A stretch of 64,000 nucleotides of DNA from Candidatus Woesearchaeota archaeon (GTDB lineage: Archaea > Nanobdellota > Nanobdellia > Pacearchaeales > GW2011-AR1). Positions 1 through 64,000 of this stretch are shown piece by piece (within the stretch, counting starts at the first letter, position 1; the number at the start of each line of letters is the position of its first letter). The notes beneath the pieces were generated by a model that worked only from the letters and a program-made list of their open reading frames with translations, ran no database searches and had not been told where the DNA came from. The translations under genes were made by a program, and so were the position numbers. The stretch spans positions 2,568-66,567 of the forward strand of contig CAYLLR010000001.1 of NCBI GenBank assembly GCA_964384965.1, in the 5' to 3' direction.

Positions 1-627
1 ATTTCTGAAAATGAAAATGTATCTAGTTGCTTATATAGCTTAGATTCGAATTCAAATGTGACGATGAATCGGTTTAATGATAGTTATTTTTGGTATGAAC
101 CGAGTTTGGGTCCGGGACCTCATGAATTAACCTATTATTGTAACGATACAAGCAATAATTGGGGAACAAATTCAACTAATTTTACAATTTTAAATAGTGC
201 TGCTATTTCGATTTTGTTATCGGATAATTTGACGGGGGGAGTAAAATGGAATGTCGTTTCATTGCCCATTAATGATTTGGATGCAGAAGGAAATAATTTG
301 AATTCCTCTACTTATTATATGGTTAATGTTTCTGCCACGAATACATTGGTGGATTTGTATCTTAAAGCCGATGGAGATTTGCATAATGAGGCTTTGGATG
401 TTTTAGGGTTGGGCAATGAAACTTATTCGACAAGTTTGAATGATTCGACGGTTATGAATAGTTCAAAAGTTGTAATGACAACAAACTATACTTTAATTGG
501 AAGTGCGATGGGAGATAATTCTGTCGTCTATTTGAAATTTTATCTGGACGCTCCGTCAAATCAACCAGCCGGAACATATAATAATTCTCTCTCTTTCAAA
601 GCAGTTCGGAATGGGCAGACTCCTTAA
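1..627 (+). CDS. Secreted sequon-rich surface protein, first of three tandem paralogs; 5'-truncated by the window edge (frame is open from nt 1).
   Basis: Frame 1 has no stop from position 1. The C-terminal half aligns with the ORFs at 676 and 1335 (..LGLGNETYS..Y..F.LD.P..QP.G.YNNS.SFK.V). Many N-x-S/T sequons. Confidence 0.5.
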   Translation: MSENENVSSCLYSLDSNSNVTMNRFNDSYFWYEPSLGPGPHELTYYCNDTSNNWGTNSTNFTILNSAAISILLSDNLTGGVKWNVVSLPINDLDAEGNNLNSSTYYMVNVSATNTLVDLYLKADGDLHNEALDVLGLGNETYSTSLNDSTVMNSSKVVMTTNYTLIGSAMGDNSVVYLKFYLDAPSNQPAGTYNNSLSFKAVRNGQTP

Positions 628-675
628 TTTTTAATTTTCTAAAAAACAAAGTATTTAAAATTCAATTTCATTTGG

Positions 676-1272
676 ATGTTCATGGGAAAGTTTTTGAAAT
701 ATAAAAAAGAAATTTTGTTAGTTTTAATTATCTTAATTTCTTTGCTGTTCTTAACTTTTGAAAATTTTGGAAATGTCACAGGGAATATAGCAGAGGGCTC
801 TACCCCTTCAAATGTCAGTGTCTCCAAATATTTAGCTATTTCATTTAGTCCAAGTCTTGCGGAAGGTATTCAATTCGGAAGCGTTTCATTTTTGCCGGCG
901 ACGGATGTGAATGCGACTCACGATTATGATGGTTTAAATAATGGGACCACTTTTTATATAAATGTTTCAACAGACGGAAATTCAAAGGTGGATTTTTGTA
1001 TAAAAGCTAATGCGGGTCTTACGAGTGCAGCGTCGGACGTTATCGGTCTGGGGAACGAAACTTATTCAAATTCCACATCAACAAATTCAACAATTCCTCC
1101 TTTAACCAGTCAAACCGCTTTGACGACGGCTTATGTAAAATCAGGAGTGGGTGTTGCTGTTGGTTCCAACGAATATTGGAGATTTTGGTTGGACATTCCC
1201 GCCGCTCAACCAAGTGGGGATTATAACAATTCAGTTTCATTCAAGGGAGTTGTTTCGGGGGTTTCTTGCTAA
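676..1272 (+). CDS. Secreted or surface glycoprotein paralog with N-terminal signal/TM segment and many N-x-S/T sequons.
   Basis: N-terminal KYKKE followed by a hydrophobic stretch. The C-terminal 94 aa are identical to the ORF ending at 1928. Confidence 0.6.
   Translation: MFMGKFLKYKKEILLVLIILISLLFLTFENFGNVTGNIAEGSTPSNVSVSKYLAISFSPSLAEGIQFGSVSFLPATDVNATHDYDGLNNGTTFYINVSTDGNSKVDFCIKANAGLTSAASDVIGLGNETYSNSTSTNSTIPPLTSQTALTTAYVKSGVGVAVGSNEYWRFWLDIPAAQPSGDYNNSVSFKGVVSGVSC
991..1272. repeat. 282-bp perfect direct repeat, copy 1 (3' end of the paralog gene up to the stop codon).
   Basis: Identical to 1647..1928, offset 656. Identical antisense ORFs at 1040..1240 and 1696..1896 confirm this. Identity starts at the codon for D of DFCIKANAG and ends exactly at the stop. 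Confidence 0.85.
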
Positions 1273-1334
1273 TGTTCCAAAAATTAACGAAGAATTTAAA
1301 AAAGAGAATTCCCTTTAAAAATAGTGGAATTAAA

Positions 1335-1928
1335 ATGAGAAATGAGGGTAATTTTGACGGGAGATTTAGTACATTTTTGGTCTTTGTAATTGCTTTAGCA
1401 TTTTTTTTATTTCTCTTTGAAAGTTTTTCAATTACAGGTAATGCCACAGAAGGAAGCACAATCTCAAATGTTTCGATTGCTAAATATCTTGCAATTTCTT
1501 TTAGTTCCAATCTGTCAGAGGGAATTCTTTTTGGAAATGTGGCCGCGTTGCCTTCCGTAGACATAAATGCAACCCACAATTATGACGGAACGAGCGGAGG
1601 TTCCAGTTTTTTCATTTCTGTTTCTAACGACAGTAATACGGCGATTGATTTTTGTATAAAAGCTAATGCGGGTCTTACGAGTGCAGCGTCGGACGTTATC
1701 GGTCTGGGGAACGAAACTTATTCAAATTCCACATCAACAAATTCAACAATTCCTCCTTTAACCAGTCAAACCGCTTTGACGACGGCTTATGTAAAATCAG
1801 GAGTGGGTGTTGCTGTTGGTTCCAACGAATATTGGAGATTTTGGTTGGACATTCCCGCCGCTCAACCAAGTGGGGATTATAACAATTCAGTTTCATTCAA
1901 GGGAGTTGTTTCGGGGGTTTCTTGCTAA
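1335..1928 (+). CDS. Surface glycoprotein paralog. The ORF track starts at 1266; Met at 1335 is the more plausible start.
   Basis: Same architecture as the 676 ORF (MRNEGNFDG + hydrophobic segment + sequon-rich domain). The 3' end is identical to the 676 ORF. Confidence 0.6.
   Translation: MRNEGNFDGRFSTFLVFVIALAFFLFLFESFSITGNATEGSTISNVSIAKYLAISFSSNLSEGILFGNVAALPSVDINATHNYDGTSGGSSFFISVSNDSNTAIDFCIKANAGLTSAASDVIGLGNETYSNSTSTNSTIPPLTSQTALTTAYVKSGVGVAVGSNEYWRFWLDIPAAQPSGDYNNSVSFKGVVSGVSC
1647..1928. repeat. 282-bp perfect direct repeat, copy 2.
   Basis: See copy 1 (991..1272). Confidence 0.85.
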
Positions 1929-1974
1929 AATGAAAATGATTAAAAAGAGGCGTGATTTAAATTAAATAAAGAAA

Positions 1975-2577
1975 ATGAAAAAAGTGGTGATGGGATTGGG
2001 AATTTTAGTTGTTCTTATGTTATCAATTTTTCCATTGGTTTCTGCAGGAGTTGGAGTTAGTTGGAATAAAGAAACCGCACTTATTCCGGAGAAATCCGAT
2101 GTTTGTTTAACATATGGAGTTTATAATCCTTGGCCGAAAGATTCTTATATCAAGATAAAACTTTCCGATTCTCTTAAGGAAATTGTCGAGTCGTCGGACG
2201 CGAAGGTGGACAGCATCCCGAAATATACCTATAGTAATTCATCTATTCCTGTTAAGTTTTGTTTTAGAACTCCCGATGTTTATAAGGAAGATTGTTTGCT
2301 TTTTGATAAGTTTTTGTGTAAACAGACTTGTAGTGAACCAATAAAAATTTATTCCGGAGAATTGGAGGTTCTGGAAGTAAATGAGGCGACCGTCAAATCG
2401 GGAGGGAGTGGAGGTTCTTCGACTTCTATGTCTGTCTCAGCGCCTCTTAGGGTTAAAGTTCAGTGTCTTAAACATGCAAGAAATTATAGTTTGATTTATC
2501 TTCTAGTTGGATTAATTGCATTATTAATCTTAATTTGGAGAATTTATGTTAGGAAGAAAGGCAAAAGGAAGAAGTAG
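1975..2577 (+). CDS. Membrane-anchored surface protein with signal peptide, Ser/Gly linker, C-terminal TM and basic tail.
   Basis: N-terminal MKKVVMGLGILVVLMLSIFPLVSA. C-terminal LIYLLVGLIALLILIW followed by RIYVRKKGKRKK. Confidence 0.55.
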   Translation: MKKVVMGLGILVVLMLSIFPLVSAGVGVSWNKETALIPEKSDVCLTYGVYNPWPKDSYIKIKLSDSLKEIVESSDAKVDSIPKYTYSNSSIPVKFCFRTPDVYKEDCLLFDKFLCKQTCSEPIKIYSGELEVLEVNEATVKSGGSGGSSTSMSVSAPLRVKVQCLKHARNYSLIYLLVGLIALLILIWRIYVRKKGKRKK

Positions 2578-2885
2578 TTTATTTAAACCTCTTCTAAAAT
2601 TTCCTCAAAAAATTGATTAACAATTTATGAATATATAATTCAATTTTCCGAATATTTAGATTGATTACTTTGTAAACTTTTCCATTGGTTTATTTATAAG
2701 AACTTCCGATTTTAAGATTGATTGAGGCGTGTAATTTTGAGAAAGGAACTTTTTCTTTTCCCAACTCATTTTTAATTCACTTCTTTATCTCAAGTTTTTG
2801 AAAAAGTTCTTAATTGTTCCGATTTTTCTACTATTGGCTAAAAGGTTGTTTCGGAAATAATTAAAAACTATTTTTTACTCTCTTT

Positions 2886-4415
2886 TTGATGAGAGTGATG
2901 AAAAAATTTTTAAAATTTAGGTTGGGTAGAGAATTTCTTTTTTTTCTTTTGCTCCTCTTAAATATTAGTTTAATTTTTGCAATTACCGGGTTTGCAACCG
3001 AACAAATTTCTCCTTCCAATGTTACAGTCCAGCCTTTTGTGGTGTTGAGAGATAGTTACGACGGAGTTAGTTCTAATTTTACAGGACTTAATGAAAGTAT
3101 TTTAAGAAATATGTCTTCGGTTGTTTTGGAAAATACGACCTATGGTAAAATAGAATTTAATGAGAATTTAGATTTGGTTACAATGGGGGGTTCTAATCTT
3201 ACGGTTAATTTTGATAGAGACATAAACATTTCAGACAATTTAATTTATGTTGATAATTATTATCTTCCTGGAATTAATAAATCAGCAAATTTGTCGTTGT
3301 ATGGGATTACTCTCACAACTCCCGTAATTTATCATAATGCAGTGGTTTGTACGGATTGTACACTTATTAGCTATTCGTCCGGAATTTACAAATTTAAAGT
3401 TGATTCTTTTAGCGGACCGTATTATTTAAGAGAGGGAAGTGTTTCCCCCGTTTGTGGTAATGGAGTTTGTGAATCTGGAGAAAGCACCTCTACCTGTCCC
3501 TCAGATTGTCCTTCTTCTGGAGGGGGAGGTGGAGGAGGGGGAGGCGGATCAGCTGCAAAAGAAACTCAAATTCCGACGACAGGCAATTCCCAGTATGATT
3601 TTTCAGTTAATCCTTCATTTTTTCAGGTTAGGATGAATAAGGGAACTTATTACCAAAAAAAGATTAATGTAACAAATAATGGGACAAATGCACTTACAAT
3701 TTTTATTTCTGTTGAAGGTCTTGAAAAATTTATTTTTCCGGAGGTAGGTTCTTTTACCCTGAAAGCTGGAGAATCAAAACTTTTGAGATTTGATATTTAT
3801 GTTTCTAGTTCAAGACCCTCGGATGTTTATACCGGAAAAATTAATTTTAAAGCAAGTCAGCTAAGGAAAGAGTCGCAAGTTGTTTTGCAGGTTTTGGAGA
3901 GGGACGCATTCTTTGACATTCGCACACAGGTTCTGAAAAAATATATTCCTCCCGGAGGAAGGGTTAGAGCAAATATAAGTTTAATTAATATGGGAGATTT
4001 AAGGAATTTTGATGTTCAGTTAGAGTATAAGATAATTGATTTTGATAAGAATGAATATACACTAAAAAAAGAAGACTTTGCTATTGAAAAATATTATAAT
4101 AATATTTTTTATTTGGATTTGCCAAAAAACATGTCCATCGGGAATTACTTATTTTATTCAAAAGTAAGATATAAAAATGTAACTGCTTCAAGTTATGACA
4201 CTTTTGTCGTCGAAGAAATTTCTACATTTTCTTGGATTCTTTTAATAATAATTATCCTAATTGCAATATATTTGGTATATCGGATTTATAGAGGAAAAAA
4301 AGCGAAATTTAAATTTAATTTCAAAAAGGGAACTAAAGGTTTTGGGACTCAAGAACAAAAAGTGAATAAACAACTTCCTGTAGAAGTTCCAAAATTACCG
4401 GAGGAGTTAGAATAA
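2886..4415 (+). CDS. Large surface protein with signal peptide, Cys-rich CGNGVCE..CPSDC module, poly-Gly linker, C-terminal TM anchor and basic tail.
   Basis: Hydrophobic N-terminus. Motif VCGNGVCESGESTSTCPSDCPSS, then GGGGGGGGGGS. C-terminal ILLIIIILIAIYLVYRIYRGKK. Confidence 0.6.
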   Translation: MMRVMKKFLKFRLGREFLFFLLLLLNISLIFAITGFATEQISPSNVTVQPFVVLRDSYDGVSSNFTGLNESILRNMSSVVLENTTYGKIEFNENLDLVTMGGSNLTVNFDRDINISDNLIYVDNYYLPGINKSANLSLYGITLTTPVIYHNAVVCTDCTLISYSSGIYKFKVDSFSGPYYLREGSVSPVCGNGVCESGESTSTCPSDCPSSGGGGGGGGGGSAAKETQIPTTGNSQYDFSVNPSFFQVRMNKGTYYQKKINVTNNGTNALTIFISVEGLEKFIFPEVGSFTLKAGESKLLRFDIYVSSSRPSDVYTGKINFKASQLRKESQVVLQVLERDAFFDIRTQVLKKYIPPGGRVRANISLINMGDLRNFDVQLEYKIIDFDKNEYTLKKEDFAIEKYYNNIFYLDLPKNMSIGNYLFYSKVRYKNVTASSYDTFVVEEISTFSWILLIIIILIAIYLVYRIYRGKKAKFKFNFKKGTKGFGTQEQKVNKQLPVEVPKLPEELE

Positions 4416-4604
4416 AATTTAAGAGACTTTAGAATAAAAAAATCTTAAAATAAAGAGTAGGATAAAAATATTTCTTTTTAGATAATTGTTTTGCTTGGTT
4501 TATTTTAGTATTGCTGATTTTAAGAGATAATTCTCTTTCATTAACCTTTAGAATAATTTTTTCAAATAAAAAGTAATATAAATATCTTCTTTCTTCTGAG
4601 TTTT

Positions 4605-5789
4605 ATGTTAATTGGTCTTATAGGGAAACCTTCGGTTGGAAAGAGCACTTTTTTCAAGGCTGCGACTTTAGCGGAAGTTGAAATTGCTTCTTATCCTTTT
4701 ACTACGATAAAAGCAAATCACGGGGTGGGATATGTAAAAGTTGATTGTGTAGAAAAGGACTTTGGAGTAAAATGTAATCCCAATCATGGTTTTTGTATTG
4801 ATGGGAAAAGATTTGTTCCTATAGATTTAATGGATGTTGCAGGACTTGTTCCCGGAGCAAGTGAAGGAAAGGGTCTTGGAAATCAATTTTTGGACGATCT
4901 TCGTCAGGCAGATGCTTTTATTCATATTGTAGATGTTTCCGGAACAACCGATTCTGAGGGGAAGTTGACAAAGAATCACGATCCCTCTGTGGACATTCTT
5001 TTTCTTGAAGATGAATTAAACAAATGGTATTACAACATTCTAATGAAAGTTTGGGCTTCTTTTTCTCGGAAGGTAGATATGGAAGGAAGGAAATTAAGCG
5101 AGGCTGTCGCGAAGCAGTTTTCTGGACTTAAAGTTAATGAGGAACAAGTGAGAGAAGTTTTACGAAAATTAAATTTAAGTGAAAAATCCAGTTTATGGAA
5201 AGAAGAAGAGGTGATGAAATTTGCCGAGGGATTAAGGAAAATTTCTAAACCCATGATTATTGCTGCAAATAAAATTGATGTTGAAGGAGGAGAAGAAAAT
5301 TATAAAAAATTAAAAGAAAATTTTTCTGATTTGATTGTTATTCCTTGTTCTGCGGATTCTGAACTTGCTCTTCGTCAAGCGGCTAAAGCGGAGTTAATAA
5401 ATTATATTCCGGGAGAAAGAGATTTTGTTATTTTAAGGAATCTAAATGAAAAGCAAAAAGAAGCTTTGGAAAAAATCAAGAAAAATGTTTTAGAAAAATA
5501 TGAATTTGGAACGGGGGTACAAGAAATTTTAAATGTAGCAGTTTTTGATTTGCTTGGTTACATTCCAATTTTTCCTGCTGGAGCAAACAAATTAGGAGAT
5601 AGTAAAGGGAATATTCTTCCCGATTGTTTTTTACTTCCTCCGGATTCAACAGCCCTCGATTTTGCTTATTTTTTGCACACGGATTTTGGTAAAAATTTTA
5701 TTAAAGCAATCAATGCTCGGACGAAGATGGCTCTTGGAAAAGATTATAAATTAAAGCCAGGAGATGCTTTGGAGATAATTACTCGTTAA
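4605..5789 (+). CDS. Obg-like GTPase of the YchF/Ygr210 family with C-terminal TGS-like domain.
   Basis: G1 GLIGKPSVGKST, G3 DVAGLV, G4 NKID. Conserved GLGNQFLDDLRQADAFIHIVD block. Confidence 0.8.
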   Translation: MLIGLIGKPSVGKSTFFKAATLAEVEIASYPFTTIKANHGVGYVKVDCVEKDFGVKCNPNHGFCIDGKRFVPIDLMDVAGLVPGASEGKGLGNQFLDDLRQADAFIHIVDVSGTTDSEGKLTKNHDPSVDILFLEDELNKWYYNILMKVWASFSRKVDMEGRKLSEAVAKQFSGLKVNEEQVREVLRKLNLSEKSSLWKEEEVMKFAEGLRKISKPMIIAANKIDVEGGEENYKKLKENFSDLIVIPCSADSELALRQAAKAELINYIPGERDFVILRNLNEKQKEALEKIKKNVLEKYEFGTGVQEILNVAVFDLLGYIPIFPAGANKLGDSKGNILPDCFLLPPDSTALDFAYFLHTDFGKNFIKAINARTKMALGKDYKLKPGDALEIITR

Positions 5790-5790
5790 G

Positions 5791-6156
5791 ATGAAATCCA
5801 ATTTTAAAAAAAATAAATTTTTGAATTTTCTTCAGTCGGCCTTTTTCAGTTCTATCTTTTATTATTCTATTTCGATAAGTTTTTCTAATCAAAAAGAAAA
5901 AATACCTTATGAGTTATATTTTCAAAATTTTTACAAACCCAAAATAGAGGTAGTAAGAAATTATTTTGATTATGACAAGAGCGGTTCAATTGATTCTCCC
6001 GATGAATTGAAAGATTTATCGAGGGTTATTGGGGTCAATGAAAAAGATTTGTTTGTCAAACAAAACCTAAATTATTATTTTTATCTTGCTTACAATTCTT
6101 TATCAAAACAAGGTAAATTAAAAAATAGAAATACGGATAATGAAAATAAAAATTAA
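5791..6156 (+). CDS. Hypothetical protein containing an EF-hand-like loop (DYDKSGSIDSPDE).
   Basis: ORF only. The loop matches D-x-D-x-S-G-x-I-x-x-x-[DE]. Confidence 0.3.
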   Translation: MKSNFKKNKFLNFLQSAFFSSIFYYSISISFSNQKEKIPYELYFQNFYKPKIEVVRNYFDYDKSGSIDSPDELKDLSRVIGVNEKDLFVKQNLNYYFYLAYNSLSKQGKLKNRNTDNENKN

Positions 6157-6352
6157 ATTGCATCCCGGTTCTTCTCAAGAGAAGATTTTTAAAATTTCTA
6201 AAAAAGAGTATGAAGTTTGGTTAAAAGAAAGGGCAATGGAAAATAGGGCGAATAAAAGATTGTTAAAATTTTTAAAAAAATATTTTAAAGCAAATGTTGA
6301 ATTTGTTTCTGGTTTTAATTCTAAAATTAAGTTTTTTGAAATTGGATTATGA
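6140..6352 (+). CDS. DUF167/YggU (UPF0235)-like small protein.
   Basis: Pattern ..ENRANKRLLKFLKKYF..VEFVSGFNSKIKFFEI resembles the GKAN...L..L....V.IVSG.TSR.K core of DUF167. Confidence 0.5.
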   Translation: MKIKIKLHPGSSQEKIFKISKKEYEVWLKERAMENRANKRLLKFLKKYFKANVEFVSGFNSKIKFFEIGL

Positions 6353-6721
6353 GGATTTTAAGAAAAAATTTATTCAGAGAAAGGATTAATTTTTTCAGTT
6401 TCTTCCAATAACTTTTTGTATTCGAGGCTTTTTTCGGGGTTTTCTACAGCATACAGAAAAAGATTGGATAAATAATTTAATTTTGATATAGGATAATTTA
6501 CAAAATATTCTTTTTGATAATCACTTAATTGTTTGTATTTTTCAAAGATTTCAATATGGGAAGAGGTATCTTTTTTACGGTCTGAATTTTCTTTTTTATT
6601 ATTTTTTTTCTATCAAATTTTTTAAATTTTCCAAGAAGTCAAATCAATTTCTTTAGTTTTTTCATTTTTTATGATTTTTATCAGGGATATAATTTTTTTA
6701 GGAGTCCAAAGTTTTTAAAGA

Positions 6722-7258
6722 TTAATGACCCGGACACAATATTTCAAATTTTAATTTCTTGATAAATTCAAGAGATTCCTTCATTTTTTCCGGGGACGAT
6801 TCTGGAAAATCAGTTCTTCCAATATATCCCTTATGGAACAAAGTGTCTCCAGAGAACAAAATATTTTTGTAAAGAATGGTTATATCTCCTTGGGTATGAC
6901 CAGGAGTTTTATAGATTTTAAGGTTTTTATCCCGGAGATTTTCTATGGGAAGTATCTTTTTTAGTTTCGTCTGTGAATGGTCTTTATTAATCATATTTGT
7001 AAAATTTCCATAAACTTTTGCGTTCGGGAAAATATTTATGTTTTCACTATGATCATAATGCGCATGTGTTAAAATTATAGTATTTATTTCTTCGGGTTTT
7101 AAGTTCAGAGAAGATAGTGAATCAATTAATTCAGAAGAATTATCCTTTGAGGAGGTATCTATTAGAATGTTCTTGTCCGTGAATTTTATTAGATAAACAA
7201 TTGAACCCTCATTTTTGAAATTAATTTCGGTCACATTTTTGGAAATTTTTGTTATCAT
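6722..7258 (-). CDS. Metallo-beta-lactamase fold hydrolase (glyoxalase II-like).
   Basis: THAHYDHS, TPGHTQGD, SGDTLFHKGYIGRTDF and C-terminal CPGH motifs. Confidence 0.8.
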   Translation of the reverse strand: MITKISKNVTEINFKNEGSIVYLIKFTDKNILIDTSSKDNSSELIDSLSSLNLKPEEINTIILTHAHYDHSENINIFPNAKVYGNFTNMINKDHSQTKLKKILPIENLRDKNLKIYKTPGHTQGDITILYKNILFSGDTLFHKGYIGRTDFPESSPEKMKESLEFIKKLKFEILCPGH

Positions 7259-7305
7259 AGATTTAATAACAAAACTAATATAAACTTATTAATTTTTTCC
7301 TTTTC

Positions 7306-7671
7306 ATGAAAGTTTTATCTTTAAAACAGCCCTTCGCTGAATTAGTGGTTTCTGGAAGAAAAACAATTGAATTAAGAAGATGGAATACAAAATTTAGGGG
7401 AAAATTTTTAATTCATGCTTCTAAAATTCCAGATTCAAAAGCTATGAAAAAATTTAAATTTAAAAAATTACCTCTTGGAGTTATAGTCGGAAAAACTGAA
7501 TTAATTGAAGTTAAAAAATATGAAAATGATTTTGAACATAAGAAAGATAAGAAAAGACATTTAGCTGATTCTTCGTGGGGTAAATATGGTTTTGTTTTGA
7601 AAAATGCTAAAAGAATTAAACCAATTAAAGCAAAAGGAAAATTAAATTTTTGGGAGTTTGATTTAAGATGA
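7306..7671 (+). CDS. ASCH domain protein.
   Basis: LSLKQPFAELVVSGRKTIELRRW is typical of the ASCH N-terminus. Overlaps the next ORF by 4 nt. Confidence 0.6.
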   Translation: MKVLSLKQPFAELVVSGRKTIELRRWNTKFRGKFLIHASKIPDSKAMKKFKFKKLPLGVIVGKTELIEVKKYENDFEHKKDKKRHLADSSWGKYGFVLKNAKRIKPIKAKGKLNFWEFDLR

Positions 7672-8081
7672 AATATGAATTTTCTCCGAGTTTGCAGGTT
7701 CTTGCCGAGGACATTGCGAGGAGGATTTTTCCACATATAAAAATTGAGAGAGTAAAATGTTTTAGAAGTTATGGTTCTTCGACGAAGCATACAATTGCGA
7801 GGTGTCATGCGTTGGGAAAAATTATGCAAGAAGCGATGGGGGTTGACGCCTTTTATGCTTTGGAATTTCTTGGAGAAAAATTCAATAAAATGAAAAAAGA
7901 GGAAAAAATAAAAGTAGTTATTCATGAACTTATGCATATTCCAGAAAGTTTCGGAGGGGGGTTTAAGAATCATAATGTTGTGACAGATAAGAATATTAAG
8001 GAGTGTTATAAGGTTTATCTTGATTGTGTTAAAAATGAAAAAAAAATTGATTGGTTTAAATTTAAAAGGAAAAAAAATTAA
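7668..8081 (+). CDS. Putative HExxH zinc metallohydrolase (DUF45/YgjP-like).
   Basis: VIHELMHIPESFGGGF motif. Confidence 0.4.
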   Translation: MKYEFSPSLQVLAEDIARRIFPHIKIERVKCFRSYGSSTKHTIARCHALGKIMQEAMGVDAFYALEFLGEKFNKMKKEEKIKVVIHELMHIPESFGGGFKNHNVVTDKNIKECYKVYLDCVKNEKKIDWFKFKRKKN

Positions 8082-8391
8082 ACTTGAAACTTTTGTCGTT
8101 CCATTTTGGCGTAAAGGAATTGGTTTAATGTTTCAGCGTCGGGAAAAAGCGAAAGCTTTGGTTTTTGAATTCAAAAGTCCTGTAAAAATGGCAATTCATT
8201 CTTGGTTTGTTTTTTTCCCTTTTTTTGCAATTTGGTTAGATTCAAAAAATAAAGTTCTTAGTTATAAAATTGTCAAGCCCTTTGAATTTAATATTTTACC
8301 TTCGAAAAAATTTGTTAAGCTCGTTGAAGTGCCAATCAGTAAAAAGTATAAAGTTCTTGGACTTCCGTCGATTAAAGAAAGATTTAAATAG
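8020..8391 (+). CDS. DUF192-like protein.
   Basis: KGIGLMFQRREKA..ALVFEF..PV..AIHSWFVFFPFFAIWLDSKNKV...VKLVEVP fits the DUF192 pattern. Confidence 0.5.
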   Translation: MIVLKMKKKLIGLNLKGKKIKLETFVVPFWRKGIGLMFQRREKAKALVFEFKSPVKMAIHSWFVFFPFFAIWLDSKNKVLSYKIVKPFEFNILPSKKFVKLVEVPISKKYKVLGLPSIKERFK

Positions 8392-8460
8392 GAGTTTTGT
8401 TTTATTTAATTAGAAAAATAATTCCTTTTTATAGAGGAATTTATATTCGGAAAAAAGGAG

Positions 8461-8730
8461 GTGAGTGTAATGGGGAAAATAATAGTTAAAAAGGCTGTTG
8501 TAAGGAAGCCTGGACACCTTTACTACATCGACGCTAAAGGAAACGTTTGTGAAGCTAAGATGGCTAGAGGGGGAAAGAAAAAGAAAAAGGCTGCTAAGAA
8601 AAAACCAGCTAAAAGAAAGGTTGCCAAAAGAAAGCCGGCTAAAAGAGTTGCTAAAAAGAAACCAGCTAAAAGAAAGGCTGCTAAGAAAAAACCAGCTAAA
8701 AGAAAGCCGGTTAAAAGAAAAAGGAGATAA
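8461..8730 (+). CDS. Small lysine-rich basic protein: a 35-aa N-terminal domain plus a tail of tandem KKPAKRK(A/V)A repeats. Candidate nucleic-acid-binding protein.
   Basis: Five or more tandem peptide repeats. A 31-bp exact DNA repeat at 8589..8619 and 8675..8705. Shine-Dalgarno-like aggaggtg lies upstream. Confidence 0.55.
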   Translation: MSVMGKIIVKKAVVRKPGHLYYIDAKGNVCEAKMARGGKKKKKAAKKKPAKRKVAKRKPAKRVAKKKPAKRKAAKKKPAKRKPVKRKRR

Positions 8731-9066
8731 TTTCTTAAGAAGCAATTTTTAGGGGGTTTGCTTTTTTAGAAAATTCTTCTGGGTAATATGGAGGTGTTTT
8801 AAGCTTTTTTGGTTTTTTATTTTACAATTTTTATTTTTTTGTTCTGGAAGTGTTTTGTGATGTTTTTTATTTTTTTTGTTTTGAGTAAATTAAGGGAAAG
8901 GGGGTTTGTTGTTTTTGCGAAATTTTTTTATAATGAATGATTTTTAATTTTTGGAGTCCCACCACAAGAAAAATTTTATAAATTTAGGATTTAATTTTTC
9001 AAGTTTTTTAGTGTCAATTGCCTTTTTTATTTTTGATTCTTTTAAGGTTAATTTTAAATAATTGTC

Positions 9067-10077
9067 TTGTTGTTTGGTTTTATGACAATAGTTTTAGGAA
9101 TTGAATCGACGGCACATACTTTTGGGATAGGAGTTGTGAAGAATGGAAAAATAATTGCGAATAGAAAAGATATGTATACGACAAAATCAGGGGGAATTAT
9201 TCCCATGGATTCTGCAAAGCACCATAAGGAAGTTTCCATAAAAGTTTATTCTGAAGCTTTGAAAGAGGCGAAGATTAAAGAATCAAATATTGATGCGATT
9301 GCATTTAGTCAGGGTCCAGGTCTTGCCCCCTGTTTGATTGAAGGAATGAAATTTGCGAAAGCTTTAAGCAAGAGATTAAATAAACCTCTTGTTCCAGTTA
9401 ATCATTGTGTTGCCCATTTGGAAATTGGGAAGATAACCGGAGCAAAGGATCCTGTTTTGCTTTATTGTTCTGGAGCTAATACTCAAATTATTAGTTATTC
9501 CCTCGGAAAATATAGAATTTTCGGAGAAACTCTCGATAATGGGGTGGGAAATTTTATAGATGGGTTTGCCCGTTACGCTGGAATTGGTTTTCCTGGAGGG
9601 CCTGAACTTGAAAAATTAGCTGAGAAGGGAAAGAGGTATATAGAACTTCCATATGTTGTAAAGGGTATGGATGTTTCTTTTTCAGGAATTTTGACTAATC
9701 TGAAGCAAAAGTTTGATAAAAAAATTTATTCTTTAGAAGATTTAAGTTATTCTATGCAGGAAACGGTTTTTGCAATGCTTATTGAAACGGCAGAAAGAGC
9801 TTTAGCACATGTTCAGAAAAAAGAATTGGTTTTGGGGGGAGGGGTTGCGTGTAATTCAAGATTACAGGAAATGGCGAGGATTATGTGCAAGGAAAGGGGT
9901 GCAAAATTTTTTTGTCCGGAACGTTCTCTACTCGTCGATAACGGGGCGATGATTGCATACCTGGGAGAAATAATTTTTAATTCGGGAATTAGATTTTCAG
10001 GAGAAGAAGTGGAAAAATTAGATATTAAACCCCGACAACGTACAGATGAAATTGAGGTTAATTGGAAGAAAAATTAA
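9067..10077 (+). CDS. kae1: tRNA N6-adenosine threonylcarbamoyltransferase Kae1 (stand-alone, no Bud32 fusion).
   Basis: N-terminal LGIESTAHTFGIGVV, metal-binding His pair (VNHCVAHLEIG), length 336 aa. Confidence 0.9.
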   Translation: MLFGFMTIVLGIESTAHTFGIGVVKNGKIIANRKDMYTTKSGGIIPMDSAKHHKEVSIKVYSEALKEAKIKESNIDAIAFSQGPGLAPCLIEGMKFAKALSKRLNKPLVPVNHCVAHLEIGKITGAKDPVLLYCSGANTQIISYSLGKYRIFGETLDNGVGNFIDGFARYAGIGFPGGPELEKLAEKGKRYIELPYVVKGMDVSFSGILTNLKQKFDKKIYSLEDLSYSMQETVFAMLIETAERALAHVQKKELVLGGGVACNSRLQEMARIMCKERGAKFFCPERSLLVDNGAMIAYLGEIIFNSGIRFSGEEVEKLDIKPRQRTDEIEVNWKKN

Positions 10078-10388
10078 ATTAATTTGCATAGGTTTCTAGA
10101 ATGAATTTCTATTGAACAGCCACTTTTTAATTTTTTTTCAATTTCCTTCATGAAATCTATTAATTCTTCATCATTTTTTATTTTGTCCTCTTTAATTAGT
10201 TGATAATTTTCTTCCCCGAATGATAATTGCACATAGTAATAATTTAATCCTTCTTTCCTTCCACTTAAATAAATGAATTTTTCTTTTGCAAGAGAAATTT
10301 CTAATCTTCTAACCTGGTTCGTGTTTAATCTTGAACTTGCTAGTTCCTTTTCATTCAAAAATAGATTATATCCTGTTTTCTTAATCAT
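10074..10388 (-). CDS. Hypothetical protein.
   Basis: ORF only. Convergent with kae1. Confidence 0.3.
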   Translation of the reverse strand: MIKKTGYNLFLNEKELASSRLNTNQVRRLEISLAKEKFIYLSGRKEGLNYYYVQLSFGEENYQLIKEDKIKNDEELIDFMKEIEKKLKSGCSIEIHSRNLCKLI

Positions 10389-10529
10389 TTTCTTCTATGA
10401 ATTTGAGGTTATTTAAACATTGTTGTAGTTAGGAAGATTAGTTAACCATATTGGGTTTCTTTTGGAATTTTAAATTTAGAATTTTAGATAAAATTTCAAC
10501 GGAAGTTTTATAAACTAAAAATTGCCTTA

Positions 10530-10910
10530 ATGTTTGTATCGGATGAACGAGCAGTTCAAATGAAGAGTTTGGCGTTCTTTCGATTAACTAAATATGGCTA
10601 TAATTTAAAAATGGATGGATATCAAATTGTTGAAAAGGCGAAACGAACCGGAAAAATTGAGAAAGGAACCAACGAGGTAACCAAGGCAATTGAAAGGGGC
10701 GTTGCAAAATTTGTTGTATATGCAAAAGATGTTGAACCTAAAGAGATAGTGGCACATCTTCCTTTGCTGTGCAAGGAGAAGGGGGTTCCCTTTTTGGAAG
10801 TTGATAGCAAGCAAAAATTGGGAATTGCCGTGGGTCTTCCCGTTGCAGCTTCTTCTATTGTGATTGTTGAGCCTGGTGAAGCAAGTCAGGACATCGCCTC
10901 TATAAAGTAA
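10530..10910 (+). CDS. rpl7ae: Ribosomal protein L7Ae. The true start may be an internal Met near 10608.
   Basis: [26 protein letters not shown]...[12 protein letters not shown]. Confidence 0.85.
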
Positions 10911-10933
10911 TTTTAAAATAGGCAAAATTCAAT

Positions 10934-11233
10934 ATGGCAAAAACAGACAAAAATAAAAGAAAGCAACAAGGGAAATCGCAGGCTTCTAAAGGGAGTGATA
11001 AGATTCTTGGAGAGATTGTTCCGGCAGTAGTTCGGGAGCTTCTTGGAAGAACTGGTTTTAGAGGAGAGATTACACAAGTTAAAGTTCTTGTCGAAGAAGG
11101 GAAGGATAAGGGAAGAAGTATGAGAAGAAATGTGAGGGGTGCTGTGAGAGTGGGGGATGTTTTAATGCTTAGAGAAACAGAAATTGAAGCCAGAAGAATT
11201 AAATCAAATATTAAAAAAGGAAATTATAAATAA
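10934..11233 (+). CDS. rps28e: Ribosomal protein S28e.
   Basis: [46 protein letters not shown]. Confidence 0.85.
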
Positions 11234-11234
11234 A

Positions 11235-11489
11235 ATGAAAGAAGAATTTGGGGAACTTGTTAAAATCGTTGAGGATTTTTTTGATAAAGAATACAGTTTG
11301 CCCGGAATTCATCCCGGCTTTATTGAGATTGCAAGTCCAAATAAAGAGTATCTTTTGAAGGGTCAAAAAAAGATTGAAGAAATGAATTTTCCGAATTATG
11401 AAACTCTCTGCACTTTTTTTAAAGAAAGAGATTTAGAATACCACCATGATAGATATAAATTAAAAGTTAGTTTTAAAAGGAAGAATTAA
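11235..11489 (+). CDS. Small hypothetical protein inserted between S28e and L24e. The ORF track gives a longer overlapping version from 11184.
   Basis: ORF only. Tightly packed between rps28e and rpl24e. Confidence 0.35.
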   Translation: MKEEFGELVKIVEDFFDKEYSLPGIHPGFIEIASPNKEYLLKGQKKIEEMNFPNYETLCTFFKERDLEYHHDRYKLKVSFKRKN

Positions 11490-11490
11490 A

Positions 11491-11694
11491 ATGCCTAAAT
11501 GTGTTTATTGCGAAAAAAATTACGAGCTTCCGAGGGGATTGACTTTGGTGATGAAGGATGGTAAAGTTAATTATCTTTGTTCTTCAAAATGTAGAAAAAA
11601 TATGTTAATGGGAAGAAGAAAAGTTAGATGGTTGCCAAAACATTTGAAATTCAATCCTAAAAATAAGAAAAAGGAAAAGAAAAGAAAAAAATAA
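11491..11694 (+). CDS. rpl24e: Ribosomal protein L24e.
   Basis: CVYCEKNYELPRGLTLVMKDGKVNYLCSSKCRKN zinc-ribbon core. Confidence 0.85.
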   Translation: MPKCVYCEKNYELPRGLTLVMKDGKVNYLCSSKCRKNMLMGRRKVRWLPKHLKFNPKNKKKEKKRKK

Positions 11695-12178
11695 TTAAAA
11701 GAGATTTTTGAATGTCCTTTTAAAACATTTTTGTTTTTATTTTATGAAAAGAGATTTAGAGAAAACCAAAAATGAGAATTTTAATAAAGGTAATAGAGTC
11801 ATTTTGGAGCTTTTAAGTTTCTTTAACTAAGATTGAAGGGGTTATCAATTGCAATATAAAAAGCGGGTAAAAGAACCGTATAAGAGTCACTTGAAATTTT
11901 CTTTTATTTTGCACTATGATTGCCAGTTAAAAAATTCTTCTTTTGTTTATAATAAAGGTCATTTTTGTGATTCAAATGTCTTAAATTTTTTTAGGGTTTT
12001 TATGTGGAAGTTTATTACTTTTAAGTTATTCTCGTCGGTAAAGGCTATTTTTGGACATAAAGATTTATAAACTAAATTTGCTTTTTTTGTGTGTAAAAAG
12101 GTCAAATCTTTTTTCAAAAATAGGGCGTAAATTGGTAAAAAATGTCCTGGTTTTTACATAAAATGGTTAAAAAATTAA

Positions 12179-14071
<1,893 letters not shown>

Positions 14072-14072
14072 A

Positions 14073-14498
14073 ATGGAATGCAAATATTGTAAGATAGATG
14101 AAAATCTTTTGATTAAAAGATTTGATAGTTGGAATGTTTTGATTAATTCTAATCAGTATTTCTTAGGGAGACAATCAATTAGTTTGAAAAGACGTGTTGA
14201 GGAATTAACAGATATAACAAATTTGGAAAGAGATGAATTATTTTATATAATGAAAAAATCAAAAGATATAGTCACTAATTTATTTGATGCAAACTTGTTT
14301 AATTATTTTGTTGCAGAAAACATAACAAAACATTTACACATTCATTTAATTCCGAGGTATAATCATAGTGTTAATTTTGAAGGATATCTATTCAAAGATG
14401 AATTGTGTGGAAAGAATCATTCTTTTTATCCAAGAGATTTTAAAATAGATGAAAATTTATTGGAAAAAATTAAAAATAAAATAATAGAGAAATTATAA
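14073..14498 (+). CDS. HIT family (histidine triad) protein. The ORF track starts at 14010 overlapping gyrB; Met at 14073 is preferred.
   Basis: HLHIHLIPR histidine triad. Confidence 0.65.
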   Translation: MECKYCKIDENLLIKRFDSWNVLINSNQYFLGRQSISLKRRVEELTDITNLERDELFYIMKKSKDIVTNLFDANLFNYFVAENITKHLHIHLIPRYNHSVNFEGYLFKDELCGKNHSFYPRDFKIDENLLEKIKNKIIEKL

Positions 14499-14500
14499 AA

Positions 14501-15193
14501 ATGATGTCCAAAAATAAAATTAAGGCGTTGATTTTTGATATTGGAGGTGTTTTAGAGCTTGAAAAAATTTCTCCATCAATTAATGGGAAAAAAGATTTTG
14601 TGAATCTTGGAGTTCATGAATATATTGCTAAAAAATTAAAAATCAGTGTCGATCAATGGTTCGATTCTATCGATAGTACTTATGCAGATTCTGTTGAAGG
14701 AAAAATCTCTGAAAAAGAGGTTATTAGTATTTTATCTAAAAATTTGAAAGTTAAACCAAAAAAATTGATAAAGGTAGTTGTTAAATCATATAAGAAAAAT
14801 TTTGTTAGGAATAAATCTCTTTATAAATTTGCATTTAATGCAAAGAAGGAAGGTTATAAAATTGCTATTTTATCAGATCAATGGCATTTATCTAAGAAGG
14901 CTCTTGTCGACGATAAACTTATGAAAAATTTTGATGCTGTGGTGATTTCTTCCGATGTAGGGATTAGAAAACCATCTCAAAAAATTTACAAATTAGTTTT
15001 AAAAGAACTAAAAATCAAACCAAATTATGCAGTTTTTATTGATAACCAAGAATGGAATATAAAAGCAGCAAGGAAATTGGGAATAAATACTATTTTATAT
15101 AAAAACAACAAACAAGTTTTTGAAGATTTAAATAAATTGGGAATTAAAATTGGGAAACAAGATGGCAAAAAAATCAAAAGTAAAAACTCCTGA
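14501..15193 (+). CDS. HAD-superfamily hydrolase.
   Basis: Motif I FDIGGVL, motif III K (GIRKPSQKIY), motif IV FIDN. Confidence 0.75.
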   Translation: MMSKNKIKALIFDIGGVLELEKISPSINGKKDFVNLGVHEYIAKKLKISVDQWFDSIDSTYADSVEGKISEKEVISILSKNLKVKPKKLIKVVVKSYKKNFVRNKSLYKFAFNAKKEGYKIAILSDQWHLSKKALVDDKLMKNFDAVVISSDVGIRKPSQKIYKLVLKELKIKPNYAVFIDNQEWNIKAARKLGINTILYKNNKQVFEDLNKLGIKIGKQDGKKIKSKNS

Positions 15194-15452
15194 TTGGATT
15201 TTGGAAGGTTATGATTCTCCAGAAGAGTATGAAAAAGCCAAAGGAATCAAGGTTAAAAAGAAAAAAGGGAAGACTTTTAAAATTAGGTATTGTCCGAAGT
15301 GTAATTCAGATGAACTAAAAGTTGTTATTGGTGAAATTGGGGTTTGGAAATGTAAGAGTTGTAAATTTGAGGGAAGTGAAGTCAATGAGGAAGAATTAAA
15401 TGAAGAGGAATTTATGAAATATTTGGACGAAAAAGGGGAGGAGGTTTCTTGA
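15162..15452 (+). CDS. Small zinc-ribbon protein.
   Basis: CPKCNSD...CKSCKF with an acidic tail. The alternative track start is 15150. Confidence 0.4.
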   Translation: MAKKSKVKTPDWILEGYDSPEEYEKAKGIKVKKKKGKTFKIRYCPKCNSDELKVVIGEIGVWKCKSCKFEGSEVNEEELNEEEFMKYLDEKGEEVS

Positions 15453-15670
15453 AAGTGAAAAAGAAAAATATTAAGCTAAATGAGTTGGAATCGACAGGCA
15501 TTGGTCCAATCAATTACGTCTATGGGGATTATAATAATTATAATGAAATGATTGATAAATATGATGATATTAGATTATCTGTTTATTATAGAAAAAATTG
15601 GTTGAATAATAAAAAGATAAATTTTGAATTAAATATCTTGAAAAAAGTATTTTAAAGATACAAATAAAAA

Positions 15671-18169
15671 ATGACAAAAGAAGAACAAAAAAAATTAGAA
15701 GAATCACAGGTTGAGCAGAATCCTAAAGATGTTCAGGTCGGAGAATCCTTTGCAGGAGAAGGGGTTTTTTTGGATGAAGAAGGGGTGATTAATTCAGAGG
15801 TTACTTCTGAAATGAAGAAGGCTTATCTTGATTATGCAATGAGTGTAATTGTTTCTCGTGCGATTCCCTCTATTGAGGATGGAATGAAACCTGTTCAAAG
15901 AAGGATTCTTTATTCGATGCAACAGATGGGTTTGAAACCTAATACCCAAACTAAAAAATCAGCAAGAATCGTCGGGGACGTAATTGGTAAATATCACCCT
16001 CATGGAGATACGGCGGTTTATGATGCAATGGTAAGGATGGCTCAAGATTTTTCACTTCGTTATCCTTTGGTTTATGGTCAGGGAAATTTTGGTTCTATCG
16101 ATGGAGATCCTCCTGCTGCTTATAGATATACCGAAGCAAAAATGGAAAAGCTTGCGGAAGAACTTTTAGAAGATATAGATAAAGAAACTGTTGAGTTTTT
16201 ACCAAATTTTGATAATTCTTTAAAAGAGCCCAAATTACTCCCTGGAAAATTGCCTGCTTTAATGCTTAATGGTGCGACAGGTATTGCGGTGGGTATGGCT
16301 ACAAATATTCCTCCCCACAATTTGAAAGAAGTTAGTGATGCAATAGTAAAGTACATTGATAATCCAAAAATAGAATTGGATGAATTAATGGATGTTATTA
16401 CGGGTCCTGATTTTCCGACGGGAGGATTAGTTCAAGGAGATATGAAAGAACTTTATAGAACCGGAAGAGGAAGGTTGGTTATGAGAGGCAAGGTAGATTA
16501 TGAAAGTACGAAGAAAAGAGAATTAGTCGTTATAACCGAGATTCCTTATATGGTCAATAAATCCTCTTTGATTACTCAAATTGCGAACCTTGTAAGAGAT
16601 AAAAAAATCAAAGATATTTCGGATTTAAGAGATGAATCAAATAGGGGAAAAATCAGAATTGTTCTGGAATTGAGGAAAGGGGCTAGTCCGAAATTTGTGA
16701 CTAATGCTTTGTATAAATATACTCGGCTCCAGGATTCTTTTAACGTTAATTTTTTAGCTCTCGTAAACGGGAAACCGAAAATTTTAGGACTTCTGGATGT
16801 TTTAGAAAATTATCTATCTTATAGGAAAAAAATTATTTCCAATAGGACTAAATATGAATTAAAAAAGGCGAAATTTAGGCAAGAGATAGTTGAAGGTCTT
16901 CTTAGAGCTTTAGAGAATATTGATAGAGTAATAAAAATAATTCGTTTTGGTGAAAATCCTTCAAAGGAGCTGAAACTTAAATTCAATTTTACAGCTAACC
17001 AAATTAAAGCAATTCTTGAGACTCGTTTGAGACAATTGACCTCTTTGGAAAATGAAAAATTAAGAAATGAATTTAAAGAGTTAGAAAAGAAAATTAAGAG
17101 GTATGAGAAAATTTTGGGGGATGTGAAAGAGGTTTTAAAAATTATTCGGGAAGAGGTTTTGGAATTAAAAGAAAAATATGGGGATTCCCGTCGAACTCAG
17201 GTGTTTAAGAGAAATTTTTCTGAAATTTCTGAAAAAGATTTGGTTCAAGAAAAAGAAGTTGTTGTTTCAATTACAGAGAAAGGGTATGTGAAACGAATGG
17301 ATGTCAAAACCTATAAAGAACAGAAAAGAGGTGGAAAAGGGGTTATAGGGAGCAATCTTACCACGGGAGATTTTACAAAGCAAATCTTAACTTGTTCAAC
17401 CCACGACCTTTTAATGTTTTTTACTTCAAGAGGAAGGGTTCTCTGGCTTAAAGCATATAATCTTCCTGAGGCTGAAAGATACGGAAAAGGAAAAGCTTTG
17501 ATAAATTTACTTGGTTTGAAAGACGAGAAAGTAACAAATATAATTTCTGTAAGCAAATTCGAGGATTTTTTAATAATGGCTACGAAAAAAGGAATTGTGA
17601 AAAAAATATCTCTTTCGTATTTTTCTAAACCGAGATTGTCGGGAGTTAAAGCAATTAATCTTCCGTTGGACAATTCAGATAATTTAATAGGGGTTGAGGT
17701 TTTGAAAGGGGGTCAAGATATTAGTCTTGCTACAAAATTTGGGAAATCAATAAGGTTTAGTTCTGATAAAATTCGTGCAATGGGCAGGGCAAGTTATGGG
17801 GTCACGGGAATCAAAATGGCTAAGGGAGATGAAGTTGTTTCATTAGAAGTTTTAGATAGGGATGCAATTTTTACAATTACTAAAAAAGGGTATGGGAAAA
17901 GGACTTCAGTTAAAGATTATCGGAGAACTGCAAGGGCAGGTAAGGGGGTAATTAATTTAAAGGTAAGCGAAAAAACTGGAGAAGTTGTGAATACGGTTTC
18001 TGTAAACGATGGAGATTCAATTATAATAACAACGGCAAAAGGGCAGGTCATTCGGACTAGTTTAAAGGACATAAGAGTAATGGGGCGCGCTGCTCAGGGA
18101 GTAAGAATAGTAAAACTTCAAGTAGGGGATTCCGTAACAGACGTTATAAGAGTTCACGACGAGGAATAA
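15671..18169 (+). CDS. gyrA: DNA gyrase subunit A.
   Basis: [35 protein letters not shown]-terminal beta-pinwheel repeats, 832 aa. Confidence 0.95.
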
Positions 18170-18175
18170 TATAAT

Positions 18176-19702
18176 TTAATTTTTACTAATTTTGAACTTT
18201 TCGTTAGGGATTTTGAACTTCTCGATTATTTCTCTGTTTTCTTTTGAATTTTTAATATATATAATTACAAAATCATCTACATATATCGGAATCCATGTGG
18301 GATCTTTTAGTCTTTCAATTAAAAATTGTTGGCCCCAGGGAGTCATATCTTTTCTATAAAAATATATTATATTTAGATTATATTTTTTTTCGTATTTTTT
18401 CCAAACTTCTTTATTTTCTTGTATTGGAATATAAACTTCTTTGAAAAATTTTACAGAATATGCTTCTGGACGATTATCTACAAAAACTTTTTCTTTTGGA
18501 AATAAATTTAGTATGAGATATCCCCCTATATCATAATTATTAAATATTGGGCCTTCTAAATTATTTTCTTTAAAAAAAGTAATGGAGTTTAAATTATTAT
18601 TTAGAAGTCCAATTCCTGTTGAGGGATTTAAGGAAAAATAATTTAATCCTGCAATTATAAATGTAATGATTATAACTATAGAAATTGAAATTATTTTTAA
18701 GATTTGTTTTTTTGTTAATTTATTATAAAAACTCTTTAAATTTTCAGATAATATCGGAATTAAAACTAATCCAAATATTGTTATGTTTCTTGTCATTTTC
18801 CATGCTAAAGTTCCAAAAAATAAGAATAAGAGAATATTAAGCACATTTTCTTTAATGGTTTTTTTTGATATGAAAAAACTAATGGTTCCTAATAAGAAAA
18901 TTAATTCAAAATAGAGATAAAGTGGATTGTAAAATCTGGTTTGCATAAAAATAATGCTCATGTTTTCTGCAAGAAGATATCCATATTCCCTGAAGATTAA
19001 AAGCGGTTCTAACAGGCCCTTTATGAAAAAGGGATTAATGAGTGAGGCCAAAATTAGTCCTCCAAGCAAAATTAAATATTTTTTGAATTTTTCTTTTTTG
19101 TTAAAGTAACTGTGGATTGTGAAAAAGGAAGCGATACTTATTCCAAAAATGAAAAATATGTGAATGTTTACCCAAATTATTTGGGTTGGGATTAAAATTA
19201 AAAGTAATTTTTTATATTTAATTTTATTTTTTTCAAATTTAAAGAGCAAAAAGTAATAAAATGCTAAGAAGAAATAACTAAGGACTTCCGGTCTTATTTC
19301 TTTTCTATGGATTATGAGGGGGATTAATAAAATAGTGAGAAAAATTGCAAGTTTATAGTCTCCTTTTTCTTTTGCCAGAATAAAAAATAGCATGAATGAT
19401 AAGAGATATATTAAAATGTTTATTAGGGATAGTCCTTGGAATCCAGTCAATTTCCAAATCAAATAAGCAATAGCTCCATACCCCCAATGATGGGTTATTG
19501 TTGGATAATTATTTTCTGTGTAAGAGTAAAAATTTGTTGATAGTATTTTTCCTTCGTTGAAGAATATTTCTCCGTTTTTTATGTGTCTTCCTATGTCTGA
19601 GTTTGAGAGATTTATTTTTTGAGCATAAGAAAGTGAAAGAATAATTATTAAAAAAACTAAAGGAATTAATTTTTTGTAATTTTTTTTTGAGTCCTTTTTC
19701 AT
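18176..19702 (-). CDS. Polytopic integral membrane protein with a C-terminal soluble domain; possibly a GT-C fold glycosyltransferase.
   Basis: About 11 hydrophobic helices followed by a roughly 150-aa hydrophilic C-terminus. Divergent neighbour is a Dpm1-like GT2. No WWDYG motif was seen, so an AglB assignment is not supported. Confidence 0.4.
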   Translation of the reverse strand: MKKDSKKNYKKLIPLVFLIIILSLSYAQKINLSNSDIGRHIKNGEIFFNEGKILSTNFYSYTENNYPTITHHWGYGAIAYLIWKLTGFQGLSLINILIYLLSFMLFFILAKEKGDYKLAIFLTILLIPLIIHRKEIRPEVLSYFFLAFYYFLLFKFEKNKIKYKKLLLILIPTQIIWVNIHIFFIFGISIASFFTIHSYFNKKEKFKKYLILLGGLILASLINPFFIKGLLEPLLIFREYGYLLAENMSIIFMQTRFYNPLYLYFELIFLLGTISFFISKKTIKENVLNILLFLFFGTLAWKMTRNITIFGLVLIPILSENLKSFYNKLTKKQILKIISISIVIIITFIIAGLNYFSLNPSTGIGLLNNNLNSITFFKENNLEGPIFNNYDIGGYLILNLFPKEKVFVDNRPEAYSVKFFKEVYIPIQENKEVWKKYEKKYNLNIIYFYRKDMTPWGQQFLIERLKDPTWIPIYVDDFVIIYIKNSKENREIIEKFKIPNEKFKISKN

Positions 19703-19772
19703 TACTTTAGAAATAAATGGGTGTTTTTATTTTTTTAGTAATTAATTTAAATTACGCTTTTGTCATACAATT

Positions 19773-20462
19773 ATGAAAATTAGTGTTTTAATTCCTGTTT
19801 ATAATGAAGAAAGGACTTTGGTTAATCTTTTTGAAAAATTGTCTTCTCTAAATATAAAGTACAATAAAGAGATAATTTTTATAAATGATGGTTCTAATGA
19901 TAATTCTTTAAATTTAATTAAGGGTTTTATTAAAAAAAATGAAAATATAATTTTAATCAATAGTTTAAAAAATTATGGAAAGGGGTTTTCTATTCGCAAG
20001 GGTATTAAAAAATCTAAGGGGGATATTGTTATTTTTCAGGATGCAGATTTAGAATATGATGTTTTGGATTTAAAGAGGATTCTTGAAGAATTTAAGAAAG
20101 AAAAGGTTGAAGTAGTTTATGGTTCTCGATTTTTGAAGACAAACAGAAAGGGAAATCTTCTTTTTTATTTTGCTAATCGTATTCTTTCTTTAATTACTTC
20201 TCTCTTTTATTATGTAAAAATTACCGATATGGAAACAGGTTACAAAGCATTTAGAAAAGAGGTTTTAGAAAATCTTAATTTAGAGAGTTTTGGTTTTGAA
20301 ATAGAACCGGAAATAACATCTAAATTATTAAGGAAGAATTATGAGATTGTGGAGATTCCGATTTCTTATTATCCAAGGAGTAGAAAGTTAGGAAAGAAAA
20401 TTAAAATTAGGGATGGGTTCCTTGCGGTTAAGACTTTGATAAAATATAGGTTTTTTAAATAA
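19773..20462 (+). CDS. Family 2 glycosyltransferase, dolichyl-phosphate mannose/glucose synthase-like.
   Basis: VLIPVYNEE, NDGSNDNS, QDADLEYD (DxD), about 230 aa. Confidence 0.8.
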   Translation: MKISVLIPVYNEERTLVNLFEKLSSLNIKYNKEIIFINDGSNDNSLNLIKGFIKKNENIILINSLKNYGKGFSIRKGIKKSKGDIVIFQDADLEYDVLDLKRILEEFKKEKVEVVYGSRFLKTNRKGNLLFYFANRILSLITSLFYYVKITDMETGYKAFRKEVLENLNLESFGFEIEPEITSKLLRKNYEIVEIPISYYPRSRKLGKKIKIRDGFLAVKTLIKYRFFK

Positions 20463-21207
20463 AATTTTTAATATTTTCTTTTAATTTGTTAATAAATTTT
20501 CCTGAAATTGTTTTTGTTGATTTTTCGAGAGTTTCAAGATTCAAATTCATTTCTTTTATTATTTTTTTTGCTTCACGTCTTGTTTTTCCATATTTTTTAA
20601 GAGTTTTTATTATTGCATTTTTTGTTTTGGATTCTTTTTCTAAAATTGATTGTAAAACCAATTCTAATTCCGTCGGTTTTTTCCTTTTCAATTGAATCAA
20701 GAAAGAATTTACCCTCGGGGAAGGTTTAAATTCTGATTTGGAAATTTTTTGTATGTAATTAATTTCAAAATAAAGATTTGCAATAATCCCCATTTTGGTT
20801 ATTTTTTCCTCCAAAATTTTTTTTAGTTTTTCGCCCACAATTATTGTTATTTCTTTTATCCCTTCTTTGATAGATTTTTGAATTAGTGGTTCTGATATTG
20901 AATAAGGAATGTTTGCTACGATTTTATTATTTCCTTTCCAAGGGTACTTAAGAGCATTTTCAAATATAAATTTTGTATTTTTTAATTTGAGGTTATTAAG
21001 AATAGGTTTAAATTTTTTATCTGTTTCAAAAGAAGTTAGAAATTTGACCTTTGGAGAAATGAGTTTTGTCAATCTTCCGTCTCCTGCCCCAATTTCAATA
21101 ACTCTATCTTTTTTTGATAATTTGGCCAACGAAATTTGCTTTCTTAGAATTTTTTTATTTTCTAAAAAATGTTGTTGTTTTTTTGGATTTGGGGTTGGGG
21201 GTTCCAT
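20455..21207 (-). CDS. rsmA: 16S rRNA (adenine1518/1519-N6)-dimethyltransferase KsgA/Dim1.
   Basis: SAM motif IEIGAGDGRLT, catalytic VANIPYSIS. Confidence 0.85.
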   Translation of the reverse strand: MEPPTPNPKKQQHFLENKKILRKQISLAKLSKKDRVIEIGAGDGRLTKLISPKVKFLTSFETDKKFKPILNNLKLKNTKFIFENALKYPWKGNNKIVANIPYSISEPLIQKSIKEGIKEITIIVGEKLKKILEEKITKMGIIANLYFEINYIQKISKSEFKPSPRVNSFLIQLKRKKPTELELVLQSILEKESKTKNAIIKTLKKYGKTRREAKKIIKEMNLNLETLEKSTKTISGKFINKLKENIKNFI

Positions 21208-21298
21208 TTATTATAAAAAGAAGGGAGAGTTAAAAGATTTTCTAAAAAAGAATTCGTATTTTGGAGAGTTTTATATAGTTAATTTACTATCTTTTTTT

Positions 21299-21670
21299 AT
21301 GGTAAAAGTAATAGTTGATACAAATTTTATTTTAAATTGTATTAGGAATAAATTTGATTTTTATGAAGGGCTTTTAGAAATGGGGTTTTTAATTTTGGTT
21401 CCAAAAGAGGTTATAAAAGAGATTCAACGAATCACTATTTCGTCCAAATCTTTAAAATTTAGAGATGAAGCTAAATTGGCTTTAAAATTAATTAGTTTGG
21501 GGAATCATCAAGTTATTAGTTGTCCTGGGAAATATGTCGACGCTGGAATCAAAAAATATTTAGATAAACATTTGGATGTATTCCTTGCTACAATGGACAA
21601 AGAACTTAAGAAATCGGTTAAGAATAGGAAAATTGTTCTTAGGAATAAAAAAAAGTTGGAATTGCAATGA
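21299..21670 (+). CDS. PIN-domain protein, Fcf1/Utp24-like. The ORF track starts at 20909, but that N-terminal part is antisense to ksgA and implausible.
   Basis: VIVDTNFIL...ILVPKEVIKEI...VFLATMDKELKK resembles the Fcf1 PIN domain. Confidence 0.55.
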   Translation: MVKVIVDTNFILNCIRNKFDFYEGLLEMGFLILVPKEVIKEIQRITISSKSLKFRDEAKLALKLISLGNHQVISCPGKYVDAGIKKYLDKHLDVFLATMDKELKKSVKNRKIVLRNKKKLELQ

Positions 21671-21691
21671 CTAATTTTTTGTCGAAATTAA

Positions 21692-21982
21692 TTAATTTAC
21701 CATCCTATTTTTTTCCATGGCGTTTTCCAAGGAATACCAAAAATTAAATATAACTTCTTCTGCAACCTCTATTTTTCCTCTTAAATATAATTTTTCTGCT
21801 GCTTTTACCAAGATGCTTTCTTTTGGAATATTTAATATTTTCAGTTTAGCACAATAAAAATGATAATTGGAATCTGAAAATAGAATCATCTCTTTTTTTG
21901 ATTCAAAATCATAATTAATTATCTGTTGGGATATTGCATTGCTATAATTTAATAAAAAGGAGATATCTTTTTCATAAACCAT
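21692..21982 (-). CDS. Hypothetical protein.
   Basis: ORF only. Confidence 0.3.
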   Translation of the reverse strand: MVYEKDISFLLNYSNAISQQIINYDFESKKEMILFSDSNYHFYCAKLKILNIPKESILVKAAEKLYLRGKIEVAEEVIFNFWYSLENAMEKNRMVN

Positions 21983-22077
21983 TCTTTTTTAAGTTGTTTT
22001 GTATATTTATAATGTTTTATTTTGGGTTATAATCCCAATCACGCAAAAGCTTTTTAAACCAATTTTTACTCTAAATT

Positions 22078-22683
22078 TTGATTAAGATGTTTTATTTAAC
22101 GGAAGTTGAGGATTATGTAAGGGTTGACCCTAAACTATTTGGTTTACCTACTTCGGAATCTGTTAGACAGCAGTTAGATGAAACTTATGAGGGTTATTAT
22201 CAGAAAGAGCTTGGAAAAGTTGTTTCTGTTGTCGAAGTTTTAAATGTCGGAAAGGGAGTCATAATTCCCGGTGACGGGGCTGCTTATTACAAATGCACTT
22301 TCAAGTTGTTAGTTTGGAAGCCGGAACTTCAGGAGTTTGTTTATGGGCAAGTTTCAGAAATTACCAATTTTGGTGCTTTTATTGATATGGGGGTTATGAG
22401 GGGAATGATTCATATTAGTCAAACAATGGATGATTACGTTAGTTTTAGTGATGCAGGTTCTTTATCTGGAAAATCAAGTGGAAGGGTTTTGAAAGAGAAT
22501 GATTTGTGTATTGCAAGAATTGTTGCAATAAGTCATAAAGGAGATGATCCCAAAATTGGTTTGACGATGAGACAACCCGGTCTCGGAAAGTTGGAGTGGA
22601 TAAAAGAGGATAAAGCAAAAAAAGAAGCTGAAGTTAAAAAATTAGCGAAAAAAGAAGAGTCAAAAAAGAAGGTAAAAAAATAA
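22078..22683 (+). CDS. rpoE: DNA-directed RNA polymerase subunit E' (Rpo7) with S1 domain.
   Basis: MFYLTEVEDYVRVDPKLFG N-terminus, S1-like OB fold, lysine-rich tail. Confidence 0.85.
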   Translation: MIKMFYLTEVEDYVRVDPKLFGLPTSESVRQQLDETYEGYYQKELGKVVSVVEVLNVGKGVIIPGDGAAYYKCTFKLLVWKPELQEFVYGQVSEITNFGAFIDMGVMRGMIHISQTMDDYVSFSDAGSLSGKSSGRVLKENDLCIARIVAISHKGDDPKIGLTMRQPGLGKLEWIKEDKAKKEAEVKKLAKKEESKKKVKK

Positions 22684-22878
22684 ATGGTTAAAACGAAAGA
22701 TAAGGCGTGTAAAGTGTGTAAAGTTATTTATGAGGGAGATAGGTGCCCTAAATGCGAATCTAAGGAGTTCACAGATTCTTATAAAGGAAAAATTTATATT
22801 TTAGATTGTGAAAAATCAGAAATTGCAAAAAAAATAAACTTAAATTCTAATGGCAAGTTTGCTATAAAAACGAGGTAA
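22684..22878 (+). CDS. spt4: Transcription elongation factor Spt4 / RNAP subunit E''.
   Basis: CKVCKVIYEGDRCPKC zinc ribbon, 64 aa, directly follows rpoE. Confidence 0.7.
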   Translation: MVKTKDKACKVCKVIYEGDRCPKCESKEFTDSYKGKIYILDCEKSEIAKKINLNSNGKFAIKTR

Positions 22879-22879
22879 A

Positions 22880-23344
22880 ATGAGGATAAAAATAATTGAA
22901 GAAAAGAAAAATCCCCTTTTTTCTAGAAGAGAGATTCATTTAGAAATTGAATCTGTTGCTGTTCCGAGTCATGAGGAAGTTAAAAATCTTGTTTCAGAAA
23001 AATTTTCCTCTGACCCTAAACTAATAAGGACAAAATTAATAAAAGGGAGATTTGGAATAAATATCTTTGATGTTTTTGTAGATATTTATGATTCTAATGA
23101 AGAGTTTGATAGGGTGGTTAAAAAGACTAAACAGGAATTGGACAAAGAAAAAAGGAGAATTGAGGAGGAATCCAAGGGGGAATCGGAGGCTAAAGATACA
23201 AAAGAAGTTAGTACCGAAGGAGCGGTTAAAGATGAAATAAAAGAAGAGGTTGTTAAAGATGAAATAAAAGAGGAAGAAGGAGTTAAAGAAGTTGAATCCG
23301 TTGATGAGAAAAAAATTAAAGATAATGAAGGGGATAAAAAATAA
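22880..23344 (+). CDS. rps24e: Ribosomal protein S24e with acidic C-terminal extension.
   Basis: [24 protein letters not shown]. Confidence 0.8.
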
Positions 23345-23556
23345 TGGGAAAGAAAAAAATAGTCAAAAAAGGAAAAAAACCTCATAAGAATAAACCTACC
23401 GGAAAAAAGTATTCGAAATATAAAATTGAAGGAGACAAAATTACAAGAGAAAGATTTTGTCCAAGGTGTGGTCCGGGAGTATTTTTAATGAAAGCTAAGG
23501 ATAGAGTTTATTGTGGAAAGTGTCATTATGCGGAATTTGAGAATCACAAGGAATAA
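23344..23556 (+). CDS. rps27ae: Ribosomal protein S27ae.
   Basis: [24 protein letters not shown] zinc ribbon. Confidence 0.8.
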
Positions 23557-23841
23557 TCAGATAATTAAAATTTCTGATTTATTTAGATTTGTTATAAGGT
23601 TTTGATACATTTGATTTGTGTCTATTGTAGGGCTGCATTTATAATATTTTTCTGCAAAATAATCTTTTATTCTTCGTAACGCATCTTCTCGCAAACATTT
23701 TGAAGGGTTTTTTGTTAAATAGGTCACACAGGGGTTTTTCAATTTCTCGAAGAAAAAATAGTGGGGTGAAAGGGCCGGTTTCTCCGGCAAGTCATTAAAT
23801 ATAAAAGTTTCGTCATCAATAAAATCTTTGAGTCTTTTCAT
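23557..23841 (-). CDS. Hypothetical protein.
   Basis: ORF only. Confidence 0.3.
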   Translation of the reverse strand: MKRLKDFIDDETFIFNDLPEKPALSPHYFFFEKLKNPCVTYLTKNPSKCLREDALRRIKDYFAEKYYKCSPTIDTNQMYQNLITNLNKSEILII

Positions 23842-24094
23842 AAAAATTAAAATTTTTAGAAATATTTAATCTTTTCTATTTTATCAATGATAAAATTCAA
23901 TCATAAAAAACCTAGGAGATTCTTCAAGCCGATAAAAAATAGTATGGCTTGCGTCCTCTCCTGGGTAAAAGAGGTGATGTTCTTTAATAGGGCTTTTAGT
24001 ATATAAATCTTTCTATAGTGTTACTCTTATAAAATGACAAGCATATTTTAGCATTTTCTAATAAATTTATAAATCTTGTTTATTATTTTGATTT

Positions 24095-24985
24095 ATGGAA
24101 GAGGTGAAAGAATTGGGAGTTAGTCAGGAACAGGTCCACGATATGCTTTTTAATCGAAAGATTGGATGGAAAGATCTTATTTATGACCTTATTAATACCG
24201 AACAGTTAGATCCGTGGAATATTGATATCGAACTGTTATCTGAGGGGTTTCTTGATAGGGTTAAGAAATATGAAGAGATGGATTTTTTTGTTTCGAGTAA
24301 AGTCCTTTTAGCTGCTGCTTTGCTTTTGAGGATTAAGTCGGAATTAATTTTAAGTAAATATATGAAAGGGGTTGATGAAATTCTTTTTGGAAGAAAAGAA
24401 GAAAAGAAAAACATTTTTGAGAGAATGGAACTCGACGAAGATGTTCCAAATCTTGTGTTGCGAAGTCCCATTCCAAGGTTTAGGAAGGTTACTTTGAACG
24501 AACTTGTGGAATCGTTGAATAAGGCAATTACGACGGAAAATCGTCGAATAAAAAAAGTGATTATTAATAGAAATGCTTTGCGCGAATCGGGAATTAGTTT
24601 ACCAAAAAAAAAGTATAATTTAAAAAATAAATTGGAGGAAATACATTCAAAAGTCATTTCACATTTTCAGGAAAATAAAAATGATTTAAAAGTTTCTTAT
24701 ACAAAGATTGTTGGAAAAAATAAAGAAGAAAGGGCTCTGTCTTTTTTTCCGATTTTACAGCTTGAAACTAATGGGAAGTTTTGGCTTGAGCAGGAAGGTC
24801 ATTTTGAGGAAATCCATATTTGGCTGAAGCATATTTTTCTTAAAAAAAATCCAAACCCATACGAAGACTTGAAGAATGGGGATTGGAGTGAAGAAACTCT
24901 TGAGGAAGGCGAGATAGTTACCGATGAGTTAGGGAGTCAGGATAAAGATTCTAAAAGAATTCTAATTCGAAAAAGATTTTTTTGA
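24095..24985 (+). CDS. scpA: Segregation and condensation protein A (kleisin ScpA).
   Basis: DLIYDLINTEQLDPWNIDIELLSEGFLD...VLLAAALLLRIKSE. Confidence 0.75.
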   Translation: MEEVKELGVSQEQVHDMLFNRKIGWKDLIYDLINTEQLDPWNIDIELLSEGFLDRVKKYEEMDFFVSSKVLLAAALLLRIKSELILSKYMKGVDEILFGRKEEKKNIFERMELDEDVPNLVLRSPIPRFRKVTLNELVESLNKAITTENRRIKKVIINRNALRESGISLPKKKYNLKNKLEEIHSKVISHFQENKNDLKVSYTKIVGKNKEERALSFFPILQLETNGKFWLEQEGHFEEIHIWLKHIFLKKNPNPYEDLKNGDWSEETLEEGEIVTDELGSQDKDSKRILIRKRFF

Positions 24986-25019
24986 GAAACTTTAAATAAG
25001 GAGGTGAATAGAAATTTTT

Positions 25020-25697
25020 ATGGAGAAGAAAATGGTTTCATTATTTTCTGGGGGAAAGGACTCGGTTTATTCAGTTTATTTAGCTAAAAAACGAGGGTAT
25101 AAAATTAGTTGTTTGATTACATTAATTTCTGAGAATAAAGGAAGTTATATGTTTCACACGCCTTCTATTGACAAAACAAAGAAACAAGCAGAGGTGATGG
25201 GCATTCCTTTAATTGTGGAAAAAACGAAAGGTGAAAAAGAAAAGGAATTGGAAGATTTAGAAAGGGCGATTGGAATTGCTCAAAAAGATTATGGTGTTGA
25301 AGGAGTCGTTACCGGGGCCATTCGTTCGGTTTATCAAGCGTCCAGAATTCAAAAAATCTGTGATAAATTGGGATTGGAGTGTTTTAATCCTCTTTGGCAA
25401 AAGGATGAGTTTGAATATTTAAATGAGTTGATTAAAGAAAATTTTAAAATAATTCTTGTGGGGGTTTTCGCATATCCCCTTGATGAATCTTGGTTGTTGA
25501 GGGAGATTGATTCCGAATTTATTAAAGATATTTTTGAGTTGAATAGAAAATATAAAATTCATGTTGCAGGAGAAGGAGGGGAATTTGAAAGTTTTGTTTT
25601 GGATTGTCCCTTATTTAGTCGGGGATTAAAGGTTGTGGGGAGTGAGATAAAAAAAGAAGGGGAGAATTCTCTAAGAATGGAAATAAATGTCCAATGA
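25020..25697 (+). CDS. PP-loop ATP pyrophosphatase of the MJ0570/Dph6 (diphthine-ammonia ligase) family.
   Basis: SGGKDS PP-loop at the N-terminus, EGVVTGAI block. Confidence 0.7.
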   Translation: MEKKMVSLFSGGKDSVYSVYLAKKRGYKISCLITLISENKGSYMFHTPSIDKTKKQAEVMGIPLIVEKTKGEKEKELEDLERAIGIAQKDYGVEGVVTGAIRSVYQASRIQKICDKLGLECFNPLWQKDEFEYLNELIKENFKIILVGVFAYPLDESWLLREIDSEFIKDIFELNRKYKIHVAGEGGEFESFVLDCPLFSRGLKVVGSEIKKEGENSLRMEINVQ

Positions 25698-25755
25698 ACA
25701 AATAGTCTCTAAACAAGAATAATTTTTATAAATGATTTTCTCTTAATTATTACTT

Positions 25756-26577
25756 ATGGATGAAGATATATGGGCAGAGTTTGGGAAAAATTTAGTAGAG
25801 GTTAAAAATTTTGATTATTTTCCCTCGGAATGGACTGGGGGAGATTTTTGTGAATATTTTATTGATTATGCTAAAGAACATAAAAAAGATTTTTGTGAGG
25901 AAAAAGATTTTCCAGTTTTTGAATCGTTATCAAATTTAGAAAAAAAATTTGTTGGTTTCTTAAAAGTACCCTATAAAAAAATTATTTTAAATGGAGATCT
26001 TAGTGAAGCGGATTTTATTTTTGTTAAGTCGGGGAAGATAAGGTATCTTCAAAAAGATTTTGGAGAGCAGGATGCATTAATACAAAAAGTTCAAGTGTTT
26101 TTTGATAAAAATTTTTACCTTGAAAAAAAATATTATTTTGATTTAGGGGAATTTTATAATTCTCAAGAAAGTTTTAATCATTATAATTGGAGAGTTCTTT
26201 TAAATAATTTGGGAAAACCGGATGAAAAATTAATACCCGAAGATTTGGATATTCCCCTTGTATATATTTCCAGAGGCGTTAAGTTTAGTTTGGGAAATGG
26301 TTTTTTTTCAAGATATGTTCAATGGAGCAAACATAATTTTTCCCTATTTTTTTATAAGCAACCCAAAGAAAGAGAAGTGGGATATTTTGTGTTCAATTCT
26401 AAAAAGAATCTCTCCCACATCAAATATATTGATGAAATAAATAAAAATCCTTTTATTTTGAAAGATATTAGTAAAATGCAATCTCTCTTTAAAAATTTGA
26501 AGATTTTTCCAAATAATTTATCTTTTAAACTGCTTAGTGAAATTAAACCGGATAAATTTAAAAAATTATTTTTATAA
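25756..26577 (+). CDS. Uncharacterised protein, paralog 1 of a tandem three-member family.
   Basis: Shares DYFPSEW...EYFIDYA and a central block with the next two ORFs. Confidence 0.45.
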   Translation: MDEDIWAEFGKNLVEVKNFDYFPSEWTGGDFCEYFIDYAKEHKKDFCEEKDFPVFESLSNLEKKFVGFLKVPYKKIILNGDLSEADFIFVKSGKIRYLQKDFGEQDALIQKVQVFFDKNFYLEKKYYFDLGEFYNSQESFNHYNWRVLLNNLGKPDEKLIPEDLDIPLVYISRGVKFSLGNGFFSRYVQWSKHNFSLFFYKQPKEREVGYFVFNSKKNLSHIKYIDEINKNPFILKDISKMQSLFKNLKIFPNNLSFKLLSEIKPDKFKKLFL

Positions 26578-26578
26578 A

Positions 26579-27277
26579 ATGGAATTTGATTTAATGTGTG
26601 AATTTAACAGAAAAATGGAAGAGTCAAGGAAAGGATTTGGATATTTTCCAAAGGAATGGAAATCTCCTTTTTATGTCAAGGAAGAATTTATTGATTTTGC
26701 AAGACATTCTTTAGACGGGGTAGGTCTTGAAAAAATTAATTCTGAATATGGCATAGACAAAGATTCTTATACTGGTTTTATTAGAAATTATTCTAAAATA
26801 GACAATAATTTTGATAAGTTTTATAGTTATTTTAAAGAGGGGGTTTTACGTTATTCTCAGTCTGAATTGAACTCTGGAAAGATAAAAGTAATAAAAACTT
26901 CTTTTTTAAGTGAACCTTTTGAAATTATGAGAACTTATTTTGGTTCTCCTGGTTTAGGAAATCTTTCAAAACCTGTTTTGGGTGTTGTCAAGAGGATTGG
27001 AACATTTAATTTAAGTGAAGATTTTTCTATTAAAATTTTTCAACATGGGTTAGATTCTTTTGATATTTATTTTTTGAAAGTTGGTTCATTTAAACTCGGT
27101 TTTTCTATAAATGAAGGGGATATAAGAGATAGAAAATATCTTTCTTTAATAAAAAATTTCCCACTAATTTTTTATGACAGCGAAGGAATTAAAGAATATT
27201 TTGGGGATATTCTCATTAAGGAAAGAGGAGGGAAAAAAATTAAAATTGAAGATTTTTTAATTGAAAATGGAATTTGA
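26579..27277 (+). CDS. Uncharacterised protein, paralog 2. The ORF track starts at 26537; MEFDLMCEF at 26579 is preferred.
   Basis: MEFDLMCEFNRKMEESRKGFGYFPKEW..EFIDFA. Confidence 0.45.
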   Translation: MEFDLMCEFNRKMEESRKGFGYFPKEWKSPFYVKEEFIDFARHSLDGVGLEKINSEYGIDKDSYTGFIRNYSKIDNNFDKFYSYFKEGVLRYSQSELNSGKIKVIKTSFLSEPFEIMRTYFGSPGLGNLSKPVLGVVKRIGTFNLSEDFSIKIFQHGLDSFDIYFLKVGSFKLGFSINEGDIRDRKYLSLIKNFPLIFYDSEGIKEYFGDILIKERGGKKIKIEDFLIENGI

Positions 27278-27974
27278 TTTAATGTGCTTGTTTTATGACC
27301 GGTTGGAAGAGTCAAAAAAGGGGTTTGATTATTTTCCTAAGGAATGGGAAGAGTTAGCGAATGGGTCTGAATATTTTATCGATTTTGCAATGAATTATTC
27401 AAAGGGGGGAAATAGAAAAATAATTTCAATTAAAAGATATTTAGTTCCAGATTCTTTTAGTGGATTTGTTAAAATCGGAGAAGAAGAATGCGAGAAAGCA
27501 AAGATTAAGAAAGGATTTTATCATATTAAGGAAGGGAAAATAGATTATTTACAACAAGAATTTTTTTTGAAAAATTGTCTTATTAAACAGACCTCCTTTA
27601 TTACAGAACCCTTCTTAATCCGGAGGGTATATATGGGTTTTGAAGGAAATTTTGGAGGGAAAAATTTTCCACTGGTTAGTGTCACAAGGGTGGGTTCTTT
27701 TCCCAAAGAAAAAGAATTATCTATAAGAGTTTTTCAAAATTCAAAAAATCGTTTTAATATTTCTTTTCTCAAGGAATACAAAGAACTTTTCAATTTTAAT
27801 ATTGATTCCAAAAAATATCCTTTTCACAAAGATTTGGTTTCCATAATTCATTCCTCTCCCTTGGTTTTTTCTGATTTTGAAATTCTAAAAACATATTTTA
27901 AAGGAAAAAAATTTGAAATAAAGGAAGGAAAGAAAAGTTTTCTGACCGAATTTGATAAATTTATTCATAAATGA
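27267..27974 (+). CDS. Uncharacterised protein, paralog 3 (alternative start 27261).
   Basis: MEFDLMCLFYDRLEESKKGFDYFPKEW..EYFIDFA. The gene-junction DNA is conserved with the 26579 junction. Confidence 0.45.
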   Translation: MEFDLMCLFYDRLEESKKGFDYFPKEWEELANGSEYFIDFAMNYSKGGNRKIISIKRYLVPDSFSGFVKIGEEECEKAKIKKGFYHIKEGKIDYLQQEFFLKNCLIKQTSFITEPFLIRRVYMGFEGNFGGKNFPLVSVTRVGSFPKEKELSIRVFQNSKNRFNISFLKEYKELFNFNIDSKKYPFHKDLVSIIHSSPLVFSDFEILKTYFKGKKFEIKEGKKSFLTEFDKFIHK

Positions 27975-28003
27975 GAAAATTAATAAAAGAATAATTTCTA
28001 AAA

Positions 28004-29140
28004 TTATTTTTTAAAAATAGTAATTATTCTTTCTTTTCCCGTTTGTAAATCTTTTATTAAAAATTTCTTTTTTTCTATTTCTTTTTTCCCAACGAAAATC
28101 ACTTTTTTTATTCCATAACTATTTGCATATTCTAAGGCCTTCGACGGTTTTCCAAAAAAAAGACTTACATTGTTCCCACATTTTCTTAATTGTTTTGAAA
28201 TTTCAATTGCTTTTTTATCCTGGTCTAAAGAGACAATTAATGTTTTGTCAATATCAATCAAAATTTTTGAAGCAACCATCAATCTTTCAATACTAAAAGA
28301 TATTCCGGAAGATTCCACCCCTTCAACAAGGTAAGTTCCTCCTCCGCAAATGGTCTCTTTTATTCCTGATTTTACTTCAAAAACATTTCCAGTGTAATAA
28401 GATAGTCCTCTCGCAAGAGCGGGGGAGAATTTTAGTTCGACGCCATAGAATTTTGAGTATTTTTTTAATTCTTCAATTTCAGAGTATGCTTTATATTTTT
28501 TAAAAAATTCTTCTGGCTTTTTTACAATTTCTAAAAGTTTTTCAGCTCCAATTTTTTTTAAATTTTTTTTGACCTCTTTTTCAGGAAGTTTATCAAGTTT
28601 GTCTAATTCTCGTATTGCCTCTTCCTTGTTTTTTATGTTTTGTCCGTCGAGAATTTCATTTAAAAGTTTTCTATTATTTATATAAATAGTGAAATTTATT
28701 TTTAGTGCGTCTAAAATTTCTTTAACAACCGAAAGAATTTCTGCTTGATCTTTTATAGAAGCTCCTACGGTGTCAATATCGCATTGACTAAATTGTCTTA
28801 ACCTGTTTCCGGTAATTGGCTCATCTCGAAATACCGGACCGATTTGAAATCTTTTAAAAGGAAGTTTTTTATTTTTTGCTATTCTTTTCAGTTGAAATGT
28901 AAATTCGTATCTTAAAGCCAATCTTCTTTTTCCCTTATCTCTAAGTTTAAAGATATCTGAAACAGCTTCATCTTCTGAATTTTCGCCTTTAACAAATTCT
29001 TCATATTCAATAATTGGCGTCTCAATTTCTTGAAAATTATATTTTTCAAATGTTTGCTCCGCTATTTTTCGGATGAACGCGAATTTTTCGCCTTCTTTAC
29101 CTATTTTGTCCTTAAAACCCTTTACTGTTTCTGTTTTCAT
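28004..29140 (-). CDS. hisS: Histidyl-tRNA synthetase, class IIa (short form).
   Basis: N-terminal VKGFKD, class II motifs, GGGTY near the C-terminal anticodon-binding domain. tRNA-His lies immediately upstream. Confidence 0.65.
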   Translation of the reverse strand: MKTETVKGFKDKIGKEGEKFAFIRKIAEQTFEKYNFQEIETPIIEYEEFVKGENSEDEAVSDIFKLRDKGKRRLALRYEFTFQLKRIAKNKKLPFKRFQIGPVFRDEPITGNRLRQFSQCDIDTVGASIKDQAEILSVVKEILDALKINFTIYINNRKLLNEILDGQNIKNKEEAIRELDKLDKLPEKEVKKNLKKIGAEKLLEIVKKPEEFFKKYKAYSEIEELKKYSKFYGVELKFSPALARGLSYYTGNVFEVKSGIKETICGGGTYLVEGVESSGISFSIERLMVASKILIDIDKTLIVSLDQDKKAIEISKQLRKCGNNVSLFFGKPSKALEYANSYGIKKVIFVGKKEIEKKKFLIKDLQTGKERIITIFKK

Positions 29141-29151
29141 TTTTTAATATA

Positions 29152-29224
29152 AGCGGAAGGGGGGAGTCGAACCCCCGTTACACGGACCACAACCATGCGT
29201 CATAACCGTTAGACCACAACCGCC
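29152..29224 (-). tRNA. tRNA-His (anticodon GUG) with encoded G-1 and no encoded CCA.
   Basis: On the minus strand: T-arm GGGGG-TTCGACT-CCCCC; anticodon arm CATGG-TTGTGGT-CCGTG (U33, GUG, G37); U8, A14, G18 present. The acceptor stem contains two adjacent U-U mismatches (5-68, 6-67). Confidence 0.6.
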
Positions 29225-29583
29225 ATAATTACATTTAATTCAGAGAAATTTGGTTTATAATCTTTTTTGAAGAAAGAGCTAATGCTAACTGAATCCTTTC
29301 TAATGATGGGGACAATTACCATTATTTATCATTCTTTTTTAATGTTTGAAGAGTATTTAAAATTTTGGATTTTGTTTTTTGTATTTTATCTGAAAATTAA
29401 TTTTCAAGACCCGCATAAATTAGTGCATGAATTTTAAAATTTAATTGAATTAATTAAAATGGGTGTGGGAATAGGTCCCAAAAAAGGGGAAGATACACTA
29501 AGGGGTGGCAAAATAAAATTCAAAGGTATTGAGAGAATATTCGTCGGATAAATGAGATTTTGTTTTGAAAAAAGTAATTAGCG

Positions 29584-29988
29584 TTAACATTTTGCCTTTT
29601 TTATTTTTTGTTTTAATTTTGTTGCAGAATAATTGTGGTCCCTCTTATGCCAATAAATTTTAATAGCTAATTCTTTTCCGGTAAAAGGTTTGTTTTTGTA
29701 ATCTGTTCCTAAAATTCTTATATCTGGATTCAATTTTTTTAATAACTTTAGAAGGTCTTTTTCCGTTGCATATTTTATTATTTTATCCACATATCTGATT
29801 GATTCTAAGATTAATTTTCTTTCTTTGTATGTTTGAATAGGTTTGCATTTTTCTTTCCTATCTATCGTAGGGTCTGTTTGTAGTCCAACCACCAGCTCAT
29901 CACAATGGTTTTTTGCATCTTTGAACATTTTGATATACCCCGGGTGAATTATATCAAAACTTCCACAAACAAATCCTATCTTTTTCAT
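29584..29988 (-). CDS. Cytidylyltransferase-like nucleotidyltransferase (TagD / RibL-like).
   Basis: CGSFDIIHPGY (HxGH motif) and ERKLILESIRYVDKII (TagD-like block). Confidence 0.75.
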   Translation of the reverse strand: MKKIGFVCGSFDIIHPGYIKMFKDAKNHCDELVVGLQTDPTIDRKEKCKPIQTYKERKLILESIRYVDKIIKYATEKDLLKLLKKLNPDIRILGTDYKNKPFTGKELAIKIYWHKRDHNYSATKLKQKIKKAKC

Positions 29989-30092
29989 TTTTTATTTGTT
30001 TTCTCCAATTATAAAGAAATAAAACTTTTTAATGGTTTCTCCATTTTGATAAAATTAAAATCCATAATCTTTATAAGTGAAATTTTTTTCAT

Positions 30093-30497
30093 ATGATTAT
30101 GGATAAAAACTATAGGTTTTTTTTGATTTTGTTTATTGCAATCTTCTTAGTCGTTGGTTTGTTTTTTGTTTTTAATTCAAATTCCCCGAACGATAAAAAA
30201 GGTAAAATTTCGAAAGGTCTAAACGTGAAAGAATTTAATTTAATTGCTAAGCAATTTGAATTCGTTCCGGGGGTTATTAAAGTTAATGAAGGAGATAAGG
30301 TTATTCTTCATATCGAAAGTATCGATGTTGAACACGGGATTGGAATTTTTCAATTTGGGGTGAATAAGATTCTCCCCGTCGGACAAAACGTAACGGTCGA
30401 ATTTGTTGCTAATAAAAAAGGGACTTATTATTTCTTCTGCACCGTTTATTGTGGGGTTGGTCATGGTAATATGAGGGGAAAATTAATTGTAAATTAA
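30093..30497 (+). CDS. Membrane-anchored cupredoxin with a CuA-type (COX2-like) metal-site motif.
   Basis: N-terminal TM. HGIGI... then FFCTVYCGVGHGNM, i.e. C-x3-C-G-x2-H-x2-M spacing. Confidence 0.55.
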   Translation: MIMDKNYRFFLILFIAIFLVVGLFFVFNSNSPNDKKGKISKGLNVKEFNLIAKQFEFVPGVIKVNEGDKVILHIESIDVEHGIGIFQFGVNKILPVGQNVTVEFVANKKGTYYFFCTVYCGVGHGNMRGKLIVN

Positions 30498-30498
30498 A

Positions 30499-30870
30499 AT
30501 GGATTATAAAAAATTATCCCCTCCAATTTTGAGGTACGGAATTGGACTTGTTTTTTTAGTATTCGGAATTTGGCAAATAATCTCTCCGAACTATTGGGCA
30601 GGTTATCTTCCGTCTTACACTTTAAGTTTTGGAGTTTCCGCCAATTTAATGATTTTCTTAAATGGGGTTCTTGATTTATTCATTGGTGGAGGGTTGGTTT
30701 TGGGAATTTATTTGAGGTTTTTTTCAGCTTTGGGAATCTTGAGGATTTTGGTGATTATTTTTTCTTTAGGATGGAACGATGTGACCATTAGAGATATTGG
30801 AATCCTTTTTGCTTTAATTTCAATTTTTTTAAATGGAAAGGATGATTTTTGTTTGAGAGATTTTTTATAG
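30499..30870 (+). CDS. DoxX-family membrane protein.
   Basis: ILRYGIGLVFLVFGIWQI... with four TM segments. Start is 2 nt after the cupredoxin stop. Confidence 0.5.
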   Translation: MDYKKLSPPILRYGIGLVFLVFGIWQIISPNYWAGYLPSYTLSFGVSANLMIFLNGVLDLFIGGGLVLGIYLRFFSALGILRILVIIFSLGWNDVTIRDIGILFALISIFLNGKDDFCLRDFL

Positions 30871-31029
30871 TTTTTGTATAAGGAACAAGTAAGGGTAACC
30901 AGATTATTCATTTGAAGCCATTTTTTATCTTTTGAAAACTTCAGGATGAAATTCCCAAAATTTTTTAATTTTTAGGATAAATTTTATAATAGTAACATTT
31001 AGATAAGTTTATAAATAAGATATTATACT

Positions 31030-32856
31030 TTGGAATGTATGGAAAGTGCTTCAAAATCAATGTTTGGGATTTTAATTTTTTTAACTATTCTTCTTAGCGT
31101 TAGTTTTGTTAGCGCGACTATTGATACGGTTATTATAAATTACAACAGTGATAACATAAACTACAATTATTCAGTTATAGGAAGGAGTTATGACCTTTAT
31201 GTTTCTGGAACAAATCTAACGCAGATAAATGATTCTGAGTTAGAATTTGTAAGGAAATTGGGAGAAAATACATTTCAATATAAATTTACTCCAGGAAATA
31301 TTGCCGGACTAAGGACTTTCGGAACAGGGGAAAATCAATTTAATCTAAGTGTTTTAAGCGAGGCAGACGAACTTTCAAATTCTATTGGGAGTGTCATAAT
31401 AAATATAACCGATGATTCTTCGTCCATTAATGTAAATGATTTTAGTTTGGAAAATAAAATAGTAAGAATGCTTAATGTTAGTGATGTTGCAGATTTGAAT
31501 ATAGATTATCTATTGGATTTGAATCTTTTGTTAAATGGATTGACTTTTGATTTAAATTTTAATAAAGGTTCTGCATATCCACAATATAATAGTGTAAATA
31601 TAAATAGTTCTCCTGCTATAACCGTTATTGAAAACTTAATTAGATTTAATAATTTACCTTCTTATATGACTGTTGATGAGATTAACACTGGTCACTTTGA
31701 ATATTTAAATGAGCTTATTGATGCATATGGTGCAAATATAACTTACCCTTCAAATTCTCGTGTGGTTAAAGAGGGAAACAATTTTGAATTTTTTTCGGAT
31801 GATGGATATTCCACTTTGAATAGAAATGATTTAGAAAATGCTCAAGAGATTATTAATGAGAAAATCAAGTATATTAATCCAGATGAGGTCATTAATGAGC
31901 TTCTTCCATTAGGAAATTTCTCAGAATTCAAAAAATTTGTTGATTTTAATGTTTCTGTTGATTTTGGTAATTTGGAAATTTTAGAAAGTGGAACGTATAA
32001 TCTAACTCTTATCTATACAGATAAGTATGGTAATAACGGGACGATGCCTTTCATTGTGAATTTGAATGTTACGAATGTAGGTTATGAGGAAAGCGTTGAT
32101 TCTAATGGGACGGTAACTTTTACGAGTCCGGTAGTGAACCAGACTTTGGAGAGAATTGAAAATCTCCCCCAAAACATAACAATAACTCCAATTTTGTATG
32201 GGGTAAATAAGCCCTCTGGTTTTGCAGGTCTTCCACAGAATGTTCATTCTTTAAATTTTATGCAAATAAATTCCAGTAATGATAGCAAAACAAATAATGG
32301 TTCATATTCTTTATATTTTAGGATATTGACCTCTTCAATCGATTCAAATTACAAAGATAATGTTAGTTTGTATATTCAAGAAGGAAATAGCTGGATTAAG
32401 TTGCCCACAATATTGATTAATGAAACTTCTGAATATTATATGTATAATTCCACAATCCCCCATTTTAGTAATTACCTTATAGGATATTACCAAGAAAGTG
32501 TTTCTTCAGGAGGGGGATCTTCTTCAGGAGGTTCTTCAGGAGGGGGATCTTCTTCTGTGGGAAGTTCTAGAACTACAAAGCCAATTTCTTTAATTTCAGA
32601 ACCCACCTCTCCTAAAAGCCCAGCTTTTCCTTCGGAGCCTCTCAATTTAAGCAATCCTTCAGATAACCCTTCAGGATTATTTGGAATAACTGGTGCTGCT
32701 ATTGGAGCTCTCTCTTCTCCGGGAGGGATAGGGATAATCCTTTTTGTTTTGATTCTTCTTGCCCTATTAATTATTTTGAGAATAAAGAGAAGGGAAAATA
32801 AAAAGAAATCTTCTAAAAAATTAAATTCTGGTGGTGATGGAATTGGTGAAAAATGA
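31030..32856 (+). CDS. Large sequon-rich surface protein with signal peptide, Gly/Ser linker, Pro-rich segment and C-terminal TM anchor.
   Basis: Hydrophobic N-terminus. (S/G) repeats, PTSPKSPAFPSEP, GIGIILFVLILLALLIILRIKRRENKKK. Confidence 0.55.
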   Translation: MECMESASKSMFGILIFLTILLSVSFVSATIDTVIINYNSDNINYNYSVIGRSYDLYVSGTNLTQINDSELEFVRKLGENTFQYKFTPGNIAGLRTFGTGENQFNLSVLSEADELSNSIGSVIINITDDSSSINVNDFSLENKIVRMLNVSDVADLNIDYLLDLNLLLNGLTFDLNFNKGSAYPQYNSVNINSSPAITVIENLIRFNNLPSYMTVDEINTGHFEYLNELIDAYGANITYPSNSRVVKEGNNFEFFSDDGYSTLNRNDLENAQEIINEKIKYINPDEVINELLPLGNFSEFKKFVDFNVSVDFGNLEILESGTYNLTLIYTDKYGNNGTMPFIVNLNVTNVGYEESVDSNGTVTFTSPVVNQTLERIENLPQNITITPILYGVNKPSGFAGLPQNVHSLNFMQINSSNDSKTNNGSYSLYFRILTSSIDSNYKDNVSLYIQEGNSWIKLPTILINETSEYYMYNSTIPHFSNYLIGYYQESVSSGGGSSSGGSSGGGSSSVGSSRTTKPISLISEPTSPKSPAFPSEPLNLSNPSDNPSGLFGITGAAIGALSSPGGIGIILFVLILLALLIILRIKRRENKKKSSKKLNSGGDGIGEK

Positions 32857-34361
32857 AATTTTTAATAGCTTGTTTAATGTTCTTTTTTGTAGTCTTTCCC
32901 CTTGTAAGTGCTAACGTTCAGTTTGTTCCCTTGCCTTATAAGGAGACTTTGAGTCCTTCGAGAATCTCTGGAACGACGAATATTAATTTTGAAATTAAAG
33001 ACTCCAGTGGAAATCCCATACAAAACGCATTAATAACAATTCAGGGAATTTCAAATCAGGGATTTAGTCAAAATTTATTCACGGATGAAAATGGGAAAGC
33101 GTCGACTTCGTTGGCTAGTAACGAAATTTTTGTGTATACCATCTATAAATTCACTTATGAACTTTTGACAAATGGATTTTTTACTAATTCTAACAAAAAT
33201 ATTCAATTAACTCTCAATAAAATTCCAGATAACAAGTGGTACTTTTATTACGAAAATAATGGGGAGATTGAAGTTCAATTAAAAAGCTTGGATAATGACA
33301 CAATTTATGTTCCTGGAGAATACATAAATCAAGTTTTACAAATAAAGAATGTTTTAGGGAGAAATTTTGATTTAGTTAAAGATAAAACTTTGGCCGTGAC
33401 TGTGGATAGCAAAACTCTAAACAAAATTAATTGGTGGGGAAGCATTTTACCTTATGATTCTTTGTTACAATTAACATTAAAACCGAACGGGTGGGTAAAA
33501 GCGACTATAAAAGGAGATATTTTTGAAGTTTGTGTTGGTAATGCTATTGGGAAATATCAGGATAAGTCTTTTGATGTTTCAGGTGCTGAGTTTATATGTG
33601 AACAAGAAAATAATGCTAAGAATCCTCCTAATTTGGTTCCGGATTGGATATTAAATAACACGTATAAGCTTGACATAAGTATAGCCTATAGTTTGGATAA
33701 TCAAGAAAAAAACTTCAAATTATTAACCCAAGATTTTTTTATAAAAAACGGAGAATGGAAACCCAAAATTAATTCGGTTCCAGAAACAAATTTGAATATT
33801 AACGAAAATTGGATTTATGATATAACTCCTAAATATAAAACAAATTTTATTTCATATACTCTTTTGGAATCTCCGTCGGGAATGACAATTGATTCAGTTG
33901 CAGGTATCGTAAAATGGAAACCGACAAAATCCGGAAGATATAACGTTACGTTGAGGGGGTCTCACTTTTATTTTGCTAACGATTCAAGAATGGCTTATAG
34001 AGATCAAAGTTTTGTTTTAAATGTAAAAAATCCTAATGCAAATTTGTATGCAGATAGATTATATCTTTTTAACAAAAATGTAAAAGTTGGAGATTTTGTT
34101 AGGGCTAAATTTATAGTTCACAATAACGATGACAAAACCAATTCATTTTCTTACAAAATTGAAAAGGGAGATGGTAATTCAATTGAGTATAATTTGGCTA
34201 ATCTTTCTCCAGGAAGTGATAGAACCATTTATACTTCGTGGAGTTATGGAAAGGAGGGATTATTTACTCCTAAACTAATTATAGATCCACAAAACAAAGT
34301 TTATGAGAAAGATGAAAATGATAATATAAAAAATTTTGAGGGGGTCAATGTAACAAATTAA
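32853..34361 (+). CDS. Secreted protein with a C-terminal CARDB-like domain.
   Basis: Signal MKFLIACLMFFFVVFPLVSA. C-terminal ..LSPGSDRTIYTSWSYGKEGLFTPKLIIDPQNKVYEKDENDN matches the CARDB pattern. Overlaps the previous ORF by 4 nt. Confidence 0.55.
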   Translation: MKFLIACLMFFFVVFPLVSANVQFVPLPYKETLSPSRISGTTNINFEIKDSSGNPIQNALITIQGISNQGFSQNLFTDENGKASTSLASNEIFVYTIYKFTYELLTNGFFTNSNKNIQLTLNKIPDNKWYFYYENNGEIEVQLKSLDNDTIYVPGEYINQVLQIKNVLGRNFDLVKDKTLAVTVDSKTLNKINWWGSILPYDSLLQLTLKPNGWVKATIKGDIFEVCVGNAIGKYQDKSFDVSGAEFICEQENNAKNPPNLVPDWILNNTYKLDISIAYSLDNQEKNFKLLTQDFFIKNGEWKPKINSVPETNLNINENWIYDITPKYKTNFISYTLLESPSGMTIDSVAGIVKWKPTKSGRYNVTLRGSHFYFANDSRMAYRDQSFVLNVKNPNANLYADRLYLFNKNVKVGDFVRAKFIVHNNDDKTNSFSYKIEKGDGNSIEYNLANLSPGSDRTIYTSWSYGKEGLFTPKLIIDPQNKVYEKDENDNIKNFEGVNVTN

Positions 34362-34362
34362 G

Positions 34363-35067
34363 ATGAAAATTAAAAATCTTTTAGCAACAACTTTGGTCGG
34401 TTTTTCTTTGTTGTCTCTTCCAAAATTGAATGCGCAAACATATGATTCTTTAAAAACCGTCGAAGTTGCGAAAAATTTAGAAAATCATGGCTTCAATTTA
34501 AAGGGGTATCTCTTGAATAAGCCATTTCAGTTTCAGGTAGATTATGGAGGAAATTCAAGAATAATTAACGGTCCCCTTGTTGCAGAAAAAGACGAAAATG
34601 ACAATTTAATGATTTATCCAATTTTTGTTGCTTTTAATAAAAATAATTCTGAAACAAGAATGGATAAAGATTTTATCGATAATTATGGGGGATTAGGGTT
34701 TATATTAGATGATAATAATGTGCCTCCTTCAGTTTATGCAGATTCAATAAGGAAACTTTTAAAGGGAAATATAACGGGAGTAAAAATTAAAGTCAGAAAT
34801 AGGTTGGAATCAAAGCTGGAAGGAATCTACCCAAATCCAAGTAATGGGTCTGTAAATGTAAAATATTTCTTAAAAAAGTTTGAAAATGTGAGTTTTGATG
34901 TTTATGATATCCTGGGAAGAAAAGTTTATTCATTTGAAGGAAAAGAAGGTGAGAGAATTAAAAGAATTAATACGGGGGATTTATCCTCGGGAATTTATTT
35001 TTTGAGAATGAATTATAAAAATGAAAGGAAATTGGGAGAGATTAGAAAGTTCATAATTTTAAAATAG
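34363..35067 (+). CDS. Secreted protein with a bacterial T9SS-type C-terminal sorting domain (Por secretion tail).
   Basis: N-terminal SLLSLPKLNAQ. C-terminal YPNPSNGSVNVKYF..VYDILGRKVYSF..SSGIYFLRMNYKNERKLGEIRKFIILK matches all conserved blocks of the Por_Secre_tail consensus. Confidence 0.6.
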   Translation: MKIKNLLATTLVGFSLLSLPKLNAQTYDSLKTVEVAKNLENHGFNLKGYLLNKPFQFQVDYGGNSRIINGPLVAEKDENDNLMIYPIFVAFNKNNSETRMDKDFIDNYGGLGFILDDNNVPPSVYADSIRKLLKGNITGVKIKVRNRLESKLEGIYPNPSNGSVNVKYFLKKFENVSFDVYDILGRKVYSFEGKEGERIKRINTGDLSSGIYFLRMNYKNERKLGEIRKFIILK

Positions 35068-35098
35068 ATTCTATATCTTAAATTTATATAATATAAAA

Positions 35099-36184
35099 AT
35101 GTTAAAAAATAAATCTAAAAATATGAATAAAATTAAAAATAATTTATTTTATCTTTTGCCTTTTTTATTTTTATTCAATTTGCAAAGTACAAGGGCACAA
35201 TTTAAAATTGAATCAAACTCAAAAAATTTTGACTTAAAAAGTAAATATTTTGAGGTTGCTGCGAGAGATACTTTTGGATTAAAAGATATGGTGAATATAA
35301 AGGGAATTGTAAAACTAAAGTATGACAATAATTCTCTTTATTTCAAAAGAAATGGACTTCTTAATCATTCTTATGGGGGAAACATCGATTTAAATGTGAT
35401 TGAGTTTTATTATAACCAATCGAAACAAAATATAAAAACTGAAAAATTTACAACTCAAGATTCTCCCTTGGGAAAAATAATAACAAATACTTCAATACTT
35501 AATAAGGACAGAATGAAAGAAATGGGGGTCGCTTTAAATTATAAAGATTTTTTCATTAGTTTTGAAAATGCGAAAAAAAACAATGAGGTTGATGGACAAA
35601 CTTTAATAAAAGTTAACGAAGAAAAAGCTTTAACTTTTTTTAATTTCAATTTCAATAACGAGACATCTATTTTTGGTGCAGGATTTAAATATGGATTTTT
35701 TAAGTTTATACAAAATAAGAAAGATGGAGATAAATTTAAAGATTATTTTGCTAAACTCAATTACAAAGGAATAAATCTCTATTATGCAAAGGATTTTGCA
35801 GGTTTTTTTAGTTTTAATCTTTTTGATAAGATTAACTTTGATATTAGTTATGATAAAAAAATAAAAATAAATTTGGCAACTTCTGATTATTCAAAACTCA
35901 ATAAACGAAAATTTGAAAGAAATTTGGAAAATAGGTTAAGGATTGTTCCAAGAATTTATGATTCAAATTTAGAAACTTCAAAAAATTATTTGGAAGATAT
36001 GTTTTTCACAGATTTGTATAGTTTTTCCCTCAATAAAGATGAAATAAATGCAAATCTTAATTTTAAAAATATATTATTTCATTATTCTAAAGATAGTTGG
36101 AAAATTGGTTTAAGGTATAAATTTTTAATTACAACATACGATTTTTATAAAAAAGAGGCAAAATTAGGATTGTTTTTTGACTGA
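35099..36184 (+). CDS. Secreted protein of unknown function, possibly a beta-rich outer-membrane-like protein.
   Basis: Signal peptide ending STRAQ, N/K/F/Y-rich alternating pattern, 361 aa. Confidence 0.4.
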   Translation: MLKNKSKNMNKIKNNLFYLLPFLFLFNLQSTRAQFKIESNSKNFDLKSKYFEVAARDTFGLKDMVNIKGIVKLKYDNNSLYFKRNGLLNHSYGGNIDLNVIEFYYNQSKQNIKTEKFTTQDSPLGKIITNTSILNKDRMKEMGVALNYKDFFISFENAKKNNEVDGQTLIKVNEEKALTFFNFNFNNETSIFGAGFKYGFFKFIQNKKDGDKFKDYFAKLNYKGINLYYAKDFAGFFSFNLFDKINFDISYDKKIKINLATSDYSKLNKRKFERNLENRLRIVPRIYDSNLETSKNYLEDMFFTDLYSFSLNKDEINANLNFKNILFHYSKDSWKIGLRYKFLITTYDFYKKEAKLGLFFD

Positions 36185-36226
36185 ACTATCCAATAAATTT
36201 ATAACCCCCTTCCTCTTATTTTTTTT

Positions 36227-37027
36227 ATGAAGGTGATAAAATCTTCCGGAGAATTGGAGAGGTTTGCTTCCAAAAAAATTTATTATACGATTCGGGATGC
36301 CGGAGGATCAAAAAGATTGGCTAAAGATGCGATTAAATTGATTAAAAAAAAATATAGTTCTGAGGTTTCTACGAAGGAAATTTTATTGACGCTTTTAGAT
36401 TTTTTGAAAAGGGAAAAGGGAGTTTCTGAAAAATATGATTTAAAGAGAGCAATTATGTCTCTTGGACCCAGCGGCTTTCCGTTTGAGAGCTTTTTTGCGA
36501 GAATCTTAGATTATTATGGATACAAAACGAGTGTGGGCAATAAACTCAAAGGAAAAATAATTTATCATGAGGTAGACATTGTAGCTATAAAGGATGGTGA
36601 AAAGTTTATGATTGAGGCAAAATATCATAATGAAAAAGGGACAATTACAAGGCTAAAACCTGCAATGTATACCTATGCTCGCTTTCTCGATTTAAAAAGA
36701 CAAAAATTTAATGCTCCTTGGCTTGTGACAAATACAAGGTGTTCTCAAGATGCAATAAATTATGCGAAAGGTGTTGGACTTAAAATGACTGCTTGGAAAT
36801 ATCCAAAAAAAGGTAATTTACAGGAGTTAATTATGGAAAAAAATTTGTACCCTATTACAATTTTAAAAAGTTTGCCCTTGGAGGGAATAGAAAAATTATA
36901 TGATTTGAAAATTCTTGTTGCAAAAGACCTCTTGAAATTTTCTCCCAAGGAGATTTCTAAAAAAATAAAAATTGATGAACAAACTGCTACTAAGATTTTA
37001 GAAGAAGCGGAGGCAGTTTCTTTTTAG
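36227..37027 (+). CDS. ATP-cone domain fused to a PD-(D/E)xK (Mrr-like) nuclease domain, with a C-terminal HhH motif.
   Basis: MKVIKSSGELERFASKKIYYTIRDAG (ATP-cone). HEVDIVAIKDGEKFMIEAKYH (D...E.K). Helix-hairpin-helix-like segment near the C-terminus. Confidence 0.6.
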   Translation: MKVIKSSGELERFASKKIYYTIRDAGGSKRLAKDAIKLIKKKYSSEVSTKEILLTLLDFLKREKGVSEKYDLKRAIMSLGPSGFPFESFFARILDYYGYKTSVGNKLKGKIIYHEVDIVAIKDGEKFMIEAKYHNEKGTITRLKPAMYTYARFLDLKRQKFNAPWLVTNTRCSQDAINYAKGVGLKMTAWKYPKKGNLQELIMEKNLYPITILKSLPLEGIEKLYDLKILVAKDLLKFSPKEISKKIKIDEQTATKILEEAEAVSF

Positions 37028-37087
37028 AAATTGAATTTGATAAAAAATTAATTTCTTCCGTTTTAAATTATTTTAAAATGATTATTT

Positions 37088-37564
37088 CTATTTGGTTTTG
37101 AGAACAACTATATTATTCATTCCTCTTCTTTTTCTAATTATGAATTGTTTTGCCTCAAGTTTGTCTAATAAGCGAGTCATTTTTACTTTTCCAATCCCTA
37201 ATTTTTCCATGAGGTTTTTTTGAAATGCAGCATTTCCCTCACTTTGAATCAACTGGATTGTTTTTCTTTCATCTTCGTCTAACTTTGAAAGGTTTAACTT
37301 CTTCGGTCTTTCTTTTACTTTTTTTATCACTATTTTCTCGTCTGGTTTTGAAAACATTATATAAAGACCGATTGTGGCAACAACAACAACAATTGCAAGC
37401 CCAAGAAATAATTGTGCATTTGAGGTTTTATACATCACGCAATCAATTCCGTGAGTACAGGTTTCCGAGATTATTTTTTCTAACGAGTAATTAAAACCCC
37501 AAACTACAAGTGCAATCGCGGCCGCAATTCCAAGGGTTAGTCCCCCCACTTTCTTATTTTCCAT
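37088..37564 (-). CDS. Membrane-anchored winged-helix transcriptional regulator (two N-terminal TMs plus C-terminal wHTH).
   Basis: Two hydrophobic helices flanking CTHGIDC. C-terminal ..EKLGIGKVKMTRLLDKLEAKQFIIRKRRG. Confidence 0.45.
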   Translation of the reverse strand: MENKKVGGLTLGIAAAIALVVWGFNYSLEKIISETCTHGIDCVMYKTSNAQLFLGLAIVVVVATIGLYIMFSKPDEKIVIKKVKERPKKLNLSKLDEDERKTIQLIQSEGNAAFQKNLMEKLGIGKVKMTRLLDKLEAKQFIIRKRRGMNNIVVLKTK

Positions 37565-37591
37565 GTCTTTTGTTATTCTTTTTAGTTTTTA

Positions 37592-38332
37592 TTACTTGCG
37601 GATTTTGAAATATCCCTTTTTTTCCAATTTTGTCGCGAGATTTCTGTCTCCCTCGAGAATAATTTTCCCCTTATCCATAATATAAACCTTCTCCGGTTTT
37701 AAGTATTCCAGAATTCTTTTATAATGTGTTATAATGAGAATTGATTTCTTTTTATTTAGTGTTTTTTTTATTGCTTTTGCGATTATTTTTAATGAATCAA
37801 TGTCCAGTCCAGAATCTACTTCATCAAGAAGTATTAATTTTGGATTTAAAATACTCATTTGGAGGATTTCATTTTTCTTTTTTTCTCCTCCTGAAAACCC
37901 CTCATTAAGATTTCTTTCAATAGTTTCATTTGAAATTTTTAGTGTTTTTATTTTCTCTTTTAAATCGTTTTTAAATTTTGAAATTGAAAAATCTTTTTTT
38001 AACTCTTTGGAGGATGCTTTAAGAAATTTTCTTGTAGAAATTCCCGAAATTTCTTGGGGGTTTTGGAATGATAAAAATATCCCCTTTTTTGCTCTTTTAT
38101 CTGGTGAGAGTTTTGAAATGTCTTTTCCCTCAAATTCTATTTTCCCTTTGGTTATCTTGTATTTTGGATGCCCCATTATTGTATTTACGAGGGTTGATTT
38201 TCCAGAACCATTTGGTCCCATTAGTGCATTTATTTTTCCAAAATTTAATTTTAAATTGACCCCTTTGAGAATTTCTTTTCCTTCCACCTCGATGTGAAGA
38301 TTTTTTATTTCAAGTATTTTTTTATTTGTCAT
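37592..38332 (-). CDS. sufC: Fe-S cluster assembly ATPase SufC.
   Basis: Walker A GPNGSGKST, ABC signature FSGGEKK, Walker B ILLDEVDSGLD. Confidence 0.9.
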   Translation of the reverse strand: MTNKKILEIKNLHIEVEGKEILKGVNLKLNFGKINALMGPNGSGKSTLVNTIMGHPKYKITKGKIEFEGKDISKLSPDKRAKKGIFLSFQNPQEISGISTRKFLKASSKELKKDFSISKFKNDLKEKIKTLKISNETIERNLNEGFSGGEKKKNEILQMSILNPKLILLDEVDSGLDIDSLKIIAKAIKKTLNKKKSILIITHYKRILEYLKPEKVYIMDKGKIILEGDRNLATKLEKKGYFKIRK

Positions 38333-38333
38333 T

Positions 38334-38708
38334 TTAGTTTAATGCCTGCTTTACGGCTTCTAATGCAAGAAGCTCACATTTTATTCTGGTTGGAATTATT
38401 TTAATTCCTAAAATTTTATCCATGTCTTTTTTGGTTAACTTTTTTGCGTCTTTTATTTTCATTCCTTTAAGATTTTCTGTTAATAGTGATGCTGAAACTG
38501 TTGAGATTACGCACCCGTGCCCTTCAAATTTTGCATCTTTAATCTTTCCGTTCTTTATTTCTAATTCTATTTTTATTTCATCTCTGCATCCAATATTCTT
38601 CAATTTTTTTGAATGGGTCGCATTTTTTAATTTTCCAAAATTTGGTTTCTCAGAATAAATTTCTAATAATTCATCTTGATACATTGATTTTGTTTTCATC
38701 ATTAACAA
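38334..38708 (-). CDS. Fe-S scaffold protein (IscU/SufU/NifU-like).
   Basis: GCRDEIKIELEI... and GHGCVISTVSASLL cysteine motifs. Confidence 0.75.
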   Translation of the reverse strand: MLMMKTKSMYQDELLEIYSEKPNFGKLKNATHSKKLKNIGCRDEIKIELEIKNGKIKDAKFEGHGCVISTVSASLLTENLKGMKIKDAKKLTKKDMDKILGIKIIPTRIKCELLALEAVKQALN

Positions 38709-40099
38709 ATAGAATTTTCTATTTCCAATTCTATTAATTTGTTTAATTCAACGGCATATTCTAAGGGCAATTCTTTTATTATGGGGTTTATAAAACCAGA
38801 TACAATCAATTTTGTGGCCTCTCTTTCCGGAATTCCTCGGGACATGAGATAAAATAGCTGTTCTTCACCTATCTTTCCTATTGTGGCTTCGTGGGAAGCT
38901 TCAACTTTGTTTTCATGGATTTCCATCGAGGGAGTTGTAATTGCTTTACTTTTGTTATCTAACATTAATCCGTCACATCTCACATTTGATTTTGAATTTT
39001 TAGCCCCTTTTTTAATTTTGACCAATCCCCTATAAGAACTCGTTCCTCCTCCCACACTAATTCCTTTTGAAATAATGCTTGAAGAAGTGTTTTCAGCAAG
39101 GTGGTAAACTTTACATCCTGTGTCTTGGTATTGGCCTTTTCCTGCATAAGCTATTCCCGTATAATCTGTTTTTGAATTTTTTCCTTTTAAAATACTACAC
39201 GGATAAAGCATAGTTGTATGACTTCCTAAATTTCCATTTACCCATTCCATTATTCCATTTTCATGAACGATTGCTCTTTTTGTGTTTAAATTATAGGTGT
39301 TTTTTGACCAATTTTCAATACTTGAATATTTGACTCTTGCTCCTTTTAGAACATATATTTCTACTCCTCCCGCATGAAGGGAATTTTCATCATATTGTGG
39401 TGCAGAACATCCTTCAATATAGTGTAATTCCGAGTTCTCGTCGGCAATTATAAGTGTGTGTTCAAACTGACCCCCTTTTTTTGAGTTCATCCGAAAGTAT
39501 GCTTGAAGAGGAATCTTTACTTTTACATTTTTTGGGACATAAATAAAAGTGCCTCCACTCCAAACTGCACAATGCAATGCTGAAAATTTATGAAGATTTG
39601 GGGAAATGCATTTTGTCATAAAATATTTTTTAAAAAGTTTTTCATGCTTTTTTAGTGCAGTGTCACAATCCACAAAAATAATGCCTTTTTTTTCTAAATC
39701 TTTTTTTAGTTTATGGTAAATTGTTTCACTTTCGTATTGTGCTCCGACTCCTCCGAGAGATTTTTTTTCTGCTTCAGGAATTCCCAATTTATCAAAAGTT
39801 TCTTTTATTTCTTTTGGAACATCTTCCCACGATTTTGAATTTTTGGCATTTGGTTTAAGGTAATAATGAATTTTATTTAAATCAAGTTCTTTTAAGTCGG
39901 GGCCCCAATCCGGAAAAGATTTTTTATTGAAGATTTTAAGAGCGTTTAACCTTTTTTTCAACATCCATTTGGGTTCATTTTTGTCTTTTGAAATTTGTCT
40001 AACCAATTTTTCACTCAAACCTTCTGGACTTTTGTATTTTAAATCTTCTTTATTTGCTTTAAGAGAGTATTCTTTTAACTTAATTTTTGGCATAAACAT
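38702..40099 (-). CDS. sufB: Fe-S cluster assembly protein SufB/SufD.
   Basis: 465 aa with a beta-helix core. Gene order is sufB-iscU-sufC on the minus strand. Confidence 0.85.
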   Translation of the reverse strand: MFMPKIKLKEYSLKANKEDLKYKSPEGLSEKLVRQISKDKNEPKWMLKKRLNALKIFNKKSFPDWGPDLKELDLNKIHYYLKPNAKNSKSWEDVPKEIKETFDKLGIPEAEKKSLGGVGAQYESETIYHKLKKDLEKKGIIFVDCDTALKKHEKLFKKYFMTKCISPNLHKFSALHCAVWSGGTFIYVPKNVKVKIPLQAYFRMNSKKGGQFEHTLIIADENSELHYIEGCSAPQYDENSLHAGGVEIYVLKGARVKYSSIENWSKNTYNLNTKRAIVHENGIMEWVNGNLGSHTTMLYPCSILKGKNSKTDYTGIAYAGKGQYQDTGCKVYHLAENTSSSIISKGISVGGGTSSYRGLVKIKKGAKNSKSNVRCDGLMLDNKSKAITTPSMEIHENKVEASHEATIGKIGEEQLFYLMSRGIPEREATKLIVSGFINPIIKELPLEYAVELNKLIELEIENSIC

Positions 40100-40122
40100 A
40101 TGAAATTTGGTTCATATTTAAA
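40080..40122. repeat. 43-bp perfect direct repeat, copy 1. It spans the sufB start codon and six codons.
   Basis: ttaatttttggcataaacatatgaaatttggttcatatttaaa is identical to 41537..41579. Confidence 0.85.
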
Positions 40123-40181
40123 GATTTGGGTTAGATTTAATTAATCGGAAACTTTAAATAAAATACCCTTCTATAAGAGGT

Positions 40182-40844
40182 ATGTGGTATTTGAAATTTA
40201 AATATAAGCATAGTGATTGTATTTATGCTCCAGAGTTGAAAAGGTTGAATTTGAATGGATTTTTTCATTATCTTGGAGAATACAAAAAAGGAAGGCACAT
40301 TTATACTTCTTCAATACAACATTTAATTGGAGATGAAAAGAATATTAAGAAGTATTTTAGATATCTGAAAAATCACAAAAAAATTGTTAATTATGAAATT
40401 TATGGAAATGTAATTATCACTCTGGCAAAACATAAAAAAGAACTAAAAGTTTATGGACAGGTTTACAATCCTCTCTTTATTTATCCTTCTCCAGCTTATT
40501 TGAGTAAAGAGGGGTTTGAAATAATTGAAGTTGCTTCTTGGGATAGAAAAGAGATTGAAACCCTCGTTAATGGTATAGAAAAAACAAAAACAACAGAATA
40601 TTTCAAAATACTTAGTTTTAAGAAAGGAAAAGTAGAAGATATTTACATTTCCAGACTTCTTCCAAAACTTCCAAAAAAACAGGAAGAAGCTTTGAGGTAT
40701 GCATTTATAAAAGGATATTATAACTTTCCAAGAAAAATTAGTTTGGATCAATTATCAAAAATATTAAAAGTATCAAAATCCACTTTCAGAGAAAATTTAC
40801 GAAAAGCTGAAGCCAAGATTATTCCAAAATTAATTCTTGAGTAA
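40182..40844 (+). CDS. HTH_10 (bacterio-opsin-activator-type) DNA-binding protein.
   Basis: C-terminal KGYYNFPRKISLDQLSKILKVSKSTFRENLRKAEAKI matches the GYFD.PR...L.ELA..LGIS.ST..E.LR.AE.K pattern. Confidence 0.55.
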   Translation: MWYLKFKYKHSDCIYAPELKRLNLNGFFHYLGEYKKGRHIYTSSIQHLIGDEKNIKKYFRYLKNHKKIVNYEIYGNVIITLAKHKKELKVYGQVYNPLFIYPSPAYLSKEGFEIIEVASWDRKEIETLVNGIEKTKTTEYFKILSFKKGKVEDIYISRLLPKLPKKQEEALRYAFIKGYYNFPRKISLDQLSKILKVSKSTFRENLRKAEAKIIPKLILE

Positions 40845-40936
40845 TTATTCAAGATACCCTTTTATATAAGGGTAAAAATTTAAGTTCTTTATTTTTATAA
40901 TTCTATTGTGGTAAAAAACTATATTGGGAGCTAAAA

Positions 40937-41359
40937 ATGAAAAAAGAAATCAAAGTCAAAAAAGATGAAGTAATTGACATAAAAACAGCTGTAGGGGTTT
41001 GGAGAGAGATGGGATTAAATTTCGATCAAAGAGTTAATCTACTTGAAAAGGTTCTTGAGAAAATGATTCCAAGAATCGAAAAAGAAATTTCTGAGAAAGA
41101 ACCAATTTATAATAATAATCTTGAAATTAGAAAAAAATTTTCTGATGATTATAAAATTCAGGATTTTATCCCTTTTTATTGGGGAATGCGCTTCCACAAA
41201 GAAAGAAATAAAAAAAAGCAAAAAGAAGATTGGTTTTTTTATAAAAAATCAAATGAAGAATTTCTTCCAAGGATGCTTGACAAGGTATATAATGCTTACC
41301 ACTTTCTTAGTTTTTATGTTCCTTCAGTAATTGGAATTATGGAATATTTTAATAAGTAA
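40937..41359 (+). CDS. Hypothetical protein (cassette cargo).
   Basis: ORF only. Confidence 0.3.
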   Translation: MKKEIKVKKDEVIDIKTAVGVWREMGLNFDQRVNLLEKVLEKMIPRIEKEISEKEPIYNNNLEIRKKFSDDYKIQDFIPFYWGMRFHKERNKKKQKEDWFFYKKSNEEFLPRMLDKVYNAYHFLSFYVPSVIGIMEYFNK

Positions 41360-41536
41360 TTTTTGAATGCAAAAAATGAAACTTAATAATTTAAAAGGCA
41401 GATATCTATTAAATAAAGTAGTACTTTACTCTCTAATTCCTTCCTTAAATCTTTTTGGTGCACATAACTTAGCAAAAGAAGAATTTGAGTCTTTAGAAAA
41501 TTTTGAAAAACTTATTTGAATAAATCTTTTTCTAGT

Positions 41537-41579
41537 TTAATTTTTGGCATAAACATATGAAATTTGGTTCATATTTAAA
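41537..41579. repeat. 43-bp perfect direct repeat, copy 2. It encodes a truncated duplicate sufB start (MFMPKIKLEKDLFK*).
   Basis: Identical to 40080..40122. Confidence 0.85.
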
Positions 41580-41603
41580 TGTTGTGAGTTATTAAAAACA
41601 ATT

Positions 41604-42065
41604 TTAAACATTATAAGTTTCCGAAAAAAAATCATGTCCTATTTCAAAATTTTTTGTTATGGGAGTCATTGTTTCTAAAATGTCCTTTATATATTTTAGG
41701 GAATTGTCAAATTTTAATATATCTTGGATTTGGAGTTCTTCATTTTTTTTATAAAGATTAAAAGAAGGGTTATTTAAGTAAGGATTAACTCCTTGCAAGA
41801 TAATTCTTGATAAACCTTTATAATTTCCATGATATTGTTTCCTAATTCCTCCATTAAAAAGATCCGATTCAGTTTTTGGGTCTCCAAATAATTCAGTTAT
41901 ATAAATAAAATCTTCCTTATTTGGTTCATCTATTCTGAAATGAAAAAGGGGAGTATATTTTTCAAAATGCCCCACTATTTTTAATCTTGAAATTCCTTCT
42001 TCATGGAATCGATTACAAATTTCTTCAATAAAATATTTTCTTATTTTAGGGGTTAATAAAGTCAT
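41604..42065 (-). CDS. Hypothetical protein.
   Basis: ORF only. Confidence 0.3.
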   Translation of the reverse strand: MTLLTPKIRKYFIEEICNRFHEEGISRLKIVGHFEKYTPLFHFRIDEPNKEDFIYITELFGDPKTESDLFNGGIRKQYHGNYKGLSRIILQGVNPYLNNPSFNLYKKNEELQIQDILKFDNSLKYIKDILETMTPITKNFEIGHDFFSETYNV

Positions 42066-42147
42066 TATTTCGGAGAGATTATTAATTATATAAAGATTAT
42101 TGTTTTGAAGTTTTTAGTATAAGAGGGGTTTGAATAAGAGGGAAATA

Positions 42148-42777
42148 TCAAATCTTCCCAACTAAATTTAATCCGGGTTTAAGAGTTTTTTTCCCTGGTT
42201 TCCAATTTGCTGGACAAACTTCTCCGCCGTGTTCTTCTACAAATTTTGCGGCTTCAAGTTTTCTGAAGAGTTCATCAGCACTTCTTCCAATTGAATTGTC
42301 GTGGATTTCATAGGCCTTCAAAATTCCATTGGGGTCTATTAGGAACGTTCCTCTAAGGGCAACTCCTTCGCCCGGGATTAAAACCCTATATTTCGTAGAA
42401 ATTTCGTGGGTTGGATCAGCCACCATGGGAAATTTTATCTTTTTTATCGTCTCCGAATTATCGTGCCACGCTTTATGAACAAAAACCGTGTCCGTCGAAA
42501 TACTTAAAACTTCAGCACCAATTTCTTTGAATTTTTCGTACTTTTCGGCCATTTCACCAAGTTCAGTTGGACAAACGAATGTAAAATCGGCAGGATAAAA
42601 AAATAGAATTACCCATTTTCCTTTGTAGTTTTCTAAAGAAATTTTTTTAATCTTTTCTTCATAGAATGCTTCAGCCATAAATTTTGGGGCTGGGCTATTT
42701 ATTGCCAAGAAATTTTCTTTATGATTTGTTTTTTCATCCATTTTCATTTCCTCTTTCAAATATGAAATATTTTTCAT
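42148..42777 (-). CDS. Peroxiredoxin (AhpC/TSA family).
   Basis: FTFVCPTE peroxidatic Cys motif plus the conserved W/HDNS fold blocks. Confidence 0.9.
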   Translation of the reverse strand: MKNISYLKEEMKMDEKTNHKENFLAINSPAPKFMAEAFYEEKIKKISLENYKGKWVILFFYPADFTFVCPTELGEMAEKYEKFKEIGAEVLSISTDTVFVHKAWHDNSETIKKIKFPMVADPTHEISTKYRVLIPGEGVALRGTFLIDPNGILKAYEIHDNSIGRSADELFRKLEAAKFVEEHGGEVCPANWKPGKKTLKPGLNLVGKI

Positions 42778-42965
42778 ATATAAATCTTTTGGAAGATTTT
42801 ATTTTCAAAAAATTAAACCGATTATTTCAAGAAATGTTCTTTAATAAATGGAACTATTTTCAAAATAATTCCTTTAATTATCTTTCTGAGGCTTTGCGTA
42901 TCTTTTAACTCCTCCCCAAAAATCTTTATAAATCCCTTTCTCTTCATTGAAAAAAGGAAAAGAGG

Positions 42966-45587
42966 ATGAAAAATAAACAAATTTTTTTGCTGGCTTTGGT
43001 AATTTTTATTGTACCATTTGTTTCGGCTTCCTATACTTTATTTAACCATACTCTTCAAGACCAATATTCTAAGGGTTCATTTATTTCCGGCAATCTTGAT
43101 ATTTCATTTCAAAATGAACCAATTAATTCCGTATTTACCGACTCATTCCAAAATAAAGTGACTCTCCAAGACCTTATCATAAATTCAAAGGATTATTCTT
43201 ATGTTTGTGAATATCCAAATTGTGAGTCGAAATTTAAAGAGGTTAATCTCGCAAATCTTTTCTCGTTTAATTTGAATAAGGGGGAAGAAGCGTTTTATGG
43301 GATTGTTTTTGATCAAAATTTGACGAAGATAAACTCAATGAGTTTTGATTTAGAAAGTGATGCAAAAGAATCACCTACAAGTCAAATTTCAGTTGATTTT
43401 TTAAATGACGGGGTTATAGATTTGGAAAATACTAAAGTTGGAAATAAAGTTTCAGAGAATAAAAATTTTGGTTGTTTTAATTCTTCAAAAAAACAAACAG
43501 AACTATTTCTTACTTCTACACCATATTGTCAAGAAGTTTTTCTTAATGAATCTCCGGGAGCCAGGATTGGGGCGTGGGTGAAGGAAGTTACGGCGAGTCC
43601 GGTAAACATATCGATGACTCTTTTTGATGGAACGGGGGATTTGGTTGGGGGTTGTTTGCTTTCAAAAAATTATATAACAGGAGAAGGAAATGTAACTTTT
43701 TGTGATATTAATAAACCAATAAAAAATGAAAATTATTATGTTTGCATCGGAGTTGACGGGGCGGGAGAAGGAAATTACAAAACGAGAGGGCATTCTCAGA
43801 AAAATAATTGTGGATTTCAAGGCACACCCATAAAATCACCAGTTTATTCATATCAAATAGGTGCTATTCAAAAATATTTTGGAAATGTTGGAACCCTAAC
43901 TATTTCAAATGCCCTCCCAAATGGTAAAAATCTCTCCAAAATGGTTGAAGATTATATCTTTTCAAAATATGGGGGTTTGGATTGTTCATTGAATAAATGT
44001 TACATTCCAATAAGGATTATTTCGTCGATGAATCAATCCATTCTACTAAAGAATTTGAATGTAAATTATGATTTTGTGGGAGGGTCCGTAGCAATTAATG
44101 AATTTTCTAAGTTTGAAGAAGATTCCTCTAAAATTAACGCGTCACGAGGGAAACTTTCTTTTGGGCAATTTTTTAAGCTCCCGAATGAGGAAAAAAATTT
44201 GTCATATAAATTATATTATAAAGGGAAAAAACTTTTTAGCGAAAAAATTTCAATAAAAGATTTTAAAATAAATCTTTATCCGAAAAAGGTTGCAGTTAGT
44301 TTTCCCTCTAACTTTTTTTTATATCTTCCGAAAGAATTAAATCCCTCTGTTTATAAGTGGGATTTTGGAGATGGTCAATTTAAAATTACTTCCGAACCAA
44401 ATGTAAAACATACTTATCTTTCTAAAGGGGATTTCACCCTTAAACTAATTATTTTAACAAAGGTGGGAAAAATTTCAAAAGTTTTTAACATTAAAGTCGG
44501 CTCGGCCAAGGAGATTTTGAAGTCAGAGATTGAGAAGAGAAAAAAAACTCTCAAAGAATTTGAAAAATTTGTTGCAAATTTGGATGATTTTGAGAAATCT
44601 CAAGTTGAAAAAGTAGTGGATCTCTTTCAACTAAGGAAAAATTTATCCCTAATTGAAGGTAGAGAAAAGATTGCAATTTCGGATGAAGATTATAATAAAA
44701 TAATTTCTGAATTTTTGAGTTTGCGTTTTCCTTCTTATCTTCAAAATGTAAAAATTTCAAAATCTTTCATAAATCCTTTAAATAGTGAAATTAACCTTGA
44801 GCCTCTTAAGGCTTTGTCTAAAAGAAAATATAATGACTCAAAGAAAACTTATGATTACATAAAATTTTGGAACCTTGAAAATTTAAATACTGATGTTGAG
44901 CAAAATAAAATTTTGATTGGGTGGGAAGATGGAAAAGAATCGGACATTCAAATTTTTGATTTGTCAATAATTCCTTCTAAGGGAATCAATGAAGATTATT
45001 ACCTTTTTGTAAGAGATGTTGGAAATTTGGAGTTTAAAGACAATTCAAGGGTAAAAAAAGTAGAAGGGTATAAATATGTTAAATTGAACGATAGGAAAGA
45101 GAGTTTCACTTTTTCGGTGGAACAAAATTTTCCAATAGAAGATTATCTTTTTATTTCACCATCCAATATAACCATAGTGGATTTTCCAAAAGTTCAAGAA
45201 GCAAAATCAAAAACTTGGATAATTTATCTGGGATTGATTGGGGTATTTTTAATTGGGCTTTTGATTTATTTGATGGTTCAAAGATGGTACAAACTAAAAT
45301 ATGAAAAGTACCTTTTCCCCGATAAAAATCAGTTGTACAATGCAATTATTTATATTAACAATTCAAGGAAGGGAGGTATGGAGGAAGAGGAAATAAGAAA
45401 AAATCTTATAAAAGTTGGATGGAAGAGAGAACAGGTTAGTTATCTTTTGAAAAAATATTCTGGAAAAAGGACCGGAATGGTAGACATATTCGGATTTTTT
45501 AAGAAAAAAGAGACTTTTTCGGACCCTCCAAACCCAGGTAGAAATGTGGAGTTTAAAAGTTCTCAAGATACAAAATTTAATAAATAA
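42966..45587 (+). CDS. Large surface protein with signal peptide, PKD-like domain, C-terminal TM and cytoplasmic tail.
   Basis: MKNKQIFLLALVIFIVPFVSA. WDFGDGQF...KHTY..GDFTLKLII (PKD). TM WIIYLGLIGVFLIGLLIYLMV followed by about 100 aa. Confidence 0.6.
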   Translation: MKNKQIFLLALVIFIVPFVSASYTLFNHTLQDQYSKGSFISGNLDISFQNEPINSVFTDSFQNKVTLQDLIINSKDYSYVCEYPNCESKFKEVNLANLFSFNLNKGEEAFYGIVFDQNLTKINSMSFDLESDAKESPTSQISVDFLNDGVIDLENTKVGNKVSENKNFGCFNSSKKQTELFLTSTPYCQEVFLNESPGARIGAWVKEVTASPVNISMTLFDGTGDLVGGCLLSKNYITGEGNVTFCDINKPIKNENYYVCIGVDGAGEGNYKTRGHSQKNNCGFQGTPIKSPVYSYQIGAIQKYFGNVGTLTISNALPNGKNLSKMVEDYIFSKYGGLDCSLNKCYIPIRIISSMNQSILLKNLNVNYDFVGGSVAINEFSKFEEDSSKINASRGKLSFGQFFKLPNEEKNLSYKLYYKGKKLFSEKISIKDFKINLYPKKVAVSFPSNFFLYLPKELNPSVYKWDFGDGQFKITSEPNVKHTYLSKGDFTLKLIILTKVGKISKVFNIKVGSAKEILKSEIEKRKKTLKEFEKFVANLDDFEKSQVEKVVDLFQLRKNLSLIEGREKIAISDEDYNKIISEFLSLRFPSYLQNVKISKSFINPLNSEINLEPLKALSKRKYNDSKKTYDYIKFWNLENLNTDVEQNKILIGWEDGKESDIQIFDLSIIPSKGINEDYYLFVRDVGNLEFKDNSRVKKVEGYKYVKLNDRKESFTFSVEQNFPIEDYLFISPSNITIVDFPKVQEAKSKTWIIYLGLIGVFLIGLLIYLMVQRWYKLKYEKYLFPDKNQLYNAIIYINNSRKGGMEEEEIRKNLIKVGWKREQVSYLLKKYSGKRTGMVDIFGFFKKKETFSDPPNPGRNVEFKSSQDTKFNK

Positions 45588-45605
45588 GAAAATATAAAGA
45601 TTATA

Positions 45606-46250
45606 ATGGCAATAAAAAGAATGAAAAATTTTTTTAAAAAGGTTTTATCCGGAATTTTTAAGAGTAGGAAAGACATAAAACTTGGTTTTTATGGTCCCCC
45701 AAATGCAGGAAAAACAAGTCTTGCTAATAGAATTTGTAAGGATTTTACTGGAGAAGAGATTGGTTCTGTTTCCAAAATTCCTCACGAGACAAGGAATGTA
45801 CAATTCAAAGAGAAAGTAGAAATAAAATACAAAGGAAAGTCAATGACCTTTAAAATGATTGATACGCCGGGTATTACGACACGTATTGACTATGAAGATT
45901 TTCTTAAATACAAAGTCAAAAAGAAAGAAGCTAAATCGAGGGCAAAAGAAGCGACGCAGGGAATAATAGAGAGCATAAAATGGTTGGATGATATGGATGT
46001 GGTTGTAGTTGTTTTGGACGCGACGGAGAATCCTTATAATCAAGTAAATATTACAATCATTGGGAATCTTGTTGCGAGGAAAATACCGGTTTTAATTGTT
46101 GCAAATAAGTCTGATTTGAAAAAGGCAAGTGTAAAAAAAATAGAAGAGGCTTTTCCTGAGTATGTGGTGGTTGGAATGAGTGCAAAATACGGGACAAATT
46201 TGGAAGATTTTTATGAAGAAATATTTAAATTGGCAAAAAAATCAAAGTAA
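45606..46250 (+). CDS. Small GTP-binding protein (TRAFAC class, Era/MglA-like).
   Basis: G1 GPPNAGKTS, G3 DTPG, G4 NKSD. Confidence 0.7.
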   Translation: MAIKRMKNFFKKVLSGIFKSRKDIKLGFYGPPNAGKTSLANRICKDFTGEEIGSVSKIPHETRNVQFKEKVEIKYKGKSMTFKMIDTPGITTRIDYEDFLKYKVKKKEAKSRAKEATQGIIESIKWLDDMDVVVVVLDATENPYNQVNITIIGNLVARKIPVLIVANKSDLKKASVKKIEEAFPEYVVVGMSAKYGTNLEDFYEEIFKLAKKSK

Positions 46251-46251
46251 A

Positions 46252-46662
46252 ATGGTAATTAAAAAAAGTCGAAGACAAAAAAAAATTCAAGGTTTTTCAA
46301 TAAGGTTTATGCCTTATTCTGAGATAAGGCATTTAAATAGCATGGAGAGAATAAAAAAAATTTTAGATATAACCTTTAAGAATTATATTTTAATTTTGCA
46401 GGGGAGGTTAAGGCCAGAAGAGGAGACAAGGCTTATAGAGGACACAATGGCAATGATTGGTCACGTTAAGAATTTTAGGGGAATTGAGTTGGCAGTTATA
46501 AGTTCTGAGGAGAGGAAAGGGACGATGGATAGATTAAAAACAAGAATAATAAAGAGTTTGTCCGGAGGGGATTTGGGGGCGATTACAATTATTGGTCCGG
46601 CGAGTGTAGTTAAAGAGATTAAAAGGGACCCAAAGAAGATTGAACTACTTTTAAACAAATAA
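46252..46662 (+). CDS. Conserved hypothetical protein apparently translationally coupled to the GTPase; possible GTPase partner. The ORF track starts at 46180.
   Basis: Start 2 nt after the GTPase stop. No motif recognised. Confidence 0.35.
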   Translation: MVIKKSRRQKKIQGFSIRFMPYSEIRHLNSMERIKKILDITFKNYILILQGRLRPEEETRLIEDTMAMIGHVKNFRGIELAVISSEERKGTMDRLKTRIIKSLSGGDLGAITIIGPASVVKEIKRDPKKIELLLNK

Positions 46663-46668
46663 TTTTAA

Positions 46669-47439
46669 TTATTTTTTTGAATATCTTATAAAAAAATTTA
46701 AACATTCCTCAACCGGTTTTTTATATAAAAGACCCCAAGAAAAAGGAGTATTTGAATCTGTGAAAGGGAATTCTTCTTTTTTCCAAAAATTATTCTTTGA
46801 AAAATTAATCTCTAAAGGAGATTCTTGTTTCTCTTTTTTTGCTGGTTTTGAAATAAAAAATAGGAAGTCAGTTGTTTTCCAAGAATCTTTAACAAAAATG
46901 TTTTTTGATACTTTTTTGTATTCCATATTTGAGGGTTGATTATCTTCTTTTTTTAAATCTTCCTTTGAAGTCCAATAATTTTTCCAAATTTCTAATGATG
47001 TTTGGTAAAGTGGCTCCCCTTTTGGTAACTTAAGGCCATTTAGTACACTTCCATCATTGAGGAGAATGTAGCGAATTCCCTTCTCTTTCTTATTAAAGAA
47101 ATAAGTTTTTTTAAATTCTAAGATATAATCTTCATTTGTTTTTAAGAAGAATCCTTTAGTTGACTCGTTATCCAATGAGTTGAGAATATTTATTTTTCTA
47201 TAATTAAAAACATAAATCTCTTTAGATTTTTTTACAATTTCATTTAAGATTTTATCGAGAGTTTTTCCATTAAGGGTGTATTCGAAACTTTTTGGATCAT
47301 AAGGAGAGCCCATAAAATCATCTCTTAGAAAAATAAAGTTTTCTCTTTTTGGAAAGATTTGATTATGCCTTTCGCTATTTAAACTTTTTTTATATTCTTT
47401 AATATCAATTTTTTGTGTTTTGATTTTATTGATTTCCAT
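46669..47439 (-). CDS. Hypothetical protein.
   Basis: ORF only. Confidence 0.3.
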   Translation of the reverse strand: MEINKIKTQKIDIKEYKKSLNSERHNQIFPKRENFIFLRDDFMGSPYDPKSFEYTLNGKTLDKILNEIVKKSKEIYVFNYRKINILNSLDNESTKGFFLKTNEDYILEFKKTYFFNKKEKGIRYILLNDGSVLNGLKLPKGEPLYQTSLEIWKNYWTSKEDLKKEDNQPSNMEYKKVSKNIFVKDSWKTTDFLFFISKPAKKEKQESPLEINFSKNNFWKKEEFPFTDSNTPFSWGLLYKKPVEECLNFFIRYSKK

Positions 47440-47536
47440 TTCCTTGAAATAGTTACGTTTTGTTATTATATAAAATATCTTCTAAAAATTTCCTCCAAAA
47501 CACAAAATATATAAATTAAATTAATTAATTATTGTA

Positions 47537-48496
47537 ATGATAGAAAAATTAGATCTTAAGGATAAAAAGATAATTTTTGAACTTGACAAAAATTCAAGAC
47601 AATCACTCAACCAATTAGCAAAAAAAATTGGGTTAAGTAAAGATGTTGTAAGATATAGAATAAATAAATTGGAGAAAGAAGGGTATCTTCTGGGCTATCA
47701 AACTTTAATAGATTTTACAAAAATAGGTTATCTTGCAATAAGGTTTTCCATAAATTTAATGGGCGCTTCTCCAAAAAAAGAAGAGGAAATCATAGATTTT
47801 CTAAAAAAAAATTCAAAAGTTTTTTTGGTTTCTGAAACAGAGGGAGAATCCAATCTTAGTGTGGGGATTTTGATAAGAGAAATTTTTGAAATAAAATTTT
47901 TTCAAAAAGAATTTGAAAAAAAATTTAAAAAATATATAAAAGAAATAAGGTTAGGAATCTATATAGATTTATTCCATTTTAATCGAGATTATCTTCTTGG
48001 AAAAAAGAGTTTTTCAGACAAAATAATTGAAACTAATTCTGATAAAAAAATAAGTGTTGATAAAAAGGATTTGAAAATTTTAAAAATTCTCTCTAAAAAT
48101 TCAAGAATCTCTATTATGGAAATTGCGAAAATTTTAAAATTAAATGCAAATACTGTCGCATTTAGAATAAAATCTTTAGAAAAGAAAAAAGTAATTTTGG
48201 GGTATAAAATAATTTTTGGTTTTGATAAAATTGGGTATAATTATATAAAAGTGGATTTAAATTTAAGGGATGTTTCGAAAGAAAAAGAAATTTTAAATTT
48301 TTGCAAACTTCAAAAAAACACAATTTATGTTCTTCATGCGATTGGGGGTGCAGATATGGAACTTTTTTTCGAAATAGAAAGTATCGAGAAGTTCCTCCTA
48401 ATTATGAAAGAAATGAGGGAAAAATTTAAAGAGATAATTGAATGGAAGTATACTATCTTCACAAAGTACCATAAATTCAATTATTTTTTTGAATAG
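47537..48496 (+). CDS. Lrp/AsnC-family regulator with internally duplicated (HTH + RAM) x2 architecture.
   Basis: Two copies of the L..LD.KILK.L..NSR.S..E.AK..GLS...V..RI..LE..G.I.GY motif, each followed by a RAM-like segment. Confidence 0.75.
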   Translation: MIEKLDLKDKKIIFELDKNSRQSLNQLAKKIGLSKDVVRYRINKLEKEGYLLGYQTLIDFTKIGYLAIRFSINLMGASPKKEEEIIDFLKKNSKVFLVSETEGESNLSVGILIREIFEIKFFQKEFEKKFKKYIKEIRLGIYIDLFHFNRDYLLGKKSFSDKIIETNSDKKISVDKKDLKILKILSKNSRISIMEIAKILKLNANTVAFRIKSLEKKKVILGYKIIFGFDKIGYNYIKVDLNLRDVSKEKEILNFCKLQKNTIYVLHAIGGADMELFFEIESIEKFLLIMKEMREKFKEIIEWKYTIFTKYHKFNYFFE

Positions 48497-48539
48497 TTCT
48501 TTCCTAAATATTTTTAAGCTTTTATATCCTGGTTTATTT

Positions 48540-48938
48540 ATGCCACATCAATGTGTTAAATGTTCGCGAATAATTCCGGCTGCAAGTAGGGAACTTCTTG
48601 AAGGTTGTTTGAGCTGTGGGAGTAGATTTTTTTTCTATGTTCGGGAAGAGCAATTAGAAAAATTAAAAGGAAAGATAATTAAAATTCCCGAAGAAGATAA
48701 GAAGAAGATAGAAAAAGATGTTAGAATGATTGCAGGAATTGAAAAAGAAGATACCCCTGTTATTTTGGATTTTGAGTCTGTGAGGGTTACGGGAGATGGA
48801 AAATTTGAGCTTGATTTGGTAAATCTGTTTAATAAAAAGAAACCCTTGGTATACAAACTTGAAGAAGGAAAATATTTAATTGATATTGCCAGAACTTTAA
48901 AAGAATCTCCCACGAAAGAAAAACTAAAATTTAATTAA
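48540..48938 (+). CDS. Zinc-ribbon protein. The ORF track starts at 48438; Met at 48540 is preferred.
   Basis: CVKCSRI...CLSCGSRFF. Confidence 0.4.
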   Translation: MPHQCVKCSRIIPAASRELLEGCLSCGSRFFFYVREEQLEKLKGKIIKIPEEDKKKIEKDVRMIAGIEKEDTPVILDFESVRVTGDGKFELDLVNLFNKKKPLVYKLEEGKYLIDIARTLKESPTKEKLKFN

Positions 48939-48978
48939 CTTTAAATAAAATTAAAAAGGGAATTTTCTTAGTTCAGCT

Positions 48979-50259
48979 ATGAAAAAAAAATTAAAAAGTG
49001 TTCTAAAAGAAGTTTTAGATGAAATAAATCCAAAGGAAGAAGATTTAGATTATATGGGGGATTCTCTTAAAGAATTTTTATTTAAAATTAATTCCAGAAT
49101 AAAGAAATTTAAAATTGACGCAGATGTTTTTGTTGGGGGTAGTTTTGCAAAAGGAACTTTGATAAAAAAAGATTTTTATGATATAGATTTATTTTTAAGA
49201 TTTGGAAAGAAACATTCTGAGGAAAATTTTAAAACTTTAATAAAAAAAATTCTTAGGTTTATAGGGAAAGTTTCACTAATTCATGGGTCAAGAGATTATT
49301 TTAAAATAAGGGGAAATTCTTTTTTCTTTTTCGAATTGGTTCCCGTTAAAAGAATAAGGAATCCTCGGGAAGCACGAAATATTACTGATTTAAGTTACTC
49401 GCATGTAAATTATATTAAAAAAAAGGTAAAAAATAAAAATATTTTAGATGAAATAAAATTAGCAAAAGCGTTTTGCTATGCGACGAAAACCTATGGGGCA
49501 GAATCTTATGTTCGGGGGTTTAGTGGTTATGCTCTTGAATTGTTGATTTATTATTATGGGAGTTTCGAGAAATTTTTAAGGGAGCTTTCAAAAAAGAGGG
49601 AAGGAAAGTTGGTGATTGATATTGAAAAGGATTATAGAAAGGGAAATGTTCTTTTGGACATAAACAGCTCAAAACTTGATTCACCAGTTATCTTAATTGA
49701 CCCAACATTCAAAACACGAAATGTTCTCGCTGCACTTTCTGAAGAAACTTTCAGAATTTTTCAAAAAAATGCAAGGGGTTTTCTAAAGAATCCTTCGAAA
49801 AATTATTTTAGACGTAAAAAAATTAATTTTGAAAAAAATGAAGATGGTGCAAAAAAAAGGAATTTGGAATTTTTAAGAATAAAAATTAATACAAAAAGAG
49901 AAAGGGGAGATGTTGCGGGCGCGAAACTTCTTAAATTTTTCAATTTTTTGGGGTTTGAATTAAAAAAATATTTTGATATAAAGAAAAAAGATTTTGAATA
50001 TGAAGTTAATGATTTTGGGGAAGGATATTTTATTTTGAAAAAGAAGGAAAAAATAATTTATAAAGGTCCAAAGTTAGAAGATAAAAAAAATGTTTTAAAG
50101 TTTAAAGAAAAACATAAAAGAACTTTTTCAGATAAAAAAAGAATTTATAGTGAGAAAAAGATAAACTTTTCTGCAAGGAAATTTTTAGAAAATTGGACGA
50201 AAAATAATAAACGAAAAATCAGGGAAATGTCCATAAAAAAAATTGAAATCAATTCGTAG
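48979..50259 (+). CDS. cca: Archaeal class I CCA-adding tRNA nucleotidyltransferase.
   Basis: Pol-beta NTase motif VGGSFAKGTLIKKDFYDIDLFLRF, length 426 aa. Confidence 0.75.
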   Translation: MKKKLKSVLKEVLDEINPKEEDLDYMGDSLKEFLFKINSRIKKFKIDADVFVGGSFAKGTLIKKDFYDIDLFLRFGKKHSEENFKTLIKKILRFIGKVSLIHGSRDYFKIRGNSFFFFELVPVKRIRNPREARNITDLSYSHVNYIKKKVKNKNILDEIKLAKAFCYATKTYGAESYVRGFSGYALELLIYYYGSFEKFLRELSKKREGKLVIDIEKDYRKGNVLLDINSSKLDSPVILIDPTFKTRNVLAALSEETFRIFQKNARGFLKNPSKNYFRRKKINFEKNEDGAKKRNLEFLRIKINTKRERGDVAGAKLLKFFNFLGFELKKYFDIKKKDFEYEVNDFGEGYFILKKKEKIIYKGPKLEDKKNVLKFKEKHKRTFSDKKRIYSEKKINFSARKFLENWTKNNKRKIREMSIKKIEINS

Positions 50260-50294
50260 ATGTTTCCTTGAGGGTTGTTCTATTTCTCCTTGCC

Positions 50295-51071
50295 TTAAAT
50301 TCCTAAAGCAATGTCAAAAAGGGAGGCAAAAGCTTCTGAAAAGAAGTCCGAATTCAACCATATGGCTTGGTCATCTTTGTTGGATTCCTTAGAAAGATAA
50401 AATAAAACTTCTTTTCTGTCTATAATAAAAAATTTCGCATCAACTTTAACAGGTTTTATCCTTATTTTTATTCTCTCTGAGAGCTCTTTTATTCTTTTTG
50501 GGTCTCCTGATAGTGCAACCTTAACTTTAACATTTTTTTTCCTTAATGATCCGAATGTTTCTATAAAAAGTTTTTCTTTAATTTCCATCTCTTCGAGGTT
50601 TGTGCAGACTATAACTTCCTTCTCTGCTGAATCAATTATTTCTTTTAGATGGTTTGAAATTGTGCTCCTTCCTCTTATAGAAGCAGAAAGATCCTGGCGT
50701 CTTACTGGATTTATTCCAACGTTATAAAGTTCTTCAAGTTGTGTAAATTCCTCAGTTTCCCGGATTTTTAAAAGAGTTTTAAATTTTTCTTCTGCTTGAG
50801 TTCTGATGTTATTTTTAAGTTTTTCAAGAATTATTTTTGGTTTAACTCCGAGATATCTTACTGGTTTACCTATCTTTATAATTGCAAATCCTTTTTTTTC
50901 TAAAGATTCTAAAACGTCATAGGTTCTTGATCTTGGAACTCCTGAGATAGATGCAATTTCACCCGCAGAAGCCGATCCCTTTCCCAAAAGAGCTAACCAA
51001 ACTTTGGTTTCATAAATGTTTAAATCAAAATAATCCTTTATTCTCCCTATTAATTCATTTTTGACCAACAT
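50295..51071 (-). CDS. TrmB-family transcriptional regulator.
   Basis: N-terminal wHTH YETKVWLALLGKGSASAGEIASISGVPRSRTYDVLESLEKKGF. Confidence 0.75.
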   Translation of the reverse strand: MLVKNELIGRIKDYFDLNIYETKVWLALLGKGSASAGEIASISGVPRSRTYDVLESLEKKGFAIIKIGKPVRYLGVKPKIILEKLKNNIRTQAEEKFKTLLKIRETEEFTQLEELYNVGINPVRRQDLSASIRGRSTISNHLKEIIDSAEKEVIVCTNLEEMEIKEKLFIETFGSLRKKNVKVKVALSGDPKRIKELSERIKIRIKPVKVDAKFFIIDRKEVLFYLSKESNKDDQAIWLNSDFFSEAFASLFDIALGI

Positions 51072-51072
51072 T

Positions 51073-51396
51073 TTAAAATCCTCCCTCTTCTTTCAAAAAG
51101 ACATCATAAATTTTTGCTTTGTAATTTAAAAGTTTTGATTCGATTTCATTAGAATATTTTTCTTTGTTTTCTAAAGTTAGGTAATTAGATAGAAAATTGA
51201 AAATAGATTTAAATTCATTATGTAAAGAATAATATCCTTTTTCAAAAATTCTTTTTTGACCTTCAAAGTTTAGACGGGAAATAAGAAAATTTTCTCTTTC
51301 TTTGATAATCTTTTCCAAATCACTTATCAAATTTTTTACAAATAATTCGGAATATTCTCCTGCCAATTTTGTTTTTTTTAAATTTTTATTTTTCAT
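51073..51396 (-). CDS. Hypothetical protein.
   Basis: ORF only. Lies immediately upstream of trmB on the same strand. Confidence 0.3.
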   Translation of the reverse strand: MKNKNLKKTKLAGEYSELFVKNLISDLEKIIKERENFLISRLNFEGQKRIFEKGYYSLHNEFKSIFNFLSNYLTLENKEKYSNEIESKLLNYKAKIYDVFLKEEGGF

Positions 51397-51404
51397 TTTT
51401 TTCT

Positions 51405-51764
51405 TTATCTTTTTCTTTTCGAGGCAATTTTCTCTGGAATAGAATTTATTCTCAAAATAAGAGGATCATCTTTTTCTGAAAAGATAGTGGAGTGAATTTT
51501 TGCTAAAAGGGTGTTTCTTTTTTTGTAGAGTTTTTTATCTTTAAACTCAAATGCTGAAATTTCATCAATAATTTTTTCAAAATAGTGCTTTTCCATACTG
51601 GAGATTAAAGTTTTTGGGACTTTCAAATAAGATTCTATCAATGAATCATAATTCTCCAACTTTCTCGAATAAGGATAATCTGTGTTTCTTTTCATCATGT
51701 AATTACTTAATAATAACACATTTATAAATCTTTCTATGTTGTTGTGTTTGGTTAGGGGTAACAA
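51405..51764 (-). CDS. Hypothetical protein.
   Basis: ORF only. Confidence 0.3.
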   Translation of the reverse strand: MLPLTKHNNIERFINVLLLSNYMMKRNTDYPYSRKLENYDSLIESYLKVPKTLISSMEKHYFEKIIDEISAFEFKDKKLYKKRNTLLAKIHSTIFSEKDDPLILRINSIPEKIASKRKR

Positions 51765-51802
51765 TTAGAAAGATTTATAAGTAATTAGTGCTAATTTAAA
51801 TT

Positions 51803-52138
51803 ATGGAAAACAATTTTGGATATGAAACTAAAAAACCCATTTATGTGAAGTATTTAGGAAAAGAAGTACAAGGGAGTTCCTCATTGGGATCATTTGTAGG
51901 AATCGTTTCGGGATTTGACATCGAAAGGAATGAGCTTTATCTGAATCCATACCTTTCTTTTGAAAATCTTTTGAATAGTGACGGAAATTGGAAACCCTAT
52001 CCAAAAAAGCACAATTCCCTTGACAAAATTGTTCCTCTCTCGCCGATTTTTTTGGAAGTTGTGACTCCCGGGTATATGGACAAGATTTTGAAAAATTATA
52101 AAAAAGTTAAAAATTCTAAATCAAAAAAATCCAACTAA
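51803..52138 (+). CDS. Possible Sm-like (LSm) protein with an insertion.
   Basis: GIVSGFDIERNELYLN fits the Sm1 G.L.gFD..MNLVL pattern. IFLEVV resembles Sm2. Confidence 0.35.
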   Translation: MENNFGYETKKPIYVKYLGKEVQGSSSLGSFVGIVSGFDIERNELYLNPYLSFENLLNSDGNWKPYPKKHNSLDKIVPLSPIFLEVVTPGYMDKILKNYKKVKNSKSKKSN

Positions 52139-53042
52139 TTAAAATTCCTAAAAAAATTCCCGCACTGATGAAGGGCATTGCAGGATAGAATTTCTTTTTT
52201 TCTGAAAAAATTAATAATCCTCCAAGACCCAAAAATGCCCCAAATATAATTGCCATTGCAGACCAAAGGCCCCACGCCCTTAAAAAAACCCCTGAAGTGA
52301 TTATTGGGAATATCACGTCTCCCCCTCCAAGCATAGCAATATTGATTTTTATTTTAGATTTTCTCAAATCTTTTCCTGATTTTTTTAATTTCCTTAATTT
52401 TTCCTTGACTTTCTTTGAGGCATAAGGAATGAAAAATCCTCCAAAGATGTTTAATTTGTCCATTTGAAATTTTGCCATTTTCTGCATAATTCCGGATTTC
52501 CAAACTGCCCACATATCATAAATAGAGATAAAGATTAACAGAATAATTATTGAAATAATTCCTAAAATTGGAACAAATAGCGCGGCTATTCCAGGATAGA
52601 TGAAAAGTTCTGTAAGATTGTGCACTATGAGATTTTTTTTATAAACTTTGCTTATTGCAAAAGGAATTGCAAGGGCGAGAGCAATCAGAGAAATATATTT
52701 CACAGAAGGCAAGATGGCTACGAAAGAAATTCCTAATGCAAGAATTGTTACGACAAAAAACCAAGTTTTGAGAATAAATTTTGCCTTTATTTTTATTAGT
52801 AGAAAAATTAAAGAGAGGGCAATTATGAAAGAAAAAATTATGGAAAAAAGCATGGAAGTTTCGTTAACATTTTCTTCGTCCTGAAAGCCCATTCCATAGG
52901 GTAAAATTTTTCCAGAATTTTTTATAATTTGTCCGTTGGTAATCTTTTCTTGAGAATATGATTGAACAACGTAAAGACCAATAAATTGACTGGTTAAAAA
53001 CATTAAAAGAATTATGGCCGTTATTTTGACGTTATGTTTCAT
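52116..53042 (-). CDS. Presenilin / signal-peptide-peptidase homolog (A22-type intramembrane aspartyl protease).
   Basis: YD in a TM helix (ISIYDMWAV), long basic cytoplasmic loop, GGGD (GxGD) in the next TM, PAMP (PAL-like) near the C-terminus, about 9 TMs. Confidence 0.6.
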   Translation of the reverse strand: MKHNVKITAIILLMFLTSQFIGLYVVQSYSQEKITNGQIIKNSGKILPYGMGFQDEENVNETSMLFSIIFSFIIALSLIFLLIKIKAKFILKTWFFVVTILALGISFVAILPSVKYISLIALALAIPFAISKVYKKNLIVHNLTELFIYPGIAALFVPILGIISIIILLIFISIYDMWAVWKSGIMQKMAKFQMDKLNIFGGFFIPYASKKVKEKLRKLKKSGKDLRKSKIKINIAMLGGGDVIFPIITSGVFLRAWGLWSAMAIIFGAFLGLGGLLIFSEKKKFYPAMPFISAGIFLGILISWIFLI

Positions 53043-53129
53043 TTTCCCATAAATATATGGAAAATTTACTTTTTAAAATAGATGTTTAAGGAGAAGAATT
53101 ATTATAAATTAGGTTTAATTTGAATTTTT

Positions 53130-53660
53130 ATGGAAATTTATTTTGTAACAGGCAATAAGAATAAATTTAATGAAGCTAAAAAAATTGTTGGGAGACAGAT
53201 TAAGAAAATTGAATTGGATTTGGAGGAGATTCAATCCGATGATATCTATGAAATTGTAAAAAATAAAGCTAAAAAAGCTTTCGAGATATTAAAAGAGCCA
53301 ATTTTTGTGGAAGATGTTGCTTTTTATCTGAAATGTTTAAACCAATTCCCAGGTCCAAATATTAAATGGATGGTTAAATCTGTAGGGGTTAGAGGAATCT
53401 ATAAATTAGTCAAAAAATATAAAGAAAAAAAAGTTCTTGTCAGGGCGGTGGTTTGTTATTTTAATGGAAATGAATTTAAATTTTTTACAGGGGATTTAAA
53501 TGGAAAAATTGTTTTTCCAAAAGGGAATGGGTTTGGATTTGATCCCATAGTTTTACCTAAGGGTGAAAAAAAGACGATGGGGCAATTGGGTGAATCAAAA
53601 AAGAATGAAATTTCTCATAGGGCTCTTGCCTGGAAAAAAGTAAAGGCTGAGTTGTTTTAA
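53130..53660 (+). CDS. Non-canonical purine NTP pyrophosphatase (Ham1/RdgB/ITPase).
   Basis: MEIYFVTGNKNKFNEAK N-terminus and FGFDPIV motif. Confidence 0.85.
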   Translation: MEIYFVTGNKNKFNEAKKIVGRQIKKIELDLEEIQSDDIYEIVKNKAKKAFEILKEPIFVEDVAFYLKCLNQFPGPNIKWMVKSVGVRGIYKLVKKYKEKKVLVRAVVCYFNGNEFKFFTGDLNGKIVFPKGNGFGFDPIVLPKGEKKTMGQLGESKKNEISHRALAWKKVKAELF

Positions 53661-53674
53661 ATTCTTTAAAATCT

Positions 53675-55561
53675 TTACCTTAATCTAAGAGTTTCCAATC
53701 CCCTCGGAACGCTCGTTTCAATTCTATTGGCCTTGTATAATGAGGAAGCTAAGTCAAGAGATTTTGAGACTTCCCCATGGTTAACAATTATTCTTTTTGG
53801 TTTAGGGTCCATGTTTCGGACGTAATTCATAAGTTCATTTCTTCCGGAATGAGGTGAAAGACCATTCACTAATTCAACTCTCATCTTTACGTCGAGAGTT
53901 TTTAGTCCTCCTTCATCTTCAATTTTTACATATTTTGCTCCGTCCTGGAGTTGACGTCCGATAGAACCTGGTCCTTGATAACAACTAAGAATTAACAAAT
54001 TATTTTCGTTTCCTGCAAAATGTTTAAGGTATTCAACAGATGCTCCTCCAACGAGCATTCCGGAAGTTGCAATAACAATGCAAGGTCCTCCGTCGATAAC
54101 GGCCTTTCTTTCTTGTGGGGACCCAACTCTTGAAAAAACTTCTGAAATAAATGGGTTATTATCCTGAAAAATCTGGTTTCTTAAATTAGAAGATAAAAAA
54201 TCGGGGTACGCTGTGTGAATAGCATTAATGTCCCAAACCATTCCATCGACGTACATGGGAATTTTTGGAAGTTCTCCTTTTCTGATTGCTTCTTCAACTC
54301 TGAGCATGGTTTCTTGAGCGTGCCCAAGACCTAATTCGGGAAGTAAAACTTTTCCACCTTTTAAAATTGTCTCCTTGGTCATTTTTAGAAACATTTCTTC
54401 TGTGGTTTTTCTGGACGGCAAGATATCATTTTTTCCTCCGTATGTTGATTCAATTTGGATTGTTTCCACCCTTGGAAATTTGTTAATTGCAGGGTCCAAA
54501 AGTCTTGTTTTTCCATATTTCATATCTCCCGAATACAAGAAATTGTGGGAACCATTCCCAACATTAATGTGGACTTGGGAGGATCCCAAAACGTGACCTG
54601 CATTGTAAAAAGTTATTCTTACGTCGGGAGTGATGTCATGGACATCTCCATAATTTAAGCAAATTGTTCTTTTAACCATTTCGCTTACGTCTGTTGAAGA
54701 GAAGATTGGAGCTGATGCTTGTTTGTAAGAAACTCCAATAAAATCAAGAGCAAGCAAAGCTGAAATGTCTCTTGTAGGAGCAGTCATATAGGCCGGTCCT
54801 TTATAACCCATTTTATACAAATAAGGAAGCAATCCACTATGGTCTAAATGTGCGTGTGATAGAACTACCGCATCAATTTGAGAAATATCGAATTCTGGAA
54901 CATTAAAAACGGGAAATTTATCTTTACCTTCTGAAGCTACATCTATCCCACAATCTAAGAGTATTCGGGATTTGGGAGTTTGCAATAAAAAACAACTCCT
55001 TCCTACTTGTCTTCCTCCCCCCAAGATTGTAACCCTTACCCAACCATCCGATTTTTCCTGAGTCCACCCGGAATAAATTTTTTCCCCAACTTCATTTAAA
55101 AATTTTCTTCTATCTCTGTTCTTTGCATACAATACGCTCCTTATATTTTCGGTAATTTTTGATTTTATTGCGGGACTCCTTTGGACTTGGGGTGTCCAGA
55201 GAATGGAATTTTTTATTTCTGTAAGAATTGAACCCTGTTTTCCAATTACAATCCCCGGTTTTTTTGCTTCAATGGTAACTATACTTCGGTGCAAATCAAA
55301 AAGAATGTTAGTTATTTCAGCTTCTTCTGGGACAATATTTCTAATTTTTTTTTCAACAATTTCTTTGTCTGGAAGTATTTTTGTATCTGCTCTAAGTTCA
55401 ATTCTTTTTTTAATATCATTTACAATTTCTTTTATTTTTCCCTCTCCTTCTCTAAAAAATTTCTCATTTTTTGTATATACAACTATGTTTGCACCTTCAA
55501 ATGATGCTTCAGAGACTTCTCCGTGAAGTCTATCTGTAATATTTTTTAAGATTTCTAACAT
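53675..55561 (-). CDS. Archaeal CPSF73-like beta-CASP ribonuclease with N-terminal KH domains (aCPSF1).
   Basis: LGGGRQVGRSC, VLSHAHLDHSG, beta-CASP motifs, 628 aa with N-terminal KH-like region. Confidence 0.9.
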   Translation of the reverse strand: MLEILKNITDRLHGEVSEASFEGANIVVYTKNEKFFREGEGKIKEIVNDIKKRIELRADTKILPDKEIVEKKIRNIVPEEAEITNILFDLHRSIVTIEAKKPGIVIGKQGSILTEIKNSILWTPQVQRSPAIKSKITENIRSVLYAKNRDRRKFLNEVGEKIYSGWTQEKSDGWVRVTILGGGRQVGRSCFLLQTPKSRILLDCGIDVASEGKDKFPVFNVPEFDISQIDAVVLSHAHLDHSGLLPYLYKMGYKGPAYMTAPTRDISALLALDFIGVSYKQASAPIFSSTDVSEMVKRTICLNYGDVHDITPDVRITFYNAGHVLGSSQVHINVGNGSHNFLYSGDMKYGKTRLLDPAINKFPRVETIQIESTYGGKNDILPSRKTTEEMFLKMTKETILKGGKVLLPELGLGHAQETMLRVEEAIRKGELPKIPMYVDGMVWDINAIHTAYPDFLSSNLRNQIFQDNNPFISEVFSRVGSPQERKAVIDGGPCIVIATSGMLVGGASVEYLKHFAGNENNLLILSCYQGPGSIGRQLQDGAKYVKIEDEGGLKTLDVKMRVELVNGLSPHSGRNELMNYVRNMDPKPKRIIVNHGEVSKSLDLASSLYKANRIETSVPRGLETLRLR

Positions 55562-55579
55562 TTTATTAATTAAAAATAA

Positions 55580-56242
55580 TTATTTCCTGTCCTTAAAATT
55601 GGGTTCAATTGACTGGCTGACAACTTTCTTTATTCCTTCTTTAGTTATTGTAAAGATATCTATTCCATATCCTGATCCAATGTCTCTTTGGGTTGAAGAT
55701 TTTAGTGCTTCCTTTGCAAGTTCAATACCCTCTTTAATGTCCATTTCTTTTTTATATTGTCTTTCTAATAATCCTAATACATATGGCATTCCGGATCCAA
55801 AGTTAGCATCATAATCTTTAACTTTTACAACACTTCCTGCGGGTTCAATAGTGTAGAGTTCCGTAGTTCCATCCTCATTGAATCCTCCTAATAAAAATCC
55901 CGCTTGTTGAGGAATCATTGAAGGCTGTCTTATTCCATTATAGCTAATATTTGCAAGTAAACTTGAAGCTTGTTGCACGGTTGGTCTTGATTTTGATTTT
56001 AATTCTTTTAATTTGAGTTCTGCTGAAAGAATTTTTGGAACCCTTTGAGCATCAGAAACCATTCCCGTAAACGAAATGAGAAGATATTCGTTTATTAAAA
56101 TAGTTTTTGGATAATCTTTTCCCACAACCAGATTTCCTGCTGTAATTTGTCTATCACTTGCCATTACGATTCCATTTTTGCAAACTATCCCAAGGATTGT
56201 TGTCCCTGTCTTCAAAATATTTTTTTTAAAATCTTCATCCAT
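55580..56242 (-). CDS. psmB: Proteasome subunit beta.
   Basis: Propeptide followed by TTILGIVCKNGIVMASDRQ with active-site Thr. Confidence 0.9.
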   Translation of the reverse strand: MDEDFKKNILKTGTTILGIVCKNGIVMASDRQITAGNLVVGKDYPKTILINEYLLISFTGMVSDAQRVPKILSAELKLKELKSKSRPTVQQASSLLANISYNGIRQPSMIPQQAGFLLGGFNEDGTTELYTIEPAGSVVKVKDYDANFGSGMPYVLGLLERQYKKEMDIKEGIELAKEALKSSTQRDIGSGYGIDIFTITKEGIKKVVSQSIEPNFKDRK

Positions 56243-56329
56243 TTTTCTAATAAAATTTTAGAATTTATAACCTTTTGGGGAATGGAGAATTTATAAAGAT
56301 TTCGGATTTTATATTTGAGTAATCTTTAA

Positions 56330-58375
56330 TTATTCTTTTTTGCTTATTCCATACTCTTTTTTTAGTTTTATAACGTTTTCAACAAATCCTTCAATTTTTT
56401 GTTCGTGAGAAACAATAATCAATTGTTTGACTTTAAGTTGTTCTAAGACGCCCCTCATTTTGTCAAGTTGTTGCTCACTAAATCCGTCTGTTGGTTCGTC
56501 TAAGATCATTAAATCTTTGGTTTTTATTTTGCTCATAAGAGAATTTATAACTTGGTTTAATGCAAGCCTATAAGCAAGTGCAATGGCTGTTCTTTCGCCG
56601 CCCGAGAGGTAAGCGTAATCCAGTTCGTAATCCTGCTGCTCAATTATAGGGGTAAAGTCGTCTGAAAGTCGAACTATAAATTGGTCAGAGACAAGAGTTT
56701 GAAACCAATCTGAAAAAAGTCTTGAAAATTCATTTTTTAAAGAGGCCATTACGTTTTTTTCTAAAAATGAAATAACAGGAATAAATTTTTTATTTATCCA
56801 ATTTTCAAGTTCGCTAATGTATTTTAATTTTTTATTTATTTTTTCAATTTTAGAAACCTTCTCTTTTAATTCCAAAATTGATTTAGAGTACATTTCAATT
56901 TCTTTTTTTATTTCTGCAACTTTTATTTCTGAAATTTTTTCTTGTTTAAGAGATTCTTTTAATTCTTTTTCTTTCTCATTAAAAATGGTTTCAAATTTTG
57001 CAAGTTTAAATAAATCTTCATTTAGGGATTTAATATGGTTTTTTAAAAGATTCGTATCTTTTTTCAAAAATTCATTTTCATTTTTTAGTTCGTTTAACTT
57101 GGATTTTTTTTGTGTTATCCCTTCAAGTTTCATTTTTAAAATTTTTAAATCTGTTAATTTTTCTTCATCTGAAGAAATTTTTAGTTTTACTTCTTTAATT
57201 TTTTCAAAGATTTCTTTTTCTTTATTTTCAAGCTCTTCAATTTTTCTTTTGGAGAAAGATATCTCATTGTAAGTTTTATTTAAGACATTTGCCCTATACA
57301 CCGCGTCGACTTCTTGTTGGCATGTTGGACAAACTTTCAAATCTGACATTGTATCGTGGAGTTTTTTATTTTCTTGACATTTTCTTTTTAGACTTTCAAT
57401 TTCTGAACTTATTTTTAAAATTTTTTTATTGAGGTCTTCTTCTTCTACTACCATCTCTATAATTTTTTTTTCTATTTTTTCAAATTGACTTTCATTGAAA
57501 TTTAAACTTTCAAAATTTTTTATTTCGGATTCAATTTCTTTTATTTGTTTCTCATTTACCAATAAATTATCCTTCTTGGAGATAATCATTATTTTTGATT
57601 TTTCAATTTCCTGTTTTATTTTATTTCTTCTTTCAACTTTTTTGGAAATTTCTTCTTTTTCCAGTTCTATTTTTTTTCTATTTTGGGTTTTTAATCGAAA
57701 TTCCTCTTCCAAAACCTTTGTACTTTTTTTCATTTTAAGAAGTTCATTTTCTTTATTTGAAATTTCTTTTTTGTCTTCTTCCAGATTGGAAGTGATGCCT
57801 TCCATTAACCTTTTTTCTTCTCTAAGTTTAAGCCTGAGAAGAGAGGCATTTTCCAAGATTGTTTTATATTTATCAATCCCAAAAACGTGCCTTAACGTAT
57901 TTACTCTCATTTCGGAGTCTTCTAAAATTATTTCTTTCATTTCTTCTTGAGGGGTGTAAACTGTAAATTTGTATAAAATATTTTGTTTTTTTGAAAATTC
58001 TTGAGGATAATTTAAAATTTCTAAAACTTTTTGCTTTATTTCACTTACAGAAAGCTCCTCTTTTTTTCCATCAATAGAAATGGCACAATAATCCTGAGAG
58101 ATAGTTTTTCCTCTTTTTAATTTTCTTTCGATTAAAATATTCTTTTCCTCTATCTCAAATTCTAAGATAACTTTCCCTTCATCTTTTCCATTTTTTAAGA
58201 GGGCTGAACCTCTTTGTCCAGGTTGCAATCCAAATAACCCAAACTCAATTGCTAAAAGTACGGAAGTTTTTCCTGAACCGATGTCTCCAGATAAAAGTAT
58301 TGAACCGGGGGTAAAAACAATCTCTTCGTAATCGTAACTTCTAATATTTTCTAAAATTATTTTTTTTATTATCAT
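56330..58375 (-). CDS. rad50: DNA double-strand break repair ATPase Rad50 (short archaeal form).
   Basis: Walker A GDIGSGKTS, long coiled coil with CPTC zinc hook, signature LSGGER, Walker B/D-loop LMILDEPTDGF. Confidence 0.85.
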   Translation of the reverse strand: MIIKKIILENIRSYDYEEIVFTPGSILLSGDIGSGKTSVLLAIEFGLFGLQPGQRGSALLKNGKDEGKVILEFEIEEKNILIERKLKRGKTISQDYCAISIDGKKEELSVSEIKQKVLEILNYPQEFSKKQNILYKFTVYTPQEEMKEIILEDSEMRVNTLRHVFGIDKYKTILENASLLRLKLREEKRLMEGITSNLEEDKKEISNKENELLKMKKSTKVLEEEFRLKTQNRKKIELEKEEISKKVERRNKIKQEIEKSKIMIISKKDNLLVNEKQIKEIESEIKNFESLNFNESQFEKIEKKIIEMVVEEEDLNKKILKISSEIESLKRKCQENKKLHDTMSDLKVCPTCQQEVDAVYRANVLNKTYNEISFSKRKIEELENKEKEIFEKIKEVKLKISSDEEKLTDLKILKMKLEGITQKKSKLNELKNENEFLKKDTNLLKNHIKSLNEDLFKLAKFETIFNEKEKELKESLKQEKISEIKVAEIKKEIEMYSKSILELKEKVSKIEKINKKLKYISELENWINKKFIPVISFLEKNVMASLKNEFSRLFSDWFQTLVSDQFIVRLSDDFTPIIEQQDYELDYAYLSGGERTAIALAYRLALNQVINSLMSKIKTKDLMILDEPTDGFSEQQLDKMRGVLEQLKVKQLIIVSHEQKIEGFVENVIKLKKEYGISKKE

Positions 58376-59535
58376 TCTATATTCAAAATTTTTTTTGATT
58401 CTTCTAAAAGTCTGGTATTAAACGAATCGACGGTTTCTCCTTCTTGTTTTTCAATTGAGAGAGTGTTTATTAAAAGTGGGATAAATTTATTAAATTGAGA
58501 GGGGTTTTCGTCAGAATATTTTTTTATTGTTTCTTCTTCCAGGTTAGTTTTGTTTTTTATTTCAATGTCAAGTTCCATGTCTTTTGATTTTAAATCACGA
58601 GTGTTTTTCAGGAAGAAATATGCCCCCTTTTCAAAACAAAAATTTTCAACTTTTTCCAGTTTAATGTCTGAAATTTTTTGGTTGTCAAGTTCTCCTGAAA
58701 TTCTAAGCAAAACCAATTTATCTTTTAAATTTCTTTTTTGTAATTCTTCAATTATCTCTTCATTTGTAATCAGGGAATTTTTCACTTCAATGTTTACAAT
58801 TTCAATTTCTTTTAATTTAATTTCAATTTTTTCGAAAGAATCCCCAAGTTCAGTATTAACAATGTAAAAACTTCCACATTCAAGAGTTTCCAATTCTTGA
58901 AAATTATTTGGGAAAACTGGTCCAGGATAAACGAGGTTTTTATATCTGAAATCGACGTGAATATGCCCAAGTGCGTAATAATTTGCTTCGGGGAGATTAT
59001 CTGCTTCGACGCATTCAATTGGAAGAACTCCTCTGACTTTATCCATTGTTGTATGAAGCATTAAAATTTTAAACATTCCGGGAGCGTCATCCAATTTTAT
59101 TTTTTTTATATCTCCTACTTCAAGACCGGATTTTTTTCCAGGATAACCATAGAATGCAATTCCTTTATGGATTGTGGGTATTAACAAAATTTCATCATCT
59201 TTAAATTCTGCTTTAAAAATATTTTTACAAAATCCTGCTTTTTCTAAAACATCTAAAAAGGTTTTTCCTGAAACAGAATAATCGTGTGAGCCAGCAATAA
59301 TGAAAACCGGTATTTTTGCGTCTTTTAATTTTTTGAATTCCGCAAATGTTTCCTTTAATGTTTCGATTGGAGGATAAGCGGAATCAAATAGGTCCCCTGC
59401 AATTAATATAAACTCAACTTTTCTTTCAATACAAGTTTGAACAACTTTTTGGAATGCAAGAAAATTTAAATCCTGCATTGGACCTGGTCTCCATCCTCCA
59501 AGATGAACATCTGCAAAATGCGCGAAATTTACCAT
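58372..59535 (-). CDS. mre11: DNA double-strand break repair nuclease Mre11.
   Basis: FAHFADVHLG, GDLFD, GSHDY, GHIH phosphoesterase motifs. Overlaps rad50 by 4 nt. Confidence 0.9.
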   Translation of the reverse strand: MVNFAHFADVHLGGWRPGPMQDLNFLAFQKVVQTCIERKVEFILIAGDLFDSAYPPIETLKETFAEFKKLKDAKIPVFIIAGSHDYSVSGKTFLDVLEKAGFCKNIFKAEFKDDEILLIPTIHKGIAFYGYPGKKSGLEVGDIKKIKLDDAPGMFKILMLHTTMDKVRGVLPIECVEADNLPEANYYALGHIHVDFRYKNLVYPGPVFPNNFQELETLECGSFYIVNTELGDSFEKIEIKLKEIEIVNIEVKNSLITNEEIIEELQKRNLKDKLVLLRISGELDNQKISDIKLEKVENFCFEKGAYFFLKNTRDLKSKDMELDIEIKNKTNLEEETIKKYSDENPSQFNKFIPLLINTLSIEKQEGETVDSFNTRLLEESKKILNIE

Positions 59536-59624
59536 CTTAAAAACGTTCCTATATCCTTAAAATATCGAAAAGGTATATAAAGATGATTGAAGAAAAATAT
59601 ATATTTAATCTCTTAGTTTAGAAA

Positions 59625-60323
59625 ATGAAACCTAAAACGGTAAATCTTAAGCTTAAAGAAATCAATCACTTGGGAGAGGATTTAAGAGTTTTAGTTTTTA
59701 AGTTGAATGAAGTCATCGATTTTGAAGCAGGACAATATCTTTCAATAATTTTTGAGAAGAATGGGGAAAAAATTGTTAGGTCTTATTCTATTATATCTTC
59801 TCCGGAAGAGAAAAATTTGGTAAAGCTATTTATAAAAAGAATTCATGGAGGGCCTGGATCAAATTTTTTATTTAACCTTCAATTAGGAGATGAGATTAAA
59901 TGTTTAATTCCCCTCGGAAAATTTGTTTTGGAAAAAAATTCATTAAAAAAAGATTTAATTTTTATTGGGAATGGAACGGGGGTTTCTCCACTTTTGAGCA
60001 TGATTTTTCATCTTTTAAATCATAATTTCAAGAAAAAAATTTATCTAATATCTGGTTTTAAGAGAAAGGAAAATATTCCAGAAAAAGATTTGTTGACTAA
60101 GTTTGAAAAAAAACATAAAAATTTCAAACATTATAATATTTTGAGTAAAGAGGATTCTTGCTTAAAAGGACACATTCAAGATTATCTTGAAGAATTAATT
60201 CCAAAAAAGTTCAAAGGGGATTTTTATCTTTGTGGATTAAGGAAAATGGTCGAAGAAATAAGGAGAAAATTAATTGAAATGGGATTTGAAGAAAAGAGAG
60301 TTCATTTTGAAAAGTATGATTAA
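59625..60323 (+). CDS. FNR-like FAD/NAD(P)-binding oxidoreductase.
   Basis: RSYSIIS (RxYS FAD motif), GNGTGVSP (NAD(P) GxGxxP), C-terminal YLCG..KM. Confidence 0.7.
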   Translation: MKPKTVNLKLKEINHLGEDLRVLVFKLNEVIDFEAGQYLSIIFEKNGEKIVRSYSIISSPEEKNLVKLFIKRIHGGPGSNFLFNLQLGDEIKCLIPLGKFVLEKNSLKKDLIFIGNGTGVSPLLSMIFHLLNHNFKKKIYLISGFKRKENIPEKDLLTKFEKKHKNFKHYNILSKEDSCLKGHIQDYLEELIPKKFKGDFYLCGLRKMVEEIRRKLIEMGFEEKRVHFEKYD

Positions 60324-60359
60324 ACTTTAAAACTCTGAAATCTTTTCATAAATCATAGA

Positions 60360-60908
60360 ATGAAAAAAATTTATATAATTCATGGATGGGGTTTTGATTC
60401 AAATATACCTTGGATTAACTGGCTTGAAGGAGAATTAAAAGGAAGGGGGTTCGAAGTTCATTCTTTTGATATGCCAAATACGCCAGAACCAAAAATAGAG
60501 GAGTGGGTTAAATACCTTGAAAAAAATGTTTTAGAGATTAGTGAAGAAACTTTTTTTATCGGTCATAGCATTGGATGTCAAACAATTATGAGGTTTTTAG
60601 AAAAAATTCACAAGCATATAAGAATTGGAGGGTGTGTTTTTGTTGCACCTTGGTTAAATTTAGTGGATTTCAAAGGGAAGGAATTGGAAATAGCTCACCC
60701 CTGGATTAATAACAAGATAGATTTCGAAAGGGTTCTCGACCACACCGGAAATTTTTCTTGTATTTTTTCGACTAACGACCCCTACGTTTCCGTCAAGGAG
60801 TGGAAAAAATTTGAGGTCAATCTTGGGGCAAAAATCATTATTAAAAAAGATGAAAAACATTTTGAAAATGTAAAAAAAATTCCGGAAATTTTAAATGAGC
60901 TCAAATAA
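60360..60908 (+). CDS. Alpha/beta hydrolase (RBBP9/YdeN-like serine hydrolase).
   Basis: YIIHGWGFDS, nucleophile elbow GHSIG, 182 aa. Confidence 0.65.
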   Translation: MKKIYIIHGWGFDSNIPWINWLEGELKGRGFEVHSFDMPNTPEPKIEEWVKYLEKNVLEISEETFFIGHSIGCQTIMRFLEKIHKHIRIGGCVFVAPWLNLVDFKGKELEIAHPWINNKIDFERVLDHTGNFSCIFSTNDPYVSVKEWKKFEVNLGAKIIIKKDEKHFENVKKIPEILNELK

Positions 60909-61467
60909 ATAATTCCCAAACTTCTAATTTTTCAAAGAAAAGTTTTTTCTCCCCAACTAACTTTTTTTTATAATTTTTCCAACTAATTTTTTTTGTAAGG
61001 GAAGAAATTAATAGAAAGATTTTTCCATCCTTATTCAGATGTTTCTTTGCTTGAATTAAGAACCTATTGATTATTTCCCCTCCATTTTTCCCTCCCGACG
61101 TGGCTAAAGAGGATTTTTTATCTTCACGTTTGTCTTTGGGCAAATAAGGGGGATTAAAAATTATAATATCAAATTTTTCTTTTATATTTGAAAATAAATC
61201 CGATTCGAAAACTTTAAAATTTTTTCTTCTACAAAGATTCACAGAATTTAAATTGATATCCACTCCCAATAATTTTTTTACGCCAATTTTTTTAAGTTTT
61301 TCTAATTGAATTCCTGAGCCGACCCCAATTTCTAAAATCTTTAAGTTTGGATTTTCATGAATCATTCGCGGAATTTTCTTTTCCAGAACATTAGAGAGGA
61401 GATATGAATCTTCACTCGGCTCATAAATAGGGTACATTTTATCCAAAGAGGCTGTTAATAAAATCAA
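60901..61467 (-). CDS. SAM-dependent methyltransferase with NPPY motif (HemK/PrmC/Mtq2-like).
   Basis: LEIGVGSGI (motif I), IIFNPPYLP (motif IV). Confidence 0.7.
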   Translation of the reverse strand: MILLTASLDKMYPIYEPSEDSYLLSNVLEKKIPRMIHENPNLKILEIGVGSGIQLEKLKKIGVKKLLGVDINLNSVNLCRRKNFKVFESDLFSNIKEKFDIIIFNPPYLPKDKREDKKSSLATSGGKNGGEIINRFLIQAKKHLNKDGKIFLLISSLTKKISWKNYKKKLVGEKKLFFEKLEVWELFI

Positions 61468-61957
61468 TTAATTCTGCCTTAAAAAGAAAAACTAATGCTA
61501 AAATACCTAATAAGACGATTAGTGTAATAATTAAAATGCTGGTAATAGTTTTATTGCGAAATTTTTTTAAGTCCCCTTTTCCTTCGTAATTCGAAATTTT
61601 TTGAACTACTTTTTCTGGTTCTTCTCTCGATATTTTTCCCCCAAGGGGAGGGGTTTTTGTTTTGCCAAATTTGGAAATTTTCTTCTCTTCTTCGGTTTTT
61701 GTTAAATTATTTTTTTCGTTTTTCTCTTTATCTTGATTAAGGGTTTGATTTCTAGTTAGAACTTCTGTTTCAGAGTTTCCTTTTTGAAGGTAAAGGTACG
61801 CTCTTGCAGCATCTTCAATTTCTTCTTTTTTGTAACCTGCTTGGTAAAAACTCATCATTGCCTTCTTAAGAGTTTGTCCTCTCGCAAGAGCTGCTTTTAA
61901 TCCTCCTAAGATTTCTTGATTTGTGAGGAGATATTCATCTTCTTTTACCATCTTCAC
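61439..61957 (-). CDS. Hypothetical protein with C-terminal TM segment.
   Basis: ORF; ITSILIITLIVLLGILALVFLF near the C-terminus. Confidence 0.3.
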   Translation of the reverse strand: MKMVKEDEYLLTNQEILGGLKAALARGQTLKKAMMSFYQAGYKKEEIEDAARAYLYLQKGNSETEVLTRNQTLNQDKEKNEKNNLTKTEEEKKISKFGKTKTPPLGGKISREEPEKVVQKISNYEGKGDLKKFRNKTITSILIITLIVLLGILALVFLFKAELIDFINSLFG

Positions 61958-61996
61958 CTACTTTAAATAGGAACTATCCATTTAAAAACATGTCTT

Positions 61997-63337
61997 TTAT
62001 ATTTTAATGACCTTTCCGTTGTAAGAAAGGTGGGTATTTTTTTTAACTTCATAATTAAATTCTTGAGAAAGCCAAATCATTGGTTCTTCCTGTTTTCTGG
62101 AACCATGAGCGGGAACAATATGTTTTGGTTTTAACATTCTTATCATTTCCCTCATATCCTCCCTACTTCCGTGTCCGTGAACATGAACATCAACTTGAAG
62201 TTTTACCCCCATCTTTCTTAATTTGTAATCCAATTTTTTTCTTGATTCTATATTAACTTCAGTAGGAATCACACTTGAAGAAAAAATCAAATCATCTCCT
62301 TCTCGAAACTTAAAATTTGTATTCCCTTTTGAGATTCTGTCTAAAATTGAATTTTTCTCTCCTTGGTGACCTGTGCAAACAATGAGGTATTTCTCTCTAT
62401 TCGCTTCAACTTTTTTTAGAATTGAATCAACTTGTCTCCGGTATTTCATAATTTTTATTTCATTTTTAAATGGGGCTTTTCCAACTTTTATTGCACATTG
62501 AACATATTTTGCTAAACTTCTTCCTAAAAAAATTATTTCCCTGTTTGTTCTCTTACCAATTTTTACAATGTTATTCAATCTTTCTATGTGACTGGAAAAT
62601 GTTGTAATAAAAAGGGCACTTTTTCCTCGATTTGTTTTTGAAAATGCTTCTTCAAGTAAATGTTCTGCAACTTTTTCTCCTCCGGGTCTTTTCTCAGTGC
62701 TCGAATAAAGAGAATCCATCACAAGAACCTTAACGTTTTGAGAACCCAGTTTTTTTATTCTTTCATAATTGGGGGGTTTTCCGAGGGTAGGATAATTATC
62801 AAATTTTAAATCAAGAGCGTAGAAAAAAATTCCTTCGGGAGTATGTAATGCTATAAATGCACAATCAATTGTTGAGTGTGTGGTATGAATAAATTCTATT
62901 TTAATATTTTTATTGGTCTTTTTTATTTGGTGGATTGAATTCGGTTCAACTATTTTTAAAGGATTGTTAATCTTTATTTTTGAATCTTCAATTAAAGATT
63001 CAAGAACTTTAATTGTAAAAGGAGTTCCAAAAATTTCAACACCGGGATATCTGTGAGCTAAAAAAGGGAGACCTCCCACGTGATCTAAGTGTGCGTGAGA
63101 AAGAAAAATTGCTTTTACTTTTTTCCTCCAACCAAGTTTATCAAGGATTCTATCGTCGGGAATCCCCCCAACTCTTCTTAATCCCTTAAGACTATATCCA
63201 ATTTTTTCTTCTTCCTGTAATTCAATTATTCCTGGAAGAAAAAAACCACAATCAAATATAAAAACATCCTCCCCTACCTTAACGGCAGTCATATTCTTTC
63301 CAACTTCCTCAAATCCTCCAACGGTACAGATTTCCAT
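61997..63337 (-). CDS. Beta-CASP ribonuclease, RNase J-like.
   Basis: N-terminal VGGFEEVGKNMTAVKV (RNase J-type), LSHAHLDHVGGLPFL, 446 aa, no KH domains. Confidence 0.75.
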   Translation of the reverse strand: MEICTVGGFEEVGKNMTAVKVGEDVFIFDCGFFLPGIIELQEEEKIGYSLKGLRRVGGIPDDRILDKLGWRKKVKAIFLSHAHLDHVGGLPFLAHRYPGVEIFGTPFTIKVLESLIEDSKIKINNPLKIVEPNSIHQIKKTNKNIKIEFIHTTHSTIDCAFIALHTPEGIFFYALDLKFDNYPTLGKPPNYERIKKLGSQNVKVLVMDSLYSSTEKRPGGEKVAEHLLEEAFSKTNRGKSALFITTFSSHIERLNNIVKIGKRTNREIIFLGRSLAKYVQCAIKVGKAPFKNEIKIMKYRRQVDSILKKVEANREKYLIVCTGHQGEKNSILDRISKGNTNFKFREGDDLIFSSSVIPTEVNIESRKKLDYKLRKMGVKLQVDVHVHGHGSREDMREMIRMLKPKHIVPAHGSRKQEEPMIWLSQEFNYEVKKNTHLSYNGKVIKI

Positions 63338-63437
63338 TTTTTACACTTAGAGTAAAGAAAATAAGTTTAAAATGCTTTCTGAAAGCAAAAGTCCCCATAG
63401 ATTCATAATTCCTTTCCCAAAATGATTTTATTTAAAT

Positions 63438-63887
63438 TTAAAATTTATTTTTTCTAAACTCATTGCTTAATTTTTTCATATAAATAAATTCTTTTTTTCC
63501 GTACTTTTTTTTAATCCATTCCAAATTTTTTTTATCAAGAATTTCAATAAGTGTTTTGGTTTTCTTTTGGAGTTCAAGAATCTTTTCTAAAAGAATTCTT
63601 GAGGCGCGTTTTTTAACAATTCCCGAGGCAAAAAAGAAATAAAACGGAACTCCGATGTCTAAAAAACAGGAAGTGTTTGTTTCAACTTTGTTTTTTCCTT
63701 TTTGTTTATATTCAATTAGGCTTAAAATTTCTCCTTCTACATTGTATCGTTGCCCTTTGCCATAAATTAATATTTTTTCATTGTCAGAATAAATTATTGA
63801 AAATTTATTTGCATCTTCATCTTTGTCATATGCTTCCCCATACCAGAAACCTCTTCTTTTTCCGTCTTTTTTTATTGTTGAGAACAA
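63438..63887 (-). CDS. Hypothetical protein.
   Basis: ORF only. Confidence 0.3.
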   Translation of the reverse strand: MFSTIKKDGKRRGFWYGEAYDKDEDANKFSIIYSDNEKILIYGKGQRYNVEGEILSLIEYKQKGKNKVETNTSCFLDIGVPFYFFFASGIVKKRASRILLEKILELQKKTKTLIEILDKKNLEWIKKKYGKKEFIYMKKLSNEFRKNKF

Positions 63888-64000
63888 TTCAATGACTTCA
63901 TTTTCCTCAATTTTTTTCTCTTTTTCTAGTACTCTGGATGCTAATGGGATAATAAAACTTGGATAAGGAGAAACAATCTTATTGAATAGATCTATATTTA

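Follow-up and report, generated by a model that had tools for sequence, protein, structure and literature searches.

The window, by which we mean the whole stretch of 64,000 nucleotides of DNA that was analysed, comes from a Pacearchaeota-type DPANN archaeon (GTDB Nanoarchaeota). Its archaeal genes, noted as such in an earlier sequence-only reading of the DNA, include those for aCPSF1, the archaeal CCA enzyme, Rad50/Mre11, L7Ae, S24e, Rpb7 and diphthamide synthase. An ORF check bore out the arrangement and coordinates given in that reading for four co-directional, partly overlapping genes at 31030–36184, here termed g1 to g4 (Table 1). The first two genes overlap by 4 nt, g2 and g3 are 1 nt apart, and 31 nt separate g3 from g4.

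Table 1. Genes of the operon and the features of their products (nucleotide positions are those of the window)
Gene or feature	Residues (aa)	Nucleotides	Strand	Remarks
g1		31030–32856	+	608 aa
g1 signal peptide	N-terminal		+	Of a membrane-anchored surface glycoprotein
g1 PGF-pre-PGF domain	409–484	32254–32481	+	TIGR04213
g1 Ser/Gly/Pro-rich linker	Between PGF-pre-PGF domain and TM helix		+
g1 C-terminal TM helix	About 567–585	32728–32784	+	Followed by 23-residue basic tail
g2		32853–34361	+	502 aa
g2 Big_1/MG4/CarboxypepD_reg-like domain	41–97	32973–33143	+	Pfam
g2 region with no domain assignment	About 200 aa, between Big_1/MG4-like domain and He_PIG		+
g2 He_PIG	309–374	33777–33974	+	Pfam
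g2 CARDB, C-terminal	413–493	34089–34331	+	Pfam PF07705
g3		34363–35067	+	234 aa
g3 signal peptide	1–24	34363–34434	+	Cleavage between A24 and Q25, placed by eye
g3 orphan N-domain	25–150	34435–34812	+
g3 T9SS type A-like C-terminal domain	155–234	34825–35064	+	PF18962, TIGR04183
g4		35099–36184	+	361 aa
g4 probable true start	M9	35123	+
g4 signal peptide	Ends between A33 and Q34	35197	+	Cleavage site placed by eye
g4 helix-loop-helix insert	262–298	35882–35992	+	Highly conserved

In its anchoring, g1 resembles archaeal surface glycoproteins: it has a PGF-pre-PGF domain, with a marginal NCBIfam score (31 bits versus a cut-off of 28), an enrichment of N-x-S/T sequons (23 observed versus 13 expected from composition) and a C-terminal TM anchor. 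It differs from the PGF-CTERM/archaeosortase type in that the NCBIfam scan, at E up to 1, gave no match to the PGF-CTERM sorting signal (TIGR04126). The product of g2 is a secreted protein that has several Ig domains but lacks its own anchor, and Pfam confirmed the CARDB-like domain previously proposed for it (32.8 bits versus a gathering score of 22.7). CARDB also exceeded the gathering score in three related loci (L006, L013 and L016); it was detected at loci that have the tail, all four tail-less loci tested gave no match, and it was under Pfam detection in both distant type I loci (defined below). An “EKDENDN” block said to be common to g2 and g3 proved to be only a 10-residue match (E 0.07) that the g3 family does not keep, and the link formerly drawn from CARDB and this block between the two proteins carries no meaning in the form given.

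The C-terminal tail of g3

The third gene encodes a small secreted adaptor-like protein. The T9SS type A tail that had been recognised in it by its motifs exceeded the curated cut-offs of both models searched: PF18962 (Por_Secre_tail) matched residues 155–224 with 59.1 bits and an E-value of 5e-16 (gathering score 27), and TIGR04183 scored 44.9 bits (cut-off 23). A profile built from the archaeal tails matched the solved cargo tails of Flavobacterium johnsoniae 8GLK_D (E 1e-6) and 8GLJ_D, and among named tails the closest come from Ignavibacteria and Bacteroidota. These sequence matches identify the g3 tail as a genuine T9SS type A C-terminal domain. Relatives scored 33–40 bits, with the exception of the tails of locus L024 (19.8 bits, under the gathering score) and locus L026 (detected by the archaeal-tail HMM only).

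Within the g3 family alignment the pattern YPNP.NG...Y..LG...SG.YFLR was invariant, and the tail motif positions do not vary between archaeal lineages whose tail domains are only about 45% identical. When 14 archaeal tails were aligned with the solved F. johnsoniae NucA tail, the PNP, G..Y, SG.Y and terminal K..K positions were conserved, and the domain ran to the stop codon in all of the archaeal tails. The AF2 model of g3 has six beta strands in the tail region (pLDDT 70–85) and a pLDDT below 50 in the N-domain. A Foldseek search with this model listed the C-terminal domain of T. forsythia mirolase (8qb1) and PorZ among generic Ig-like matches, none of which had E <1e-3.

The predicted barrel g4 and the signal peptides

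Structure prediction for g4 gave, with confidence, a large beta-barrel (pLDDT 87.5) of about 22 beta segments whose predicted strands are amphipathic. The fold of the model resembles only outer-membrane and mitochondrial barrels, at low Foldseek TM-scores (0.13–0.42), and suggests that g4, which is predicted to be Sec-exported, is a large beta-barrel of outer-membrane type. No Pfam family matched g4 at E up to 1, distant family members had no Pfam match either, and the NCBIfam scan of g4 returned a single, spurious match. No PorV or PorP/SprF model (TIGR03519/PF11751) matched g4, and a g4 profile found nothing among PDB sequences. The family is tiny and was met in archaeal contexts only, with no bacterial homolog among 1.84e9 representatives. 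The suggestion that g4 is an outer-membrane-type partner therefore stands at the level of predicted fold, but not at that of sequence, where it belongs to no known T9SS barrel family.

The signal-peptide ends reported earlier, NAQ in g3 and RAQ in g4, are both present, and their Gln is invariant in the two families. Read by eye, the g3 signal peptide has a positively charged n-region, a hydrophobic h-region and an A-x-A-like site. Cleavage sites read in the same manner place Gln at +1 in 10/10 small tail proteins and about 17/18 barrels, as opposed to about 3/13 g1 and 2/12 g2 proteins. In Bacteroidetes, the Q-rule describes Gln at +1 of signal peptidase I substrates, which is cyclised to pyroglutamate (PMC5837995, PMC10653852), and the sequences of the archaeal tail proteins and barrels appear to agree with that rule (PMC5837995), since an invariant Gln directly follows A, S or G at the inferred site in both. 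They depart from it in that the host is archaeal and that no glutaminyl cyclase family was detected among the window ORFs scanned.

Linkage of tail and barrel in archaea

Archaeal flanks and common synteny accompany the four-gene cassette, which was found in about 25 independent archaeal lineages. The tail gene lies directly 5′ of the barrel gene in 17/25 informative lineages, often with a 4-nt overlap, and this adjacency was seen in all three deep clades and in all six distant branches sampled. A search of about 404 kb of related DNA with the archaeal-tail HMM detected no further tails away from barrel loci. The tag is strictly tied to a dedicated barrel gene. Such a pairing was unexpected in archaea, where it has apparently not been described previously.

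Two architectures were distinguished. In type I, which includes the window, a separate small adaptor protein bears the tail, whereas in type II the tail is fused onto a g2 domain and there is no separate adaptor, the N-terminal ~250 aa region of g2 being joined straight to the tail (BLAST E 1e-20 to 3e-27). Homologs of g1 are present in every cassette, on the 5′ side in type I and 3′ of the barrel in type II. The remaining 8/25 lineages have kept the barrel with no adjacent tail gene, which implies that the barrel has a tail-independent role or that its partner is encoded elsewhere. The barrel phylogeny agrees with the tail architecture and indicates about three losses of the tail, with two nested losses having taken the g2 CARDB domain and g3 together. 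At tail-less loci g2 has either a membrane helix or a truncated end, and in the tail-lost subclade it carries its own C-terminal TM helix, as in archaeal C-terminal TM anchoring. For the tail-barrel route itself we found no archaeal precedent.

A putative docking pair

The closest counterpart of the g3 tail is the cargo of the SprA-PorV-cargo complex of F. johnsoniae (PDB 8GLJ/8GLK), with which it has in common the tail family (PF18962/TIGR04183), a putative N-terminal export signal, a C-terminal tail and, as we propose, recognition by a beta-barrel. The differences are substantial: the host is an archaeon, g4 is not PorV by sequence and appears to have >14 strands, and the tail gene is genetically tied to a barrel, which is atypical for type A cargo. 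Moreover, no T9SS machinery (SprA/Sov, PorK/L/M/N, PorU, PorV) was detected among the 57 window ORFs scanned, or in the precomputed Pfam annotations of those related loci that carry gene tables. The tail of T9SS cargo is cleaved by PorU and the cargo linked to A-LPS, and archaea have no LPS. In genetic arrangement the archaeal pair is more akin to type B cargo and PorP/SprF (PG1035-PorP, SprB-SprF), in which the cargo gene adjoins a dedicated barrel gene, the barrel shuttles the tail or anchors it at the surface, and different pairs have diversified together (PMC9143113, PMC12618676). However, the archaeal tail is type A-like with no TIGR04131-type match, g4 has no PorP/SprF HMM match, and no translocon for crossing an outer membrane was detected in the sequences available.

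The reading we prefer, which we judge to have about an even prospect of being correct, is that of a vertically inherited four-gene surface operon in which an anciently acquired and domesticated tail-barrel docking pair tethers an Ig-domain protein. The core pair, the g3 tail and the g4 barrel, would be of bacterial, Bacteroidota/FCB-like, ancestry. Once exported by Sec (or, in some type II relatives, by Tat), the g3 tail would dock on the g4 barrel much as T9SS cargo tails do on PorV or PorP/SprF shuttle or anchor barrels, and g2 would thereby be tethered at the cell surface. In this scheme g3 would be the adaptor, with its orphan N-domain holding g2 by the CARDB end, and its tail holding the barrel; type II relatives would bypass the adaptor, as their g2 domain is fused straight to the tail. 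The g1 protein would be a membrane-anchored, N-glycosylated archaeal partner of the complex. Binding of tail to barrel and of g2 to g3, a role as adhesin, and a membrane or layer holding the barrel are all inferred. There is precedent in bacteria, where barrel shuttles or anchors are the binding partners of T9SS tails and the genes for type B cargo adjoin their cognate PorP/SprF genes (PMC9143113, PMC12618676). A docking pair is favoured by the genuine tail with its invariant motif, the confident barrel prediction with amphipathic strands, the tail-barrel linkage, the type II fusion, the substitution of one anchor for another, the barrel phylogeny and the Gln at +1. Counting against it, eight lineages keep the barrel with no tail gene beside it, g4 matches no PorV or PorP/SprF model and its TM-scores are low, we know of no outer membrane in DPANN archaea of this group and, to our knowledge, archaea have no BAM.

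A bolder form of this proposal, which we put forward tentatively and consider rather doubtful, is that Pacearchaeota-type DPANN run a minimal T9SS-derived system in which a true membrane beta-barrel receives a T9SS-type tag. This would imply an undescribed outer-membrane-like layer, or a barrel that is planted in a bacterial partner's outer membrane to build a contact site. If true, it would be the first such tail-barrel system in Archaea, the pair would preserve, as a molecular fossil, an old Bacteroidota-to-DPANN transfer, and it would offer a handle on the unknown hosts of these archaea.

Possibly, though we think it unlikely, surface proteins simply reuse the tail as a stable Ig-like beta-sandwich module that has no specific tie to the barrel, and the four genes have no more in common than co-expression as envelope proteins. 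The T9SS C-terminal domain fold is indeed a generic 7-strand sandwich, most Foldseek matches of the g3 model are to unrelated Ig-like domains, g1 and g2 are rich in other Ig-like domains, and eight lineages retain the barrel without the tail. A generic module would nevertheless not be expected to lie always at the extreme C-terminus and in the gene just 5′ of the barrel gene, with frequent translational coupling, or to occur in two unrelated protein contexts yet nowhere else in 404 kb; its conserved positions, the C-terminal K..K included, are those of the T9SS signal motifs.

It is less probable still that the system mimics that of a host, with the barrel inserting in the outer membrane of a T9SS-bearing bacterial partner (Ignavibacteria, Bacteroidota) and the tail engaging the PorV/attachment machinery of that partner at an episymbiont contact site. 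The Bacteroidetes-style Gln on both proteins (PMC5837995), the affinity of the tails to those of Ignavibacteria and Bacteroidota, the want of a known outer membrane in this archaeon to take the barrel, and the unknown hosts and lifestyle of Pacearchaeota (PMC11537232) are in its favour. Opposed to these are that no bacterial host of Pacearchaeota is known, that T9SS reads tails from the periplasmic side, that no bacterial homolog of g4 was found among the 1.84e9 representatives, and that a monomeric barrel self-inserting into a foreign membrane is without known precedent.

Age and origin of the operon

The comparison of codon usage and GC revealed no foreign signature in g1–g4, whose GC3 and codon usage are indistinguishable from those of the housekeeping genes of the window, and there is no compositional break in the window. 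The same gene order, flanked on either side by archaeal genes that include ribosomal, exosome and proteasome genes, recurs in independent assemblies from sites such as Crystal Geyser, Hainich and DeMMO. Synteny is also common to the window and Pacearchaeota KatS3mg001, which together with the host-like codon usage indicates that inheritance is old and vertical. It is accordingly highly improbable that a bacterial T9SS cargo gene was recently transferred to the archaeon and is now non-functional or decaying since its secretion system is absent. The tail is otherwise a feature of the bacterial FCB group and no T9SS machinery was found in the window or related loci, but the composition is that of the host, the g3 ORF is intact with 52–63% identity kept across many lineages, and the tail, whose motif residues are invariant, persists in three deep clades and has been lost about three times. 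A chimeric join of a bacterial fragment to an archaeal contig, which had nothing but the unexpected domain to commend it, can be rejected outright given the even, host-like composition, the archaeal flanks and the recurrence of the cassette in many independent assemblies from different sites.

Of the three alternatives raised in the sequence-only reading, that of a bacterial adhesin module that was acquired horizontally and kept although its secretion system is missing is upheld as regards the bacterial hallmarks of tail and barrel (the T9SS type A C-terminal domain, the predicted outer-membrane-type barrel fold and Gln at +1). It fails as regards an orphaned leftover, since the acquisition is ancient and selection acts on the tail-barrel pair in three deep clades, in an operon with an archaeal-type PGF-pre-PGF glycoprotein. 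The best fit is a sorting tag put to new use in a DPANN setting; the tag is strictly barrel-linked and occurs in two architectures.

The cassette and its encoded proteins

The four co-directional ORFs called in the sequence-only reading were upheld by our analyses, and their positions are listed in the table. Together they form what we term the cassette (g1 to g4, the last also called the barrel), in which g1 and g2 overlap by 4 nt and, by ORF reading, gaps of 1 and 31 nt separate g2 from g3 and g3 from g4, respectively. The Por secretion tail suspected in g3 was borne out, with residues 155-224 matching PF18962 at 59.1 bits (E 5e-16; gathering score 27) and the protein matching TIGR04183 at 44.9 bits (cut-off 23). 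The archaeal tails, searched as a profile, also matched two solved Flavobacterium johnsoniae cargo tails, 8GLK_D (E 1e-6) and 8GLJ_D, both from translocon complexes. The AF2 model of g3 is reliable for the tail only (six strands, pLDDT 70-85); that of the first 160 residues is unreliable (pLDDT below 50), and a Foldseek search was uninformative for this N-domain. Exact-sequence look-ups with the window g3 and with P0001 returned no match.

The CARDB domain expected in g2 was found by Pfam at its C-terminus, along with a Big_1/MG4-like N-domain and He_PIG. The EKDENDN block, which had been thought common to g2 and g3, amounts to 10 matching residues (E 0.07) without conservation in the g3 family, and we rejected it as a sign of common origin, considering it a coincidence. 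In the first protein, g1, a PGF-pre-PGF domain was recognised (TIGR04213, 31 bits versus a cut-off of 28), along with a Ser/Gly-rich linker and a TM helix at the C-terminus. Its N-glycosylation sequons number 23 where 13 are expected; judged from sequence, this enrichment supports putative glycosylation of g1 only, not of g2 to g4.

The suggestion that g4 is an outer-membrane-type partner stood in part: a barrel is predicted by AF2, and no Pfam or NCBIfam family is matched. The model, made with a 24-sequence alignment (pLDDT 87.5, pTM 0.80), is all-beta, having ~22 strand segments of which several are 22-24 residues long, and carries a helix-loop-helix insert at residues 262-298. In the short strands a strongly hydrophobic face alternates with a polar one, and Phe and Tyr make up 18% of mature g4. 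Only 27 family members were identified by profile among 1.84 billion representative proteins, and the helical insert (FER.LE.R.R ... DMFFT) is the most conserved part of the family. No Pfam domain was found in distant members, the g4 profile had no match among PDB sequences, and the genomic context is archaeal in every member where it is readable. On the basis of the model, g4 is a representative of a new, narrow family of predicted outer-membrane-type barrels.

Features of the window and of related loci (L numbers; these carry barrel or cassette homologs)
Feature	Position	Strand	Remarks
g1, surface glycoprotein, 608 aa	window 31030-32856	+	
g2, multi-Ig-domain protein, 502 aa	window 32853-34361	+	
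g3, tail protein, 234 aa	window 34363-35067	+	
g4, the barrel, 361 aa	window 35099-36184	+	
Small cupredoxin/CuA-like protein (134 aa) and DoxX membrane protein (123 aa)	window 30093-30870		134-aa protein with N-terminal anchor, COX2/NosZ C-terminal-like; directly upstream of cassette
266-aa protein	window 36227-37027		ATP-cone, Mrr-type restriction-endonuclease fold, AF1548-like C-terminal domain; immediately downstream of barrel gene
Second large putative surface protein, 873 aa	window 42966-45587		PKD domain, 14 sequons, no other annotation, no tail
ASCH-domain gene, then 'putative phage metallopeptidase'	window 7306-8081		PF18894, 74.7 bits
Bacterial-type DNA gyrase B	window 12182-14071		
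Bacterial-type DNA gyrase A	window 15671-18169		
Histidyl-tRNA synthetase (HisRS)	window 28004-29140	-	HisRS also adjoins cassette in L011
tRNA-His	window 29151-29224	-	10 nt from HisRS gene start
Sizeable ORFs, 189-509 aa	window 58-2577, 2886-4415, 18176-19702, 25756-27974		no meaningful Pfam/NCBIfam match
Metalloprotease	L011:913-1839, L021:5355-6269, L022:5355-6269, L024:3446-4381	-	weak/faint Peptidase_M10/astacin matches
Type II proteins with twin-arginine motif	L021:6793-8004, L024:5739-7004, L025:5143-6237		RRQFLK, RRKFIK, RREFLK, respectively
g2 with Cys-containing end	L010:6731-7996, L014:5758-6984, L028:1945-3177		...VYCR, ...AICF, ...AVCF, respectively

Linkage of the tail and the barrel

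Comparison of the related loci demonstrated that the tail and the barrel form a pair. The most divergent barrel homologs were sampled, and in each of these six distant branches a T9SS-type tail forms the C-terminus of the protein encoded immediately 5' of the barrel, the two genes usually overlapping by 4 nt. A search with an HMM of the archaeal tails found one tail per locus, always directly 5' of the barrel, and none elsewhere in ~404 kb. With a metagenome scan using barrel alignment A1 included, the tail gene is present in 17 of 25 informative lineages and, on the barrel tree, in each of the three deep clades. Only one subclade (L011, L018, L034, L038, L043) and two nested tips (L014/L028; L010) lack it, which argues for an ancestral tail and about three losses. 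The tail-less loci L010 and L011 had raised another reading, in which g3 is a late insertion and g4 is unrelated to the tail; the distant loci and the barrel tree overturned it.

Two architectures were identified. In type I (the window, L023 and L027), g1 is followed by g2, a small tail protein of 232-241 aa and the barrel. In type II (L021/22, L024, L025, L026), the N-terminal domain of g2 (~250 aa) is fused directly to the tail, and the order is fused tail protein, barrel and g1 homolog. The fusions match g2 with BLAST E values of 1e-20 to 3e-27, and their tails are 37-43% identical to that of g3. Type II barrels form their own clade on the barrel tree, indicating that barrel and tail architecture diversified together. 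Three type II loci have a twin-arginine export signal (RRxFLK), and one has a Sec-type signal. The twin-arginine motifs were read by eye, and the Pfam TAT_signal match is weak (E 0.087); these proteins would combine Tat-type signals with a T9SS-type tail.

As Rosetta-stone-type evidence, the fusion also indicates joint function of g2 and the tail. The C-terminus of g2 varies with the presence of a tail. Within the subclade that lacks the tail, g2 is a long protein with a TM helix of its own at the C-terminus. In L010, L014 and L028 it stops after He_PIG with a short Cys-containing end, both CARDB and g3 being missing; the Cys-containing end may be another anchoring or cross-linking signal. CARDB was detected in the tail-positive window, L001, L006, L013 and L016, and in L019 it falls slightly short of the threshold. 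The four g2 proteins tested from tail-less loci gave no CARDB match. Hence four C-terminal solutions replace one another in g2, namely a fused tail, CARDB plus a tail-bearing adaptor, a TM helix and a Cys tail, as expected if the tail anchors g2.

An archaeal module with a tail-barrel pair of probable bacterial origin

The cassette is very probably a conserved, vertically inherited archaeal module whose genuine T9SS-type tail is linked to a predicted barrel. Among the explanations offered from the sequence alone, a repurposed sorting tag is closest to the evidence. The window is archaeal, as had been stated: it encodes aCPSF1, an archaeal CCA enzyme, Rad50/Mre11, L7Ae, S24e and Rpb7, as well as diphthamide synthase, Kae1 and a bacterial-type gyrase. 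The nearest homologs of g3 and g4 come from a Crystal Geyser Pacearchaeota genome and from MAGs labelled Nanoarchaeota, Woesearchaeota or archaeon. The complete cassette recurs in independent assemblies with differing, archaeal flanks (proteasome alpha, SBDS, exosome Rrp4/41/42, Rpb6, S6e, L7Ae, S28e, L24e, S8e, L37e, LSM and S_layer_C), and the window and Pacearchaeota KatS3mg001 (L011) have common synteny at the cassette (Rpb7, S24e, ScpA, diphthamide synthase and HisRS).

The bacterial features of the cassette could also be explained by a recent horizontal transfer, which we rejected based on this recurrence and on host-like codon usage. Synonymous codon usage of g1 to g4 correlates with the window reference at r = 0.84-0.95 (0.73-0.93 for housekeeping genes), GC3 is the same in both sets of genes, and GC is ~0.30 across the window with no break at the cassette. 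The same codon usage and recurrence led us to reject a chimeric assembly.

The origin of the pair itself appears to be bacterial. The Bacteroidota-like cleavage context noted in the signal peptides extends to the family, as Gln follows the inferred cleavage site in all 10 small tail proteins and ~17 of 18 barrels (~3 of 13 in g1 and 2 of 12 in g2). An N-terminal Gln exposed on substrates of signal peptidase I, the Q-rule, has been reported to be confined to Bacteroidetes rather than spread across the FCB group (PMC5837995; PMC10653852). The nearest named tails outside the family, in a tail-only profile search covering proteins of <=158 aa only, are from Ignavibacteria and Bacteroidota (30-42% identity). 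The Gln, the tail and the barrel fold therefore suggest that a T9SS-bearing bacterium passed on the tail-barrel pair long ago and that the pair was then integrated into an archaeal surface operon. Neither T9SS machinery nor a glutaminyl cyclase was found in the window or the annotated loci.

Both T9SS tails and outer-membrane-type beta-barrels are regarded as bacterial, the tails as Bacteroidota/FCB-specific. Our full-text literature searches found no description of T9SS tails in archaea, of the cassette or of the barrel family, and the sole mention found of a DPANN porin-like protein concerns Altiarchaeales. One homolog has already been labelled by the NCBI pipeline as 'T9SS type A sorting domain-containing protein [Nanoarchaeota archaeon]', and our results indicate that such automatic labels on Nanoarchaeota archaeon proteins are not contamination. 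The novelty lies in a tail-barrel pair that occurs beyond the Bacteria and without a T9SS, and whose barrel belongs to a new family absent from Pfam and NCBIfam. The pair is conserved and co-diversifying in an uncultivated archaeal lineage, and would be a concrete case of inter-domain transfer in which the genes were domesticated, not lost.

A possible mechanism

In the T9SS, tails pass to barrels (PorV for type A, PorP/SprF-like for type B), and PorP/SprF-like proteins anchor type B cargo at the surface and are often encoded beside it (PMC9143113; PMC12618676). By analogy, the archaeal module looks like a stripped-down version of that system. The tail protein would be exported via Sec or Tat and dock by its tail on the co-translated barrel, so that the Ig-domain protein g2 would stay on the surface. 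The connection would run through the fused tail itself in type II, and in type I via the g3 adaptor and the CARDB domain of g2. In this scheme g1 would be a glycosylated, membrane-anchored partner. We regard the chances of this docking and anchoring mechanism as evenly balanced. A role in adhesion or cell-cell contact would be plausible for such an Ig/He_PIG/cadherin-like protein in a DPANN archaeon. Since the barrel persists in tail-less lineages, it must also have a role of its own, unless a partner is encoded elsewhere.

The main gap in the mechanism is a location for the barrel. We know of no outer membrane in this archaeal group and of no BAM in archaea, and Pacearchaeota have no established lifestyle or hosts (PMC11537232). 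This raises a testable question on the envelope or the partner organisms of Pacearchaeota. The module also represents a naturally minimal setting in which to study the requirements of barrel recognition by a tail, free of the T9SS and its roughly 20 components.

Neighboring genes and other features of the window

Several lineages encode, shortly upstream of the cassette and on the other strand, a metalloprotease of ~305 aa, with a CARDB match in L011 and a weak one in L024. The enzyme may process the surface proteins; among the window ORFs scanned it has no counterpart. L001 has two unannotated ORFs (134 and 125 aa) ~2 kb upstream of its cassette with other genes between, so a conserved pairing of the window's cupredoxin and DoxX genes with the cassette is speculative. 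The gyrB/gyrA genes adjoin the cassette in L025; gyrase has already been documented in archaea (PMC9348778).

The unmatched ORFs of the window are typical DPANN dark matter, and the sole match in their ranges, to IFN-gamma at 27261-27974, was rejected as spurious. The lowest GC of the window (0.25) occurs in the 18-21 kb stretch. GC also dips to 0.27 around the ASCH and phage metallopeptidase genes, a pair that is possibly a mobile-element or viral remnant.

Follow-up and report, generated by a model that had tools for sequence, protein, structure and literature searches.

What might an archaeal cell gain from a nuclease that carries its own nucleotide sensor? To our knowledge, every ATP-cone studied so far regulates ribonucleotide reductase (RNR) or its repressor NrdR. 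The gene considered here, which lies in a 64,000-nucleotide stretch of DNA from a DPANN archaeon (the window), joins such a cone to a nuclease. An initial annotation, made from the letters of the window, described it as an ATP-cone fused to a PD-(D/E)xK nuclease and a helix-hairpin-helix (HhH) motif, and suggested that its activity is gated by the nucleotide pool, potentially in defence or repair. The open reading frame (ORF) that it proposed is present in the ORF list as described, running from an ATG on the forward strand and including the stop codon (Table 1), and both of the peptides that it quoted are found in the translation, MKVIKSSGELERFASKKIYYTIRDAG as residues 1-26 and EVDIVAIKDGEKFMIEAKYH as residues 115-134. 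The gene is real: a word-indexed search yields 1038 homologs at E<=1e-3, the best non-identical one at E=1e-142, which places the reading frame far beyond chance. The ATG start is supported because the N-termini of homologs align at residue 1.

Table 1. Positions in the window of the nuclease gene, its domains and catalytic-region codons, and the adjacent features
Feature	Position	Strand	Details
Candidate archaeal TATA box, TTTATAA	36198..36204	+	centred 26 nt 5' of the ATG; read from the sequence
Complete gene, ATP-cone / Mrr-like nuclease / HhH, AF1548-like family	36227..37027	+	266 aa + stop
ATP-cone domain	36227..36460	+	aa 1-78; beta-hairpin (strands 2-4, 10-12) and four helices; putative contacts K5, E11, F13, K17
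Linker LGPSGFP	36461..36481	+	aa 79-85; nearly invariant in the family
Mrr-like PD-(D/E)xK nuclease core	36482..36814	+	aa 86-196
Codon of E87	36485-36487	+	
Codon of E115	36569-36571	+	
Codon of D117	36575-36577	+	
Codon of E130	36614-36616	+	
Codon of K132	36620-36622	+	
C-terminal helix-hairpin-helix domain	36839..37024	+	aa 205-266; AF1548-like_C; RAD51/RadA N-terminal-domain-like
Membrane-tethered DUF7343/MarR-like winged-helix protein, convergent neighbour	37088..37564	-	Pfam DUF7343, E=7e-7

The gap of 42 bp between the gene and the upstream ORF is intergenic and contains the TTTATAA sequence. Read as a TATA box, this candidate element suggests that the nuclease gene has a promoter of its own and is transcribed into a leaderless mRNA. 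On the downstream side, the membrane-tethered winged-helix gene that had been noted as a neighbour does adjoin the nuclease gene, in convergent orientation, and a SUF Fe-S operon lies beyond it. The cluster of DUF7343 winged-helix proteins to which this neighbour belongs is also found near the nuclease homolog in five other loci (L002, L004, L012, L015 and L017) and is syntenic in related DPANN of the same sub-clade; the protein of the window is 68% identical to its equivalent in L015. It may form part of one system with the nuclease.

Three Pfam families between them describe the protein. AF1548-like_C (PF22357) matches residues 208-264 (E=7e-11, 42.5 bits, cut-off 23.9), Mrr_cat (PF04471) matches residues 83-189 (E=2.6e-5, 24.7 bits, cut-off 21), and ATP-cone (PF03477) matches residues 1-61 along profile positions 1-68 of 88 (E=1.5e-4), its 22.6 bits falling just below the curated cut-off of 25.8. 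When the N-terminal 85 residues alone were compared with the PDB by phmmer, only noise was returned, and the assignment of an ATP-cone therefore rests on family-level evidence. For most close homologs a PF03477 match is precomputed, and remote full-length homologs (31-34% identity) exceed the Pfam cut-off with 44.0, 39.9 and 37.8 bits. A profile of 70 diverse homologs matches the ATP-cones of NrdR in the PDB at E=0.007 over profile positions 3-73; the same profile also matches the cone of an anaerobic reductase and the RAD51 N-terminal domain (E=0.06). The N-terminus has the fold of an ATP-cone, in which a beta-hairpin leads into a bundle of four helices. Together with the nucleotide-contact residues described below, these results bear out the N-terminal cone of the initial annotation. 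The HhH segment that it placed at the C-terminus is likewise upheld, by the AF1548-like_C match and by a likeness to the RAD51/RadA N-terminal domain; NCBIfam models give weak matches only, to the helix-hairpin-helix regions of RadA and topoisomerase I. The restriction-fold nucleases that the protein resembles are AspBHI (12.0), NucS (11.9), Can2 (10.1), MspJI (9.6) and FokI (9.5).

As for the middle of the protein, where a nuclease motif D...E.K had been read, Mrr_cat scores above its cut-off and the motif corresponds to D117, E130 and K132, all intact. Ten residues (F86, E87, G109, E115, D117, E130, K132, R152, D155 and P209) are invariant in 70 representatives of clusters at 50% identity, and their invariance is repeated in 81 genome-derived sequences. 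Hence in all 151 homologs the D...(D/E)xK motif follows the glutamate of helix 1, with E87, D117, E130 and K132 in place. The PDB holds one strong relative, AF1548 of Archaeoglobus fulgidus (PDB 1Y88; phmmer E=5e-38, query residues 89-263 vs chain residues 23-194). It has the nuclease and C-terminal domains in common with the protein of the window, which belongs to the same family. AF1548, a structural-genomics entry, is without the ATP-cone, the match beginning at its residue 23. Its D38, E51 and K53, with which D117, E130 and K132 align, were predicted to be catalytic in an in-silico study (PMC1821046). A131 occupies the position of the usual Cys in an E-C-K motif; the idea that this change is inactivating or relevant to redox was rejected, because Ala or Val is found at this position in about 15% of homologs.

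The cone is conserved as well. K5, G8, F13, K17 and G26 are each at least 90% conserved; K5 occurs in 66 of 66 cone-bearing homologs and K17 in 63 of the 66, the other three having Arg. In NrdR of S. coelicolor the nucleotide contacts are K50 (inner-site phosphate), E56 (adenine N6), F58, and K62 (outer site) (PMC9110341), and their transfer onto the AF1548-like family, as K5=K50, E11=E56, F13=F58 and K17=K62, rests on an HMM alignment to E. coli NrdR. This alignment reads VVKSNDVREPFNEEKL vs VIKSSGELERFASKKI, with a Ser after the Lys in common (VVKS vs VIKS). If these residues bind nucleotide as their NrdR counterparts do, gating of the nuclease by nucleotide status is plausible. The linker between cone and nuclease, in which L79, G80, P81 and G83 are each at least 90% conserved in the 70 diverse homologs, may couple the one to the other.

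Is this combination an accident of one genome? It is not: nearly all members of the family have these three domains, so the fusion is no one-off, and the gene of the window is a typical member that brings no new architecture. Among the best 120 of the 1038 homologs, nearly all are 262-276 aa long, a few reach up to 305 aa, and most have all three Pfam domains. These 120 are assigned to DPANN archaea and carry source names such as 'ATP cone domain-containing protein', 'restriction endonuclease' and 'hypothetical'. An exhaustive search of 1.84 billion representatives gave 954 clusters (50% identity) at E<=1e-3 and 340 at E<=1e-30; among the best 150 of the 954, nearly all are 262-295 aa long and align from residue 1-3. 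Forms without the cone, as AF1548, are a handful of 186-223 aa. The family is already annotated in databases ('ATP cone domain-containing protein', NCBI), and the protein of the window is an ordinary member of it. Our literature search found no paper that describes or tests a fusion of ATP-cone and nuclease, with an older in-silico mention being possible. The sole relevant paper found was the 2007 GOS in-silico prediction of AF1548 as a 'restriction endonuclease' (PMC1821046).

Relatives occur in at least 599 species when one genome per GTDB species is searched (185,579 species). The archaea among the matches listed are Pacearchaeota, Woesearchaeota, Nanoarchaeota, Diapherotrites and Aenigmatarchaeota, and further Hadarchaeota, Thermofilaceae, Nitrososphaerota, Bathyarchaeia and Altiarchaeota. 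The bacteria among them include many Patescibacteria, many Bacteroidota, Acidobacteriota, Chloroflexota and some proteobacterial bins. In a neighbour-joining tree the sequences group by phylum, and the protein of the window falls within the DPANN clade beside sequences of Nanoarchaeota and Pacearchaeota. Other genes of the window match this placement, its HisRS being 76% identical to DPANN loci and its diphthamide synthase 71%. We also considered whether the gene had been acquired horizontally together with the surface-protein genes upstream of it. This was rejected, because its GC content (about 0.30) matches that of the flanks (0.23-0.35) and its closest relatives are from DPANN of the Pacearchaeota/Nanoarchaeota type. 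Identity across DPANN members is about 55-65%, and with a phylum-congruent tree, native GC and one copy in the window the gene looks like a housekeeping gene in its behaviour.

If the catalytic domain is taken as the guide, the first function to come to mind is restriction. Type IV restriction enzymes have Mrr_cat as their catalytic domain, and the protein shares with them the D...ExK centre as well as a strand motif of the TNT type; some sources label homologs 'restriction endonuclease', AF1548 was itself predicted to be one (PMC1821046), and PADLOC gives a weak match, confined to that end of ZorD which holds its Mrr-like nuclease. One could then suppose a type IV (Mrr-like) or anti-virus nuclease that is set free once infection has disturbed the ATP/dATP pool, much as effectors such as Can2, Card1 and NucC are activated by their ligands. 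However, the protein has neither the Mrr_N winged helix nor any other modification-reading domain in Pfam, and it is inherited vertically outside any defence or mobile context, so that it does not belong among the Mrr-type enzymes. Its likeness to Can2 and Card1 is limited to the nuclease core. In contrast to ligand-gated effectors of this kind, NucC included, its sensor is an ATP-cone rather than CARF, and it would presumably bind a housekeeping nucleotide rather than a cyclic oligoadenylate.

Genomic context argues the same way. Neighbours were taken from 84 homolog loci, with up to 6 kb on each side, ORFs called and single-linkage clusters formed; this is evidence from the roughly 80 loci most similar to the query, with crude ORF calls and many loci that are phylogenetically non-independent. 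When PADLOC was run on the 148 immediate flanking genes of the 84 loci, any one model was matched by at most four members and none was recurrent; three matches to Csa3 were scattered. No CRISPR or CBASS context of the kind expected for a CARF/SAVED effector appeared among these 148 neighbours, and there was no DNA methyltransferase among their recurrent Pfam families. No homolog was found in 50,697 phage records (tblastn) or in 2.9 million viral contigs, and BFVD contained single-domain look-alikes only, with a query-normalised TM-score of at most 0.40. Plasmids carry a homolog in 2 of 72,556 cases, both times within a metabolic operon. The association of homologs with defence islands that the initial annotation had offered as a check was thus not seen in these flanking genes, and with native GC and a tree that follows taxonomy its suggestion of a defence role is not supported. 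We regard a restriction or anti-virus nuclease as highly improbable.

What then recurs beside the gene? No neighbour is universal across the 84 loci. In Bacteroidota, one Acidobacteriota genome, one probably mis-binned MAG and the two plasmids (of Pontibacter and of Criblamydia, one of the Chlamydiota), it heads a co-directional, tightly spaced cluster in which the ATP-cone nuclease is followed by a beta-CASP nuclease of the MBL type, a phosphorylase-like enzyme and ribose-phosphate pyrophosphokinase, with an optional P2-type cation ATPase after the ATP-cone nuclease. The phosphorylase-like enzyme, of 500 aa, scores above the cut-off of TIGR02645 ('putative thymidine phosphorylase') and is near AMP phosphorylase (TIGR03327). 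The vicinity often also holds genes for universal stress proteins (USP), a P2-type ATPase, D-LDH, phosphoketolase and acetate kinase. RefSeq annotation gives the same four genes as an overlapping or closely spaced module in the cultured Pontibacter actiniarum (nuclease WP_237151220.1) and Criblamydia sequanensis (WP_176454803.1), the latter module being flanked by genes for a P-type ATPase, phosphoketolase, glycogen phosphorylase and acetate kinase. An operon of Bradyrhizobium diazoefficiens, bll3117-bll3115, corresponds to the final three genes of the module and consists of phosphorylase, PRPP-synthase and MBL genes. This operon is induced by microoxia in dependence on FixK2, whose regulon also includes phosphoketolase and acetate kinase (PMC6515984, PMC9104804). 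A second association is seen in Patescibacteria: in two loci (L019 and L022) the nuclease gene has as immediate neighbours a LOG-family gene (Pfam 'possible lysine decarboxylase' / SLOG) on one side and that for ribose-5-phosphate isomerase B (RpiB) on the other, and in a third (L033) both are within 6 kb of it.

Because of the four-gene cluster of bacteria and the LOG/RpiB context of Patescibacteria, we rank first a role in salvage under stress: the protein would be a nucleotide-gated nuclease of the AF1548-like type and would not restrict foreign DNA. This is a tentative preference, to which we give a little less than an even chance. If correct, the C-terminal (HhH)2-type domain would grip nucleic acid by contacts with the backbone, without sequence specificity, and the Mrr-like centre (E87, D117, E130 and K132) would cut it in a reaction dependent on a divalent metal. 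The N-terminal cone would bind ATP or dATP, perhaps ADP, and thereby turn the enzyme on or off. The likeliest route for such a switch would be a change of oligomeric state, as in every studied ATP-cone; in the cones of reductases and of NrdR, binding of ATP or dATP acts by rearranging oligomers (PMC9110341, PMC5794259). The outcome might be a controlled breakdown of nucleic acid that feeds the salvage of nucleotides and pentose when energy, oxygen or nucleotides are limiting. Nucleotide binding, the mode of gating, the nature of the substrate, which may be DNA or RNA, and the physiological role are what we infer here.

Several observations do not fit easily with such a role in salvage. The DPANN loci, that of the window included, are without an operon partner and without the beta-CASP/phosphorylase/PRPP-synthase module nearby, the only beta-CASP gene of the window being the universal aCPSF1, 17 kb from the nuclease gene. 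In DPANN the gene stands alone, and so it does in the window, where it is single-copy and native to the archaeon. The Pfam score of its cone, below the cut-off, also counts against salvage, as does the purely in-silico nature of the function predicted for AF1548.

Another possibility is that the protein regulates without cutting. Since NrdR is the closest match to its cone, in sequence and in structure, one may imagine a nucleotide-sensing regulator in which the nuclease fold and the HhH domain merely hold DNA. As in NrdR, a cone with the same contact residues is joined to a module that interacts with DNA, and in NrdR it is nucleotide-dependent oligomerisation that governs this interaction. 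NrdR is rare in archaea (PMC9110341), and one homolog (P0260) bears a histone-H1-like extension. Nevertheless, the invariance of E87, D117, E130 and K132 in all homologs examined argues for selection on catalysis and against a regulator that does not cut. The architecture differs too: the cone of NrdR follows a Zn ribbon, whereas here the cone precedes a nuclease and the predicted output is catalysis, not repression. The protein starts with its cone, has no Zn ribbon, no wHTH domain and no match to the NrdR model of NCBIfam, and so is not an NrdR. No linkage to RNR genes was seen, none of the recurrent neighbour clusters of the 84 loci being of RNR size, and the family occurs in phyla that already have NrdR. 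We consider a non-cutting regulator highly improbable, and the least probable of the readings.

Repair, the other role that had been suggested at the outset, deserves more attention. In XPF, Mus81 and Hef a nuclease of the PD-(D/E)xK fold is followed by a C-terminal (HhH)2-type domain, and the protein of the window might similarly be a structure-specific endonuclease of repair or recombination, acting on flaps, forks or junctions, with the cone tying its cutting to the supply of dNTPs and to repair synthesis. Its C-terminal domain resembles the DNA-binding N-terminal domain of RAD51/RadA, its core is NucS/Hjc-like, and strong vertical conservation would suit a housekeeping DNA transaction. Helicase genes are met in some neighbourhoods, one for SNF2 located 36 bp upstream of the homolog in L001, an arrangement that does not recur, and one for UvrD at a distance of 2-5 kb in seven related Patescibacteria-like loci. 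It is only the general layout, however, that is common with XPF, Mus81 and Hef: no ERCC4 match is obtained in Pfam even at E<=10, which places the protein outside their family, its HhH domain belongs to the RAD51-N-terminal type, and an ATP-cone stands in place of the helicase-like N-terminus. No repair gene recurs as a neighbour across phyla, and those operon partners that are best conserved act in catabolism and salvage, not in repair. Moreover, with at least 600 matching stretches in 185,579 species, the gene is absent from most genomes, which would be unusual for a core repair factor. We therefore judge a repair endonuclease unlikely, if still worth reckoning with.

Returning to salvage, a broader version of the proposal can be formulated. 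Beyond ribonucleotide reduction, the family may be the first class of enzymes that an ATP-cone controls. It would be an ancient and mostly vertically inherited nuclease that senses ATP/dATP or adenylate status and, when the cell is hypoxic, starved or dormant, opens the route from nucleic acid to nucleotides and ribose phosphate. In bacteria it would work with the beta-CASP nuclease, the AMP/thymidine-phosphorylase-like enzyme and PRPP synthase, and it might be especially important in DPANN and Patescibacteria that live as symbionts. Such symbionts are generally reported to be without de novo nucleotide synthesis. We hold this version to be rather doubtful, somewhat more so than the narrower role in salvage. 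What is plain is that at least 599 species, from both prokaryotic domains, have the same sensor joined to a nuclease. If the cone does gate cutting, this would be a new coupling of nucleic-acid degradation to nucleotide supply. It would bear on the responses of bacteria to dormancy and hypoxia and on nucleotide scavenging in ultra-small symbionts, and it would provide a small nuclease, of 266 aa, that is naturally switchable by nucleotide.

There is one further set of neighbours, which a role in salvage leaves unexplained. In DPANN and some Patescibacteria the genes near the nuclease are those of redox and metal proteins, namely DsbA, DsbB, VKOR, a copper P1B-ATPase (CopA, HMA domain) and NiSOD with its protease. 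An apparent link to a 'P-type ATPase', counted in 21 of the 84 loci, was rejected as a single signal because it mixes Cu-type P1B with Ca-type P2 pumps; the P1B pumps are those of DPANN, Patescibacteria and Acidobacteriota, and the P2 pumps those of Bacteroidota. In one locus (L087) the VKOR gene overlaps the stop codon of the nuclease gene.

In some bacteria the ATP-cone nuclease is encoded in a conserved operon together with a beta-CASP MBL hydrolase, a TIGR02645 thymidine/AMP-phosphorylase-like enzyme and a PRPP synthase. We found this arrangement on two plasmids (see table) and at eight further homolog loci (L055, L056, L065, L066, L069, L070, L081 and L084). Genes for USP, a P2-type ATPase, D-LDH, phosphoketolase and acetate kinase are frequent in its vicinity. 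The hydrolase, phosphorylase and PRPP synthase genes, which follow the nuclease gene in this module, constitute a FixK2 microoxia operon in Bradyrhizobium (PMC6515984, PMC9104804). The four-gene module appears to be so far uncharacterised. In two Patescibacteria loci, L019 and L022, the homolog is directly flanked by a LOG-family (SLOG) gene and by ribose-5-phosphate isomerase B; both genes also occur within 6 kb of the homolog in L033.

Another set of neighbours is left unexplained by our preferred model, in which nucleotide-gated breakdown of nucleic acids serves nucleotide and pentose salvage under stress. These are redox and metal genes that are found repeatedly around the homolog in both DPANN and Patescibacteria: DsbA, DsbB, VKOR, a copper P1B-ATPase with HMA, DUF411, and nickel superoxide dismutase (NiSOD) with an S26-like protease. 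Such neighbours occur in L002, L004, L005, L015, L017, L033, L035 and L087, as well as in L037, L041, L053, L054, L061, L064 and L071, and in L087 the VKOR gene overlaps the stop codon of the nuclease.

The DUF7343 protein of the window is 68% identical to the product of a gene near the homolog in L015, and clustering of neighbour genes places members of the same cluster in L002, L004, L012 and L017. In L002, L004, L015 and L017 the DUF7343 gene is separated from the nuclease homolog by one or two DsbA genes. This synteny is confined to the sub-clade of the window gene. The SUF operon and the HTH_10 regulator of the window are ordinary housekeeping genes.

Coordinates of genes and operons in the window and at homolog loci
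Feature	Location	Coordinates	Strand	Remarks
Gene preceding Por_Secre_tail protein	window	32853..34361		CARDB + Ig-like domains (Pfam)
Por_Secre_tail protein, 234 aa	window	34363..35067	+	type IX secretion C-terminal sorting domain, E=5e-16 (Pfam)
DUF7343/MarR-like winged-helix protein	window	37088..37564	-	membrane-tethered
SUF Fe-S assembly operon	window	37592..40099	-	SufC, NifU_N scaffold, SufB/D
HTH_10 regulator	window	40182..40844	+	divergent from SUF operon, next after it
Four-gene ATP-cone nuclease operon	L085 (Pontibacter plasmid)	1972-6597
Four-gene ATP-cone nuclease operon	L086 (Criblamydia plasmid)	7001-11608
LOG-family / homolog / ribose-5-phosphate isomerase B	L019	5307-8333
LOG-family / homolog / ribose-5-phosphate isomerase B	L022	5288-7315
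SNF2-family helicase	L001 (DPANN contig)	4184-5965
dCTP deaminase/dUTPase	L001 (DPANN contig)	9740-10309

Upstream of the nuclease in the window lie surface-protein genes, one of which encodes a protein with a C-terminal sorting domain of type IX secretion, a hallmark of Bacteroidota. The remaining genes of the contig place it in the DPANN archaea. Neither of the ORFs at 31030..32856 and 35099..36184 has a Pfam match.

Some taxon labels among the homologs are doubtful. Six MAGs labelled 'uncultured Gammaproteobacteria' (L041, L044, L053, L054, L061 and L064) have genes for a C39-like peptidase, the nuclease, NiSOD, SodX, a methyltransferase, FemAB and UvrD in the same order and fall in the same tree clade as loci of Levybacteria and other Patescibacteria; these bins are probably mislabelled. 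Likewise, L056, labelled 'Citrobacter freundii MAG', is placed with Bacteroidota, against its label.

Two oddities were each seen once. In L001, 36 bp separate the end of an SNF2-family helicase gene from the homolog downstream of it, and 3 kb beyond the homolog there is a gene for a dCTP deaminase/dUTPase, an arrangement not found at other homolog loci. One homolog, P0260 (512 aa), has a Lys-rich, histone-H1-like (HC2) extension of 238 residues N-terminal to the ATP-cone, a feature that hints at nucleoid association.

Follow-up and report, generated by a model that had tools for sequence, protein, structure and literature searches.

Archaeal regulators such as MDR1, LrpA, Phr, and SurR are known to repress through operators overlapping the TATA box or the transcription start. 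Archaeal viruses and plasmids of the SSV and pNOB8 types integrate into their hosts bounded by att direct repeats. In bacteria, suf operons controlled by SufR, a [4Fe-4S] protein of bacterial COG2345, combine this dedicated repressor with a palindromic operator at the suf promoter (bioRxiv 10.64898/2025.12.26.696629; PMC8371249). The locus described here lies in a 64,000-nt stretch of DNA (the window), where a perfectly repeated 43-mer flanks two genes upstream of sufB. We consider it fairly likely that this 43-mer is a duplicated promoter module of an Fe-S/redox regulon, which is present twice because an operon of Fer2 (ferredoxin) and the suf genes was split. As in the SufR-controlled operons, a palindromic operator, here predicted, is located at a suf promoter and would couple Fe-S biogenesis to stress. 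In contrast to them, this is an archaeal promoter, its candidate regulator comes from another family, and the operator is common to ferredoxin and peroxiredoxin genes. The host is a tiny DPANN archaeon.

The 43-mer TTAATTTTTGGCATAAACATATGAAATTTGGTTCATATTTAAA is present in exactly two copies, at 40080-40122 and 41537-41579 of the + strand, with 0 mismatches and a distance of 1.46 kb (1457 nt) between them. The perfect repeat reported by the first-pass annotation is therefore exact; 0 of 100 shuffles gave a 43-mer match, and four independent assemblies carry it. Beyond the 43 identical positions, ungapped similarity of the copies reaches 53 nt at 92%, and the wider module is identical at 49/58 positions. 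The same annotation described two genes between the copies on the strand opposite to sufB, and both were recovered on the + strand; its dead-end remnant at copy 2 was likewise found, with the repeat running into the MFMPKIKLEKDLFK reading and a stop. The features of the locus are as follows, where PAL denotes the palindrome described below.

37088-37564, - strand: membrane-anchored MarR/DUF7343 winged-helix protein, in the rest of the suf unit (37088..38708)
37592-38332, - strand: sufC, in the same unit
38334-38708, - strand: sufU/NifU_N, in the same unit
38702..40099, - strand: sufB, with N-terminal MFMPKI from the repeat; native SufB homology (KLKEYSLKANKEDLK...) starts exactly at the repeat boundary
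40080..40122, - strand: copy 1, the promoter module ahead of sufB, with TATA box TTTAAATA (40122-40115) and PAL (40117-40098)
40099-40097 and 40093-40091, - strand: the two ATG start codons of copy 1, then CCA AAA ATT AA
40182..40844, + strand: HTH_10 (bacterio-opsin-activator-type) regulator, 220 aa, leaderless, Pfam PF04967
40937..41359, + strand: 140-aa ORF downstream of the HTH_10 operator pair, with no family match
41360..41536, no strand: 177-nt spacer from the 140-aa gene to copy 2, where relatives such as L009 carry the Fer2 body
41367-41519, + strand: doubtful 50-aa ORF within the spacer
41512..41556, - strand: stub ORF MFMPKIKLEKDLFK and stop, followed directly by T5 and T4 runs that resemble an archaeal terminator
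41537..41579, - strand: copy 2, with the same TATA box, PAL, and start, syntenic with the Fer2 promoter of relatives and heading only a 14-codon stub
41604..42065, - strand: 153-aa ORF between the peroxiredoxin gene and copy 2, with a T5 run after its stop
42148..42777, - strand: peroxiredoxin (Prx; AhpC-TSA, 1-Cys Prx C-terminal domain), predicted to be PAL-controlled, in the same neighbourhood as in relatives
42760..42779, - strand: third perfect PAL (ATATGAAATATTTTTCATAT) with TATA box TTTATATA, the predicted peroxiredoxin promoter/operator

Scans for tRNA genes and Rfam families gave nothing near the locus. The GC content of the cassette (0.25-0.28) was indistinguishable from that of its A/T-rich surroundings, and the 177-nt spacer and the intergenic pieces showed no similarity to Fer2, sufB, the rest of the window, or the compared loci.

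The 43-mer consists of a TATA box, the perfect palindrome ATATGAA-N6-TTCATAT (PAL), a leaderless start, and ~5 codons, with PAL overlapping the TATA box and extending to the start codon. Judged by standard archaeal promoter architecture, from which the transcription start and the leaderless geometry were derived, the copy 1 mRNA would be leaderless, with 30 nt from the first T of the TATA box to the A of the second ATG. Three PAL sites (≤1 mismatch) were observed in the 64 kb, compared with 0.11 expected, and all three are located at the 5' ends of - strand genes (sufB, the stub, and Prx). The true start of Prx is likely the ATG at 42747, behind a GAGG leader. The TATA-PAL-ATG layout is common to 13 promoters in 8 genomes, with the TATA box at the canonical distance and the palindrome overlapping the TATA-to-start interval. 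The aligned orthologous promoters read cc-aaa-cTTT(T/A)(T/A)ATATGAACCAnnTTTCATATGTT (window, L009, L095, L101, L129, L153, L154, and L155). PAL is over-represented, and its siting is conserved at functionally linked genes: in related Nanoarchaeota/Pacearchaeota it stands ahead of Fer2-sufBUC, sufB, Prx, the gene of an ArsR/SmtB-type regulator, and DsbA-like genes. Judged from these sequence comparisons, the core of the 43-mer is most likely the promoter-operator-start module of an Fe-S/redox regulon.

PAL may serve as the operator of a repressor that blocks access of TBP, TFB, or RNA polymerase. Similar to the archaeal repressor operators named above, it overlaps the TATA-to-start interval and recurs at related genes and at the gene of the regulator itself; it differs from them in that the PAL regulon (Fer2-sufBUC, Prx, DsbA-like, ArsR-like) is a predicted one from uncultured Nanoarchaeota/Pacearchaeota. 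The best candidate for binding PAL would be, by association, an autoregulated ArsR-like protein of the relatives. This protein of ~103 aa contains HTH_5 and passes the NCBIfam ArsR/SmtB cut-off, and its gene heads the cysteine desulfurase-Prx-Fer2-suf cluster; in L101, L153, and L154, the leaderless start of this gene has a PAL of its own. A PAL on its own promoter makes it similar to ArsR/SmtB autorepressors with inverted-repeat operators, from which the case differs in that PAL is assigned to it by association and that a search of the 64-kb window found no such gene. Another candidate binder is the MarR/DUF7343 protein at 37088-37564. PAL was also considered as the site of the adjacent HTH_10 protein, and this was rejected: the palindrome linked to the HTH_10 gene is another one in all contexts, and HTH_10 loci away from suf are without PAL. 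Literature searches found no description of the motif or of its regulon. To our knowledge, transcriptional regulation in Nanoarchaeota/Pacearchaeota is almost entirely uncharted; there, this conserved candidate operator links an ArsR-type regulator and a DsbA-like oxidoreductase with peroxiredoxin and Fer2-sufBUC.

At its coding end (ATGCCAAAAATTAA), the 43-mer encodes MPKIK. In six of seven relatives, Fer2 starts with ATGCCAAA(A/G)(A/G)T(T/A)AA, i.e., MPK(I/V)K, whereas an MPKIK start was found in 0 of 119 SufB homologues. Because MPKIK is a Fer2 start and not a SufB start, copy 2 is probably what remains of a Fer2 gene that was lost. The sufB ORF of the window reads MFMPKIK..., and the NCBI record begins at the second ATG (MPKIK). 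The alignment of the native SufB N-terminus, M-x-x-G-K-L-K-E-I-Y-S-K, with the SufB of the window begins only at K7, where the repeat boundary lies. Copy 1 had been annotated as the start of sufB; this holds for the position of the start codon, which lies inside the repeat, but the codons are of the Fer2 type and not of the sufB type. The idea that the repeat is a sufB start copied elsewhere was reversed by the N-termini of Fer2 and of the 119 SufB proteins, and was dropped. Gene conversion or a small duplication probably placed the same module on sufB, giving copy 1.

In relatives, Fer2 begins with MPKIKLNEKE..., to which the stub peptide MPKIKL-EK(D) corresponds, and this match, together with synteny with L009, suggests that copy 2 probably marks a Fer2 stub in situ. 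Past ~4 extra codons behind copy 2, there was no significant Fer2 similarity: neither tblastn with word size 2 nor DNA and three-frame peptide alignments against shuffles gave a significant match to Fer2 remains. A resemblance to Fer2 noticed by eye in frame 3 ('SSFAKLCAP...KRFKEGIRE') was not significant compared with shuffles and was dropped.

Two relatives, L154 and L153, have the compact operon ArsR-CSD-DUF1858-Prx-[PAL]-Fer2-sufB-sufU-sufC, in which Fer2 overlaps sufB and a single PAL stands ahead of Fer2-sufBUC. Where Fer2 and sufB are apart, one PAL precedes each. The two genes are separated by HTH_10 and a 127-aa gene in L009, by an unrelated 214-aa gene in L155, and by an unrelated 160-aa gene in L095, whose Fer2 copy of PAL is degenerate; in these three, the PAL pairs bound Fer2 together with the insert, not the insert alone. 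L101 and L129 have no gene between Fer2 and sufB and still carry two PALs. A metagenome scan with ATATGAAANNTGGTTCATAT gave mostly unrelated chance matches among the matches listed, with L095, L101, and L129 being useful.

A history that would connect these layouts begins with the arrival, in the lineage of the window, of opposite-strand genes (the HTH_10 module and the 140-aa gene) between Fer2 and sufB. Expression of sufB would now depend on a copied Fer2 promoter with the first ~5 Fer2 codons, with the in-frame joint placed at the microhomology AAR YTN AAN GAA that is common to the 5' ends of Fer2 and sufB. The Fer2 body behind copy 2 would have been lost, leaving an orphan promoter with its 14-codon stub. 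The perfect identity over 43 nt may then reflect recent non-reciprocal copying, either gene conversion between the two paralogous promoters, which are separated by 1.46 kb, or duplication of a small segment, and would represent neither an att core nor a target-site duplication. If so, the locus is a natural example of how a split operon survives: the genes cut off from its 5' end receive a copy of the promoter, the operator, and the first codons, and SufB gains the N-terminus of a ferredoxin.

The comparison of promoter copies is consistent with concerted evolution. Within one genome, the copies at sufB and at Fer2 agree perfectly for 43 nt (window) or 30 nt (L009), and the spacer and the TATA variant are part of this stretch. 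Orthologous copies, in contrast, differ between genomes (36-45/58 identical for the sufB modules). Within-genome paralogues were thus more alike than between-genome orthologues. In L155, the sister of L009, the paralogous copies differ from each other. As for the direction of conversion, outgroups place MPKIK with Fer2 and not with SufB; the closest non-self SufB has no more than 81-83% identity, and neither an empty site nor an intermediate with intact Fer2 was observed. The organism shows active short-tract recombination: 10 of the 14 SNPs that distinguish two strains are clustered within 145 nt of the HTH_10 gene, and a pair of tandem paralogous genes has been homogenised over ~300 nt at the 3' end. 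The excess of within-genome over orthologue identity, the abrupt tract ends, and the presence of other homogenised tracts resemble gene conversion of nearby paralogues. The case differs in its unit, which is only 43 nt long and consists of a promoter and first codons, so that the N-terminus of SufB is rewritten as that of ferredoxin.

The first-pass annotation had interpreted the locus as the site-specific insertion of an element that regenerates the 5' end of sufB. Its description of extra DNA in the operon stands, since + strand genes are wedged in compared with the compact Fer2-sufBUC of L153 and L154, as does its statement that a duplicated repeat supplies the 5' end of sufB, whose promoter and start are given by a repeat copy. 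A mobile origin of this DNA was not borne out, and the reading of the 43-mer as the scar of a mobile element is not supported. The core of the repeat is a predicted regulon promoter/operator with a third copy at Prx, and the duplicated codons are those of Fer2, not of sufB. In the window, the repeats bound the extra DNA, whereas the PAL pairs of relatives bound Fer2 and insert, persist with unrelated inserts, or bound no insert (L101 and L129), a geometry unlike that of a target-site or att duplication. The coincidence of the repeat with the exact borders of the extra DNA is also expected of an integration event.

Mobile-element genes were not detected either. A Pfam search of all ORFs between 35.1 and 46.3 kb revealed no recombinase or transposase, in agreement with the absence of an integrase or transposase noted earlier, and the cassette codes only for HTH_10, the 140-aa ORF, and the doubtful 50-aa ORF. 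A viral or plasmid affinity of the cassette proteins found no backing in PHROGs, IMG/VR, INPHARED, or PLSDB, none of which gave a match. Scanning of 40000-41700 for inverted repeats yielded weak A/T-rich pairs only, with none at 40123 or 41536. The locus shares with SSV- and pNOB8-type integration a perfect direct repeat of ~40-50 bp at the ends of the extra DNA and a preserved 5' end of the host gene, but it differs in having no integrase, tRNA target, or mobile-element genes, and in that the repeat is a regulon promoter (predicted) with a third copy and with paralogous pairs in cassette-free relatives. The evidence points in the direction of what had been listed as alternatives, an unusual duplication or a conserved promoter duplication. 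The original claim is deflated, as the locus is most likely not a new kind of mobile element. It also holds a warning for anyone scanning genomes: where perfect direct repeats flank genes, they can be paralogous promoters that gene conversion has made alike.

The HTH_10 protein matches PF04967 with its C-terminal residues 165-214 (E=1.5e-16; 60.3 bits compared with a cut-off of 23.1). Its own palindrome, CCTTnnATAnnAGG, is located at 40167-40180, overlapping the start, and occurs again at 40858-40871, just past the HTH_10 stop and before the A/T-rich promoter of the next gene; this operator pair is conserved in every context examined. More than 100 homologues, 45-70% identical and all of ~220 aa, were found on contigs of up to 130 kb. 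By these comparisons, HTH_10 is a conserved, single-copy-looking chromosomal DPANN gene. The only detectable relative of the 140-aa ORF is a 35% tblastn match adjoining the HTH_10 gene in L014. HTH_10 occupies the slot between Fer2 and sufB in two lineages that the SufB tree does not place as sisters, which could hint at targeted placement.

An unlikely, though specific, alternative is insertion of the cassette by recombination at the promoter. An in-frame deletion of Fer2 would have left a single [PAL + MPKIK]::sufB, and a 1.4-kb circle with HTH_10, the 140-aa gene, and a homologous PAL/Fer2 start, perhaps excised by PAL x PAL recombination from a related strain, would later have integrated through a trans-acting recombinase or Campbell-type homologous recombination, duplicating the 43-bp homology; the slot between Fer2 and sufB would be a hot spot of cassette exchange. 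This agrees with the perfect repeats at the very borders of the extra DNA, with the compact relatives that have no gene between Fer2 and sufB, and with the unrelated opposite-strand genes, including HTH_10 in its two lineages, that occupy the slot; microhomology-mediated deletion of Fer2 would also yield exactly the junction of copy 1 and sufB. Against it are the lack of a nearby integrase or transposase, of terminal inverted repeats, and of virus, plasmid, or PHROG affinity, as well as the PAL pairs of L009, L155, and L095, which are unlike a duplication made by insertion. Moreover, HTH_10 genes in 16 other contexts, including the pair of HTH_10 and a relative of the 140-aa ORF in L014, are without flanking direct repeats, the weakly Fer2-like continuation past copy 2 (L-EKD versus LNEKE) is unexpected at the end of an element, and all four near-identical assemblies have only the filled form.

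It is improbable that the order [PAL]Fer2-(ORF, HTH_10)-[PAL]sufB was already present in a common ancestor of the window and L009 and that purifying selection has kept the repeats identical. The two loci do have the same gene order, a similar spacing of the PALs (1457 and 1469 nt), and a similar distance from PAL to HTH_10, and the conserved TATA/PAL core accounts for ~28 of the 43 nt. However, the 15 nt past the core (ATGCCAAAAATTAA...) are identical although they encode protein in one copy and have no function in the other, and orthologous PAL promoters vary at spacer and TATA positions, which shows that selection alone does not freeze them. In addition, the second cassette genes are non-homologous (140 aa in the window, 127 aa in L009), and on the SufB tree the window and L009 are not sisters. 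There L009 pairs with L155, whose insert is not the same, and synteny with L009 is weakened as proof of an ancestral arrangement.

We also give little credence to a broader proposal, in which PAL promoters act as recombination sites and the Fer2-sufB and Prx-Fer2 junctions form a cassette-exchange hot spot of DPANN archaea. If it were true, PAL x PAL recombination would release small gene modules with promoters of their own, for example HTH_10 and its two operators, as circles, and these would insert again at a PAL of another genome. Every insertion would re-equip the downstream operon with a promoter, and genes would enter operons without killing them in an integron-like manner that is recombinase-independent (or XerA-dependent).

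That the repeat was collapsed or mis-joined in a metagenome-assembled contig is extremely improbable: the De Bruijn graphs do branch at both 43-mers, a shape formally compatible with an empty site and a circle, but two JGI contigs from different samples cross the junctions, one of them (0.6% divergent) covering both copies, and a sequencing read is far longer than 43 bp. The contig Ga0256751_1019712 (2445 bp, 99.4% identical) reads collinearly across both copies, and Ga0256750_1039316 runs from copy 2 into the 153-aa gene; the two-copy structure is not an assembly artefact. Exact-protein look-ups with SufB and SufU gave no match; assemblies break at the repeat, and the NCBI SufB starts at the second ATG. 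Two Logan contigs end inside the 43-mers, as expected of a k=31 assembly graph at a 43-bp repeat.

Two occurrences, and no more, of the 43-mer TTAATTTTTGGCATAAACATATGAAATTTGGTTCATATTTAAA were found in the 64-kb window: 40080–40122 (copy 1) and 41537–41579 (copy 2), with 0 mismatches, and a match of this kind was absent from all shuffles (0/100). This confirms the perfect direct repeat claimed by the first-pass annotation. Without gaps, the similarity reached 53 nt at 92%. The ORF and family searches also upheld the claims that an HTH_10 gene and a 140-aa ORF lie between the repeats on the strand opposite to sufB, and that copy 2 encodes only a dead-end remnant, as the reading frame after it runs MFMPKIKLEKDLFK and then reaches a stop codon. 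The features of the locus, in which both copies are read on the − strand, are as follows.

38702–40099, − strand: sufB (SUFBD_core, E=1e-85), with its start carried by copy 1
40182–40844, + strand: gene of the 220-aa HTH_10 protein, between the two copies
40937–41359, + strand: 140-aa ORF without a family match, between the two copies
42760–42779: third perfect copy of the palindrome PAL (ATATGAA-N6-TTCATAT, contained in the 43-mer), which marks the 5′ end of the peroxiredoxin gene (Prx) and has a separate TATA box

The window has a GC content of 30%, and the MAGs related to it come from DPANN archaea (Nanoarchaeota/Woesearchaeota/Pacearchaeota). Both copies are crossed collinearly by a JGI contig of another sample (2445 bp, 99.4% identical), and a second JGI contig spans the 140-aa gene, copy 2, and the 153-aa gene (41604–42065, − strand). 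Two Logan contigs end 30 nt into each 43-mer, which is expected of a k=31 graph at a 43-bp repeat. An assembly artefact was thus rejected.

On the − strand, the 43-mer reads TTTAAATA-TGAACCAAATTTCATATGTTT-ATGCCAAAAATTAA and opens with a consensus archaeal TATA box, the end of which is overlapped by PAL. The sufB start ATG annotated by NCBI is 30 nt downstream of the first T in this TATA box, a spacing that, judged by standard archaeal promoter geometry, would fit a leaderless mRNA. The HTH_10 gene has the same 30-nt TATA-to-start spacing. The first-pass annotation had suggested looking for the 43-mer elsewhere; the full repeat was limited to its two copies in the window, but PAL was found a third time, at Prx, giving 3 sites at ≤1 mismatch compared to 0.11 expected. 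The longest Prx ORF (42148–42777) begins within the palindrome. Translation probably begins at the ATG at 42747, behind a GAGG leader, which would give a protein of 199 instead of 209 aa.

The promoter cc-aaa-cTTT(T/A)(T/A)ATATGAACCAnnTTTCATATGTT was present upstream of sufB in all retrieved related loci (L009, L095, L101, L129, and L155). Two further loci, L153 and L154, have the compact co-directional order ArsR-type HTH_5, cysteine desulfurase, DUF1858, Prx, Fer2 (ferredoxin gene), sufB, sufU, sufC, where Fer2 overlaps sufB and a single PAL promoter stands in front of Fer2. In relatives, PAL or near-PAL was also observed on Prx, on the leaderless promoter of the ArsR-type gene (L101, L153, and L154), and on a membrane-anchored Thioredoxin_4/DsbA-like gene (L101). 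The further sites lie at the DsbA-like or the ArsR/SmtB-type gene:

L101, 923–942 and 12476–12495
L153, 342–361
L154, 2271–2290

Because PAL recurs at the sufB, Fer2, ArsR-type, Prx, and DsbA-like promoters, it is best read as the predicted operator of an Fe-S/redox regulon. The ArsR/SmtB-type gene heads the cysteine desulfurase-DUF1858-Prx-Fer2-suf cluster in relatives, and the candidate PAL binder is most likely an autoregulated ArsR-like protein; no ArsR-type gene was found within the 64-kb window. A membrane-anchored MarR/DUF7343 winged-helix protein adjoins the suf/redox cluster in several genomes (window 37088–37564, − strand; L101 979–1473; L153 10900–11391; L155 11144–11401), and its gene directly adjoins a PAL promoter in L101. 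This protein is a second candidate regulator. The PAL system is functionally alike to archaeal repressor operators that overlap the TATA-to-start interval and to ArsR/SmtB autorepressors. It also resembles in function the bacterial suf operons under SufR control (bioRxiv 10.64898/2025.12.26.696629; PMC8371249), but differs in promoter type and candidate regulator family. No description of a DPANN PAL regulon was found in the literature searched.

The start codon within the repeat could be traced to Fer2. In 6/7 Fer2 genes of relatives, the start reads ATGCCAAA(A/G)(A/G)T(T/A)AA, which encodes MPK(I/V)K, and 14 nt of the 43-mer are exactly matched at the Fer2 start in L101 and L095. In none of the 119 SufB homologues is MPKIK the start; the N-terminal sequence there is M-x-x-G-K-L-K-E-I-Y-S-K..., and SufB of the window can be aligned with them only from K7, at the very end of the repeat. 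These comparisons identify the repeat as a putative duplicated Fer2 start acquired by sufB. The junction between the repeat and sufB lies within the microhomology AAR YTN AAN GAA, common to the 5′ ends of Fer2 and sufB. The earlier view that the repeat duplicates the sufB start therefore holds in part: this start lies in copy 1, and promoter and start are duplicated, but the start is that of Fer2.

Past copy 2, the frame reads L-EKD, compared to LNEKE in Fer2, before the stop codon, which is followed by T5 and T4 runs. For the remaining 177 nt behind copy 2, comparison with Fer2, sufB, and all other sequences searched gave no significant match. Because of the L-EKD continuation, and because the 64-kb window contains no Fer2 gene, there is moderate support for copy 2 being what is left of a lost Fer2 gene, a stub that has kept its promoter. 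Its position is exactly that of the Fer2 promoter in L009.

In the relatives where Fer2 and sufB are apart, a PAL promoter stands before both genes, degenerate at Fer2 in L101 and L129, and the interval between the genes is occupied as follows.

L009: HTH_10 and an unrelated 127-aa gene, on the opposite strand; PAL pair of 50 nt at 86%, with a 30-nt perfect core, 1469 nt apart
L155: unrelated 214-aa gene; PAL pair of 32 nt at 88%
L095: unrelated 160-aa gene; PAL pair of 51 nt at 78%
L101 and L129: spacer only (150–420 nt); perfect PAL before sufB only, and a degenerate promoter without a recognisable palindrome at Fer2

The repeat pair in these relatives encloses Fer2 together with the inserted genes, and not the insert alone. 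Two promoters serving two transcription units would be laid out in this way; a target-site or att duplication would not. In L155, a 279-aa tyrosine recombinase (Phage_integrase domains) is encoded at 1344–2183, between Prx and Fer2; it may be either XerA-like housekeeping or mobile-element related.

The conserved TATA/PAL core accounts for ~28 of the repeat's 43 nt. The other 15 nt code for protein in one copy only and have no function in the other, so their identity requires recent copying. The window pair is identical over 43 nt and the L009 pair over 30 nt, spacer and TATA variant included, while orthologous copies of the PAL promoter differ from genome to genome. In L155, the sister of L009 in the SufB tree, the two copies are unlike each other. 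This is the pattern of concerted evolution. In this organism, recombination over short tracts is plainly at work. Of the 14 differences that separate the window from the near-identical strain L002 (JGI contig Ga0256751_1019712, 99.4% identity), ten are packed into a 145-nt stretch of the HTH_10 gene (40544–40688), a cluster that looks like an imported short recombination patch. Furthermore, the tandem paralogous secreted/surface-protein genes at 676–1272 and 1266–1928 (+ strand) contain a direct repeat (947–1246/1603–1902, 300 nt at 94%), and the C-terminal ~93 residues of their products are identical, whereas the N-terminal halves have diverged. This sharp boundary suggests a gene-conversion tract covering the ~300-nt 3′ end. 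Given this pattern and the active short-tract recombination, the event favoured here as the source of the repeat is gene conversion involving the two PAL promoters, or else a small segmental duplication; the closest non-self SufB is only 81–83% identical, which limits the tracing of its path. In both L155 (3762–3788/5297–5323) and L095 (520–547/1765–1792), Fer2 and SufB of the same genome have a common 27–28-nt stretch (89–93% identical), translated as YETFEKLGI in either protein. The likeness could be a coincidence of native motifs under biased codon usage or Fer2-SufB conversion.

A recombination-mediated cassette at the Fer2/sufB slot would agree with the different genes found there in different lineages and with the presence of HTH_10 in this slot in two non-sister lineages of the SufB tree, but we consider it improbable. 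The reading of the locus as the scar of a mobile element is not supported, so that the interpretation in the first-pass annotation holds only in part. The two-gene block is absent from the compact relatives and is, by this comparison, extra DNA that would have arrived at some point; to this extent the insertion pattern stands. However, the block bears no mobile-element marks: no terminal inverted repeats were found, its composition does not contrast with the surroundings, and the proposed virus and plasmid searches came back empty for PHROGs, IMG/VR, and the collections of phages and plasmids. No recombinase or transposase is encoded between 35 and 46 kb, as had been correctly noted. Of the features that define att-flanked integrated elements or transposons, an encoded recombinase or transposase, terminal inverted repeats, and cargo related to viruses or plasmids were all missing from the locus; direct repeats do bound the extra DNA.

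The HTH_10 family is tight: its >100 members are 45–70% identical and all ~220 aa long, and the contigs that carry them reach 130 kb. They occur in many unrelated chromosomal settings, where direct repeats do not flank them. In every readable context (the window, L004, L008, L009, L012, L014–L023, and L025–L027), the gene has its own palindrome CCTTnnATAnnAGG (consensus ACCTTcTATaTAAGGT). Its sites at 40167–40180 and 40858–40871 are the only two in 64 kb, compared to 0.15 expected. The first copy lies over the leaderless ATG of the gene, and the second just past its stop codon; an A/T-rich TATA-like run then leads up to the next gene, which varies between genomes. From this placement, the targets of HTH_10 are probably its own gene and the one downstream rather than PAL, and the unit looks like a portable regulator with a regulated promoter. 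Two other repeats were seen: a 15-nt periodic Lys/Ala/Pro-rich coding repeat of AAGAAAGCTGCTAAA-like units at 8581–8733 of the window, and at least three head-to-tail copies of the 37-nt unit AAAATCAACCAAGGGCACTTCGTGATGTTTGATTGGA at 8527–8663 of L012, near the HTH_10 locus of another Nanoarchaeota MAG.
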